NCBI GenBank assembly: GCA_002269645.1
Contig: NIVC01001272.1
Location: 186,001 to 250,000, forward strand
DNA: 64,000 bases
DNA from: Macrostomum lignano
Taxonomy: Eukaryota
Direction: 5' to 3'
The position numbers and the translations under genes are program-made. Below, piece after piece: positions 1-64,000 of this stretch (positions are counted from its first letter, which is position 1; the number at the start of each line of letters is the position of its first letter). Below the pieces are notes generated by a model. It searched no databases, was not told the DNA's origin, and was given only the letters and a program-made list of their open reading frames with translations.

Positions 1-90
1 GTGGAAGCTACAGAATAGGCGGAAGCTACAGAAGGGGCGGAAGCTACAGAGAAGGGGCGGAAGCTACAGAAGGGGCGGAAGCTACAGAAG
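1..90 (-). repeat. Short tandem array of GGGGCGGAAGCTACAGAA (core is the reverse complement of the ULK4 intron 3/5 minisatellite core)
   Basis: About 4-5 imperfect copies at the window start; core GGGGCGGAAGCT is the reverse complement of AGCTTCCGCCCC. Confidence 0.75.
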
Positions 91-724
91 AGATTTTACC
101 CGCATGTTATGTTCTAGTATATTGTGGCCGCGGCAAAGCCTCCAGTGAGTGCATGATTTGATGAATTGAATTCACTCTTTTAATGCTACATGTACTTGTT
201 GTTACTGCTAGAAGTAAGTAGGGCGAATCAGATTGCGCTCTTGTTATTAATAATTATTATTGTTTATTCTAGTAGTGTATTAAGCGCTTGCTAAGTACAA
301 CATATGAGTTGAAATCTGGCAAACAAAATGACCCAGATTTATAATTAGCTCCAATGTGCCTATAAAAGCTAAACATAATCAATTGTTTTTAAATTGGTGC
401 TTTACCTTCCTGTGACACTATATGTATTTTTTTATTTTTAATGTGCCCTATTTTGTTGATCTGCTTTGCCGCTATTGTTTTAATATTTTTTAATTTCCAA
501 GTTTTTTGCCCCTGTTTCTCGTTTAGTTGCTAATTTTTTATTCTTTTTTACAACTGCGATTGTTGCGTACTCAGAAATTAGTTTTTTAAAATATAAAGAA
601 ATATATTTATGCTCACAATTATTTACAAATATTTATATTATATAAAATAGAATTTTGATTCCAATATGAACTGCTCGCTTGCATGCCAAAGATTGTGCCT
701 TCACTCCTGTTTTCTTATTTCTTA

Positions 725-1245
725 GCTGTCACTCCCCCTCTCCCCCTGTCACTCCCTTATCTGCACTGTCACTCCCTTATCTGCACTGTCACTCCACTTA
801 TCTGCCCTGTCACTCCCTTATCTGCACTGTCACTCCACTTATCTGCCCTGTCACTCCCTTATCTGCACTGTCACTCCACTTATCTGCCCTGTCACTCCCT
901 TATCTGCACTGTCACTCCACTTATCTGCCCTGTCACTCCCTTATCTGCACTGTCACTCCACTTATCTGCCCTGTCACTCCCTTATCTGCACTGTCACTCC
1001 ACTTATCTGCCCTGTCACTCCCTTATCTGCACTGTCACTCCACTTATCTGCCCTGTCACTCCCTTATCTGCACTGTCACTCCACTTATCTGCCCTGTCAC
1101 TCCCTTATCTGCACTGTCACTCCACTTATCTGCCCTGTCACTCCCTTATCTGCACTGTCACTCCACTTATCTGCCCTGTCACTCCCTTATCTGCAATGTC
1201 ACTCCACTTATCTGCCCGTCACTCCCCTTATCAGCACTGTCACTC
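725..1245. repeat. 41-bp minisatellite (20+21-bp dimer CTGTCACTCCCTTATCTGCA / CTGTCACTCCACTTATCTGCC)
   Basis: CTGCACTGTC recurs at 781, 822 and so on; explains ORFs 679..1380 and 683..1336. Confidence 0.95.
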
Positions 1246-1391
1246 CGCTCCCCTTTCACTGCCCTCTTCATCTACAATGTCGGACCTTTTTTCACCCAGC
1301 ATTTTCGCTCCTGCCCCCATAAATATTCATTTTTAAAACTTGTCAATTTGTTCAAATTTCTGCTGACAAGGCCGCATTAGCGTAGCCAATC

Positions 1392-4300
1392 ATGGAGAAT
1401 TTTGTCCTATACGAGGACATCACAAATTCGCCCAACATAGCCGGTTGCACCACAACTCACAAAGGTCGCCGCAAAGGCACCATTGCTTTCCTGGCTATCA
1501 GCAGTGTGAAGAAGCGAGCCAGAGCTCCCGTCACCAATCACGTGAGATTTGTGAGCGAGTTGCGGCACCCTCTTGTCGTGCAGTTTATGGAATGGTATGA
1601 AACCACTAATCACCTGTGGCTGGTGTTTGAGCTGTGCTCAGGCGGCGATTTAGATACCCTGTTGCAACTTGATGGAGCACTGCCGGAGACTGCGATCAGG
1701 CAGTTCGGCATGGATTTAGTTCGAGCATTGCACTATCTGCATAGCAGCGATATTGTGTACGCGGACCTGTGCCCCAGTAAAGTGCTAATCGATAATGAAG
1801 GCCAGATGAAGCTGGCCGATTTCTCTTTGGCATTTAAAAATGGCGAACTGCTGTCGGATCTGTATTGTCATTTTGTCGATATGGGCGGCGGAGATGAGGA
1901 GTCGGATTTATCCGCCGGGGCGGATGGCGATGCGGATGGGGGCGGAGGTGGCGGTCAGATCCGGGAGCCTCAGATGCCGCAGCTGGACTGGCTGGCTCCT
2001 GAGATGGTCCGCGGAGATCAACCTTGCGCTGATTACAAATCAGATTTATGGTCGCTGGGCGCTCTGCTCTATCACATGTTCACCGGCAGGCCTCCGTTCG
2101 CTGCCGCCACGGCTAAAGATGTAGCCGAAGGCATCGTGTACAAACAGCTGCCGCCACCCAGAGTGAAGGGTGCCCGACTGACCGGCAAGCCAAGCAATGA
2201 TTTCTCCGATCTAGTTGGCCGGTTGTTGGACAAAGATCCGGACACGAGGCTGGACTGGCCGGAACTGATTAGTCATTCTTTCTGGCAAGGCAAACTGGCG
2301 GATTTGGCTGGGTCTTATGGTGATGCTTCGCCAAGGAAATCCATGGCTTTGAATCGGTCTGTCAGCTTGGAGGAGACGCTCGCTTCGGTTAGGCAGTCCC
2401 TGCGTGCTAGTCGGAGTCATCACCCCAATCAGCAGCCGCTTGGAGATACCAGTCTGGGGGGGAGCAACAGCAGATCCGTGAGTGGGGTGATGTGTTGGGA
2501 TCTGAGATAATTTGTTGGGATTGGGGATGACTTTTTAGGATCTGTGATTATTATTTTTTTCTGGAATGAACAGAGACCAGCTACCAGGGATCAGAGACCA
2601 GCTATTAGGTATCAGGAACCAGCTATTATGGATCAGAGACCCGCTATTAGGTATCAGGAACCAGCTATTAGGTATCAAAGACACGCTATTAGGTATCAAA
2701 GACACGCTATTAGGTATCAAAGACACGCTATTAGGTATCAAAGACACGCTATTAGGTATCAAATACACGCTATTAGGGATCAGAGACTCGCTATTAGACA
2801 TCGGAGACCAGCTATTAGGGATCAGGAACCAGCTATTATGGATCAGAGACCCGCTATTAGGGATCAGAGACCCGCTATTAGACATCAGATACGAGCTATT
2901 AGGTATCAGGAACCAGCTATTAGGGATCAGAGACCCGCTTTTAGGGATCAGAGACCCGGTATTAGACATCAGATACCAGCTATTAGGTATCAGGAACCAG
3001 CTATTAGGGATCAGAGACTCGCTATTAGACATCGGAGACCAGCTATTAGGGATCAGGAACCAGCTATTATGGATCAGAGACCCGCTATTAGGGATCAGAG
3101 ACCCGCTATTAGACATCAGATACCAGCTATTAGGTATCAGGAACCAGCTATTAGGGATCAGAGACCCGCTTTTAGGGATCAGAGACCCGCTATTAGGTAT
3201 CAAAGACACGCTATTAGGGATCAGAGACCCGCCATTAGACATCGGAGACCAGCTATTATGGATCAGAGACCAGCTAATTAGTGATTACCAGCTAATTAGG
3301 GATTACCAGCTATTGCGCGTCCTGAACTAGACATGCAGCCAGACATCTCAACTTTTTTTTCAGCCAATCCCAGAGGATGCAGCCGCCGACAACTCCAGCT
3401 TCCATCAGCATGAGCAGCAGCATCATCATAACGATGCAGTCTCCTTCACTTTACACGCCGGCAGTCGCCCAGTTACTGCCAACAACAGCAGCAGCAACAA
3501 GCAGCAACAACAGCAGCAACCATCAACTGCTGCAGCAGCCGCCGCCGCCTCAAGCATCAGCGGTCGTCAGTCCAGCCGACCGCCATTAGCTGGTGCCCCA
3601 GCAACGCCTCAGCAACAGCGCCGACCCAGCTCCTCAACCGGTGCCACCGACGTTGAAGAGCTTCGCCGATTAATCCACCTAGAAGAGGACGCGGATTCCG
3701 CGGGATCAGTTGTTGATAATCCCAGAATTGTTGGCTCTATCACGGATAAGAAATTCGACACGAAATCATTGCCAGTGCCGCCACTCTCGCCAGACCGTCT
3801 GGCTGGAATGTCGGCCGCTGAAGTGGCCCGTCATGCTGGCGTCCTGGCGCAGGCCTTCGCCAGCAGCGGCTCCGAGAGGGGACCGCCGTCTCAGAAGCGA
3901 ATCAATCTGGTGTCCTATGCTGTGTCGGTGTTCTCTGCGACCGCCACCACGCCGGCAGAGCTGGCCCGGCCTCTCCTGGCGTCTGGTACTGTTGCTAACG
4001 ACTTGTTGAAGCAGGTAAGATCAGGTGCTGCTTTCATTCTGCCTTTTTGATGCTTCCAGGGGTCTGATTTCCCTCTGTTTGATAGCAATAATAATTGATT
4101 ACACCTGTCCTAATGGCCAGATGTGCAACCGACAGCTCAGTCGCAGCTATTGCGCGGCGCATCTGAAAGCTGCGTACGGCTGTTCAGTCCAAGGACTGGG
4201 GGGTCGCCACACACGCCCTCAATTACCCCAGATGATGCTGGCTCCCATTTTACAGCTGGGTGAACTGAAGCAATGCAGAGTTTGGTGCCTTGCTCAAGGA

Positions 4301-7300
4301 CACAAATTGTTCCAGTGGGATCGGGAATCGAACCCCCGACCTTTAAGTTGTGAGTCCGACGCTCTAACCGCTAGGCTACAACCCCTCCTCTCTTTGATGC
4401 TCTCCTGCCTTTGATACTTCCCTGTCTCTGACGCTTCCATATATTTGATGCTTCCCTGTCTCTGACGCTTCCATGTATTTGATGCTTCCCTGTCTCTGAC
4501 GCTTCCATGTATTTGATGCTTCCCTGTCTTTGATGCTTCCCCATCTTTATTGCTTCCCCATCTTTGATGCTTCCCTATCTTTGATGCTTCCCTATCTTTG
4601 ATGCTTCCCTATCTTTGATGCTTCCCTATCTTTGATGCTTCCCTATCTTTGATGCTTCCCTATCTTTGATGCTTCCCTATCTTTGATGCTTCCCTATCTT
4701 TGATGCTTCCCTATCTTTGATGCTTCCCTATCTTTGATGCTTCCCTATCTTTGATGCTTCCCTATCTTTGATGCTTCCCTATCTTTGATGCTTCCCTATC
4801 TTTGATGCTTCCCTATCTTTGATGCTTCCCTATCTTTGATGCTTCCCTATCTTTGATGCTTCCCTATCTTTGATGCTTCCCTATCTTTGATGCTTCCCTA
4901 TCTTTGATGCTTCCCTATCTTTGATGCTTCCCTATCTTTGATGCTTCCATCTTTGATACTCCCCTATCTTCCGCCTCTCTGATTGTTGTTTTTCTCCAAT
5001 GCAGCAGTCAGCAGCCTACCACCTAAAACCGCACCAATCCCCCATCTCAACCCCTCGCAGATCCGAGAAACCACCCACGCTGATCTGAAGCTGCGCCTCT
5101 GCCGTCTGCTGGCCCACCTGTTCCGCTTGGCGGCCCCTCTGCTCGCCTCCGCTACCCCAGCTTCAGCGACTCCATCATCAAAGCTGCAGCATCCTTCGGC
5201 ATCGTGCGAGACCTGGCCTCTGGGAGAGTCAGCCACCCAGCTCACTGAGATGCTGCGAGAGCAGTTTCGCAACACTAAACTCAAACAGGCGTTGCTGGCC
5301 GCTCTGGGGGAACTGCTGGTTGCCATCTCAGCTGGAGAGTCCGCTCTGGGCAAGCAAGTGGCTAAATGGATTGTGCCTGCTATGACAGTCAATCAGGTGT
5401 CCCGGTGCTTGCATAGCAGCGAAGAGGTCGTTACTAGTCACCTGGCTTGCAAGATTATTGAGAAGGTAAGCAGCTTCTGTGCTAGATATGAAGCTCCCCC
5501 TCCCCCTACTATTATGAAGCTTCCGCCCCTTACTGCCCCCACTAGCATGAAGCTTCCGCGTACATGCGCAACCTTGGGAATCACTCGGCCGTTTCTATTG
5601 GCAACATACATATAAGTCGCTATTGGCTGAGAGCAGTCACGTGACTACTATTCCGTCCAATAGCGACTTACATGTGTGTGTTGCCAATAGAAACGGCCGG
5701 GTGAATTCCTACGCTACGCATTCCTACTCGTAGATTGCGTCCAAGCATGATCTTCCGCCCCTTACCGCCCCCACTAGCATGAAGCTTCCGCTCCTTACCG
5801 CCCCCACTAGTATGAATCTAGTATGAATCTAGTATGAAGCTTCCGCCCCTACTCTCATGAAGCTTCCGCCCCTACTCTCATGAAGCTTCCGCCCCTACTC
5901 TCATGAAGCTTCCGCCCCTACTCTCATGAAGCTTCCGCCCCTACTCTCATGAAGCTTCCGCCCCTACTCTCATGAAGCTTCCGCCCCTACTCTCATGAAG
6001 CTTCCGCCCCTACTCTCATGAAGCTTCCGCCCCTACTCTCATGAAGCTTCCGCCCCTACTCTCATGAAGCTTCCGCCCCTACTCTCATGAAGCTTCCGCC
6101 CCTACTCTCATGAAGCTTCCGCCCCTACTCTCATGAAGCTTCCGCCCCTACTCTCATGAAGCTTCCGCCCCTACTCTCATGAAGCTTCCGCCCCTACTCT
6201 CATGAAGCTTCCGCCCCTACTCTCATGAAGCTTCCGCCCCTACTCTCATGAAGCTTCCGCCCCTACTCTCATGAAGCTTCCGCCCCTACTCTCATGAAGC
6301 TTCCGCCCCTACTCTCATGAAGCTTCCGCCCCTACTCTCATGAAGCTTCCGCCCCTACTCTCATGAAGCTTCCGCCCCTACTCTCATGAAGCTTCCGCCC
6401 CTACTCTCATGAAGCTTCCGCCCCTACTCTCATGAAGCTTCCGCCCCTACTCTCATGAAGCTTCCGCCCCTACTCTCATGAAGCTTCCGCCCCTACTCTC
6501 ATGAAGCTTCCGCCCCTACTCTCATGAAGCTTCCGCCCCTACTCTCATGAAGCTTCCGCCCCTACTCTCATGAAGCTTCCGCCCCTACTCTCATGAAGCT
6601 TCCGCCCCTACTCTCATGAAGCTCCCGCCCGTATACTGTTTAAATTCCACCTCCCGTCATTACAGCCGCTTCCTCTACACAGATGCATAACCAAATCAGC
6701 CAACCGCCCCTCCTTCCCCCCACCTGGCAGGTATGCGGCTACCAGGACACTCAGCACGCCGCCCGTTTCAGCACCCAGGAGCTGGGCCAGCTGGTCTGGT
6801 CCACCCTTCGCCTGGCTACCCTGGACAGCCTGCGAATCTGTGCAGCTGTCAGTCTCAGCCGCATGTGCCGCATCAGTCCCGCTATCTGTCAATCAGTAGT
6901 TGATAAAGCTGGACTATCCAGCGTGCTGGACTGCTTGAATGCACCGTCCAGTCTAACCAGAGTGCAACAGTCGGTGCTGAGCATGCTGGGTGCCAGTCTG
7001 ATCTGCAGTCCTACCGCTCCATTCAGCAAGAAGCTGTCTCAGGACCGAGACTTCCTACACTCGGTGCTCAAACAGCTGGAGAGTCCGAATCCATTAAACC
7101 GAGCCAAAGCGTTTCTAATAGTCGATTCGGTAGTTCGAAATTCGCCAGATTCGTTGAATGTCTGCTGCAATCTCCGGCTGTTGGTGTATGTTGAACGGGA
7201 CTCGAGGCGGGACACGCCAGGGGCTGGTCGAGGCGCAGCAGGGGTGGAGCTGCAGGCGCACCTGTACCACTGCCTGGACCTGCTGGTTGGCACCCTGTGC

Positions 7301-10300
7301 GCCTGCGTGCCGGGCGTGACCGATCAAATTCTTGCTGCGTTGGACGCTGTAGCTGGTAGGAAGCATCCATCTAATGCTCAGGTAAATTTGACAATTATTG
7401 TCTACCCGATATGTATCGAAAGTTGTTTGTTAAATAATCAATTGTTTTAAGTTGTTTTTGCTCTGGGTAACCCAGCCACGATCCGTACCCATTCAGTGAG
7501 GGTTGTAGCCTTGTGGTTAGAGTGTCGGACTCATGATTGAAAGGTCGGGGGTTCGATTCCCGATCCCACTCGGAACAATTTGTGTCCTTGAGCAAGGCGC
7601 TTAACTCTGCATTGCTTCAGTCCACCCAGCTGTAAAATGGGTGCCAGCATTAGCTGGGATAATTGAGGGTGTGTGGCAACCCCCCAGTCCTTGGACTAAA
7701 CAGCCGTACGCAGCCTTCAGATGCGCCGCGCAATAGCTCCATATCTGTGTACAGTAGTTGCTTATCCCGATATGTATCGAAATGCAGAAATACGTACATT
7801 AAAAAAACTCTACATTATTTGAAAGTATTCCACAGTGGCTTATTATACTACTGATATGAATGGAACATATTAGAGATTCCAAATTCAAAATTGAATGCTT
7901 CACCCGTTTTCGCTCTAGCTTAGCTAGCACTACCGATATGTATCGAAATTTAAAAATTAATGTTACTCAGATTTAAACTCGTTTAGTCGTTAACTCGTTT
8001 CCTCAACACATATCTAGGATATGTTGCCTAAGATTAGCTGAACTACCGATATGTATCGAAATGTATATATTTTCTAAATTTATATCTAGGATATGCTGCC
8101 TAACTAAGATTAGCTAGGCTACCGATATGTATCGAAATAACCTTTTCTAACGATTCTGAAAAATTATGCAGGCAAAACAGCTGCGCCAGTGGTTACCCCT
8201 GACGTCGGTGCTGGCCCAGCTATCGGGGTCTCCGGCTCTGCGGTCCCGCATCGTTCAGGCTCCGTTTCTGTCATTTCTTGGCCAGCTGCTCAGCCACTGT
8301 CAGGCACTGGACTGTCACAAGACTGTTGTTGAACCGGCTGTGAGCCACGAAGAAGTCATCACTACCGCTTTGACTATCGCAGAATCTTTGGTGCTGCATC
8401 CCAACTTGCTGGTTGGCTGCGGCGAATTGGTTGCTAAGCAACTGTTGCCACCGCTGGGCGGTCTCATTGGCAGCAGTGTTGTTGAGACTAGGGTGAGCTT
8501 CTTCTGCTGCTACCTCATTGAAGCTTCCGCCCCTCCCATCAAGCTTCCGCCCCCTCCCATCAAGCTTCCGCCCCCTCCCATCAAGCTTTCGCCCCCTCCC
8601 ATCAAGCTTCCGCCCCCTCCCATCAAGCTTCCGCCCCCTCCCCATGAAGCTTCCGCCCCTTCCTATGAAGCTTCCGCCCCCTTCCTATGAAGCTTCCGCC
8701 CCCTTCCTATGAAGCTTCCGCCCCCTTCCTATGAAGCATCCGCCCCTTTCCATAAAGCTTCATCCCCCTTGCTATGAAGCTTCATCCCCTCATAAAGCTT
8801 CCGCCCCCTCTCATGAAGCTTCCGCCCCCTTCCTATGAAGCTTTCGCCCCCTCCCCATGAAGCTTCCGCCCCCTTCCTATGAAGCTTCCGCCCCCTTCCT
8901 ATGAAGCTTCCGCCCCCTTCCTATGAAGCTTCCGCCCCCTTCCTATGAAGCTTCCGCCCCCTCCCCATGAAGCTTCCGCCCCCTTCCTATGAAGCTTCCG
9001 CCCCCTTCCTATGAAGCTTCCGCCCCCTTCCTATGAAGCTTCCGCCCCCTTCCTATGAAGCCTCCGCCCCTTCCTATGAAGCTTCCGCCCCTTTCCATAA
9101 AGCTTCATCCCCCTTGCTATGAAGCTTCATCCCCTCATAAAGCTTCCGCCCCCTCTCATGAAGCTTCCGCCCCATCCCCATTAAACTTTCCGCCTCCTTC
9201 CTCTAAAGCTTCATCCCCTCATGAAGCTTCCGCCCTCTCCTTATGAATCTTCCGCCCCCTCATGAAGCTTCCGCTGTCTTCCTCATGAAGCTTCCGCCCC
9301 CTCCTCATGAAGCTTCCGCCCCCTCATGAAGCTTCCACCCTCTTCCTTATAAAGCTTCCACCCTCTTTCTTATAAAGCTTCCACCCCTTTAAAAAACGCC
9401 TGTCATAAATAGTAACAATGTCACTTATAAAGTAGAATTTGTACTTTCATATTTTATAATTGCCAGATTTCTGTGTCACATCCACACACCCTGCTGTTCC
9501 ACTTCCCCAGGTGGTCGCCATGAAAATATTCGCCGAAATGTGCTGCCACCTGCTCGCCCAAGATATCGAATCGGAATCGGTCGCAGCTGCGATAGACGAC
9601 TTGATCATTCCTCAGTCCGAGTCCCTTCTGCTCGAGGCCGAGCCGGCTCCCTGCTTTCTATTAAAGCTACTCGGCAGCTATTGCGAGGCAAAACCGTCAG
9701 CGGCCGCCATTGTTCAGCTTGCAGGTCTGCCCCAGTTGCTGTTGCAGCTGCTGGCTGATAGACAGTTTGGCTTCACGTCTCAAACCGCTTTGAATTCGTT
9801 TCGACTTATCACGGTTGGTTTATTGATTGATTATCTGGTTGCTATGGTGTAGCTAACTGGTTGCTATGGTGTAGCTAACTGGTTGCTATGGTGTAGCTAA
9901 CTGGTTGCTATGGTGTAGCTAACTGGTTGCTATGGTGTAGCTAACTGGTTGCTATGGTGTAGCTAACTGGTTGCTATGGTGTAGCTAACTGGCTGCTATG
10001 GTGTAGCTAACTGGTTTCTTTGGTGTAGCTAACTGTTTTCTATGGTGTAGCTAACTGGTTGCTGTGGTGTAGCTAACTGGTTGCTATGGTGTAGCTAACT
10101 GGTTGCTATGGTGTAGCTAACTGGTTGCTATGGTGTAGCTAACTGGTTGCTATGGCGTAGCTAACTGGCTGCTATGCTGTTGCTGGACTGCTCTTATATT
10201 TCAGCTTTGAACTTGATAAAAAATGCTAAAATTCTACTGAAAGTAGCTCCAAATGTACATTGTTTGCGCATAAACATCCAACCAGATTCTACTCAGCCAA

Positions 10301-11861
10301 CGCGACTCCAAAGCTGCCAGCGCTCTGCTGCCAGACAGTGTGCCAGCTCTGGGTACCTGCTTCACCGAGCTGGCATCAGCCGCCACAGCCCCGGCCATGG
10401 ACCCCGCAGCCGCGCTAGAATCGGCCACTCACCTACAAGCGGTCCTTGACCCCGTCAACGCCTGTCTCAGAGTCGTGTCCGACGTTGCTCGCCGAGCATT
10501 GCAACTTCGTCGAACAATGAACAATAACACTGCTGGTAACCAAGGCAACACTGCTAACAATGCTACGGTGAATTCGACTCTGTCATCGGAGTCTTGCGCC
10601 GCTGAGGCTGAACGGCTGTTGGTGACAGTCCGACCTCTGGCTGACCTGACCGGGCCTCTAGTCCGGCTTCTCTGTCACGAGGACCCCGAAGTGGACGAGC
10701 AGTCCTTGAAAGCTCTGTCGCATCTGGCTTCCCTGTTTGGTGGCGAGCACTGCGACTGGCTGGGGCCTGAGTGTCTGGATGGTTTCTCAAGGTTTGCTTT
10801 TCCCAAATCAGTGGTCTCAGAATCCCAAATCGATGGTCTCTCAGAATCCCAAATTGATAGGAAGTATCAGAATCCCAAATCGATGGGGTATCAGATTCTC
10901 AAATCTATGAGCTATCAGAATCCCAAATCAATGGGGTATCAGATTATCAGAATCCCAAAAAATGGGGTATCAGAATCCCAAATCGATGGTCTCTCAGAAT
11001 CCCAAATTGATGGGAAGTATCAGAATCCAAAATCTATGAGGTATCAGAATCCCAAATCGATGGGGTATCAGAATCCCAAATCGATGGGGTATCAGAATCC
11101 CAAATCTATGAGGTATCAGAATCCCAAATCGATGGGGTATCAGAATCTCAAATCTATGAGGTATCAGAATCCCAAATCGATGGGGTATCAGAATCTCAAA
11201 TCTATGAGGTATCAGAATCCCAAATCGATGGGGTATCAGAATCTCAAATCTATGAGGTATCAGAATCCCAAATCGATGGGGTATCAGATTCTCAAATCTA
11301 TGAGCTATCAGAATCCCAAATCGATAGTCTCAGAATCCCAAATCGATAGTCCCAAAATCCGAAGTCTAAGAATCCCAAATCGATAGTCCCAAAATCCCAA
11401 ATCGATAGTCTCAGAGTCAGAATCCCAAATCGATGATGTCTCAGAATCCCAAATCGATGATGTCTCAGAATCCCAAATCGATGATGTCTCAGAATCCCAA
11501 ATCGATGATGTCTCAGAATCCCAAATCGATGATGTCTCAGAATCCCAAATCGATTATGTCTCAGAATCCCAAATCAATGGTGTCTCAGAATCCCAAATAA
11601 AAAACAAAACGATTTTACAGAGCCCTGCAGAGCGGTGTGCAGAAGCGAGTCAGGATTGTGCTGCGCATTTTAAAACGATTCGCTGCCACATCGGCCGCGG
11701 CTAACCAGCTGGCTCCGGGACTGCTCAGCGCTGAGTCAGCCTCAGGTTTGGAGCTGCTCAGATCGGCGCTGATGGACACGTCTAGCCGGGCTGACAATGC
11801 AGCCGATGCTGGGGTGAGAAATCTGGTGCAGGAGATTCTCGCTGCGCTGGCTGAGTGCTAA
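1392..11861 (+). CDS. ULK4: ULK4 pseudokinase with long HEAT/ARM-like C-terminus, about 1387 aa, 8 exons
   Basis: N-terminus MENFVLYE..KGRRKGT..WYETTNHLWLV.ELCSGG matches ULK4; later motifs DNPRI, RKHPS..KQL and VYVERD also match. Predicted exons 1392-2477, 3364-4014, 5061-5465, 6731-7381, 8172-8492, 9511-9813, 10286-10791, 11621-11861; all introns GT-AG, total 4164 nt in frame. Confidence 0.95.
2560..3310. repeat. 21-bp minisatellite (GCTATTAGGGATCAGAGACCC variants) in ULK4 intron 1, with a 231-bp higher-order repeat
   Basis: 7-aa periodicity in the overlapping ORFs; variant unit CTCGCTATTAGACATCGG recurs at 2787 and 3018 (231 bp apart). Confidence 0.95.
4107..4387 (-). mobile_element. tRNA-derived SINE, copy A (ULK4 intron 2)
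   Basis: The minus strand has a tRNA-like head with A box and B box (GGTTCGATTCC), then GTGTCCTTGAGCAAGGCAC..CCCAGCTGTAAAATGGG (CORE/Meta-like central domain). Similar to copies at 7498, 27227 and 41797. Confidence 0.85.
4415..4965. repeat. 17-bp minisatellite (TGATGCTTCCCTATCTT) in ULK4 intron 2
   Basis: Long near-perfect tandem run with more diverged copies at the 5' end. Confidence 0.95.
5490..6625. repeat. 23-bp minisatellite (TGAAGCTTCCGCCCCTACTCTCA) in ULK4 intron 3
   Basis: Perfect tandem run from about 5835 to 6620; diverged copies 5' of it, interrupted by a palindromic insert. Confidence 0.95.
5577..5709. other. Palindromic (hairpin) element of about 133 bp, MITE-like
   Basis: Arms GGAAT.CACTCGGCCGTTTCTATTGGCAAC..AAGTCGCTATTGG and CCAATAGCGACTT..GTTGCCAATAGAAACGGCCGGGTGAATTCC are reverse complements; the loop contains the palindrome AGTCACGTGACT. 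Confidence 0.85.
7406..8137. repeat. Five identical copies of the near-palindromic 16-mer CCGATATGTATCGAAA with variable spacers (ULK4 intron 4)
   Basis: Copies start at 7406, 7767, 7933, 8046 and 8122. Confidence 0.85.
7498..7738 (+). mobile_element. tRNA-derived SINE, copy B (3'-truncated)
   Basis: GAGGGTTGTAGCCTTGTGGTTAGAG..GGTTCGATTCCC head followed by the same central domain as copy A. Confidence 0.85.
8515..9385. repeat. Degenerate 21-22-bp minisatellite (ATGAAGCTTCCGCCCCC..) in ULK4 intron 5
   Basis: Same GAAGCTTCCGCCCC core as intron 3 with different tails. Confidence 0.9.
9833..10175. repeat. 22-bp minisatellite (GCTATGGTGTAGCTAACTGGTT) in ULK4 intron 6
   Basis: About 15 copies, 22-bp period (9841, 9863, ...). 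Confidence 0.95.
10810..11595. repeat. 24-bp minisatellite (ATCAGAATCCCAAATCGATGGGGT variants) in ULK4 intron 7
   Basis: 8-aa periodic tail (YQNPKSMG) of ORF 10340..11386; a second unit variant dominates 11420-11595. Confidence 0.95.
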
Positions 11862-12044
11862 CTGATTAGTTGAACTACTGATAGTAGTGTGCCCCAATCA
11901 GTTGATAATTCATTTGTTTATTATGCAATACCTGCTGCTGGTCGGAATATTCTATTTGTGTGCTTGTTCTACTTAACTGCTGATTTTGATAGTTTGGTTT
12001 TTCAGATCTGTTTCTATTCTTTGTACAGATTTTTCTTATGGATG

Positions 12045-12045
12045 G

Positions 12046-12130
<85 letters not shown>

Positions 12131-12132
12131 GA

Positions 12133-12166
<34 letters not shown>

Positions 12167-12168
12167 GA

Positions 12169-12214
<46 letters not shown>

Positions 12215-12352
12215 GCCTGTCTGTCTCTCTGTCTGTCTGTCTGTCTGTCTGTCTGCCTGTCTGATTGTCTGTCTGTCTGTCTGTCTATCTGTCTGTCTGT
12301 CTGTCTGTCTGTCGGCCTGCCTGTCTGATTGTCTGTCTGTCTGTCTGTCTGT
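12045..12352. repeat. (CTGT)n microsatellite
   Basis: Direct reading; explains the SVCL-repeat ORFs. Confidence 0.97.
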
Positions 12353-12929
12353 CTCTCCCCCTCTCTCTCTAGCCTAGCCTAAGCAGTACACTCTAAACTA
12401 AGCGGTCACACACTCCTATTAATTGTTAGCAGCTGTGCTAAATTTTTCCAATACATGTGGTAGTACATGCGCATATGCTAGCTGCATTATTTTAGTTTCC
12501 GTCCAAATTCTTTGAAATTAAAAGTGCTTTTCTCTTAACTTTATGTAGCTTGACAGACGGATTTACACCGAAACTGTAGCATTCCTATAATTAGGCGTCA
12601 GTTTGAAATTTACTCAATTTACTGAGATTTTTTGTAATTTTTTGTAATTGTCCATCACATCTTAAATAACGAAATTTTCTCTTTTTTTAATTATTAATTT
12701 GCCTTTGTATTTATTATTTGTTTAAATTTAATCACATTCCCTTTGCGAAATCAATGTAATGAATTGCTTGATTTATGAATATAATTTTCAAATCAGTGCA
12801 GTGCTGTTGTCTATCAGTTTAATGTTCGTGTCTTGCTAACTTTATCTTTTAAAGCTAGTGGATTTAGTAACTTCATAGCAGCTTAAGCAGCTTATGGAAT
12901 TTTTTTCGTAGCATATTTTCATTGAGCCC

Positions 12930-13115
12930 TCAGAGCCACCTGAGGAATTCCCCTCGAGATTTCAGAGCTACCTGAGGAATTCCCCTTGAGATCTCAGAGC
13001 CACCTGAGGAATTCCCCTTGAGATTTCACAGCCACCTGAGGAATTCCTCTTGAGCTTTCAAAGCCACCTGAGGAATTCCCCTTGAGCTTTCAAAGCTACC
13101 TGAGGAATTCCCCTT
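12930..13115. repeat. 32-bp tandem repeat (CCACCTGAGGAATTCCCCTTGAGATTTCAGAG variants) upstream of FAM91A1
   Basis: CCTGAGGAATTC at 12939, 12971 and so on; about 5-6 copies. Confidence 0.9.
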
Positions 13116-13272
13116 AAAAACTTGAACCTAAAATATTCATCTAATGAATTCTATAGGAAACGAACTCACAAAAACGTTATCTGAACATTCTAATTCTTAT
13201 TTCAGTTCAGAACAATTGGTGAATAATCGCACAATATTAAAGAATTAATCAATAATATTCAACAGCACAGCA

Positions 13273-16200
13273 ATGCGCCCAGGTGAAGAGCTGGAGAACT
13301 ACCTTCGCCAGGGCTACACCTGGAACCGGTTGCCTTCCTCAGCTAAGCAACAACTCGGTGGAGAACGCGAATTCGCCAATGCAATTTATCAGTTCGGTTT
13401 GCGCAACCAGTTAAAATTTGAAGATCACCAGATAGGAGCTTACAGTAAGCGCCTGTTGAAGCGGTCGGAACGACAGTATTACGAAGATTTGGTGGCTTAC
13501 AGCCGTGAACACCTGTTGCTCTATCCTTATCATCTGCAAGCTAAGATAGCCAGAGGCCTTGGCGTTACGCCATATCATTATTACACAGATATGGTTGAGT
13601 CTATCATGAATTTGGAGCGCAGCTACGATTGTTTGCCAAATTTCACAGCGGCTGATTGTGTCAGAATCCTTGGCATTGGTCGCAATCAGTACATCGAGGT
13701 GATGAATCAGACTCGATCGAGTAGGAGAATTCTGGGATTAGAAATTCGTAAGAGGCGTGTGAGGGATTTCCTACCGCATCAGCCTATTGAGGATGTGGTC
13801 ATACAGCCTTGGTGGCTGGTGCATGTGGGATACGTGCCTAATGATGCTATTCAGGTGAGCCTTCTGAGTTTTTTGTTCATGTCAAACAATCAGCACTGAA
13901 TAATAGGATTATTAAGCGCTTAAATAGAATCGCCCCTGAACTACGACAACCATTTAAGAATCTCCCTTGAACTATAACTATCATCTAAGAATCCCCCCTA
14001 AACTATAACTACCATCTAAGAATCGCCCCTAAACTATAACAATCATCTAAGAATCGCCCCTGAACTTTGAAAACCATGTAAGAATCGCCCCTAAATTACA
14101 ATCATCTGACAATCGCCTTTGAACTATAATAATCCTGAAAGAATCGCCACTGGACTATAATAATTTATGAATTCTCAGATAACCCCTAAACAAGTCAATT
14201 TTAAACCATCCATTACTACCTGAGAAGCTTTAACTACCCCCACTAATACAAAGATCATCCCCAATCAAAACATCCAGGTGTGCACTCCCATCGAGCGGCG
14301 CCTGATTGACAGCCTGATCGATCGAAACGGCGGCCCAATCGTTGCTGGAACAGTTGATTATCACCTGCTTAAGTCGCTCTACCTGAAAGGTTTCGTCTAT
14401 TTAGACATACCAATTGCCGATGAAGATTGCATTGTTGTGCCCACACTAGAAGGCTTCGTGATGAATCGAGTAATTGGTGACTCGTTTGAAAATCTGCTCT
14501 ATAAGATTTTCATATCAATTGACGAGCATACCACTATTAAGGAGCTGGCTAGTGTGCTTCAGGCTGATCTCAGCATGGTTAGATGCTTGATTATTATTTT
14601 ATTATTTACTTGTAAAATAACCGCCACGGTGCCAACCACCCCACTACCCCATTCTCCGCCAGCCAAGCACCCACCACCCCATTCACCGCCAGCCAAGCAC
14701 CCACCACCCCATTCACCGCCAGCCAAGCACCCACCACCCCATTCTCCGCCAGCCAAGCACCCACCACCCCATTCACCGCCAGCCAAGCACCCACCAACCC
14801 ATTCTCCGCCAGGCAAGCACCCACCACCCCATTCACCGCCAGCCAAGCACCCACCACCCCATTCACCGCCAGCCAAGCACCTACCACCCCATTCTCCGCC
14901 AGCCAACACCCACCAACTCATTCTCCACTAGCCAACACCCACCACCTCATTCTCCACTAGCCAACACCCACCACCTCATTCTCCGCCAGCCAACACCCAC
15001 CACCTCATTCTCCGCCAGCCAACACCCACCACCTCATTCTCCGCCAGCCAACACCCACCACCTCATTCTCCGCCAGCCAACACCCACCAGCTCATTCTCC
15101 ACTAGCCAACACCCACCACCTCATTCTCCACTAGCCAACACCCACCACCTCATTCTCCACCAGCCAACACCCACACCGCCAGACAAGCGCCCCATTCTCT
15201 GCCGAACCAAGCACCCGCTTTTTTGGCCAAGTACGCTCGCAAGCATCCACCAACTCATTTTCACCCCACTCTCTAACAACCTCAGGTAAAGACGGCCATC
15301 TCGCTATTCTGTCGCCTTGGCTTCGCATTCAAAAAGACTTCGCCCAATTCAGAGCTGCCATCCCCGGTAGGCTCCACCACCTCTGTTGGTCAGTCATCAC
15401 TTGGAGCCGAGTCTCAAGCATCGGTGAACATTGAGCAAGCGTCAGCTTCGACAGGCAGTGGTGACTCAATTCTCACCAATGGCGGTCGTCACCCCAGCTG
15501 GATCGGGGTGCCAACAATGGCCCGGCCGCATCACGCCAATGGGCCTTCGTTGTTGAATCCTACAGGAGCTTCTCTGCCGCCGCCGTTGACAAATGCAGCA
15601 ACTGCGAATGCGAGTGTTTCGGGCTCTGCCGGGCAGCATCCGCGTTTGGGTTCCACCGGCAGTGCGGACTTGACTGCCCTAGATCCAGCATCAGCCGTCA
15701 GCAACAGCGACGCAACATCAAATAGTGGATCATCGAATCGATTAAAAATTGCTTTCCTATTCGATTCAACTCTCACAGCCTACTTGATGATGGGCAATTT
15801 ATCGCCAGGCTTAAAGAATCACGCTGTCACAATGTTTGAAGTTGGCAAACTAAGCGAGGAGAGCATGGACAGCTTCCTAGCTGAGTTAGACAAAGTTGAA
15901 GATATTGGCGAAGGCGAAGTGGCCAGGTATTTTTGGCATGCGGTTAATCTGAGAGACACGGTAGCCAGGCTGAGGCATAATCCGAAGATTAACGGCGGAT
16001 TAGGCTTAGATCTGTTGCGCACTGAGTCTCTGTTGAGTCTGGAACCAGCTAGTCGGAGTCGGATTCTAGCCAAGAATTATGCCTTCCTGTTGTCCATGGC
16101 GCCCATCAGCCAGGAGGATCGAACTGTGATGATGTGCAATCCGCTGCATCTGGGACCGCCCATTCCCGAGGTGAATTCCATCTGGTTTAAACTGTTTCTC

Positions 16201-17690
16201 TATTGTCTGACTGGCTGCGGACCGCCTTCGCTACTGCTGGCTAAGGGTACTCGGCTGAGTAAGCTGCCGAAACAGTTGAGACGGTTTCACACCTTCCTAG
16301 TGACCGCCTGGGGTCACGATCCCAGCGAGACTCCGGCTAGTAACCTGTTGGCTACAGTGAACGATGCTTTGACTATTTCTGCCGTGCTTGTGCAAGGTGA
16401 ATTGTTGGGGGATGATTTAGAGTCTGATTCAGGTGGGGTGGGTGTCGCTAATTAGGGTCTGACTCAGGTGGGGTGGGTGTCGCTAATTAGGGTCTGGTTC
16501 AGATGGGGTGAGTGTCGTTAGTTAGGGTCTGACGCAAGTGAGGTGGGTGTCGCTAATTTTAGGGTCCGGCGCAGGTGAGGTGGGTGTCGCTTATTAGGGT
16601 CTGGTACAGGTGGGGTGGGTGTCGCTAATTAGGGACTGGTTCAGGTGGGGTGGGTGTCGCTAGTTAGGTCTGACGCAAGTGAGGTGGGTTTCGCTTATTT
16701 TAGGGTCCGACGCAGGTGGGGTGGGTGTCGCTAATTATAGGGTCCGGCGCAGGTGAGGTGGGTGCCGCTAATTAGGGTCTGGTACAGGTGGGGTGGGTGT
16801 TGCTAATTAGGGTCTGTTTCAGTTGGGGTGGGTGTCGCTAATTAGGGTCTGGTACAGGTGGGGTGGGTGTTGCTAATTAGGGTCTGGTACAGGTGGGGTG
16901 GGTGTTGCTAATTAGGGTCTGTTTCAGTTGGGGTGGGTGTCGCTAATTAGAGTCTGGCTCTAATGGATGGTTGTCGATAATTAGGATCTGACCAAGGTGG
17001 GCCTGTGTCACTAATTAGGGTCCGGCGCAGGTGGGGTGGGTATCGCTAATTAGGTTCTCGTTCAGGTGGGGTGAGTGTCGCTAATTAGGGCCTGGCTTAG
17101 GTGAAATGGATGCGCTCGTTAGGGTTTGACGCAGGTGCGGTGGGTTCGCTAATTAACGTCTGCCGTAGGTGGATTAAATGACGCTTAATTAGTTCTCGCA
17201 GATGCCACAATTGCAACTAAACACCAAATCCCCAGGCTACGCAAGCGACTGCAAGCAGACCAATGTCCCATTTCCAACTCCAATTGTTGAACTCCCCGGC
17301 GATCAAGGAGCCCTGGTGTCTCGCCTATTCTCTGAGCTGGATCTCCAGTGCCAATGCGGCTACATCACGTTGCTATGCGAATCTGCGCCCAGCAACGGTT
17401 GCACTCTGCTTGATTTGCACTTTGGCGTGCCGCTATTCGACAGTGGCGTCACCGCAGCGGTCTGTCAGGGCCTGATCGAACGAGAACTTCTGTCAGAGCG
17501 AAATAAGGCCCCGTTGTTGCGAGCGAATCGAGCCCTGACGCTGTCTCTGTTGGACTTTATCGCCGAGTGGACAGGTTCAGCGCAACCGGTGGTTGCCTCC
17601 GGTTCAAGAATGGCCACCCCGCTCCCCAGTAGGAGTTTGCAGTTCTTCGATTCTAAACTGTCCTACGCTGTTGATTGTTGTTGCAATTAA
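13273..17690 (+). CDS. FAM91A1: FAM91A1 homolog, about 815 aa, 4 exons
   Basis: Motifs [99 protein letters not shown]. Exons 13273-13854, 14278-14577, 15286-16396, 17236-17690 are in frame (2448 nt). Confidence 0.95.
13925..14160. repeat. Degenerate ~31-bp repeat (AAGAATCGCCCCTAAACTATAACAACCATCT) in FAM91A1 intron 1
   Basis: AAGAATCGCCCC recurs about every 31 bp; a related GGAATCGCCCCC motif recurs near 19685-19740. Confidence 0.8.
14625..15175. repeat. 30-bp, then ~27-bp, C-rich minisatellite in FAM91A1 intron 2
   Basis: CCACCACCCCATTCACCGCCAGCCAAGCAC unit; 10-aa period in ORF 14278..14931 after the donor at 14578. Confidence 0.92.
16425..17130. repeat. ~35-bp G-rich minisatellite (TAATTAGGGTCTGG..AGGTGGGGTGGGTGTCGC) in FAM91A1 intron 3
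   Basis: TAATTAGGGTCT at 16449, 16484 and so on. Confidence 0.92.
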
Positions 17691-18194
17691 AATTTGATTT
17701 ATTTTTCTTAATCTGCTAATAACACATTAATTGCATAATGACAAAACCGATGTCCGCGCCTGTTACTTGCGGGGGCATTTTAAATCGAACGGTTTTGTGT
17801 TCTGTTTTCACGCTGCGTTTACTCTTATATGTGTATTGTTATTGATGTTGCTTACTAAGTAGATTTTAATTTGCATCGGTCAGCGAACGACACATTGACA
17901 CAAATTCCTAATCTTTATCTGATATATGGATTGTTTTTTAGTATTAATATCAACAATTTTGTGTACTTATTTGATCTATACATTGCATATACTTTAACAT
18001 ATACTTTAGCATATACTTTAAGGTAATACTAGTGGTACAATACTACATGCACTTATTCTCAGATTTATGGCCAATAATTCAATAACATATATACATGTAT
18101 ACATGTACAAACGAATAAACCATTTATCTTTCTTTCATATGCGACAAACTACCCCATTTTTCTCCTTAAATTTACCAGGCTTCCCTAGCAAGGA

Positions 18195-18900
18195 AGCTCC
18201 CGCCACTCAATTCCGTGCACACCCACCTCACTCCGCCAGGCTGCCTTAACGAACAAGCCCCCCCCCCACCACCTCATTTCTCTCAATTCCGTGCGCACCC
18301 ACCCCACTCCGCCAGGCTGCCTTATCAAACAAGCCCCCACCACCTCATTTCTCTCAATTCCATGTGCACCCACCCCACTCCGCCATACTGCCTTAACGAA
18401 CAAGCCCCCCCCCACCACCTCATTTCTCTCAATTCCGTGCGCACCCACCCCACTCTGCCATACTGCCTTAACGAACAAGCCCCCCCACCACCTCATTTCT
18501 CTCAATTCCGTGCGCACCCACCCCACTCCGCCAGGCTGCCTTATCAAACAAGCCCCCACCACCTCATTTCTCTCAATTCCATGTGCACCCACCCCACTCC
18601 GCCATACTGCCTTAACGAACAAGCCCCCCCCCACCACCTCATTTCTCTCAATTCCGTGCGCACCCACCCCACTCTGCCATACTGCCTTAACGAACAAGCC
18701 CCCCCACCACCTCATTTCTCTCAATTCCGTGCGCACCCACCCCACTCCGCCAGGCTGCCTTATCAAACAAGCCCCCACCACCTCATTTCTCTCAATTCCA
18801 TGTGCACCCACCCCACTCCGCCATACTGCCTTAGCGAACAAGCCCCCCACCACCTCATTTCTCTATCCATTCCGTGCGCACCCACCTCACTCCGCCAGCT
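18195..18900. repeat. ~73-bp minisatellite organised as a 219-bp higher-order trimer
   Basis: Variant CCAGGCTGCCTTATCAAAC recurs at 18312, 18531 and 18750. Confidence 0.92.
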
Positions 18901-19885
18901 AGCATATGTACCTCATTTTCTTTATTTTTAAGCATCAGGCCTCCACCCTGATCTTATTGATCGTATGTTACTACAAGTCAGCTTCGTCTACAACAACCAA
19001 TCTCTAATTTATAACATTCATTCAGGCTGCGCGCAGATTATCAACCTGTCACTCAGTCCCCCGCTAACTCCATGAGACGCCGCCTACTCCGTCCCAAACC
19101 AGCGCCCATGTCACTTGATTCGCTTCCCATGTAATGTAATGTGATTTTCTCTATTGATTATTGATGAAAATGGCAGTTTTTTTTCTGCTTAAGGTCCTGC
19201 TTGTGCTCGCTTTTGTCTTTTTTTCGCTTTTACGTTTTTTTTCTTTGTGTGTTTTGTAATGACATGTCGATATTGGAGACAGGTGTTATGCTAGTGGGGC
19301 TTACGCGTTTTATATTATGATCTGCATTCCTGACCTATTAAACAGAATGATAAACCGCTGTTTTTATTAATCAAGTTTCTGATTCTTCATAACTAGTGTT
19401 ATTTTCCCAGATTGAATCAACAAGTTCAGTGTTTTTCTATCAATTTAAAAGTAAAACAACGCGTTCAGTTTAAAAATTTCAGTTTATTGATTTCTTTTGA
19501 TTAAATGTTTTTGCTACAAAATTCAAATCTAAAATATTGATTTCTGCAACGCATAAAGTTATGAAGTTGCTTAAGGGTTATTATTATGAAGAACAAACTG
19601 CACTTACAATATGCGTCTTTATTATTTTGTTTAGTACTTTTATCGCCTCTGAATATCCGTAGTTATCGCCCCCAAAGTGCCCTAGGAATCGCCCCCAAGT
19701 CACCATAGGAATCGCCCCCAAGTCACCATAGGAATCGCCTCAAATCGCTTATGTAAAGAATGGCTACTAATGGATAAATTTTGCTTCGATATTTTATGAC
19801 TGTCAAATTAATCGGCTTCTACTATAAGTAGTTCAATAGTACCATCTTAGATTGAGCAGTAGTTAATTATAATAGGTTCATCACA

Positions 19886-21629
19886 ATGGCAGACGAAGAG
19901 GATCTAAGCTGCATAATCTGCAGCAACGTGTACACCGATCCCCGAGTGCTGCCGTGTGGTCACTCTTTCTGCTCGGCTTGCATCGCTCAGTGGCGTCAAA
20001 ATCAGCCCGTATGCCCCAACTGCCGCGGTCCAATCGGCCCCGTCAATCCGCCTAGAAACACTATTCTCGCTAATATTGTTGAACGATTCTTGCAACAGCA
20101 GCAACATGCTGCCAGCTTGTTGAACGCTTGTGACAAGTGCGGACGATCAGGACCTGCCGTGCAAGTCTGTCGGCATTGCCGCCATCCGCTGTGCGGCCCG
20201 TGCACTGTTAAGCATGTCCAGAAGCTTAAAGTGCGAACCAACGATGCTATTAATAGGTACAGACTCTCTATCTATCCCTCTTGGTCAGCCTTCCCTCCCT
20301 CACCCCAATGTACTCTCTATCTTTCTATTCCTCTTGGCCAGCCTTCCCTCTCTCACCCCAATGTACACACTCTTTCTATCCCTCTTGGCCAGCCTTCCCT
20401 CCCTCACCCCAATGTACGCACTCTCTCTATCCCTCTTGGCCAGCCATCCCTCCCTCACCCCAATGTACACACTCTCTATCCCTCTTGGCCAGCCATCCCT
20501 CCCTCACCCCAATGTACACACTCTCTATCCCTCTTGGCCAGCCTTCACTCCCTCACCCTAATGTACATACACACTCTCTATCCCTCTTGGCCAGCCTTCA
20601 CTCCCTCACCCCAATGTACACACTCTTTCTATCCCTCTTGGCCAGCCTTCACTCCCTCACCCTAATGTACACACTCTTTCTATCCCTCTTGGCCAGCCAT
20701 CCCTCCCTCACCCCAATGTACACACTCTCTATCCCTCTTGGCCAGCCATCCCTCCCTCACCCCAATGTACACACTCTCTATCCCTCTTGGCCAGCCTTCA
20801 CTCCCTCACCCTAATGTACATACACACTCTCTATCCCTCTTGGCCAGCCTTCACTCCCTCACCCCAATGTACACACACTCTATCCCTCTTGGCCAGCCAT
20901 CCCTCCCTCACCCCAATGTACACACTCTCTATCCCTCTTGGCCAGCCATCCCTCCCTCACCCTAATGTACACACTCTCTATCCGTCTTGGCCAGCCTTCA
21001 CTCCCTCACCCTAATGTACATACACACTCTCTATCCCTCTTGGCCAGCCTTCACTCCCTCACCCCAATGTACACACACACTCTCTATCCCTCTTGGCCAG
21101 CCATCCCTCCCTCACCCCAATGTACACACTCTCTATCCCTCTTGGCCAGCCATCCCTCCCTCACCCCAATGTACACACTCTCTATCCCTCTTGGCCAGCC
21201 TTCACTCCCTCACCCTAATGTACATACACACTCTCTATCCCTCTTGGCCAGCCTTCACTCCCTCACCCCAATGTACACACTCTTTCTATCCCTCTTGGCC
21301 AGCCTTCACTCCCTCACCCTAATGTACACACTCTTTCTATCCCTCTTGGCCAGCCTTCCCTCCCTCACCCCAATGTACACACTCTCTATCCCTCTTGGCC
21401 AGCCATTTCTCCCTCACCCCAATGTACACACTCTCTATCCCTCTTGGCCAGCCTTCACTCCCTCACCCTAATGTACATACACACTCTCTATCCCTCTTGG
21501 CCAGCCTTCACTCCCTCACCCCAATGTACACACACACTCTCTATCCCTCTTGGCCAGCCTTCACTCCCTCACCCCAATGTACACACTCTTTCTATCCCTC
21601 TTGGCCAGCCTTCCCTCCCTCACCCCAAT

Positions 21630-21667
<38 letters not shown>

Positions 21668-24443
21668 TATCACTCTCCTTATGTCCCTTATGTTTTAAAT
21701 ATATTAAATCATTCATCCCTAACTTACGCCAATCTTCTCAGACTGGAACCGTTGCTCAAAAAGCAAGAAGACAGAATGGATCAGCTGCTGAATGCGCAGG
21801 CTGAATGGACTCATGCTCAGGTAGGATATGAGTTTGTATTATTGCTTATACGTGTTTTCGTATATTTATGCGCATCTGTCTGTTTCTTTGTCTCCCTGGG
21901 GTAAGTCTAGGGCGAATCTTGTGACTTTAAACAACTCCAACGACTGTGATGCGACGGAGCGGTGCGACATCTTGTCGTTTTAGAGTTGTCTCGAGTTAGT
22001 TTACCCGACTCTTGGGCGATGCAAGTGAATCTAGGACGCTTCTTGGGTCTGTGTTGTCTGATCTGTCTTGTCGTGTCTGTCAGAGTAACATACTTGCCAC
22101 CCCCTGTCAAATCCACAGGCGTCTCTAGCCGCAGTCCTGGCTAAGGTGAACAACCGCTTGGACTTAATCAACTCCGAGGTAGCCAATCGCACCGATCTGA
22201 TTCACTCGTCTCGCGAACAGTTCGCAGCAATGAAGTCGGCCCTAACCGTCTCAGCCGCCAGCGCTACAGACGCGGCTCTGCTTGGTCGCACAATAAAGAA
22301 TGTCAACTGTTTGGCGCTGAAATTCAATGCTGACGATGACCAGCAGAGCTCGTCAGCTGCTGCGAGTAACAGCAGTTTTAGTAATCGGCCAGAATTGGAA
22401 GGCACCTCAGCCGAAGTTGATGAGCTGATAACTAGATTGTCAGTCTGTGTTGATGTTAATAATGTTTCTGATACCATGGTGGTTTCCATGGCAACGCCGG
22501 AGAAACCGAAGCAGCAGCCGCAGCAACAGCCGCAGCCGCAACAGCAGCAGATCCCATCTACGCCTAGCATTCTAGGGCCGGGCCCGCCAACTAAAGCAAT
22601 TTTATCTAAATATTATTCAAATTTTCCGCAACAATTTACCTACTATTTCACTGTAGTTGGGTCTATTGTTAGCTTGACCGTGTGCTCCAACACGGAGGGT
22701 TACCTGTACGGTAGAGGCATGGTCCTCTCGGCTCGTACTGTGGCGGCTGCTGGCGAACAGGCATCCTTCAAGGCACTACCGGATGAGGTTATTCTAATCT
22801 TGGAGGGAGTGTCGCCGCATACTAAGGTTGGTTGCTAAGGTCTTGTTTATTTAGGCTTGCGATAAGGGAAAAGGGCACTGGGATAAGGGAGGGTGACACT
22901 GGGATAGGGAAGAGTGACACTGGGATAAAGGAGAGTGGCACTGGGATAAGGGAGGGTGACACTGGGATAGGGAAGAGTGACACTGGGATAAAGGAAAGTG
23001 GCACTGGGATAGGGGAGAGTGGCACTGGGATAAAGGAAAGTGGCACTGGGATAAGGGAGAGCGGCACTGGGATAAGGGAGAGTGGCACTGGGATAGGGGA
23101 GAGTGGCACTGGGATAAAGGAAAGTGGCACTGGGATAAGGGAGAGTGGCACTGGGATAAGGGAGAGTGGCACTGGGATAGGGGAGAGTGGCACTGGGATA
23201 GGGGAGAGTGGCACTGGGATAGGGGAGAGTGGCACTGGGATAGGGGAGAGTGGCACTGGGATAGGGGAGAGTGGCACTGGGATAGGGGAGAGTGGCACTG
23301 GGATAGGGGAGAGTGGCACTGGGATAGGGGAGAGTGGTACTGGGATAGGGGAGAGTGGTACTGGGATAGAGGAGAGTGGTACTGGGATAGGGGAGAGTGG
23401 CACTGGGATAGGGGAGAGTGGCACTGGGATAGGGGAGAGTGGTACTGGGATAGGGGAGAGTGGTACTGGGATAGGGGAGAGTGGTACTGGGATAGGGGAG
23501 AGTGGCACTGGGATAGGGGAGAGTGGCACTGGGATAGGGGAGAGTGGTACTGGGATAGGGGAGAGTGGTACTGGGATAGGGGAGAGTGGCACTGGGATAG
23601 AGGAGATTGGCACTGGGATAAAGGATAGTGGCACTGGGATAAGGGAAAGTGGCACTGGGATAAGGGATAGTGGCACTGGGATAAGGGAAAGTGGCACTGA
23701 CACTGAACAACAACCCACTCCCCCAGCTGAAGGCATACGGTGTAGACGGCAGTTACAAAGGCAACATCGACATGAAGATGCCAGACGGCTCCGGCCCCAG
23801 CGTGTCCCCCAACTACAACATAGCAGCCAACGATGTCACCCAACTGCTTGCCATCAGCCTGTCAAAAATCAATCAGGTACTCGTGACAACACTTGACGGC
23901 AGTCATAAACTACTGGTGACAAATTGCTGCGGCTTAGACTTGGACAATCCTCTGGGCACCTTCCTCACCGACAATAACCGGGTGTACATTGCCGATTTTC
24001 GCAACCGGCGGGTGTGCAGCGTGTGCTGCGACACTGGACAAGGTGTCCGGGTGTTCAAGCACAACTCGCTGGCTAGAGTTGATCGAATTGCAGTCGCTAA
24101 AGATGGCACAGTCTTGGCCAGAGTTGAGCCCTGTCACCTGGTGATTTTGAAAGAGCAGCCTGAGCAGTTGCCAGCCAGGCTGCCTGAGATCAAGCGGAAG
24201 TTTTTTCATTTTCAATTGGACCCGTTCGGCGATCTGGTGTTTACTAGCGGCGGCGGGTTGCAGACTGGTCAGCTGTATGTGCTCCGACAGCCGTGTGTTG
24301 TACCGGATTCTGGTGGGTCTAGCAATCCACCTGAATTCAAGCTGATCCAGTGGTCTGATGTCAAATACAGCTGCGTGCTCAGGCTGAAGAATGGTCAGAT
24401 ACTGGCCTCCGCTGCCAATAAGAAGGAGATTCATTTCTTTTGA
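19886..24443 (+). CDS. TRIM-like protein: RING, B-box-like Cys/His motif, coiled coil, low-complexity linker and NHL/beta-propeller-like C-terminus, about 624 aa, 4 exons
   Basis: C3HC4 RING (CIIC..PCGHSFC..C..CPNC) and CDKC..CRHC..LCGPC..H. Exons 19886-20256, 21742-21820, 22119-22826, 23727-24443 are in frame (1875 nt). NNRVYIADFRNRRV is NHL-repeat-like. Confidence 0.8.
20265..21665. repeat. ~51-55-bp minisatellite (TCTATCCCTCTTGGCCAGCC..CCCTCACCCCAATGTACACAC) ending in (CA)n, TRIM intron 1
   Basis: Direct reading; explains many overlapping ORFs between 20130 and 21904. Confidence 0.95.
22865..23700. repeat. 21-bp G-rich minisatellite (GGGATAGGGGAGAGTGGCACT) in TRIM intron 3
   Basis: 7-aa periodic ORFs in several frames (GIGESGT, PLSPIPV). 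Confidence 0.95.
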
Positions 24444-24537
24444 ACTTACCGGCTTTTTGTTGTTTTTTTACCAACTTTTATCGTAGCTTTATTTACTGCG
24501 TGTCATGTTTCTCTAGATACTCGAGACTGATGGCAGA

Positions 24538-24790
24538 GTAGCCTCCCAGATCCCTGTTGGTTAGTAGACACCCTCCCAGATCCTCAGATTTCGGCAAGCA
24601 GCCTCCCAGATCCTGGCTTGCTGGGCCAGCCTCCCAGATCCTCAGTTGCTGGGCCAGCCTCCCAGATCCCCAGCTGTTGAGCCAGCCTCCCTGATCCTCA
24701 GTTGCTGGGCCAGCCTCTCTGATCCTCAGTTGCTGGGCCAGCCTCCCAGATCCCCAGCTGTTGAGTCAGCCTCCCAGATCCTCAGTTGCT
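24538..24790. repeat. 28-bp tandem repeat (GCCTCCCAGATCCTCAGTTGCTGGGCCA) 3' of the TRIM gene
   Basis: GCCTCC at 24601, 24629 and 24657. Confidence 0.9.
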
Positions 24791-25858
24791 TAATCACTGC
24801 CATCATCAAAACAGATTTTTACCTATCGCATATGACTTTTTAACGTTGTATTATTACTATCAATTATCATCGGGTAATTCTGCCACTTGATTCTGCTATT
24901 TTTTACGTTATTTCCGTGCGATCCTTTGTTTGAACCGCATATGTTTTTTTTCAAAGATAGTTTTTGTTTATATATATATTTTTATTTACAATGTTCTAAC
25001 TGCTTATTCAGACAAATGTAACCAGGTGATGCTCCGTGCGAATTAGAGTTAACATAATAATCTGTCATGATGATTGCCTCGCGTCTGTCAGTCATTGACT
25101 CACTAAATGAATTTTCTATATTTTTGTTAGAATTTTACTAACTCGCCAATTTCTCTGTTTTGTAGATTTTTTCAAACCTGTCAGGCCAGCCTTAATAATA
25201 ACCCAAAAAGTGAAAAAAGTCGAAAAATCACCCAAAAAGTTATCTTGTTCCAGACTGTTCTACTGAAATAAAAGCTTGCAAAAGTTTCTATAAAAACAAC
25301 AATAAACCAAAAAAATTATGTTTTAATCAACTTGTTTTGACTTGGTTTCTTTTCTAGGACATTAGCAACTTGTTCAGAACGTTAGTATTACAAAAAAATG
25401 TTAGATTCATTGAAAACAACTCATTCGGTGACTCTTGAGACGTTTTAACGACTCAAAGGACTTTTGAGTCAGGAGCGCATCACGTGAGTTGCAGATTCGT
25501 AAATGAGTCGCAAAAAAGTCGTCTAAGAGTCGTCTTGTTAGCGCTTAATTTTCTACTAACTCAAGTAGACTAAATAGAGTTTTATAAATGCGAAATGCAA
25601 TTTTAAATAATTTATAAACTGACGCAGATGGCAGATGCTCCTTAGATGCAACTCAGTGATTTAACTGCGACTCTGGCATGGCATGGCATGGCATGGCATG
25701 ACGATAAAACGTCTCAAAATTACTACTAGGCGACTGACGTCTTTTTTGACGACTTATACCGCGAAATTTAGTCGTTTTAGACTCGTCTGAAGTCACTTCT
25801 TTTCTATTTTACTTGTGTCTACAGCAAACCCATATTAAACAACTCTGATTCCCATTTT

Positions 25859-28800
25859 CTGGCTCTGTTCCCAGCTTCCAATGATGCTGAGCTTGCTAAA
25901 TCCATAGCCGAACTGACTGCAAGTGTCAGCTCAGCTGCGACTGTTTATGACAGCTATCGGCCGGGTGACAATGCCGCTGCCGCAACTACCGCATCATCGG
26001 AGTTTCTGCCTCATTCCTCTTCAACAACTGCTGACAAAAAGCTAAAGAGAAAATACAAGAAAGACAAGAAAACTTCGAAAAAGAAGCCTAAGAGTGCAAA
26101 ACGAGAGCCAGATGACTCGGACAGCGAGTCCGTTACTGTCAGTGAGGTGCCAGAAAGCTTTGACATTGACCGAACTGGCAATGACAATATTAGAATTTAT
26201 GGCTGCCTCGCCAAGCTGCATCAACCGCAACTTCCTGGCGGGCATTGGCGGCGTCAGTTTGCCTTGAAATTTGACGGCTCTTGTCAGAAATTGCCGCAGC
26301 AACAATCCGAAGATCAGAAGGAAAAATCCGCATCCAGCAAAGACGTCATCAAAGCTTGGAGAAAGCGGCGCTACTTTGCTAAACGGCATAGAAAACTTCT
26401 ACCTTTGACTGAGACTTCTGTCCCGGACTCTGCCAATGCTCTTCCGCAGCTTGATGTCGCTGATTCATCGCAGAATTCCTCAGAAGAAACTCCTGACAGT
26501 CTGCTTCAATTAGCTGCTAAACAAGGTCGATTATTTCCGAATAATTCTCGGTTAGCAACTGAGCGGTGTCTGGCTATAGTTAAGCGAGGTCTGGAATTGT
26601 CGCCAGCTCATTTAGGCCTTCGAATGCTCGAAGCTCGAGTCGCTCTGCCGAGCTGGGATCGAGCTGAGGCTCTGCGCCGTCTATCAGATTTGACATTCAA
26701 ATATCCGAATTCCACAGTAGCTTGGCTGTGTCGGTTGCAGTTGTTGCGGTCCAGTTTAGAATTGTACAATCGTTCTCAGCAGTTGAGACTCTATGCAGAG
26801 GCATTCGCCACACTGACAGCTATTGCTGATGGCCGCATGCTGTCGCACAGAGCTTTGCCTGACTGTTGGGAGCATCTGCTAGTTCTGTTTCTTGATTACT
26901 GCCTGTATCTGGAGCGTTGCGGTCTCATTGAACGAGCGATTGCCTCGTTTCAAGCCATTATCGAGTTTAACTTGTGCCGACCAACATCTGCAGCGACTGC
27001 AGACGAATTTGAAGCATTCTGGAGCTCTGGGGCGCCTCGGTTCGGCGACGTGTCCAGTCGCGGTTGGAGAGGCGACTGTGCCAGCAGTGCAACAGTTGAT
27101 GCGGCTGATAGTGATGAGGGGTGAGGAAGAGGTTCTTCGATATCTGGGCTGCTAGATCCTTCGAGTGATTTTACTAGCAGATCATTTCACAGTACTGATA
27201 GCCGAAGCTAGCCAAGCTAGTTTATGGTCCTTAGTGGGCAGATGTGCAACCGACAGTTCAGCCGCAGCTATTGCGCGATGCATTTGAAGACTGTGTACAG
27301 CTGTTCAGTCCAAGGCCTTGGGTGGGGGAGTCGCCATACACCCTTAAGTACCCCAGCTGATGCTTGTAGACCTTTACAGCTGAGTGAACTGAGGCAATAC
27401 AGAGTTAATCAAGTGTCCTGCTTAGGAACACAAATTGTGTCGAATCGAACCCCTGAATTCAGTCGTAAGTCCGACGCTCTAACCACTAGGCTACAATCCC
27501 TACAATTGCTACAATCGCGATATCGCATGTTAACCTGGCATGGCTCTGTGTGAGCAGGACAGCCACACGTTAGCGACAAGCACAAATGACCTTAATTGAA
27601 CTCTCATTTCAGCTACTTCCTAGCTGCTCAAGAGTCATGCGACGATGAAGAAAGGAAACTGCTTCAGAATCATCTGGAAAACATTCAGTGCCAGGATGAA
27701 GAAGACAAAAACCAGCCGCCACTTGCCGAGCTGATGCTCGAATTCGAACGGATTCGCTGTCACTGGCTCTGGTATCCGTGCCGCAGGGAAAACGAGATTG
27801 AAGATCTCGACAGACTTGTAGCCTTTGACGATGTTCGAGCTTGTCTCATTCGACTGCCAACTGAACTGACGCCTCATCTTGTGGCGCTGTTTCTCCTGTT
27901 CTTGAGATGTCCTCAGCTAGAGCTGGACCAAGATTGCTGCAGTCTGTTGCATCGGCTGCAGACTGCTGTGGGGGATCAGCAACTGCTGGCTTCCGTGCTG
28001 ATGGGTGCTAGGTTTGTCTCCTTGATGTGTATTGCTCTCGCTTTGAGACTCATCACCCCAGCCTCAGCTAATCTACCAGACACTCACCCTGGCTCATTTA
28101 TCACCCCAACTCATCTACCAGACACTCACCCAGCTCATCTACCAGACACTCACCCCAGCTCATCCACCAGACACCCGCATCTCCCCTCAGATCCCGGATC
28201 CATTTCGGCGCCAACAGCGCCACCAGCGGCAGAGGCGAGCTTGGCGGATTTTATCGCACCGAACCGGCGCCAAATTGGCGCGACCTTCAAATGTTCCGAC
28301 TGCGTCTGTGCTGCCAAACCGCTACGGGTGGCAATTATTTCTCCGACTGTCTGAGCAGCCACAGCAGAGAAATGTTTGCTCGATTGGCTGTAGCGGAGGC
28401 TGCCTCAATCGATCAGCAGTTGCTGAGGCGAGTAGCCAAATCCCTGCTGCGAAGTCGACCGGACTGGAGCGTCTGGGCCGCGTTCGCTGCCGCTGACGCG
28501 AATTCGAATAGCAGTCGACGGACTTTTGATGGCGTGCTTGAGGGGCTGAAGTTTCCCGGCCTGTGCAGTGGGCTGGTGAGGAGTTTTTTACGGAACTGCT
28601 TAGCAACTGAGCTTAGCATAGTAACACCCCAGCAACCAATATGTTCATATCGACACCCTAGCAACCAGTGAATCGGCATAGCAACACATGAATTTGCATA
28701 GCGACACCCTAGCAACCCGTGAATTAGCATAACAACACCCTTAAAAATCACTCCCCATTTGCATAACGACACCCTAGCAACAGCTGTGTAAATAGCGTTA

Positions 28801-29430
28801 CCCTAGAAACTACTGTATCGGCATAGCAACGCCTTAGCAACCATTTCCAACTACTTATGGAACAAAAACCCACCAAATCCATCGCTCACAGGCCACTCCA
28901 GAACAATGCCAACAGGCCCTGTCAATCATTCTGGCAGCCGTCTGCTCCGAGCTGTCAATCAATCTGAGCTCACCGCCAGCCGGTGCAAAAACTGCCGACA
29001 GACTTCGGCGCTGTCTAAATCTGTCCGCTGCCGACAGGGACGCCTCGGATTCGGTGACTCGGGTTGCCAAGCTGCTCGCTCTGGCCGCTGGGTCCGCTGG
29101 CGTTGAATCGATCCAATACCAACTGGAGGTCGCGAGTTCGAGTCTGACCTCGGCTGGGCACCTGCTGATTCTGCATCTGGGCTTGATGAAGCCGCACTCT
29201 CTGCTGCTGGCCGGCGCTCCTAAGAAACTGATGGAGCGAGCCAAGAGAGCTGCCGAGGTGAGATGCGGCTGCATATTATCGCTTGACTACTTATGATGAT
29301 CAGTAGTATATGACGGGTCAGTGCTGTAATGACTATTGCTACCTACTACTACTGCTGCTACTACTACTACTATTACTACTACTACTGCTGCTACTACTAC
29401 TACTATTACTACTACTACTGCTGCTACTAC

Positions 29431-29478
<48 letters not shown>

Positions 29479-30424
29479 TACCCCGAAGGTCGAGGGTTCG
29501 AGTCCGGACTCGGCCGCCGCCATCTGTCTGCACCTGTTGGCGCAGCTTCGCCTCGCTCGCCACGGCAGCCTGGCCGAGCTGGGCGACCTCGCCGCCGACA
29601 CCCTGGAAGGCAGCCGGTGCAGCGGCCTCGGCGCCACTCACCGACTGTGCCGCCTGCTGATGACCTGCCTGGCCAACCCGCTCAGCCTCGGCCGGCTCCG
29701 CGCCCGCCTCGATCGACTGCCGCCGCAGCCAACGACGCTCGCCGTGTCGGCCGCCGTCGAAGTCGCCCGGCTGTCGAGTCTGGGCTGGCCGTCGGCTCGG
29801 AGCGACGCCTGCTGGACTCGCCTGGGCCGCCTGCTTGACCGAGCCGCCGCTGCCGCCGTCGAAGTTGGCGACGAGGTTGCCATGGCAACCATTTGGCGTC
29901 AGCGGTTGAGAATAAGTTTGCGCGACTGCTCAACCAGCGAGCTGATTGACATTTGGTCTCGAGGCCTGCAGGCCTGTCCGCACTGCAAGCTGCTCTGTCT
30001 GGACGGCCTGGCGATCGCCTTGAGGGCCGGCCGCGACTCTCCGGAAACCGGACAGCACCGGACACTTCTGGACAAGGTGTCCGACATCATGGTCGAGAAG
30101 GATGTCCGACAGCGAGTCCTGCCTGACGAGATTCTCATGCTGTGGGAGGCCGCAGCGGAAACCGCATCCGCCCACGCACCCGGTCCTGCATCCGCCCACG
30201 CATCCGGTGCCGCATCCGCCCACGCATCCGGTGCTGCATCCGCCCACGCATCCGGTGCCGCATCCGCCCACGCATCCGGTGCTGCATCCTCCCATGCATC
30301 CGGTGCCGCTGAGAATGCAGAAGCCATCCCAGTGGATCGTCAGAGTATCCGGTTCAGCATCCATCCGCCCCCATCAAGAGTTTGCCCTTCTCAAATGGCC
30401 AATTTCGAATCAATTTTTGATTAA
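25859..30424 (+). CDS. NRDE2: NRDE2 (nuclear RNAi/exosome regulator, HAT-repeat protein), about 1115 aa, 5 exons; start codon is CTG rather than ATG
   Basis: N-terminal ALFPA, LSH.ALP..E.L..LFL, FEAFWSSGAPRFGD...RGW, RRVAKSLL, C-terminal GLQACPHCK.L.LD..EKDVR.RVLPDEI. Exons 25859-27120, 27613-28011, 28191-28575, 28892-29257, 29489-30424 are in frame (3348 nt). Confidence 0.9.
27227..27501 (-). mobile_element. tRNA-derived SINE, copy C (NRDE2 intron 1)
   Basis: CAGATGTGCAACCGACAG..TTTACAGCTGAGTGAACTGAGGCAAT..TCCGACGCTCTAACC..AGGCTACAA matches the other copies. Confidence 0.82.
28060..28175. repeat. ~24-bp repeat (CACCCAGCTCATCTACCAGACACT) in NRDE2 intron 2
   Basis: About 4 imperfect copies. 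Confidence 0.8.
28615..28845. repeat. Degenerate GCATAGCGACACCCTAGCAAC repeats in NRDE2 intron 3
   Basis: Recurring CACCCTAGCAAC and GCATAGCAAC motifs. Confidence 0.7.
29335..29481. repeat. (TAC)n/(TGC) microsatellite in NRDE2 intron 4
   Basis: Direct reading; explains the poly-T, poly-L, poly-V and poly-S ORFs. Confidence 0.95.
30164..30306 (+). repeat. 24-bp in-frame coding repeat (ASAHASGA)n in the NRDE2 C-terminal extension
   Basis: GCATCCGCCCACGCATCCGGTGCY, about 6 copies. Confidence 0.85.
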
Positions 30425-30654
30425 ACTTGAATTGCCTTGAAGTTTGATAAATACGAGCTAATAGTGCATTTTCGGTAATCATTTATTAACATTGTGCATT
30501 TTATTCACGGCTAAATACATGCACATAAGCCTTATATAATTACTTCGAATAATTTCTTTGAATTTCTTGTTTTTTTTTACGAATTCGTTATCTATCAGAT
30601 AGGAGAGGCGGTATGGGGAGAGAGAGGGATAGTGTGAGGAGAGGGGGAGGCGGT

Positions 30655-30785
30655 GGGAAGGGAGGGAGAGCCGGTGCGAGAGGAGGGAGAGCCGGTGCGA
30701 GAGGAGGGAGAGCCGGTGCGAGAGGAGGGAGAGCCGGTGCGAGAGGAGGGAGAGCCGGTGCGAGAGGAGGGAGAGGCGGTGTGCA
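30655..30785. repeat. 21-bp repeat (GGAGAGCCGGTGCGAGAGGAG) between NRDE2 and RBM34
   Basis: About 5 perfect copies. Confidence 0.92.
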
Positions 30786-30871
30786 GTGAGATGAGAGACA
30801 AGATGCGCCCAAAATCCAGACACTCAGGTCCCCAACCTGACTCAATCAACTTCATTGATTTGCATGTCCAG

Positions 30872-32660
30872 ATGTCATCAGCCGAGGTCCCCCAGCCACC
30901 CGAGGACTCCTACTCAGCTGGCCAGCTAAGCAAGCTGCTGCAGTTTGGCTCCTCCGACCAAACCGACTCAACTCTGGTCAGCCTCTTCCAGCCCGCTCCG
31001 CCCCCGAGTGCCAGCAAGAAATCCACCGAATCCTTGAAGCAGAAATCCGTCTCCAAGCAGAAGCAGAAGCCATCAGCATCTTCGTCAGCAGCAGATGCGG
31101 AGTCGGCGGCAGCCAGTAGCGACCGAGCGGCAGCCAAGGCGCGCTCCAAGCTGGCCAAGCAGCGCGAGAAGGCGCGCCAAGAAGATCCCAGAAACGAGCG
31201 CACCGTGTTCGTTGGCAACGTGGCCTCGGCGGCGAAGAAGCGCGACCTGCTGCTGCTGTTCCGGGCTCACGGGCCCATCGAGTCCGTCCGGTTCCGCTCG
31301 GCTGCTCCAGCGGATGCCAACGTGGTGAAACGGCTGGCCGTCATTCACAAGAAGCTGTCCAGACCTTCACTCAATGCCTACGTTGTGTTCAAGGAGCCGC
31401 AGGCTGCTGTGAGCGCCGCGTCAGCTTTAAATGGCCACTGCTTGGCGGGACTGCACCTGAGGGTGGACCTGCTGGATGGACAGGCTGAGCGGGATGACAA
31501 GAAATGCGTCTTCTTAGGTGAGGTGGCGTTGACCTTTGGACAAATTAATTTGGGCTTCTTGCCCCGATTGACGCCCTACATCAGGGGTCGGCCAACTCTG
31601 GACCTTAAAGCCTCTCAATCGGGCCTCGGGTCCTTCGAAACTTGACAATAACAATCCGGCCCGCTCAAGGTTTGGTGTCTCTTCTCATCTCTCTCCTCTC
31701 TTCTTCTTCTTTCTTTTCTCTCCTTTACTCTCCCCTCTTATCTCTAATCTCATCTCTTTCCTCTCATCTCCTCACCTTTCTTCTTTCTTCTCATCTCTCT
31801 CCTCTCTTCTTCTTCTTTCTTTTCTCTCCTCTACTCTCCCCTCTCATTTCTCATCTCATCTCTCTCCTCTCATCTTCATTCTTTTCTCTCCTCTACTCTC
31901 CCCTCTCATCTCTAATCTCATCTCTCTCCTCTCATCTCCTCACCTTTCTTCTCTAATCTCATCTCTAATCTCATTTCCTCACCTTTCTTCTCTCTTCTCA
32001 TATCTCTCCTTTCTTCTCGCCTCTCATACGAGTATCTCATCTCCTTTTTCTTCTTCCTCCCCCATTCCATCTCCTTTCCACTCTCATCTGGCCCTTGAAA
32101 TCAAAAGTTTGCCGACCCCTGCGCCAAGGCATCAATCTGTACTTTAACAACCACTTAAAATTTAATAAAGCACTTCAAAATCTCTCCCCCGTTACCAAGG
32201 CAACCTGCACTTCAAATGCGACGAAGAGGCCGTCCGATTGGCCTTCGCCCAGTGCGGTCACGTGACCAACGTGCGTCTCGTCCGCGACTCCCGCACGGGC
32301 ATCGGTCGCGGCTTCGGCTTTGTGCAGTTCGCCGACGCCTCATCGGTCGAGCTGGCGCTGAAACTCGACGGCGCTGAGGTGGCCGGTCGTCAGGTTCGAG
32401 TCAGCCGCTGCTCTTCGGAGTCGGCGCAGAAGCGACGCACGGCGGCGTCAAGCAAACAGCGGAAGCAGCAGCAGCCAGAGAAGCAGCGGAAGCAGCCAGC
32501 TGGAAGCAACAACGCCAGCAAGAAGCCGACAAATGTCCAGCGTGCCCGGCCAACCAACAGGACTTTTGCCGACGCCTTTCAGCGCATGCTGGACAAGCGG
32601 AGATCGAAGCAGGCTGGCAAGAAGCCTGCGATGGCTGCTGGGAAGATTAAGAAGAAGTGA
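30872..32660 (+). CDS. RBM34: RBM34/Nop12-like nucleolar protein with two RRMs, about 368 aa, 2 exons
   Basis: RTVFVGNV..GPIESVRFRS..SLNAYVVFK (RRM1), KKCVFLGNL..RLVRDSRTGIGRGFGFVQF (RRM2). Exons 30872-31517 and 32200-32660 joined by a phase-1 intron; AATAAA near 32733. Confidence 0.88.
31675..32085. repeat. CT-rich low-complexity repeat with a duplicated block, RBM34 intron
   Basis: TCTCATCTCTCTCCTCT-type units. Confidence 0.85.
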
Positions 32661-33920
32661 CCGTCTGGTTGATACCGCAGTGAGATCTGAGCCTACCAAT
32701 CCAGTGTCATTTAACCTAGCTGCATTTGGTAAATAAAAACAAGTTTCAAGTTAATGTTGCTGAGAAAACACATACTGTCTTTACTATCTTTCCAAGTCTT
32801 ACTTTTCCTCTGTTCAGAAATGCTAAATGAAACTTGGAACGCGAAAAGGCATGCACCTCTTAAGTATTCAAGCCTGTATCCAAGGGTGTCAGACTGCATC
32901 ATCAGGCTCAGCGACATAAGCAGAATAGCAGCAGTTGGCAAAAGAGCATCGTCGGAGTATCGGAGTGATGAAGACAGTAAAAAGTCTGCTGAAACCTGTT
33001 GTCAAGTGCAAATGGTGTCGTTGAATCCAATGTTCAAACTTTGGAAACAACACGTGTAGGAGACTGGATGATACTTGAAGTGTAAAACTAGCAGGTTGTT
33101 CGTGGTAAAGAAAATCAGTGACCCATATTAGTGACTTTAACCTATGGCGTAATGACTATGATAATTCCATATACTTGGGTCTCTTGAATATCTGTGCATG
33201 AATTAACTGTTTCATTGCAAGTTATCTGGAAAAATCTTGCACTTTCATCGGAATTATTGCATATTAGAATTAGAATTAGAAATTAGAAACATGCGTGCGA
33301 TATTTATTTAACAAAACAGTCAACCCCCAACAAAATACAAGCCGCTCCAAGGCGGATCCACAAAAATGGTCATCTTTGGACAAAAAAATCCTGTAGATTC
33401 CCTTTTAAAGAATCGCAAAATTAAATTTCTGGGCTTTATAGACTCGATGAATGGACACCCCTCCCGATATGATTTAAAATTTCAACAACTCGACAAAATA
33501 TCAGGTGACACAATGATGCGAGTAAACTGATAAAAATACCGATGTGCAAGCACTACAGGCAGAAATACATGTAAATCAAAATGAGATCGTTTTGTAGTAA
33601 AAAGTGCCAAAATACTTGCTTCTGTTAGGTTAAGACTTATCTAGAAAAGTTAAATCAAACGCATTCAAGAACTCAAGGAGGACGTCAGTTCTTAACTCAA
33701 GTTCGTAAGAGCTTAACGACAACGGAATTTACAAAGCTTTTAGAACGGTCCCTGTCTATGCATGAGTCACTTCAGCTCTCGCGACTGTGTGGTTTACCAT
33801 ATTTACCGCAGCCCGGGATATTATACCCGAGAATCCGCAGGTACAAATGAGAATTATTAACCATGCAGTAAAAAAAATATAAACAATTAAAGCTGACAGC
33901 CAGGTTGATTTGTGACTTAC

Positions 33921-34262
33921 TTGTAGGAAGCCAACTAAAAAGGATAACAAAAAGAAAAACAAAACGCAGTTGCCATACAGAATGTATTTAGCAGACGAGT
34001 TGCGGCCCAGGACGCTTCCTCTGGCGCGGCGAGCGCGATGCTTGCGAACGGCTGCCACCAGGCACTCCTTGCCAATTGCAAATCCGTAGCGCCGGGACTT
34101 CTGCGCTAAGAAGACCAGGGACGACAGGCAGCAAAGGCAGCTGAACAGCGCAACGAAGTTGAACCTTACGGGTCGGTCTCTTCCAAACTGGTCCTCATCG
34201 GTGCTTTCTGGACCAGGAAGCGCTCGCACTGTCCTTCGGAAGCTCGTTTCAACCAGGGACTG
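33921..34262 (-). CDS. Putative downstream exon of ANK-cGLR1 (C-terminal tail with hydrophobic segments)
   Basis: Phase-0 donor TCG|GTGAGT at 34371 and phase-0 acceptor ATTCTCTTGCAG| at 34263; the frame stays open to a GTAAGT donor at 33920. Internal splicing is ambiguous. Confidence 0.45.
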
Positions 34263-34284
34263 CTGCAAGAGAATCGGCAATCAC

Positions 34285-36332
34285 TTAATGCAATGATTGT
34301 TTGCGGTCTCTCACTCTTGGGTATTTTATATGCGTTGTTGCAAAGCTATTGCAATGACCATTCTGACTCACCGACCCCTGCATCAGCTGCTCGACCTTCT
34401 CTCTCGTGCCCTGGTGGTCACAAATGGCTCGCCTGTGTCTCTGAACCAGTTGGACAAGCAGGTCGCAGTCCTCGCAAAGCTCAAGAGTTACAAGCAGCTC
34501 CTGAACGTCTGGACTCGCACAGCGGAGAGTTTCTTCAAACCACAGTTCAAGTTCCACATCGTGATCTAGGTAGAGTCTGAGAGCTTTCAGCAGCGCATCA
34601 AAGTTCACGTAGTACCAGTCGAACTGGCCACAGCTCAATGAGAAATGCTGCCTGAATTTGGCTGGCAGAAATGACAGAACGGGCGGCTTGTCGGCTTGAA
34701 TCAGGAGCTTCCAAACCGAACTGGATCTTTCCAGGTGCTGCCACACCGCCAACTCAGACTCTGCGTCAGTGGCGCGCACCTTCCAGCGTGACAGTCCTCG
34801 GCTGACCTGATGATAGCGGAACGAGCGCAAGACCCTTCGCGCCGCGTAGCGCATTTCGAATTTCAAGTAGATCAGCGCGAAGAGGCAGTACTTCGGACAT
34901 GCAGCGTAGTTGGGAACTCTGCGAGCCAGTTTCATCATGACCTTTTTGTCTTCTTCGCGGCACTCTTCATGAGCCAAGTTCAGCAGAACGGACCGGATCG
35001 CGTCATACACATCGTGGAACTGCAGGTTTGATGCCATCGGAACTGGCCTCGGGATCAAAACTGGCAGCACCAGGAACGGATGAAAGCTAAAGTTTTTCGC
35101 ATCCTCCAGTGGTCGCAGCGTTTCGTAAAAACACGACACAACTTCTGACAGCTTTTCGATGATGTCCTTCACAACATCTGAAATCAGCTTCTTTCCACTG
35201 TGGCGCTTCTTTAAATACACCCAGGCATCTCTCATGAAGAAGTGCTTCATGCACTTGTCCGCATCTGAAATATCCTTGTCCAGCAGACACCGCAACAGAA
35301 TCGAAAGTGCTCGTTTCGCCAGACTGATTAGGTTTTCGGACTGCCAGTGAGTAGCAGGCGTCTCATCCAGCAGGTAAAACATCAGACTCTTGGCTATGTA
35401 GGTCTTGAGTCCATTGGCTCGGGCTGAAATCACTTTCTTAATGATGAACTTGATAAGCACGAACACGTGTCCCTGCTCAGTTGTCAGGCTTCTGAGCAGC
35501 CTTCGTTCCAGGAAGGTGGTGCTGATCCTCAGCTGCTGCCCGTCCTTGCTGGGGGGAGCCGCTGCCACCAGGTGACATGGAGACTCCAGCATCTCCTGCC
35601 TCAGGCTCTGCAGCACTGATGGCGCAATGTGAGTACTGTATCCTGGCTGCAGCACTTCCAGTTTTGGATAGCAACAGCAGCGGAACGCCCACACAAGATC
35701 GACTGCCGGTCTGACCTCCGACCCGGCCCAGGTCTGCGACGGATTCGACGCTGTTTGGCGCGAAATTGTTAGTGGGTGAGCTTTTAGGAAAATGATCTTT
35801 TTAGCAAAATGCTGCGTTTGGTAAAATGATACAAAGGAGGGTGCACAAGTGAAAATGAAAATCACAGGTTCCAGCCAATATCCTCTTACGCGATCCAGGC
35901 CACTTAATGTGCCCGTCCTCATATTCAACTACCCTGTGTCGTTCTTCATCGAAGCTGCAGTTGATGCAGCTGCAGCTGCCTTTGAGATGAAAGAGCATCC
36001 CTTTCGCAACGAAGCAGACGTCGATGTCGGAGTCTGCGTCCGTTTGGCCATCCAACCGAACCAGACTGTTGGACCAGCCTTCACTGTAGCTCCCGACGAT
36101 GTACACTTCGTAGTCATTGTACTCCTGAGCGTCCAGGCGGTTTCTGATGATGCGCTGCAGGACATCAGAACATGCGGATTGCAGTTTCACACGATTCAGC
36201 TCAAATCCGGACTCCTTCAGGGCTCTGTGCAGCTGAGCACTTTTGTGGTTCTCTGTCAAACTTTCTGGTTCATCTTCCACAGCCTCCATATCGATGAGGA
36301 CCTCGCGCAGGCTGTTTGAGTCGGGCTGCTCA
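34285..36332 (-). CDS. Mab-21/cGAS-like nucleotidyltransferase (cGLR1) exons; predicted 3' part of the ANK-cGLR1 fusion gene
   Basis: GSYSEGW..DSDIDV, third acid in RPAVDLV, helical lobe GLKTYIAKSLMFYLL..W..L..MKHFFM. A 139-bp phase-1 intron (35889..35751, GTAAGA..CACTAAC..CAG) joins ORFs 35801..36289 and 34285..35928. Confidence 0.88.
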
Positions 36333-37985
36333 CTGTACGTTTTGGTGAGTTACAGTGGCTCATTTAGTTGTACCATTTTAGCAATTAATTATTACTAATA
36401 GAAGCAACACAATTTTTAGACTATATGATTAATAGACCCAGAGACTAACAATAGTATTTGCAGTGATATCAATGGTTGACAGGGTGCACTCGTATTGCTC
36501 GTGCGCTCTTACACGAGGGGATTCACGCAAAACGACTGACGTGGGAGAATACTGGAAACCTGCCAGCTGAGAGGACTTGAATTGAATGAATGCGAGGGCA
36601 ATCCAATCTTGGCAACAATGCATGCATGATTTAACCACATTTCAAATTTCACATTTCAAACATAACATTTTTTGCATTTTACATTCGCATTCATTACATT
36701 GAATACAATTTATCTCGGAAGTATTATTAAGGTTAGGAATAAGCGTACTATGATGATTTAACCATTTGGCATTCAGAATGAAATCATCATGGATCATTTT
36801 TCACAGTTACGAGCTGGCTCAGTCAGAAAAAAATCAAAATGTATCAGAGTTACGCCCTGTCTATGTGAGTTTTTCTGTTGCATATTTTAAAACTACGCGT
36901 ATATATTTTGCATGAAACAGAACCCACTGCTTTCTATAACAAAAGCTGTTGATCAGAGAACGTTAATTGAATTTGTATAACAATTTGGTTCCTTGTTAGC
37001 GTCTAATAGGGTATCTATGAGGATTGATCGTCGAAATTTTGGACTGAGATTCAACTGTAAATAACTGTTTTAGAAGAAGCAATTCATACACTAATAGAGC
37101 GGCATATGAGCTCATAATCGGCAGTTAACCATGCATTACCTTTCATATCCTTGAGACTGGAAATGTTGGTGAAACTGATAGAAGCTGTTGTTGTCTTCTT
37201 TAAGGCAGAAAAAGCTACATTGCAGGTCATCTACCAAGATAGAGTTTGTAACCAAAGTCTGCCACGTCTTAGACCGTCTGTGCTGATTGAGGAGGACGGA
37301 CGTCTCATGATGAAAGAGAGAGAATGCTTGCAGAAAACTTGTGAATGAATATTCCAAACCGCCATTGAGGATATCCTACATGTTGTTCATGATCTGCAAC
37401 GAGTAATAAGCTTGTCTGCTCGGTGGGTCCCAACACCAGGGCAGAGCACGACCGCATGTGCCGGTGAGGAACAAAAAGCATCTGGTCAGGACCGAGTGGT
37501 AATCCAGCCTTATTTGACACCGATTGCAGGCTTGTGAAGACTGTTTAATGCTTGCAAGAGGTTCTAATGAGAGAGCTGGAGACGGTGTTGAAAAGTATCT
37601 GCGGTTTTATTCTAAACTTTCGTTGCTCTGTTGTAAGAAATAGCATCAACCATGCGTTTTACCGGACAAATCTTGTGTTATAAATGTATAGTATAGTTTA
37701 AAAGGTAACGTCAATTTTCTTTTACGCTGCTGTTAGTAGTTTAGGTTTCGGAAATATCAGAAGATGGATTAGTTAAGGCTTTGCAGGATTTCCTATAACC
37801 ACAAGTAAAGAGCAGTTGGGCTCCCAGGGTTACATCTCGAAGACCTCTGCCAGTCTTATTACCAGCAAGGGCATATTTCGAATATTCGAGATTTAAATCG
37901 GCTACAGAGTATCTTTATTGTGCGTAAAGAGAAACGAGTGCACTCTTCTGTATAGACCGACTCATCACTGACATCACGCAAACGC

Positions 37986-38873
37986 TTACCGCTCTTCGGG
38001 CAAAGACGTGCTGCGAGACTGAGCTGCAGGAACAAGCGAATTCTTGAATCGCTGCAGCCTCTCGTTGGTCTTCTCGTGCCGGATTCCGAGCTCCCTGGCG
38101 TGAGTCGCATGCTTGAGAAGCAGCTGCAAGACCTCGCAATGCCCGAAATGACAGGCGATGGCAGCGGCGCTAAGCCCGCACCTGTTGAGATCGCCGAGCC
38201 CGCAGCCGAGCTGCAGCAGAGTCTGGGCGGCGGCCTCGTGCCCCATCGCTGCCGCAGCGTGCAGCGGCGTCGACCCGTCGCTGGCCAGCGAGTCGGCGGC
38301 GACTCCCGCCCGGACGAGCAGCTCAATGGCGACCCGCTGGCCGTGGAGAGCCGCGGAGTGCAGCGGGGTCTGGCCGCGCGCATTCCTGGCGCTCGGATCC
38401 GCGCCTGCCAGCAGCAGAGCAGCGAGCACGAGCTGCTGCCTGAGCTGAGCAGCCAGGTGCACCGGCGAGTCTCCGTCTGCGAGCTGCTGGTCGCAGTCGG
38501 CCTGCCGGCTCAGCAGCTGCACGACTTCGAGGTGGCCGTTCCGCGAGGCGAGGTGCAGCGCCGAGGAGCTGGACTTCGTCACCAGGCTGGTGTCGGCCTC
38601 GGACTCGAGCAGCAGCCGGACCGCATCCCGGTGACCGTGCATCGAGGCCAGGTGCAGAGCGGTCGCCCCGCTGCTGTCCTGAGCGTCCAGCTGAGCTCCG
38701 GCCTCGATGAGAAGCCTCGCCACCCTGGACTGGCCTCGCTCGGCTGCCCAGTGCAGCGCCGTCCGCTGCCGGTCGTCAGCGACGTCCGGACTGACGCTGC
38801 TCCGTAGAAACTGCCGCACCTTGCCGACTCTGCCGTCCATGGCGGCGCTCTTCAGCTCCGGGAGCAGGTTCAT
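37986..38873 (-). CDS. Ankyrin-repeat exon (about 8 repeats); predicted first coding exon of ANK-cGLR1
   Basis: TALH/TPLH repeats. The apparent stop lies inside a consensus donor GAGCG|GTAAGC (phase 2, GT at 37989). Confidence 0.9.
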   Translation of the reverse strand: MNLLPELKSAAMDGRVGKVRQFLRSSVSPDVADDRQRTALHWAAERGQSRVARLLIEAGAQLDAQDSSGATALHLASMHGHRDAVRLLLESEADTSLVTKSSSSALHLASRNGHLEVVQLLSRQADCDQQLADGDSPVHLAAQLRQQLVLAALLLAGADPSARNARGQTPLHSAALHGQRVAIELLVRAGVAADSLASDGSTPLHAAAAMGHEAAAQTLLQLGCGLGDLNRCGLSAAAIACHFGHCEVLQLLLKHATHARELGIRHEKTNERLQRFKNSLVPAAQSRSTSLPEER

Positions 38874-39719
38874 TTCGCTGGCAATGCCGAGCCTTACCGA
38901 CCTTGGGCTGAGAGTTATTCGTCTTTCGCTTTAAGAAAGCTATATAGATAGAAAGTTCACCAGATCAAAAATTTGATTTTAAACTTTTGAATATAAACGG
39001 ATTTGAGGTGGCACAAGTGGCTGGCCTGATTAAAAATTGATAAGAAGATTGCGGCGCAAGGTGCCAGCTAGCACCTCGTGAGTTACAAGATTCTTGTGGA
39101 AACAACATTTACCGATGAATCTTGTAGATGTTTTAAACAATGCAAGTTAGCGAAGCAGATGAAATTCAGCGCTTGTCATTTCCGGTGTCATTTCAGTATG
39201 CAGCATGTAGTGCCTGTGCATGTATACAACGGCCCTCAATTATCTCATCATCGAAATTAGTGATGTAAACACCGTGTGCGATGGGCCTCTTGGATGAAAT
39301 ATGATTGTAGGAAAAATTATCGCTACAAAGCATAGTGTACATAGCAAATTTTACATAGCTAAGAGTACATAGCAGATTGTACATGACAGATCGTGTTCTT
39401 CATTGCCTTCGCTTGTCCATTTTAACCTTCGTCCGTCCCTCAACCCATGTTTGCTCGAGTGTACAGTATCTAATTGAACCGTTATGAAGTTTTTAATAAA
39501 GTTGCTTTCTTCTGAAATACTCAAACAATCAAAAGTATTCTTGTTATAAAACCGCTCAAATCTCACAATTTAAAAAAATACTTGGTTGCAAACTCTGTGT
39601 TTCAACAGGAGCAACCCTTTCTTTTCCTAACACATGCATATCCTTGATGTACTACTCAGAAAAAAGCTACGAGCTAAGTAGTATGCCGTGTATGTAGTGA
39701 AGAGTTCGCTTTAGCACAC

Positions 39720-39755
39720 TAGAGAGAGGGAGTGAAAGGAGAGAGAGAAAGAGGA

Positions 39756-39820
<65 letters not shown>
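39720..39820. repeat. (AG)n microsatellite
   Basis: Direct reading. Confidence 0.95.
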
Positions 39821-39824
<4 letters not shown>

Positions 39825-41796
39825 TGGTCTAGTGTCTAAACGCTCGAACTCCCACTTCCAGACCCTAAGCCTGGGAACAAAAATGTAGTGCACTTACTGT
39901 TGCGGGCTCCTCTTCTTCGTCGGGCAGGTTCTCCGAGCTCGTTCCTTGTTTCTTCTTCTTTGTTGCGCGCGTGTCTAAAACTTGCTTCTTCCAATCTTCT
40001 TCTCCGGAGGAATCTTCTTGAAGTCTAGAATCGGCCGAAAGTGAGAGCGTAACAATAAAATCGACGTCGCAGTATTTCCTCGAGTGGAGAATAAATAATA
40101 TCAACGATGCGCCCTAATAACAAAATCAACTTCTATAATAACGCGAGGTCCTCCAAAAGGGCGTCTTCTTTTAAAACTAACGGAATCGGAGTATTGTACT
40201 CCTATCGGTTAATCTAGGATAACCAAAATCAATAAATCAATAATCCTCTAAGGGTATCGGAATCGGTCCGCAGATCCTATCCAATCCCTTAGGAAAATGG
40301 GAGGCCTCAAACTCAATAGACTCAATAAAATCAACTGAACAGTAACGGCCGGCAATAACAATCGCTCTCAATAATCAAAAATAACGAAGACTTGAACAAA
40401 GCTTACCAATTGGTGTTTATCTCTTCCTCGGAGATATAGCCTCGTTGGCTGCTCTTGCAAAGCCCGAGATCTTTGGAGGCTGCTCCGAGTCTGAGATTTA
40501 AGCTCGAATTTTGCTTTTGTATTTATACACAATTTGTCGGCCTTGAGTCGACCTTGAGCTCAAAACCGGTTGTTTGATAAGTTCACGAAAGGAATTTTAT
40601 TATTTGACAGGTGGGGTTTTTGAATAGAAAGGGGTGAGACTTAAGTCACATTCAGGTTAACATTTACCATATTTGGAAGTTCTAAAAATAGATGTCGAGA
40701 ACCGGTTTTTTCGAACAATAGCATAGCCACTCGCGGTTTGCGTGATATTACTGGTATTACTAAAAATAGAGTATGACACATAGCTATTTTTTAATTTGTA
40801 TTCATAACTTTATGTTACTACTTTTAGTAGGCTACTGTGTTTGGAGATCTCTACAGTAGTAGTCACAGCTCTAATAAAGTCTGGTCCAAATGGCTTTCTT
40901 TACCCCTGCTTATATATTTATAACCCACGTCACTTTTAAGATCTGTTTAAAGCATTATATATTATTGATTATTTATACGAATGAAACTATACTGTAAAAC
41001 TGCAATGGTTGTAAGCTACTGTAGAACTGTAGGAGAGCTGTCATCATATAATTATATAAAGACTATAAAATATACGAATCTATAATAACTATATTGTAAC
41101 AGCTAAAACCCTAAGACTACTCCCGCAGAAAGAAGATATTTGAGGTTGAGGTTGCCCGACCTGCTGTCGACACTCCTGCTCCCTACTATCTCTCTGTTCC
41201 TTGACTGAGCCAAAGAAGCCAGCTCTGTCAGTACCAGTGAGGCTTGCTTGGAGAGCTAGCTATGAGCTAGAAGCGCAGTGCTCATGCACAGTTGAAGTTT
41301 GGTTCCTAGTTGTGGCTGTCAACTGTAGAAATAACCATAAGCCATTTTTACTGGACAACTGTTTTTGCTACTGCGTCGGAACGGAGCAATGCAGGCACAC
41401 ACAATTCCAGGACTCAAGCTACCCTTTTGTTGCGCACCTTCTTAAACAATCAAGTCGATAGCCTTCTGGACCATCGAGGGATTTGAAGATTCTTCAGATT
41501 TTCTTCGGAGATCGTATTTTTCCCATAAGCGCCAGTGTATTGAATGCACCCCTGTGCGGCAATCAGCACTGCACCTCAGTGCAGCCTTTCCAAGCCTTCA
41601 AATTTCATTAGGACATCGACCAAAATTAAATATGTCTGCATCAGCTCTGACTTCTTTGGTCAATTTGGTCAATTTGGTCAATTTCAGGTGTCACACAAAT
41701 CGATGAAAAGAGTCTAAAAAACCAGGCTAGCGGAAAGAGGCTGGGCGTCGAGTGAGGGCTGCCAGTGCGAGGATGATTCACTAAAAAAACCCAATT

Positions 41797-42066
41797 GGGC
41801 CAGATGTGCAACCGACAGCTCAGCCGCAGCTATTGTGTGGCGCATCTGAAGGCTGCGTACGGTTGTTCAGTCCAAGGGCTGGGGGTCGCCACACAACCTC
41901 AATTATCGCAGTTAATGCTGGCTCCCATTTTACAGCTGGTTGAACTGAAGCAATACAGAGTTAAGTGTCTTGCTCTCAAGGACACAAGTGTTTAAGTTGA
42001 CCAAGAATCAAACCCCCGACCTTCAAGTCGTGATTCCGACGCTCTGTTCACTATAGGCTACAACCT
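41797..42066 (-). mobile_element. tRNA-derived SINE, copy D
   Basis: Close match to copy A over about 270 bp. Confidence 0.85.
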
Positions 42067-42121
42067 ACGTACAACCCCAATATTTACCAAGAACAGAAAA
42101 AGCACAGCTACTTGCTTCATT

Positions 42122-42452
42122 TGCCTCTGACAGCGCCGCCTGCTGTCACAGAGATCAGGGAAGGAAGTGATCATAGTCAAGAGATTTACTACAAGTTCAC
42201 AGACGTGTACAGTGTGGTGCACCAGTGTGTGAGCGAGCTGCAGTCGGAATCGAGCGACAGAGACACTCTGATGAGGCAGCTCAGTCTTCTGCATGAGCTG
42301 AAGTGATGCAAGTGCGCCGATCTGTGCATGACCGCCATATGGCGCATTTGAAGTTCGGAGAATCTGAGGAGGCTGAGAGACTCGCGATGGAGCTGCAGAG
42401 ACATCAGGTTGAGTCAGGGTTGAAGCCACTAGATATTCGAAAAAAGAAATAT
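42122..42452 (+). pseudogene. Fragment of a cGLR2-type C-terminal region with a nonsense mutation and a frameshift
   Basis: Aligns to about 55506-55830. TGG>TGA at 42304-42306 and a 2-nt insertion (CCATATGG vs CCATGG) near 42337. Confidence 0.9.
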
Positions 42453-42774
42453 TGGATAACCAAAATGTGCGTGCATTTACAAGCAGCGGTTTGTCAGATA
42501 AAAATGACACAGTGAGAAATTCGGTCAGTCAGCAGGCACAGCTGTAACACCTTGAGTCTCGTGTGCCTAACAGGCACCAACACCGCCAATGAATATGGCT
42601 AGACTATGACTATAGCAGGAACCGCTCTGTTTTGGGACAAAAACTGTGTACAAACTCCCTTTAGGATTCCCCTGTGCTTGAGAGATGCACCTTGTTCGTG
42701 TCATCAAAATAAAAAAACTGCATCAGACATGATTTTTTAACAAAATGGCTGAAAAGGCTGAGCTGGGCACACTG

Positions 42775-43882
42775 CCTCAGCACCGAGTCTTCACCATCAC
42801 TGACGCCCTGACTGGCAGCCTCAGCACCGAGTCTTCACCATCACTGACGCCCTGACTGGCAGCCTCAGCACCGAGTCTTCACCATCACTGACGCCCTGAC
42901 TGGCAGCCTCAGCACCGAGTCTTCACCATCACTGACGCCCTGACTGCATGGCAGCCTCAGCACTGAGTCTTCACCATCACTGACGCCCTGACTGACAGCC
43001 TCAGCACCGAGTCTTCACCATCACTGACGCCCTGACTGGCAGCCTCAGCACCGAGTCTTCACCATCACTGACGCCCTGACTGACAGCCTCAGCACCGAGT
43101 CTTCACCATCACTGACGCCCTGACTGACAGCCTCAGCACCGAGTCTTCACCATCACTGACGCCCTGACTGACAGCCTCAGCACCGAGTCTTCACCATCAC
43201 TGACGCCCTGACTGACAGCCTCAGCACCGAGTCTTCACCATCACTGACGCCCTGACTGGCAGCCTCAGCACCGAGTCTTCACCATCACTGACGCCCTGAC
43301 TGACAGCCTCAGCACCGAGTCTTCACCATCACTGACGCCCTGACTGACAGCCTCAGCACCGAGTCTTCACCATCACTGACGCCCTGACTGGCAGCCTCAG
43401 CACCGAGTCTTCACCATCACTGACGCCCTGACTGCATGGCAGCCTCAGCACTGAGTCTTCACCATCACTGACGCCCTGACTGGCAGCCTCAACACCGAGT
43501 CTTCACCATCACTGACGCCCTGACTGCATGGCAGCCTCAGCACCGAGTCTTCACCATCACTGACGCCCTGACTGGCAGCCTCAGCACCGAGTCTTCACCA
43601 TCACTGACGCCCTGACTGGCAGCCTCAGCACCGAGTCTTCACCATCACTGACGCTCTGACTGGCAGCCTCAGCACCGAGTCTTCACCATCACTGACGCCC
43701 TGACTGGCAGCCTCAGCACCGAGTCTTCACCATCACTGACGCCCTGACTGGCAGCCTCAGCACCGAGTCTTCACCATCACTGACGCTCTGACTGGCAGCC
43801 TCAGCACCGAGTCTTCACCATCACTGACGCCCTGACTGGCAGCCTCAGCACCGAGTCTTTACCATCACTGACGCCCTGACTT
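42775..43882. repeat. 44-bp minisatellite (GGCAGCCTCAGCACCGAGTCTTCACCATCACTGACGCCCTGACT), about 25 copies
   Basis: CACCGAGTCT at 42781, 42825 and so on. Confidence 0.96.
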
Positions 43883-44274
43883 GGCAATCGTCAGCCATTC
43901 AGAAGGTTTTTAAACTACATGAGCCAGGCTGCAGTGAAGGTGCAGCAGGAAAAAGGCGTCATGGCTGCAGAGGCTGCTTGGCTGGGCTGCTGAGGCCGGA
44001 GTTCTGAGAGCCGCGCTGAGTGCTGCCTCTGAGCGGCGGTCCTCTGCGGCCTGTCCTGGCGGGGTCGCCAGAAGGGAAGCTCAAAATTTCAGTGGGGCCG
44101 CAGCAGCCCCTCAGCTCAGCCCAGTGGATTCGCCCCTGCTGCAAAATGGCCGAGTGCCGCACTGCTCAACCTCAAACTGCAGCAGGAGCGGAAAATGGTT
44201 AAAATTTTAAGATTGAGTTTTTAGAACAGTAAATATAATTTCTTTGAAATTCACCGTCGCACAAAAACTGAACC

Positions 44275-45178
44275 CGTGCTCAGTTTCCAATAAAACAGGT
44301 GCTCAGTTTCCAATAAAACAGGTGCTCAGTTTCCAACAAAACATGTGCTCAGTTTCCAATAAAACAGGTGCTCAGTTTCCAATAAAACAGGTGCTCAGTT
44401 TCCAACAAAACAGGTGCTCAGTTTCCAATAAAACAGGTGTTCAGTTTCCAATAAAACAGGTGCTCAGTTTCCAATAAAACAGGTGCTCAGTTTCCAATAA
44501 AACAGGTGCTCAGTTTCCAACAAAACAGGTGCTCAGTTTCCAACAAAACAGGTGCTCAGTTTCCAATAAAACAGGTGTTCAGTTTCCAATAAAACAGGTG
44601 TTCAGTTTCCAATAAAACAGGTGCTCAGTTTCCAATAAAACAGGTGCTCAGTTTCCAACAAAACAGGTGCTCAGTTTCCAACAAAACAGGTGCTCAGTTT
44701 CCAATAAAACAGGTGTTCAGTTTCCAATAAAACAGGTGTTCAGTTTCCAATAAAACAGGTGCTCAGTTTCCAATAAAACAGGTGCTCAGTTTCCAATAAA
44801 ACAGGTGCTCAGTTTCCAACAAAACAGGTGCTCAGTTTCCAATGAAACACAGGTGCTCAGTTTCCAATAAAACAGGTGCTCAGTTTCCAATAAAACAGGT
44901 GCTCAGTTTCCAATAAAACAGGTGCTCAGTTTCCAATAAAACAGGTGCTCAGTTTCCAATAAAACAGGTGCTCAGTTTCCAATAAAACACAGGTGCTCAG
45001 TTTCCAATAAAACACAGGTGCTCAGTTTCCAATAAAACACAGGTGCTCAGTTTCCAATAAAACAGGTGCTCAGTTTCCAATAAAACAGGTGCTCAGTTTC
45101 CAATAAAACACAGGTGCTCAGTTTCCAATAAAACAGGTGCTCAGTTTCCAATAAAACACAGGTGCTCAGTTTCCAATA
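44275..45178. repeat. 23-bp minisatellite (CAGGTGCTCAGTTTCCAATAAAA)
   Basis: Direct reading; 25-bp variants toward the 3' end. Confidence 0.96.
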
Positions 45179-45189
45179 ATTCGGTTATT

Positions 45190-46050
45190 CGGTTTTTCTG
45201 GGCTGGGCAATCAATAGTTGGGACACCCTGCACAATACTGACGCGTGCTTCAGTTGTTACGGCCACCCCCCGTTGACCAGCTTCTACATGACCACTGTGA
45301 AGTGCACTTTGCTGTTTCTGCCTCGAAGTTGACAATGTTATGTGGCGCTCGAGGGCATTGGCACTGAACTGCCCTGTGATCGCTGCTATGTCGCCGTGCT
45401 CAATGCCAGCCTCATGCAGTTCTGTGGCGCACATCTTGAGCAGGCTCCGCTTTCAAAATTTTCGGTTGCTTGTTAATATTGTACCTTTCAACCTTCCTTG
45501 ATTCGCCTTCGTTCTGCTCTTTGCACACCAGGCACTCGTCCACTCGAGACCTCCTCGCAATCCAGAATGTTTCCCAATCAGCCACACAAGTACACGCACC
45601 TAATGGTCCTCAAAAGATCGCTCCGGATGATTGACTCCCAGGACGCCATTCATCCACAGATAATCTTCGATGGGTCTGGATATCGGTGCAGAGGCCGCTT
45701 TCCTGTTTTCATCAAACTCAACATCTTCTGTCCAGACGCACCACTGCCTGTCGGAAACGTATCGCATGTGGTGTTGCACCGATGAGAAAAAATCCTTCAG
45801 AGTTCCTGCCGAGTATCGCTCGTTGTGCTTGGTGCTCACCTCCAATATAAACATTTTTCAAGCCAATCGCAATCCGACTTGCTGAATTCGTCCATGTCTT
45901 TCACTACCATGAGTGATGGACCGCCGCCAGATAGCCCAGGTCTGCTTGTTGATTGCATGCCATTTGACCTTTAACGTATTAGCCAGAATCGTTCCGCTGA
46001 TGCTGTTGAATTGTGCATCAAACACATCCTCGGTTTCACTGGCCATAAGC
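45190..46050 (-). mobile_element. Degenerate Crypton-type tyrosine recombinase (DUF3504-like) remnant
   Basis: Across frameshifts: FILEVSTKHNERYSAGTLKDFFSSVQHH..EFDENRK, EDYLWMNGVLG..HP, VWLIGKHSGLRGG, CATELHEAGIE..I.AITGQ.S..ALERH..LS..RQKQQS. Confidence 0.72.
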
Positions 46051-46434
46051 TGTCCACAAAGCAGCTATATTTGCTCAGTTCTTGAAACTCAATGCAAGGG
46101 AAATCTCCGGCCGGCCCTTCTCTCTCAAACCCTTGATTCGTACAGTACGGGCATCATGCTATGGCTAACAAATTCTGCACGGAACTGACTTTTGTACTTT
46201 AGTGTCACGACATCAAAGAGCGTCCTTTCTAAGTAATGGATACACGCATGTTTCATATTTGCAATTTATCTAGTCTCTAGGGCAATAAATGCTTGAGTAA
46301 TTTACCATTTAACCTACTAAAAACTGTATCGTTTAATAAGGTTTTTCTTTTCTGTAGAAAGCTTAACTGCAGTCCGTGGTATTGCTTTATTTTTCAAGCC
46401 ATTAAATCCTTTCACAGTCCTCAAATCGGATTGA

Positions 46435-47850
46435 GAAAATATTGATTGAGGACTGAGAAACGATTGATTGAGGACTGGGAAACGATTGATTGAGGACTGA
46501 GAAACGATTGACTGAGGACTGGGAAACGATTGATTGAGGACTGGGAAACGATTGATTGAGGACTGGGAAACGATTGATTGAGGACTGGGAAACGATTGAT
46601 TGAGGACTGATAAACAATTGAGGACTGAGAAACGATTGATTGAGGACTGGGAAACGATTGATTGAGGACTGGGAAACGACTGATTGAGGACTGATAAACA
46701 ATTGAGGACTGAGAAACGATTGATTGAGGACTGGGAAACGATTGATTGAGGACTGATAAACAATTGAGGACTGAGAAACGATTGATTGAGGACTGGGAAA
46801 CGATTGATTGAGGACTGGGAAACGATTGATTGAGGACTGGGAAACGATTGATTGAGGACTGGGAAACGATTGATTGAGGACTGGGAAACGATTGATTGAG
46901 GACTGGGAAACGATTGATTGACGACTGATAAACAATTGAGGACTGAGAAACGATTGACTGAGGACTGGGAAAGGATTGATTGAGGACTGGGAAACGATTG
47001 ATTGAGGACTGGGAAACGATTGATTGAGGACTGGGAAACGATTGATTGAGGACTGATAAACAATTGAGGACTGAGAAACGATTGATTGAGGACTGGGAAA
47101 CGATTGATTGAGGACTGGGAAACGATTGATTGAGGACTGATAAACAATTGAGGACTGAGAAACGATTGATTGAGGACTGGGAAACGATTGATTGAGGACT
47201 GGGAAACGATTGACTGAGGACTGGGAAACGATTGATTGAGGACTGGGAAACGATTGGTTGAGGACTGATAAACGATTGATTGAGGACTGAGAAACGATTG
47301 ACTGAGGACTGGGAAACGATTGATTGAGGACTGGGAAACGATTGATTGAGGACTGGGAAACGATTGATTGAGGACTGGGAAACGATTGATTGAGGACTGG
47401 GAAACGATTGATTGAGGACTGGGAAACGATTGATTGACGACTGATAAACAATTGAGGACTGAGAAACGATTGACTGAGGACTGGGAAACGATTGATTGAG
47501 GACTGGGAAACGATTGGTTGAGGACTGATAAACGATTGATTGAGGACTGATACACGATTGGTTGAGAGCTGAAAAACGATTGGTTGAGGATTGAGAAACG
47601 ATTGGTTGAGAGGACTGAGAAATGATTGGTTGAGGACTGATAAACGATTGATTGAGGACTGATAAACGATTGGTTGAGAGCTGAAAAACGATTGGTTGAG
47701 GACTGAGAAACGATTGGTTGAGAGGACTGAGAAATGATGGGTTGAATACTGAGAAACAACTTGAAAACTGAGAAACGATTGACTGAGTACTGAGAAACGA
47801 TTGGTTGAGGACTGAGAAACGATTGACTGAGTACTGAGAAACGATTTGAG
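46435..47850. repeat. 22-bp minisatellite (GAGGACTGGGAAACGATTGATT) with variant units
   Basis: Direct reading; explains ORFs 46317..47897 and 46402..47451. Confidence 0.96.
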
Positions 47851-47929
47851 AACAATTGAAATCGTCTCATAGAAGTGAGATTAGCGCAAAAGTGCAATAA
47901 CGAGGAGACAAGTAGTTAAAAGTGGCAAA

Positions 47930-48250
47930 TAATTTTCCGAAAGTGCATCGCATTGTTGACGGTGTAAATGTAAACATCACTCCCATGCAACAGCTGAATT
48001 AACGCATTGCGCTTGCTCCCATCCTGTTTGCGCATTTCGAAAAAGAATCACACCAGAAGATTCTTCCAACTGCCTCCACTCGGTTCTTCGATCGGTTTGG
48101 CGACAAGAAGTGCTTTGGTTTCCTCTTGCAAATCTGTGTTCTGGCGCACCACTTGTTGAACAGCCTTTGTGACGCGTTTTGTCCGGAATAGCGGAGGCCT
48201 ATTTCTATTTCTGCATCATATAGCCTATCGAATCGCGCTGAGGATGTAGA
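47930..48250 (-). mobile_element. Second Crypton/DUF3504-like N-terminal remnant
   Basis: AIPDKTR..LFNKW..LLV*FFFEMRKQDGS, with frameshifts and a stop. Confidence 0.55.
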
Positions 48251-49631
48251 GGATTCAGTGGTAGATACCTCATATGCCGCAGTTGTTGTTCCGTTAGATG
48301 TAGATGCAGATGCAGATGCCCGGTCGGCAACAATTGTCTATGGCCCAAAGAGTGGACCGAGAAATAAGGACAAGGGACTTGGGACTTGGAGTTATAGAGT
48401 TCTAGAGATTGCTAATTATAGAGCTCCTTGTCTAATACCCTGTAACTTCATGTTCTGTAAAAAAGAAATTCCCAGGATGCATTCATTATCAGGCCGAGGC
48501 GAAACATCCTCAGGCGTCCTGAATAGCGTCGCCAGGCTTACTACCATAGGGCACGAAACTAGAGGGTATTATTCTACGAGTATTTAACGTGCGTTTCAAA
48601 CCCGCTTTTCCTGCCAATGCGCGATCAAATTTTACTCATCGGTGTGCAGGTAGGGCCTCCTTTCCTGTTTTCTGTGCTTTGCGCTATCAGCCCTTCCGTG
48701 CAGGAATGACTTTCTGTGACAGCTTTGTACGCTCGTTTCGACAAGCGCTCACTCTGCTGTGCATTTCTGTGCTTTGCTTGACTTTTGGCTTTCCTTTCTC
48801 TCCCCGCCTGCTTTCCAACCAGCATTCGATACTTCTGCAGCAGCCCACCATACTTTCCTTAGTCTTTCTGCCCTCTGCTCTCTCCTGTCTCTTTTTCACA
48901 AGTACCGTGTCTGGTTACTGCCGAGTCTCCTGTCTGCTTTTGAGAGTTGTGCTTTCTCTGCGAGTCTCTGCTGCTGCTCCGTCAGCAGCCTGGCGAGTTC
49001 AGAAATGGCCATCGGTGAGTCCCGCACTGCCCTGCTGCAGTTTGCTGTGCTGGCGTTGGAGTGAGCTGTCAATTTGGCATGCGATTTCCCACTCACTAAA
49101 TCCTTTACTCTGAATTCCCAGACTGGCTTCTCCTTCTCTTCTCCCTCCTCCTTCCCCTCTTTCTTTTCCCTGTTTTTCTCGCTCCCCACTTTCTCTCTGG
49201 AGTTCAGGTTGACTCTGGGCTGAGACCTGACATTACACCTCTCAGTAGGAGATTTTAGGATTTCAGACTGCACTGAGGCGCAATATGCCATCTCAGCCTC
49301 ATCAAGTACAGCTTGGGGTGGCTGCTGCAGCTGCAGCCTCTCCGTTGTCATGCTGGGTGCACAGAGGCGAAGGCGGCGGACTCAGCGCTCATGCTCGGGA
49401 GAGAAGTTTCGGTTGCTCAGGCCTGGGATGGTTCACCTCGCCTGAAGCTGGGCAGCTGACTCTCGCAACATTGCTGCACTAACCTTTAAAACTCATGCCA
49501 CTCTGACAACATCCAGGAATCATTAGGTATTCCTTTCAAAAGTATTCAAGAGAACGGCGCCACTCTCTTTCTCTCTGCCTGCTTTTTTAAACCATTTTAA
49601 TTACTCGTAATAAACCAGGAGAAAAATATTT

Positions 49632-50744
49632 ATGTACCTTCTAGATGAAGCACTCATCAGCGCACCAGACGAAATGAGCGAACAGATCAGTGCTGATGAG
49701 GCCGCCAAGACAGGAAATATTCAGGCACTCCAACATCATCTGGACCTTCAGCAAGAAGAAAACAAAAGATATCTTTTTTGCAAAACCGTTTCAAAACTTG
49801 CTGCGAGTGAGGGTCAGTTAGAAGTCGTCAGGTTTCTCGTGCAGGAAATCGCTGACCAAGCAAAAAGAGATGACTGCTACATCAAGGCTGCAGAATCCGC
49901 TGCAAGAAATGATCAGTGGGATATCGTCAAGTTTCTCGTGCATTTAGTCGCTGACCAAAAAAGAAGAGATCAGTGCTGCACTGACGCTGCCAACACTGCT
50001 GCATACAATCGTCAGTGGGAGTTTGTCAAGCTTTTCGTGTCGAAAATCGCTGACCAAACGAAAAGAGATGATTGCTGCATCGAGGCTGCCAAATCTGCTG
50101 CAAAATATGGTCAAATAGAAGTCGTCAAGTTATTCCTCTCCTATCTCCCAAGTCCGGATCAGAGAGCGAATCTCCGTTTCCAATGCGCAGTCGCGGCTTG
50201 CTCTCGTCTTCACAAAGATGTCGTTGCCTCCCTCGGCCTCGAGCCCGACTGGCTCTTCCAATCCAGCTCCATCCTCAGCTTCACTGCAGCAATGGCCATC
50301 GAAGGCAGGAACTCTGTTCTCAACGACATCCTCTCTCGAATGCAGCCAGCTCACATCACACAGCTGCTCCGTCTCTCTATCACTCAAAGACACGTCGCTC
50401 TTGCTGTCACACTGATCAATGATGAGCGAGTCAGCACAGAGCATGTCGATCTGGCAGACAGCACTGGAGCCACTGCTCTCATGCTGGCAGCTGATGCAGG
50501 TCATCACGAGCTCATTGAGAAACTCATCGATCTCGGTGCGTCAGTGCGTGCTGAAGACAGTCAGGGTCGGACTGCTCTGTCACGAGCGTGCGAAGCCGGT
50601 CACGTGCGAGCAGCCAAGGCTCTGATGGACAGAGGAGCGGATGCGAGTCATCGAGACGGTCGGGGTCAGACGTGTGCGCAGGTGGCACAGCGATTTGAGC
50701 AGCGGCAGGTGCTGCGGCTGCTGGATCCCAGTGGAGCGGGGTGA
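49632..50744 (+). CDS. Ankyrin-repeat exon (atypical N-terminal 33-aa repeats plus canonical C-terminal repeats); predicted first coding exon of ANK-cGLR2
   Basis: GATALMLAADAGH, GRTALSRACEAGH. The apparent stop lies inside donor GCGGG|GTGAGT (phase 2, GT at 50741). The start may instead be ATG 49674. Confidence 0.88.
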   Translation: MYLLDEALISAPDEMSEQISADEAAKTGNIQALQHHLDLQQEENKRYLFCKTVSKLAASEGQLEVVRFLVQEIADQAKRDDCYIKAAESAARNDQWDIVKFLVHLVADQKRRDQCCTDAANTAAYNRQWEFVKLFVSKIADQTKRDDCCIEAAKSAAKYGQIEVVKLFLSYLPSPDQRANLRFQCAVAACSRLHKDVVASLGLEPDWLFQSSSILSFTAAMAIEGRNSVLNDILSRMQPAHITQLLRLSITQRHVALAVTLINDERVSTEHVDLADSTGATALMLAADAGHHELIEKLIDLGASVRAEDSQGRTALSRACEAGHVRAAKALMDRGADASHRDGRGQTCAQVAQRFEQRQVLRLLDPSGAG

Positions 50745-51862
50745 GTGAAGCGAGAATTTAATGAATATTTTCAGTATCGTATCGTATATTAGTGAAGCAT
50801 TATTGTAATTTTATTAAGAAGAGCTAAGCAAAAAACTTTATACAATCGAAAACATTTAAAGTATATTTGTGGTTAGGCAAAGGGAAAGAAAAGGAAAGTC
50901 ATTAAAGACACAAAATGAAAAAAATGGATTTTGCATTAATGAATGATACAAAGAATCATTTTTGTGCCCGACTTTCGGGGGTAGAAACGAGAGGGGCCAG
51001 CCAAACCCTGGGGCTCAGGCGGCTTATCAGCCAGCCAGCCAATGCGAGCAGCCCAGGGTGGGGCGGGGCATGGAGGGAGGGGTAGGGCAAGCACCCAGAT
51101 TGGACAGGAATGGGACAAGGGACTTGGAGCGAAAAGGCTAGGCCAGGGTTGAGGCTTACGCCTCTCACAAGCCCTGGCACGGGCGCGAGACGGGGGACGG
51201 GGCGGGGCGGCATGAAAAACAAAAACAAGAACAACGAAAAACAAGGGCAACAGAAGAGCAGGGTACTGGAAAGACGCTGTGCGGCCCAACACTTTCAAGG
51301 GTTTTCGATGATGCAGATTTTAAATTTAAGCTTCATGTTTTGGTAGCTTCAACCCAACTATAAACTCGTATGCAGCTTAAAGACAACCAATGGGGCATGA
51401 GGAATGGGGGTTTAGATTCGAAAGTTTCTAAATTGGGATCGAGTTTATTCATATATATGCCTTATCTCTAGAGGAGGCTGTGATTTATAGAAGCTTGGGT
51501 CGAAGTTTTCATGAGTATAAATTGTCTTAGATTGATGTCTAATAACTAACCATAATAGTCAACACAGCAGTAGTTATAAGCCACGCTATATAAGCAGCAT
51601 AAGAACCCACCATTTTAAGCTGCCATTCTTCATTTCATTGGCTGGCGTATTTTTCGTCTGTCTCTTGTTTAGGCCAGTCCTATCATGTCTCTCGCCAGGG
51701 GGGCACCTGATTGGCTAGCCTTCCTCCTTCTGTCTCTTTCTTGCTCTTCAATTTTGCGAGTTTTGCAAGCCACCCCAACCCAGTCATGCGTGGCTTAGCC
51801 CCACTCAGCCCCCTGCTCACCCAGTATTTATGTGCACCCTCGCCTGGCTCTTTCCCTCCCCT

Positions 51863-53170
51863 GACTTACTTGACTTGACTTAGCTGCAGGGCTAAGCGGG
51901 AAGGCGCGAACGCCCATTTCGCTAATCACTGAACGGCCGACGCGTCGCAATGGACGAAGGGTTGGCGCCGTCAAGTGAAGTCCCCCCCAGTGTCGCCAGC
52001 AGCTATGGTGCTCTCTGGAAAGGACAGTTCAGCCGCCCTGCGGGTGGCCCGGAGGCAGCGCATGAGCTGATTAAAGTTTTCGGGTCTGCACACCTCAGTA
52101 ATATATGTGTGTGGCCGGAGGTAAGTGAGTCTGGCTCGCATGAAGGCGGGACAGATGCTGATGAAATGCTCAGCGGTTTTGTCACCTGAGTTACAAAAAC
52201 TGCAGATCGCGTTGTTGGTGTTGTCCTGCAGGTACTGGTGCCTAGAGAAGCAGCCGTAACCTGAGAGGGGCATAGTGGCAGCCCGGATGTCTCTACGCGA
52301 GAGGCGCAAGAAGAGCTTCCGGAGCTGGTGAGAGGGCTGAGGGACAGCGTCTCTAGGTTGCCTGCCGGTAGTGTAGTTCGCCCAAGCTGAGCGTTGCTGA
52401 GTCCTGATCCACGCTTTGATGCGCGAGGCGAGGACACAGCCGGGAATCGGGACAATGGGTTTGATAGCGTTGTCTCAGGTTGAGCGTTGAAGCAATGCCA
52501 TCGGTGAAGACGCGATTTGCCTGGCACTCATTGAGAACGTTAAGGCACAGGTCGCTATGCAGAACAAGGTTCCGCTTAGCAGGTACTCTAATGTAGAGGA
52601 ATTTGACGGCGGCATCTAGTAGACGCCGCGTCGTTCTAGCCGCCTCACCCCTGACGAAGAGGTCGAAAGGCGGTAGATCAAGGAAGGCCCCCATGCCAGA
52701 AAAGGGCTTGGACCTGGTGGCGTTGCAGATAAGCCTACGCGCTCTACTCTGGATCGTGTTGAGCGAATCTGCATGGCTTTTAACCTGGGTGGCGCTGACC
52801 CAGACGACAGAGGCGTACGTAATGACGGATCTAATTTCTGAAGTGTAGATCTACCAAAGTCACTTTTGGTAGAAGTGCCAAGTTCTCGGTCGGAGCTGGG
52901 CCAGGATGGCTGAGGCAGACTTGGCTTTTGCTTTCACGTGGGAGGACCATTTGAGCCGGTAGCCTCATAGGCTGACCCCGAGATATCTGGTCAGATGCGC
53001 GAAGGCAATATCTCTGCCGTAAAGCTGCTGAGGTCTTATGTTCCAGCGTATTCTACTGGTGAACATATTGGCAACAGTTTTGGGCTCAGAGAGTACCAAA
53101 CCATTGTCATTGGCCCAGGATTCTGCTTTGCTCATCTTCGAGGGAAGCCATGAATCATGCCTGTTCTAGC
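51863..53170 (-). mobile_element. LOA/R1-like non-LTR retrotransposon 3' fragment, internally deleted, in ANK-cGLR2 intron 1
   Basis: RT end (SWANDNGLVLSEPKT..F, RYLGV..LKWSSH), IYTSEIRSVITYASVVW, C-terminal CSFC..AEHF..ICPA zinc motif, and a short (AAGTC)n tail near 51863-51885. Confidence 0.8.
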
Positions 53171-53751
53171 ATAATTTAGCAGATATGGCCGAAGAGAAAA
53201 AGCTCACAGGCTCCTAACGGGCGGCGCGATAATAATTATTTAGAATATTTGATTGTTCCCGATATTGCGCATTGATATTTAGATACTGTGCAGTGTACAA
53301 ATGCGACCAGGAAATGCACGCTGAGCGATGCGCGGGCCTTAAGAACGAGGGCAGACGCCAACAAGCTAAATACATGTAAAGTAGATCACATGTGCTGATG
53401 CACTTCTGCTTCTGCCTTCTGCCTTCCTCCGCTTTACCTGAAAAAGCATTGGGTGTTGATAAAGCTGCACTGACTGGTTGCTTGGCCAGGAAATACAATG
53501 AAAGTTTCCGACACAATTAAGTGATTTGTGCAGCAAAAGAATCCCATACTCAACTGCTGTGAGAACCCTGGCTTTATTTACCGAATTGCAGAAGCCCAGA
53601 GGCCCGACAGGCAGCCGCTCACCACTCGGCTTCAGGCTCTCATCGGTGAGTCTGACCGGTTCGGCTTTCACTGCCGCATTGCGCCTTCCAACACAGGCTG
53701 GCAGCTTGGGGCAGAAATTGCAGTAAAACAGCAGGGTTGAGATTGGGTTGG

Positions 53752-53990
53752 ACTGAGTGCTGCAGCAGCTGCACTCTCAGCTCTCCTGCTTGAGATGCCA
53801 GTCTGAGTGCTGCAGCAGCTGCACTCTCAGCTCTCCTGCTTGAGATGCCAGTCTGAGTGCTGCAGCAGCTGCACTCTCAGCTCTCCTGCTTGAGATACCA
53901 GTCTGAGTGCTGCAGCAGCTGCACTCCCAGCTCTCCTGCTTGAGATGCCAGTCTGAGTGCTGCAGGAGCTGCACTCTCAGCTCTCCTGCT
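53752..53990. repeat. 50-bp tandem repeat just upstream of the cGLR2 acceptor
   Basis: TGCAGCAGCT at 53761, 53811 and so on; about 4.5 copies. It produces the false N-terminus of ORF 53907. Confidence 0.92.
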
Positions 53991-54046
53991 TGTTCTGTCC
54001 ATCCAACTCTCTGCAAGTCACCCACACGCATCTCGGATCATTCCAG

Positions 54047-56323
54047 GCTGTCAGACGACTCTCAGCAAGACAGGCGCCTAAGCGAGGAGCTGCATCGACT
54101 GCTCAGCGATGCGGGATTCACCGAGCAGAGAGCAAAGTGTCAGCAGAGACTGGCTGACCGGCTGGAAGGACTCGCTCGAGTCCTCACACAGGAAGACAGG
54201 CGGATGACGGGCAGCTACGCAGAGGGCTGGGACAACAGTCTGGTGCAAGTGAACGGCAGGACAGCTGCAGACTCGGACATTGACTGGACTGTGCTGGTTG
54301 CTGGGCAGCATTTCCATCTGGAAGGTGGCTGCGACAGAGAGCGATATGGTTCATGCCGAGATGCCACTCGGCTGCAGGTCACGGAGGGCCACGCACAGGT
54401 CGCAGTGGGAGCAGGTAAGTGAGGCTGGGTTCATCATCAGAATGCTGAGATCCGCATGCAACTGGAAGCCCATTAACTTTGCTCAATTTTAAATTCGCAA
54501 CCGAGTGGCGCCAAGCCTCCAGCAGCTTCTGTGACTGCGAATGTCGGCTTGGGTGCTGAAACAAGCGGCAGGTGAAATTGAAAAGAAAACTCTGATGCCA
54601 ACTGGCTGAGCCGGGCCATTGGGTTTTGAATTCACAGGCTCCGGTTGCAGCAGAGTGGGTGCAGCGGTGCTTGGGTGACCCACGCTAGGTGGCATGGCTC
54701 TGCTGAGGTGCTGCTGCTCTCAGTTGGAAAATTTCAAACAAAATAAACCATAGCCGCCGCAAAGAAAAAATCAGCAGTTTCAAACCAACCCATCTTTTTA
54801 CTCGCCACAAAGCGACTCTCCGCTCACTGCGCTCTGCAGGCAGCCAACCTGCAGTGACAGCCACGGCGTGCGGTGTGCGGCCTGCACAGGACACGTGCCA
54901 TGCGATCGAGTGCTGCAGTGGTTTCTGTAAGGACACAGTTAAAAAACTGATTGATGACAGTTATACTGCAGTTCACCTCGTTCGGGCGACCAGACCGAGC
55001 TCAACCAACGAGCTCAGAGTGAGCTTCAGCTTCCAAGAGAAAGACATTATGAAACGACTGAGCACAGTCCAGGGCCAGCTGTTCACACTCATCAAGTTCA
55101 TCTTCAAGAGACACTTGCCGCTCACTCTGGACACACCTGGACTCAAGACCTACCATGCAAAGACTCTGCTCTTCACAATGCTGGAGAAGCATGGCACAGA
55201 TCCTGAAACTGAGGCTTGGAAGCCCCAAAATCTGATCGCTCTGCTCAAGGAGTCTCTCGACATGATGCTGAGCTTCATCGACTCGAGCAGCTCGCCCGAT
55301 GAGTGCATGCCACACTTCTTCATGCCCGACGCTCCGCTCTACTTCAAGAACGCTGGAATCGGCGGCGACTTCGACAACACGAGGGCGAGGGTTCGAGACC
55401 GACTTTGTGAGCTGAGAAGCGACATCGGCGGAGTGGTCGAGCAGCTGAGGAGACTCGTGAGACCTCTGCAGTCAGAGAAGCTCTACTTTCACCCGTTCAC
55501 TCTGCTGCCTCTGACAGCGCCGCCTGTTGTCACGAAGATCAGTGAATGTTTTGACGAAAAATTAGCAGACGTGTACAGTGTGGTGCACCAGTGTGTGAGC
55601 GAGCTGCAGTCGGAATCGAGCGACAGAGACACTCTGATGAGGCAGCTCAGTCTCCTGCATGAGCTGAAGTGGTGCAAGTGCGCCGATCTGTGCATGACCG
55701 CCATGGCGCATTTGAAGTTCGGAGAATCTGAGGAAGCTGAGAGACTCGCGATGGAGCTGCAGAGACATCAAGTTGAGTCGGGGTACAAGCCACAGGATAT
55801 TCAAGAACGCAAATATCTATCGTATATAATGAAACTAGTGAAATTATCTGATTCAACTGAATTTGACTTGGCGTGGAGGTTCTGCTTCCCATGCGACTCT
55901 CCGCCTCGCTTCCCATTCCTTCCCGAGTTCACGCAGACTCTGTTCACAGCCAGACTGTCGCAGCCTCTCTTCTTCCATCTGTACGTGAACTTCCGCTGCC
56001 TGAACTGGAGTCTCCAAGCTGAGCTGCTCCGCAATCACGCACCTGCAAATAAATTGGAGGATTGGAAACGAGAGCTGGAAGAAGACCCGGACTTGGAGGA
56101 GCTGCTCACTCTGGCTCACTACAGCGACTGCCGCGAGCACGTGGAGTTTAGTCTGCAACAGATGGAGATGATCGAGAAAGAGAGACGCGTCGTCATGGAG
56201 ACGCAGGACGAGGAGAAGATCGGCTGGGTCAGGCAGAAGCTGGAGAGACTTGATGCAGCAGCCGGAGTCCTCAAAGTCGAGTCGCAAAGTCGAGGTCGGA
56301 AAAGAAAGGCCGAGTCAGACTGA
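54047..56323 (+). CDS. Mab-21/cGAS-like nucleotidyltransferase (cGLR2) exons; predicted 3' part of the ANK-cGLR2 fusion gene (about 986 aa in total)
   Basis: GSYAEGW..DSDIDW, RPAQDT, GLKTYHAKTLLFTML, MPHFFMPDAPL. Exons 54047-54414 (acceptor TTCCAG|G, phase 2) and 54840-56323 (phase-1 intron GTAAGT..TGCAG). Confidence 0.9.
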
Positions 56324-57015
56324 CTGCCTGGTGCGGTGTTCGATACTGACACATTTTTCATGAACTTTGGGTTTGTTCAATCAAACTGTTTATTTTTCTG
56401 CATGCCCACTTGATGAGGGACCTCCGTGTTATGTCAATTTCTGCCTAATTGAGCAACTGAAATGGTGCTTTGGTTTGTCTAGCTTTCAGGAAATGAGCAC
56501 ATCGAGCGTCATCGAATTCGAGTAGCCCTCCTGCTCTGAACTGGAGTTTTGCACAATTGTGCTGCAATTCAATTCACACTGCATGCTGAATTGCTTCTTC
56601 TGTTCGAACTGCGTGTCTGCTTTGATGCGGGCTTTTCTCTGCGATTTTTATGCGGAGTTCAATCTCCAATTGCCAATGCTTTCCAATGCAAATATTCAAG
56701 TCAAGTGGCCAGGTTGCACATTTGAGAGCTCCTGATTGGCTGGCCTCCCCTCTTCTTTCTCTCTTGCCCTTCAGCTCTGTGAGCTTTGCGGGTCCCCAGC
56801 GCCCTGCTCACCCGTGTTTAAGTGCGAGGGCGGCCTCGCCTCCATGCTCTCTACCAGTTTCGCCCTGAGCGTGTAAATTCAACTAAAGCTGCAATATACA
56901 GAAACAAAAACAGTCTTTCATGAGTCCTTCCAGTAATACAGCATTTGCTTTTCATTCATTTATACTATCTTCATAATTCTCTTCTTTTGTCGAAGTCTTC
57001 ATTCGGGTCTGCGAA

Positions 57016-57360
57016 GTGTCTGTACGCCTCCAGACCCGTGCTCACCTCTGCGCTGCTCAGTGGCCACCTGCTCACGGCCTCCTCATCCGCATCTTGCTGT
57101 ATGGCTGCTGGACGAATGTCTGTAGGCTCCCCGCACCTCCACTTGCTGTCTGGACAAAGTGTCTGTACGCCTCTGGGTTCGCCACTCTCGATCGCCTGTC
57201 ACATCCGACAAGCCCTGGGCAGTCCCGCACCCGAACCCCCGATCACCCGTCTGCGGTCGGCACGGACAGAAGCAGAAAATCCAACACCTGCATGAACCTG
57301 GAAAATTCAAAGCTCGGCTGGTTCAGGGAGAAGCTGGAGAGACTTGATGCAGCAGCATGA
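57016..57360 (+). pseudogene. Degenerate remnant of another cGLR C-terminus
   Basis: 57315-57356 matches the sequence at about 56221-56262 (KLGWFREKLERLDAAA vs KIGWVRQKLERLDAAA); weaker similarity upstream. Confidence 0.55.
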
Positions 57361-58027
57361 GTTGAACTCAAAATTTTGTTAGCTTCTCTGGTTTTTGCGC
57401 GAGCTGTTTGAGAAATTTTACTTCACCCATTTCTGAGAAATATTTTAAATGTACTTTTATGGCTTAAAATAGTGCGTACATGCTCCTCGACTATTTAAGC
57501 ACCTGTTCTCAGAATCAGCTCAGTAAGTCTGCAAATGATTATATCATGTACTCACGAACATTCAGCTACAATTCCGTTTTTTATTTATTGCTGTCTCAGT
57601 GATCATATTGGTAAAATAAATAGAAAAAGATAAAATGCATCAATCTGTACTGTACTGTTGAAGTTGTTTATTTTAATACTTTGCAGGTTTGCTTGCTTGT
57701 GACTATTTGCAGATAAATTGGAAAATAGTGATAGAATTCTTGTAATCATTTTTGAACTCGCCGTTTTTCTTTTTGCTCTCGATGCTTTTTTTTACATGCC
57801 GCAAGTAACAGAAATTTTACAAAAAGTGTTGTACTTTGGCTTTAAGCCTTCAATGCATTCGTGCCTCATTGATGCTGAGCTCAGCTCTCAATCCATTTAT
57901 CATTTATCTTCCTTCTTAGTTTTGGTCTGTTCGATCTTTTCATATTAACATAGTTGCGCGATGCGCAGTCACAAAAGTAAATGTCTATGGGGAACTTTTG
58001 TTTCACCCGCAACACCCTCCCTCATTA

Positions 58028-58850
58028 ACATTCAGTGACTGACAGCCTGACAGCTCCCTCATAAACATTCAGTGACTGACAGCCTGACAGCTCCCTCATA
58101 AACATTCAGTGACTGACAGCCTGACAGCTCCCTCATAAACATTCAGTGACTGACAGCCTGACAGCTCCCTCATGAACATTCAGTGACTGACAGCCTGACA
58201 GCTCCCTCATGAACATTCAGTGACTGACAGCCTGACAGCTCACTCATGAACAGTCAGTGACTGACAGCCTGACAGCTCCCTCATGAACATTCAGTGACTG
58301 ACAGCCTGACAGCTCCCTCATGAACATTCAGTGACTGACAGCCTGACAGCTCACTCATGAACAGTCAGTGACTGACAGCCTGACAGCTCCCTCATGAACA
58401 TTCAGTGACTGACAGCCTGACAGCTCACTCATGAACAGTCAGTGACTGACAGCCTGACAGCTCCCTCATGAACATTCAGTGACTGACAGCCTGACAGCTC
58501 CCTCATGAACATTCAGTGACTGACAGCCTGACAGCTCACTCATGAACAGTCAGTGACTGACAGCCTGACAGCTCCATCATGAACATTCAGTGACTGACAG
58601 CCTGACAGCTCACTCATGAACAGTCAGTGACTGACAGCCTGACAGCTCCCTCATGAACATCCAGTGACTGACAGCCTGACAGCTCCCTCATGAACATTCA
58701 GTGACTGACAGCCTGACAGCTCCCTCATGAACATCCAGTGACTGACAGCCTGACAGCTCCCTAATGGACATTCAGTGACTGACAGCCTGACAGCTCCCTC
58801 ATGAACATTCAGTGACTGACAGCCTGACAGCTCCCTCATGAACAGTCACT
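58028..58850. repeat. 37-bp minisatellite (CATTCAGTGACTGACAGCCTGACAGCTCCCTCATGAA)
   Basis: CATTCAG at 58029, 58066 and so on. Confidence 0.96.
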
Positions 58851-61800
58851 GACCGGACAGGCAGGTCGCGGCCCCAGTCGCCATTCATTTTTCTGTCCGA
58901 TCCAAGAGCTCCGCTCGTTGCTGATGAACTCAAAACTGCGGCCATTTCAATATTGACGTCCATATTTGATGCCTGCTCTGTGCCATAAACCAAATGCACT
59001 GCTTCGGTTTCTAAATATAGAATGATGCGACCTGCCACTCTCTCTCAGTGCCAGCTCTGGTGCTGTGCAAGGGTGGCTTGAATGTCCTTCAAAATGGCGG
59101 TCCTTTTTGCTTTGCTTGAGTTCGGGACCGAGCAGTGTGGATGCGTTGAGTTTCTGAGGTGGGTTCTGCAAGTCCCTGGCTGATTAGCATCTCAGTGAAT
59201 CCCGATGATATTAACATATGCAAGACAGGGGGACAAAGAAAGACGGACAGCCGCGGGCCGGCGCGGTGAGCGCAGATGAGCAGCGGAAGTCGGAGCCGGT
59301 CTCTGACCTGCTGACTGAGCCGAGGCCGCCACTGAAGGCTGCAGCTGCGCGGCCTGCATGCTTCTGGCCTCTGTGGGGGCCTCCCCCGAGCCCGCAGCGG
59401 CAGCGAACATTTTCCTGCGAATCGACGGATAACGACATCATATATGGGTCGGCTAAACGTGTGTAGTGTAAAAATACATAATTTTCAGGGACGTTGATAC
59501 GTACGAATGTTGGACAGGGGAGATAATTAAGCGACCAGAATTGACTGCTATGTCGAAATGGCCAGTAATGACGAATTTGAAGGGACCTACAAAGCCTTTC
59601 TAGCTTCGAATATTATTATTTTCTGTACTTCTATTACAATCCCATGCACAAAATTTAGTTTAATTTAGCGAAGTGGTGTTATGTATACACGTACTTGTTG
59701 TTTTGTTGCTAAACGGGGGTAGGAGCTTATGCTACCCGCGGATCAGCCCTGTGAGAGGCTCTGCCGCTGAGGGGCACTTCTAGAGATACCCACTGGTAAT
59801 TAGACCCTGACGTCGTAGGCCAGGGCTGGGTGTGAACTGCCAACCTTAATCCAAACATATGGTACAAGACACCGCCAACCCAACAATGGAATCAGGGACG
59901 GTGCTAAAACCGAGTCCACCCAGACCGCCCCGGCCCCAGCTGACAAGTCTTCGGGTGTGCGCGCGAAAAAAAGAGTTAGAAATGCTTAGTTCACTACTTA
60001 GAGTGGTCCGAGAGCGGGGAAACCCCGAAGTCTACGGAAAAGGCTATAGTTAGAAATTTGGCTGGAAGGCTTGTTTCCGAGGGCGAGCAAGCTATGAGCA
60101 CCAAGGGTATCACCTATCCAGCTTTAGCTTGGAGGCCAGGCCAAGGTCGGGAAGGGGCACAAGGCGCAAGAGGACCCGGACTCAGTCGGTATCCCCGATT
60201 CGGGACGAACTCGTTCCCCAGGACGCCAATCCACTGTCAGGATGAGAGAGCCAGAGACACAGCAGAGGCGGGGAGACAACCAGAGGAGCCAGCAGCAGAT
60301 GGAACCGAGGATAAAGCAAGGTAGACCGGGCAGGGAGGGTACTTACTGTACAATGTGCATGTTTGTGTACATTTTTGTCTCCATAACTGAGGGAGATACG
60401 TGCTATAAAGTTTTTATTATTGAATGACAATCGCCAAGAAGAAAGTGAAAAATTGTGCTGAGGTTGTTAAGGCAGTCAAACATTCAACAGAATAGTTATA
60501 ATACTATTTTTCTTGGAAGATCCGAACCGATTCTGATTCTGGAATTGGTAACATGAAAAGCCTCTATGTGTACTTATACTTATATATGTACCTTTAAAAG
60601 TGCAAATGAAGTGCATACAAAATGCACAGCGCGAGTTATTACATCAGATAGCATAAATATAGTAAAAAATGTTTTGCAAAAATTCAAAACAAACTGTTAA
60701 GTAAAACTTCATTCGCTTATTAGACGAGAAAATGCTAAAATATTATTTTGGAAAATGTTGTTTTACTTTCTTGTTTCATAGAAAATGAGTAATTTCTGTT
60801 TCGTCAAGTTGCACACGCTCTAAATATGTTCACAAACTAACTACTGAATTCACCGGCTGTTGGGTTCACCGGATTTTTAACTTTATTTTTAGGGCTTAAA
60901 AATATACATAATCAATAGCGCAAGTAAAACTAGAGATGCGCCTAGATTTTTGGCTCTGCGCGTTGCCCCTGGACATCAGGAGGGCGATTTTTGTTATTTT
61001 TTGGGGGGTGAAACCGGCGGTGAACCCAATAAATCCTTCCAGAGAGCTGAAAACCTGTCATGCAATATTTCAAAGCAAAATATAGGCAGATTTCGACGTG
61101 CGCATAAAATTTTAGCGTTGCGCGTTGCTCCTGAACTGCAGGAGAACGTTTTTTGTTAAATTCCGGTGTTGAATGACTGCCGCTGAACTCCGCGGTGAAC
61201 GAAATTAAGTGCGTTTCCCGAGTCGAAAAATAGTAAATTTTCCTATTAAAAAAGTTACAAAGTAAAGTTTTATCACTTTCATCAGCATTTTTGCACTCAC
61301 TTTTGTGTTGTTGACTGTTAAGCTATTTATTTTAATGCAAAGCGAAAACATTAAAAAATATTTCGAACTGCGAGTCTTTATTGCGCAACGTGGCAGCAGG
61401 CAGTTACAGCGCACTTGCGCATAAAAAATACATTATACGAGCGTATTTATACGCCGTGTGGTATTTTTGTGGCCATACTTAATAATGAAGCCTTTTATGC
61501 TGTTTTACTTCCTATATTTTTAGATTTATTTTTCAATTACGTCTTCAAAAATGCAGTCAAAGTGTTAATATCAGTATAGGCAATAAAATAAAATTGGCAT
61601 TTCTTGGCTTGATGCTTTTTACAACTTGTTAAAACCTCTATTTTAATATTTCTTTTCTTCTAATAAGTCAAATTATAAACATAATATCTATTTAAGATTC
61701 CATAGTGCTTTTCCATTAAGTATAAATTCAATTATATCAGGCAGGCACTTAGTATACTTTTATAAAAAAATAACTATAACATGCAGTAAAAATATTGACT

Positions 61801-62395
61801 ATACTAGCCTATTTAATTACTTGTAATTTTATGTAATATTACTAGCCAATAAATACTTTTATATTTGATTTCATTGTAATTATAAAAAAATTTAAAAAAT
61901 TCTGTATATTTATAACATTCTTGACTCATAAAATTCTTTCTTGTTTTTTCTCCTAACCTTTCGCCCTTTTTTCGCCCCAGTTCCGGTTTCGGAAGCCTTG
62001 GCATTCTTGGCTTCATCAGCTTTCCGCTCCTCGCAACGGAGGATGGTCAGCTGAGTCAGACTGTAAAGGCTTTGGCAGTTGAATGCTCTGTTTATTTGAG
62101 TCAATCGAGTGATTGAAAAGGACTTAAAATAATTGCATTTCTGGTTTCGTGTATTTATAGATGAAATTGGGGTTTTAGGAAAGTTCTGGAAAAACGTGCA
62201 TCGTTATAACAAAACTAAGTTGTATGTACGTATTGCTCAAATAGTGACTAAGTGTTACAGTACAAGAATTCATGTAAATTAATAATTAACTATGCATAAT
62301 CGGTGTAGAAATAATATTGTGAACTTGATGGAAATTTCAGGAAAAGCGTAGAATATTTAAAATTACCATATCGGGAAATTTCTATTATTCATACG

Positions 62396-63255
62396 CTAAA
62401 GAAAGTTCGCGAAGGTCACTACAAGACCAATATGGATTGTGGACTTAGGCGGCAAGTGCTCAGCCCAGTCATTAGAGAGCCCTAGGATCACCGTAGCCCC
62501 CTTCTCCTTGCGGGAAGTGGCGTGGTGTAGGAGCCCGTTGACCTCAAGGTCAGGGTGCAGCTTTAGCAATATTTGCCTAAGCTGATCTCCGGACTTAATG
62601 GCACTGCCGGCCAGGATCCAGACGCGAAAGCGCTGGCGAAGACGAGCTTGCCGAGCTTCTTGGGCCAGTTCAGCTTTGGCAGAAGCTCGCGTAGACTGCG
62701 GCTGCTCTCCTCCGAGCTGCACCAGATGAAGATGCAGCCGTCGGTCTTGGCGGACTTGACCACGCTCACAGGGCGGCCCGCCAGGAGCTGGTCGATGAGC
62801 GCAGCATCGATGGTGCGCCAGGCACTGTCGAGCTCGTCGGCCGTGAGGTCTTGCTCTTCCCCGAAGACGATGACCGCCGGTTGGAGCTTGACCTTTGAGG
62901 CGTAATTAGTGCGGCGGTTCCCCAGCTCACCAGCGGGGGTTGTATCCTTGGGGGCATGGGTTGCTGTGGCTCCTTTCGGGCCAACAGCAGCCTCGTCCTC
63001 CCTAGGTTCCCCCTCCGCCGGTGGTCGGCCCGCAGTCGCCGTCGCCGCTCGTTGCGGCGTTGGTTGCGGGCGCGTCGGGCTTCAGCGGAGGGCCCGGTTG
63101 CGCGTGCGGGCATGTCACCGGCCGAGCCGGCGGCAAGCCCATCTGCCCCCAGTGGGGCGGCGCTCGTGCCAGAGTCACCGGCCGGAGTTGCCGGGGCCCC
63201 GGCTTCAGCGGGGTTGAAAGAGGCGGATAACGCCATAGCTGAAAGCGGGAAGGAT
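62396..63255 (-). mobile_element. Degenerate LINE ORF1-like (DUF4780/LOA-type) remnant
   Basis: NYASKVK..AVIVF..LT..ELD..WRTI..LI..G.IFIWCS..SL..LLPKL.W, then QILLKLHPDL..G..VILGL. The family assignment is from recalled pattern only. Confidence 0.55.
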
Positions 63256-63261
63256 GAGATG

Positions 63262-63866
63262 AGGCACGGTGCTGATGAGATGAGACGCTTCGCTTCGCTG
63301 AAGGCCATCTCGCATTTTGCGTCCCAGTTCCATGGCGTGTCCTTGCGCAGGAGCGCTGTTAGCGGCTCGGCGACGTGAGACAGGTTCTTGATGTAGAACT
63401 GGAAGAACTTTGCAAAGCCAAGGAATGAGGCTAACTTTGCCGTATTGGTGGGTGCCTTGAGTCCCGATACGGACCCGGTGTGCGACTAACTAATGGTTAA
63501 CTGATTAACTAATGGTGACGCGGTGCCCAACGAACTCGATCTCCGACGCCTTGAAGGTTGCACTTCTTGAGGTTGACGGTTACTCGATGCTGCAGCAGCT
63601 TGTCCAGTACCTGAAGTACGCGACTTTCGTGCTCAGCTTCAGTACCGGCGTGAACGGCGATGTCGTCTTGATAGTGAACGACGCCTCTGATGCCTTGGAG
63701 GATCTTGCCGACGACCTTCTGGAAGGCCGCCGGATCCGAGCTGATGCCGAACGGCATGCGTCTGAAACGGTAGAGGCCGAATTCGGTGTGGAAGCAGGTC
63801 AGATTCTTGGCGTCATCGTGCAGAGGCAGCTGTAGATACGACTGGTTGAGGTTGATTCGTGAGAAA
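63262..63866 (-). mobile_element. Ty3/Gypsy LTR retrotransposon reverse-transcriptase fragment
   Basis: SRINLNQSYLQLPL..TCFHTEFGLYRFRRMPFG, YQDDI, KKC..EIEFVGH, APTN..L.SFLGFA.FF..YIKNLS.VAEPLTALLRK..W.W. Confidence 0.9.
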
Positions 63867-64000
63867 AACTTCGAATTGTAAACCTCAAATATATTACTAA
63901 TTTAAAATTTTAAAACACGTTTCCATTCTTTTGAATTAGAATAGCAGGTATGTTCAGAGCTAAAATAATTCTGGTTTAACAATTTTATGCCTTACTTTAT

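What the first reader, a model, noticed from the sequence alone, without database searches (positions are those of the whole stretch)
25778..25910. NRDE2 lacks an ATG: the conserved (M)ALFPA N-terminus starts with CTG
Seen: CTG GCT CTG TTC CCA GCT at 25859 opens the NRDE2 frame. An in-frame TAG lies upstream at 25778 with no ATG in between, and the next in-frame ATG is hundreds of bases into conserved sequence. An out-of-frame ATG ATG mini-ORF (25881-25907) follows immediately. Known: human NRDE2 begins MALFPAF, and flatworm spliced leaders end in AUG, which can serve as the initiator. The context TTTTCTG|GCT is one base from a TTTTCAG acceptor that would give SL-AUG + ALFPA exactly. Options: CUG initiation throttled by a decoy uORF, an SL-donated AUG at a non-canonical acceptor, a pseudogenising allele, or an assembly error. 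An upstream phase-1 exon using the acceptor at 25874 is also possible.
Basis: partly seen in the sequence, partly recalled or inferred. Interest (0 to 1): 0.7.

Follow-up and report, generated by a model that had tools for sequence, protein, structure and literature searches.

The report
NRDE2 gene without an ATG start
An otherwise intact animal NRDE2 gene has CTG where its start codon should be; this is most likely a one-base variant or base-call error in this assembled copy, not a new way of starting translation, and only reads or cDNA can settle it.

Summary
In the NRDE2 frame a TAG lies at 25778-80. No ATG follows until 26624 (residue 256). CTG GCT CTG TTC CCA GCT at 25859 encodes L-ALFPA. 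ATGATG at 25881 opens an out-of-frame 8-codon ORF.

ALFPA is a real family motif: human NRDE2 starts MALFPAF, and 58 of 103 long homologues carry xLFP near the N-terminus. Base composition and codon usage switch from non-coding to coding exactly at 25859. The gene matches the family profile along its whole length, so it is not decayed. A well-formed acceptor (Py tract + CTACAG, 25824) lies 34 nt upstream, but a leader-donated AUG there is out of frame (MQTHIKQL*).

The assembled CTG is one substitution from ATG and one from a TTTTCAG acceptor. My best reading (about 0.45) is a one-base departure at the initiator position in this copy: an allele, a paralogue or a base-call error. Rivals are an upstream ATG exon, true CUG initiation, and a leader AUG donated at the in-frame TTTTAG acceptor (25780).

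The source organism is absent from every library, so no reads, cDNAs or sister copies could be checked. Interest is low to moderate.

The parts
25430..25800 (.). Array of about 12 short motifs built on CGACT/AGTCG in both orientations. It may be a promoter or outron element, or a degenerate foldback repeat, directly upstream of the gene.
   Evidence: There are 8 core hits between 25449 and 25770, the densest 400 nt in the window. The region forms a web of short inverted repeats. No other copy is in the window.
25484..25489 (+). GTGAGT, the only GTRAGT donor-like site in the 1.4-kb intergenic region. It could pair with the acceptor at 25824 to make a 341-nt 5'UTR intron.
   Evidence: An exon ending at 25483 carries no ATG that stays open into the NRDE2 frame: the ATG 25398 ORF stops at 25446-48.
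25778..25780 (+). In-frame TAG that closes the NRDE2 frame upstream. Its AG is also a weak, in-frame acceptor candidate (cgttttAG|ACT, exon start 25781).
   Evidence: It has a poor Py tract, another AG 9 nt upstream (25770-71), and lies inside the motif array.
25793..25824 (+). Polypyrimidine tract plus CTACAG, a well-formed 3' splice acceptor (cis or spliced-leader). The exon would start at 25825.
   Evidence: It is 12/16 pyrimidines with a 31-nt AG-free zone. It is one of only 5 YTNCAG sites of this quality on the + strand of 64 kb. It matches the M. lignano SL-acceptor motif [T/C]TNCAG (PMC8629364).
25825..25858 (+). 34-nt leader. A leader-donated AUG joined at 25825 would read MQTHIKQL and stop at TGA 25846-48, out of frame with NRDE2.
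   Evidence: GC is 0.32 and codon usage is non-coding-like.
25859..25861 (+). CTG at the position where the family has its initiator Met. It is one substitution from ATG (C25859 to A) and one from a CAG acceptor (T25860 to A).
   Evidence: The context is -3 U, +4 G.
25862..25876 (+). ALFPA, the conserved NRDE2 N-terminal motif.
25865..25867 (+). Second in-frame CTG (-3 G, +4 U). Initiation here would give M-FPA, an N-terminus that some homologues have.
   Evidence: MFPA/MFPS forms in 9 homologues.
25881..25907 (+). Out-of-frame ATGATG mini-ORF (MMLSLLNP*). Most likely just coding sequence (S-N-D-A-E-L-A-K-S-I) read in frame +1.
25859..27120 (+). NRDE2 exon 1: 420 codons plus 2 bases, open throughout.
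   Evidence: Pfam NRDE-2 1.8e-27. Family HMM positions 61-504 map here. The donor is GG|GTGAGG at 27121.
26624..26626 (+). First in-frame ATG (residue 256), inside the NRDE-2 domain.
   Evidence: The Pfam domain spans residues 225-409.
27121..27612 (+). Intron 1 (GTGAGG...CATTTCAG, phase 2). It contains a tRNA-like interspersed repeat.
27613..30424 (+). Remaining NRDE2 exons and introns, up to the TAA at 30422-24.
   Evidence: Family HMM positions 510-625, 689-773 and 893-1090 map collinearly to 27671-30148. tblastn with human and other homologues agrees.

Best explanation
The natural initiation site of this NRDE2 gene is at 25859-25861, directly in front of ALFPA.

The 5' end is laid out in an ordinary way. 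An upstream region is followed by a canonical 3' splice acceptor at 25824. That acceptor could be used in cis from the GTGAGT donor at 25484, or in trans by a spliced leader. A 34-nt non-coding leader follows, then the initiator position, then M-ALFPA.

In this assembled copy the initiator position reads CTG, a single-base departure from the functional state. The most likely change is ATG to CTG. Less likely, a TTTTCAG trans-splice acceptor that let a leader AUG supply the Met became TTTTCTG. The change is either a real variant of one allele or paralogous copy, or a base-call error.

Taken as assembled, this copy would make little full-length protein. Scanning ribosomes would start only inefficiently at CUG 25859 or 25865, and most would be captured by the out-of-frame AUGs at 25881/25884 and the seven that follow.

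Shown: the sequence facts, the motif conservation, the coding boundary and the intactness of the gene. Inferred: the direction of the change, the use of the 25824 acceptor, and the consequences for translation.
For: 1. The coding signal begins exactly at 25859.
   - GC is 0.35 in 25781-25858 (the intergenic level is 0.36) and 0.51 from 25859 on.
   - The codon-usage log-likelihood ratio of the 26 upstream in-frame codons is -8.8, below all 263 coding windows (mean +7.0). The first 26 codons from 25859 score +6.2.
2. [AS]LFP[AS] is the family's N-terminal motif. In 18 of 58 motif-bearing full-length homologues it sits directly at the Met (MALFPA, MSLFPA, MFPA), including human NRDE2.
3. A well-formed acceptor 34 nt upstream gives a short leader. 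Only 5 sites of that quality exist on the + strand of 64 kb, so the chance of one within 40 nt is about 0.3%.
4. The frame of a leader-donated AUG at that acceptor is closed by TGA before 25859. That is what one expects if the gene has its own start just downstream.
5. The only GTRAGT in the intergenic region lies 341 nt upstream of that acceptor.
6. The gene is otherwise intact and matches the family profile from position 61 to 1090 of 1092. Any lesion is therefore recent, or is an error.
7. Redundant copies that tolerate a start loss would then be expected.
8. No convincing upstream ATG exon exists.
Against: - No read, cDNA, second copy or orthologue could be examined, so the claim that an ATG (or CAG) exists elsewhere is untested.
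- The ORF shows no second lesion, which also fits a functional gene that initiates unconventionally.
- The 11 nt before CTG are 10/11 pyrimidines (TTCCCATTTTC). They resemble the gene's own intron-1 acceptor CATTTCAG more than a Kozak context. This favours the rarer 'mutated acceptor' sub-version, or a real unconventional mechanism.
- About two thirds of motif-bearing homologues have a 3-40 residue extension before xLFP, so a Met further upstream fits the family.
- The organism, and hence its ploidy and trans-splicing, is unidentified.
Confidence: 0.45

Rival explanations
1. An undetected upstream exon carries the ATG and is cis-spliced in frame to 25825 (phase 2) or 25781 (phase 0). CTG would then be an ordinary internal Leu codon, and the protein would have a short extension before ALFPA.
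For: - About 35-40 of 58 motif-bearing homologues have 3-40 residues before xLFP.
- 25824 is a strong acceptor.
- The frame is open from 25781.
Against: - Every ATG-to-GT combination in 24300-25860 was enumerated, and none combines an open frame, the right phase and a GTRAG donor. The best are cattcg|GTGACT and gcgtct|GTCAGT.
- The one good donor (GTGAGT, 25484) is preceded by a stop in the relevant frame.
- The would-be coding extension has non-coding composition: log-likelihood ratio -5.9 for 11 codons and -8.8 for 26.
- The upstream gene ends at 24443, which leaves little room.
Confidence: 0.15
2. The sequence is correct and NRDE2 is translated from a near-cognate CUG (25859, or 25865 giving M-FPA). 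Initiator tRNA decodes it as Met. Output is kept low by the upstream leader ORF and the out-of-frame AUGs just downstream.
For: - CUG is the most efficient near-cognate start codon (established knowledge of non-AUG initiation).
- It sits exactly at the Met position of the family motif.
- There is +4 G at 25859 and -3 G at 25865.
- The ORF is intact over more than 1000 codons.
Against: - -3 is U at 25859, while 4 of 5 credible start codons in the window have a -3 purine (read directly).
- No stable downstream structure is seen (z -0.26 to -0.86).
- Nine out-of-frame AUGs follow, which would capture scanning ribosomes.
- Genes that rely only on a non-AUG start are rare (own knowledge).
- Conservation of the CUG could not be tested.
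Confidence: 0.12
3. The Met is donated by a spliced leader ending in AUG. The leader is trans-spliced at the canonical in-frame acceptor formed by the 'stop' itself (cgttttAG|ACT, exon start 25781; or gaAG|TCA at 25793). The result is M-TRLKSLLFYFTCVYSKPILNNSDSHF-LALFPA...
For: - Both AGs are in frame with no intervening stop.
- All reported flatworm spliced leaders end in AUG. In S. mansoni more than 40 cDNAs need that AUG to start translation (PMC12582326; PMC9851317).
- The M. lignano leader ends ...TTGCATG, and trans-splicing there is enriched among conserved genes (PMC8629364).
Against: - Both acceptors are weak. The first has a poor Py tract and an AG 9 nt upstream; the second is an AAG.
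- Both lie inside a repeated-motif array.
- A much stronger, out-of-frame acceptor lies between them and the ORF.
- The 26-codon extension is non-coding in composition.
- An open stretch of this length is expected by chance 24% of the time.
- The organism's spliced leader is not established here.
Confidence: 0.1
4. A spliced leader is joined at the non-canonical TTTTCTG|GCT site (a TG 3' splice site), giving SL-AUG + ALFPA exactly.
For: - The junction would reproduce MALFPA exactly.
- The preceding 11 nt are 10/11 pyrimidines, and the site is one base from YTNCAG.
Against: - 3' splice sites are almost invariably AG. The known TG sites are rare alternatives lying next to an AG (own knowledge).
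- Canonical AGs flank this site at 25824 and 25874.
- Nothing in the window supports use of the site.
Confidence: 0.02

Closest known systems
Human NRDE2 (NP_060440.2 / Q9H7Z3) and the NRDE-2 family (Pfam PF08424)
   Same: - The NRDE-2 domain is present.
- The gene is collinear over the whole family profile.
- The N-terminal ALFPA motif is identical to human residues 2-6.
   Different: - The codon before ALFPA is CTG, not ATG.
- Identity in the domain is only 33-39% to any library protein.
- The second N-terminal motif (DWLxNxSF) is at best degenerate here (SEFLPHSS; my reading of the translation).
Spliced-leader-donated initiator AUG in flatworms (Cheng et al. 2006, as cited in PMC9851317, PMC12582326 and PMC5832876)
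   Same: - The conserved ORF has no AUG of its own.
- Acceptor-like sequence lies immediately upstream.
- The exact Met position coincides with a would-be splice junction.
   Different: - The dinucleotide at that junction is TG, not AG.
- The only canonical in-frame acceptors are weak and 66-78 nt upstream.
- The best acceptor is out of frame.
- The organism and its spliced leader are not established here.
Main ORFs that initiate at near-cognate codons (for example EIF4G2/DAP5 at GUG, or the CUG-initiated MYC and FGF2 isoforms; own knowledge)
   Same: An in-frame CUG sits at the 5' edge of conserved coding sequence, with no in-frame AUG between it and the upstream stop.
   Different: - The Kozak context is weak (-3 U).
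- No downstream hairpin is detectable.
- No conservation evidence is available.
- Strong competing out-of-frame AUGs begin 22 nt downstream.
Start-codon-loss alleles in redundant gene copies of recently duplicated genomes
   Same: There is a single substitution at the initiator position in an otherwise intact ORF. If the source is M. lignano, most genes are duplicated in the assembly.
   Different: No second copy with ATG could be shown, and no further decay is visible.

Membership tests
NRDE2 protein family | NRDE-2 domain (PF08424) above the gathering score | tested here: met
   Exon 1 scores 96.7 bits (cut-off 34), E 1.8e-27. Exon 2 continues profile positions 241-322.
NRDE2 protein family | Full-length collinearity, including the C-terminal region | tested here: met
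   An HMM built from 60 full-length homologues maps positions 61-216, 313-504, 510-625, 689-773 and 893-1090 in order across 26012-30148. tblastn agrees.
NRDE2 protein family | N-terminal xLFP[AS] motif | tested here: met
   ALFPA at 25862-76. The motif is present in 58 of 103 long homologues, and human NRDE2 starts MALFPAF.
SL-donated initiator AUG (flatworm type) | The organism has a spliced leader ending in AUG | not testable with these tools
   No SL RNA gene is in the window and Rfam finds nothing. The organism is not identifiable because no close protein relatives exist in the libraries.
SL-donated initiator AUG (flatworm type) | A canonical AG acceptor in frame with the ORF, with no stop between | tested here: inconclusive
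AGs at 25780 and 25792 are in frame but weak, and the strong acceptor at 25824 is out of frame.
SL-donated initiator AUG (flatworm type) | SL-containing cDNA or reads at the junction | not testable with these tools
   No transcript or read data for this organism is in any accessible collection.
Non-AUG (CUG) initiated main ORF | A near-cognate codon in frame at the 5' edge of conserved sequence, with no in-frame AUG after the upstream stop | tested here: met
Non-AUG (CUG) initiated main ORF | A favourable context (-3 purine and +4 G), a downstream structure, or both | tested here: not met
   At 25859 the context is -3 U, +4 G. Folding z-scores are -0.26 to -0.86.
Non-AUG (CUG) initiated main ORF | Conservation of the near-cognate codon in relatives; an initiation peak in ribosome profiling | not testable with these tools
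   No relatives closer than 39% identity and no profiling data are available.
Start-loss allele or decaying copy | Other copies or reads carry ATG | not testable with these tools
   No second copy is in the window or in the libraries.
Start-loss allele or decaying copy | Additional disabling lesions | tested here: not met
   No in-frame stop occurs in the homologous segments, and the profile is collinear over its full length. Intron 1 has canonical GT-AG in the correct phase. If this is a loss, it is recent.

The most novel reading that the evidence does not exclude
The sequence is correct in all copies, and this animal's NRDE2 (a conserved nuclear-exosome/RNA-surveillance regulator) is translated only from a near-cognate CUG at the ancestral Met position. 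That CUG lies downstream of a leader whose own AUG opens a terminating mini-ORF, and just upstream of out-of-frame AUGs. Initiation would then be obligatorily non-AUG and tightly throttled.
Probability: 0.12. Interest if true: 0.55.

Novelty: new member of a known kind. Interest (0 to 1): 0.27.

Why it matters
If the CTG is a variant or an error, the finding matters mainly for annotation. Gene callers will truncate this NRDE2 to the Met at residue 256 or mark it partial, so the copy should be flagged.

If the CTG is fixed and the gene is functional, it would be a clean invertebrate case of obligatory non-AUG initiation. If a leader AUG is involved, it would be a case of leader-dependent initiation in a conserved RNA-surveillance gene. 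Either would be useful for studying how start-site choice sets the dose of such a factor.

Both outcomes are kinds of thing already known, so the value is that of an example, not of a principle.

Tried and rejected
- **Close relatives, other copies or transcripts of this organism.**
  - The word-indexed protein search gave no hit.
  - The exhaustive HMMER search gave 479 NRDE2 homologues, but none above 39% identity.
  - The FAM91 gene of the window likewise finds nothing above 53%.
  - Exact-product look-ups for two window ORFs were not on record.
  - An exact 31-mer search of the metagenome contigs found nothing.
- **Published tables.** A search for NRDE2 in M. lignano supplements found nothing, or the files were not held. 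The promoter sequences in the Wudarski 2017 supplement are truncated and were not compared with the window.
- **SL RNA gene, other RNA families and tRNAs in the window.** None was found.
- **Upstream ATG exon.** Exhaustive enumeration gave no convincing candidate.
- **Hairpin downstream of the CUG.** Not significant.
- **Polishing artefact.** I considered whether polishing with SL-bearing RNA-seq reads could have imprinted the leader tail (..GCATG) onto the genome and turned CAG into CTG.
  - No SL-tail imprint was seen at ORF starts in the window.
  - For a gene of presumably modest expression, such reads would be outnumbered by DNA reads (reasoning only).
  - I rejected this as a main explanation.
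- **General enrichment of strong acceptors just upstream of credible start codons in the window**, looked for as indirect proof of trans-splicing. Only NRDE2 has one under strict criteria, so I make no such claim.
- **Phase-1 exon joining at 25874.** Rejected because it would delete the conserved ALFPA.
Full report
**Observation.**
- In the NRDE2 frame the window reads TAG (25778-80), then 26 open codons, then CTG GCT CTG TTC CCA GCT (25859-76 = L-ALFPA).
- The first in-frame ATG is at 26624, residue 256. Nine ATGs precede it, all in frame +1. The first two (25881, 25884) open MMLSLLNP*, ending at 25907.
- Exon 1 (25859-27120) scores 1.8e-27 against Pfam NRDE-2, and exon 2 continues the domain.

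**Is ALFPA real?**
- An exhaustive HMMER search found 479 NRDE2 homologues, none closer than 39% identity.
- Among 103 long ones that begin with M, 58 carry an xLFP[AS] motif in the first 90 residues.
- In 18 of these it sits directly at the Met (MALFPA, MSLFPA, MFPA). In the rest a 3-40 residue extension precedes it.
- Human NRDE2 (NP_060440.2) begins MALFPAF.
- The motif is therefore homologous and exonic.
- The family is compatible both with a Met right at 25859 and with a Met further upstream.

**Where does coding start?**
- GC is 0.35 in 25781-25858, like the intergenic region (0.36), and 0.51 from 25859 on.
- I trained a codon-usage log-likelihood ratio on about 3600 codons of Pfam-supported ORFs in the window, against non-coding trinucleotides.
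- It gives -8.8 for the 26 upstream in-frame codons. That is below all 263 coding windows (mean +7.0, 5th percentile -1.4) and typical of non-coding sequence.
- It gives +6.2 for the first 26 codons from 25859.
- The upstream openness is not significant: 24% of non-coding 26-codon windows are stop-free.
- The coding signal therefore begins at the CTG.

**Splice signals around the start.**
- The best acceptor is cacttcttttctattttacttgtgtctaCAG| at 25824. It has 12/16 pyrimidines and a 31-nt AG-free zone. It matches the [T/C]TNCAG motif reported for M. lignano spliced-leader acceptors (PMC8629364).
- Only five sites of this quality exist on the + strand of the window.
- An exon starting at 25825 puts a leader-donated AUG out of frame (MQTHIKQL, with TGA at 25846-48).
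- The AG of the TAG 'stop' (exon start 25781) and the AG at 25792 are in frame. Both are weak: a poor Py tract, an AG 9 nt upstream, or AAG. Both lie inside an array of CGACT/AGTCG motifs.
- The AG at 25874 is in the mini-ORF frame.
- The only GTRAGT donor in the intergenic 1.4 kb (GTGAGT, 25484) could pair with 25824 as a 341-nt 5'UTR intron. No ATG stays open across it.
- Enumerating all ATG-to-GT combinations for all four acceptors gave no convincing ATG-bearing upstream exon.

**State of the gene.**
- A profile built from 60 full-length homologues maps collinearly from position 61 to 1090 of 1092 across 26012-30148.
- tblastn with human and other NRDE2 proteins agrees.
- Intron 1 (27121-27612) has GTGAGG...CATTTCAG in the right phase.
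- The gene is not a decayed pseudogene.

**The CUG as a start.**
- The context is -3 U, +4 G. A second in-frame CUG at 25865 has -3 G, +4 U and would give M-FPA, an N-terminus seen in nine homologues.
- No downstream structure stands out (z -0.26 to -0.86).
- Four of five credible start codons in the window have a -3 purine.
- CUG initiation is possible but not favoured by context, and ribosomes that pass it meet AUGs in the wrong frame 22 nt later.

**Interpretation.**
- Several features describe an ordinary gene start at 25859 whose initiator is altered by one base in this copy:
  - the compositional boundary;
  - the family motif;
  - the canonical acceptor 34 nt upstream;
  - the closed leader-AUG frame;
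  - the intact ORF.
- I weighed the readings with rough priors from my own knowledge and from the cited papers: how often first-hit start-loss variants occur in redundant copies, how rare obligatory non-AUG starts are, and how often leader-dependent starts occur. I combined these with how well each reading fits the local signals.

| Reading | Weight |
|---|---|
| One-base departure, total | about 0.45 |
| - of which ATG to CTG | about 0.3 |
| - of which CAG to CTG | about 0.1 |
| - of which base-call error | about 0.05 |
| Undetected upstream ATG exon | 0.15 |
| Genuine CUG initiation | 0.12 |
| Leader AUG at the in-frame TTTTAG acceptor | 0.10 |
| TG acceptor | 0.02 |

- These numbers are judgement, not measurement.

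**Limits.**
- The organism could not be identified. No protein of the window has a close relative in any library, and no exact products are on record.
- The window holds no SL RNA gene and no Rfam or tRNA hit.
They draw on M. lignano and S. mansoni literature.
- One feature fits trans-splicing but does not prove it. The next gene (RRM protein, ATG 30613) begins 174 nt after the NRDE2 stop, behind a Py tract + CAG at 30596-98.

**Verdict.** The anomaly is real and accurately described, and its most probable causes are mundane. Reads and cDNA at this one codon would settle the question.

Noticed in passing
window 25430-25800: Dense array of about 12 short motifs built on CGACT/AGTCG (GAGTCGTC-like) in both orientations, forming many short inverted repeats. 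With 8 core hits it is the densest 400 nt in the window. It lies immediately upstream of the NRDE2 acceptor and could be a promoter element or a degenerate foldback repeat.
   Followed up: partly
window 27227-27501, 4107-4386, 7500-7738 (inverted), 41798-42068: A roughly 280-bp interspersed repeat with tRNA-like A and B boxes (SINE-like). There are four copies at 74-77% identity, one of them inside NRDE2 intron 1. ARAGORN and Rfam do not call it.
   Followed up: partly
window 24537-24794: A 28-nt tandem repeat (about 9 copies, CAGCCTCCCAGATCC...) just after the stop (24441-43) of the upstream + strand gene.
   Followed up: no
window 25675-25699: (GGCAT)5 microsatellite within the upstream region of NRDE2.
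   Followed up: no
window 30422-30615: The next gene (RGG-rich RRM protein, ATG 30613) starts 174 nt after the NRDE2 stop, behind a T-rich tract and CAG at 30596-98. The spacing is operon-like.
   Followed up: partly
window 25859-26626: All nine out-of-frame ATGs between the CTG and the first in-frame ATG are in frame +1 and none is in frame +2. There are also no Met codons in the first 255 residues.
   Followed up: no
window 29340-29480 and 30160-30300: A long trinucleotide (ACT/ACC-type) repeat and a repeated SAHASGAA-type coding repeat lie inside or at the 3' end of the NRDE2 locus. The ORF runs about 90 codons past the point where human NRDE2 ends.
   Followed up: no
window 34285-35928 (-) and 54854-56323 (+): Two ORFs carry weak Mab-21 (cGAS-like) domain hits. 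Two ankyrin-repeat genes (37986-38873 on the - strand, 49632-50744 on the + strand) lie nearby.
   Followed up: no
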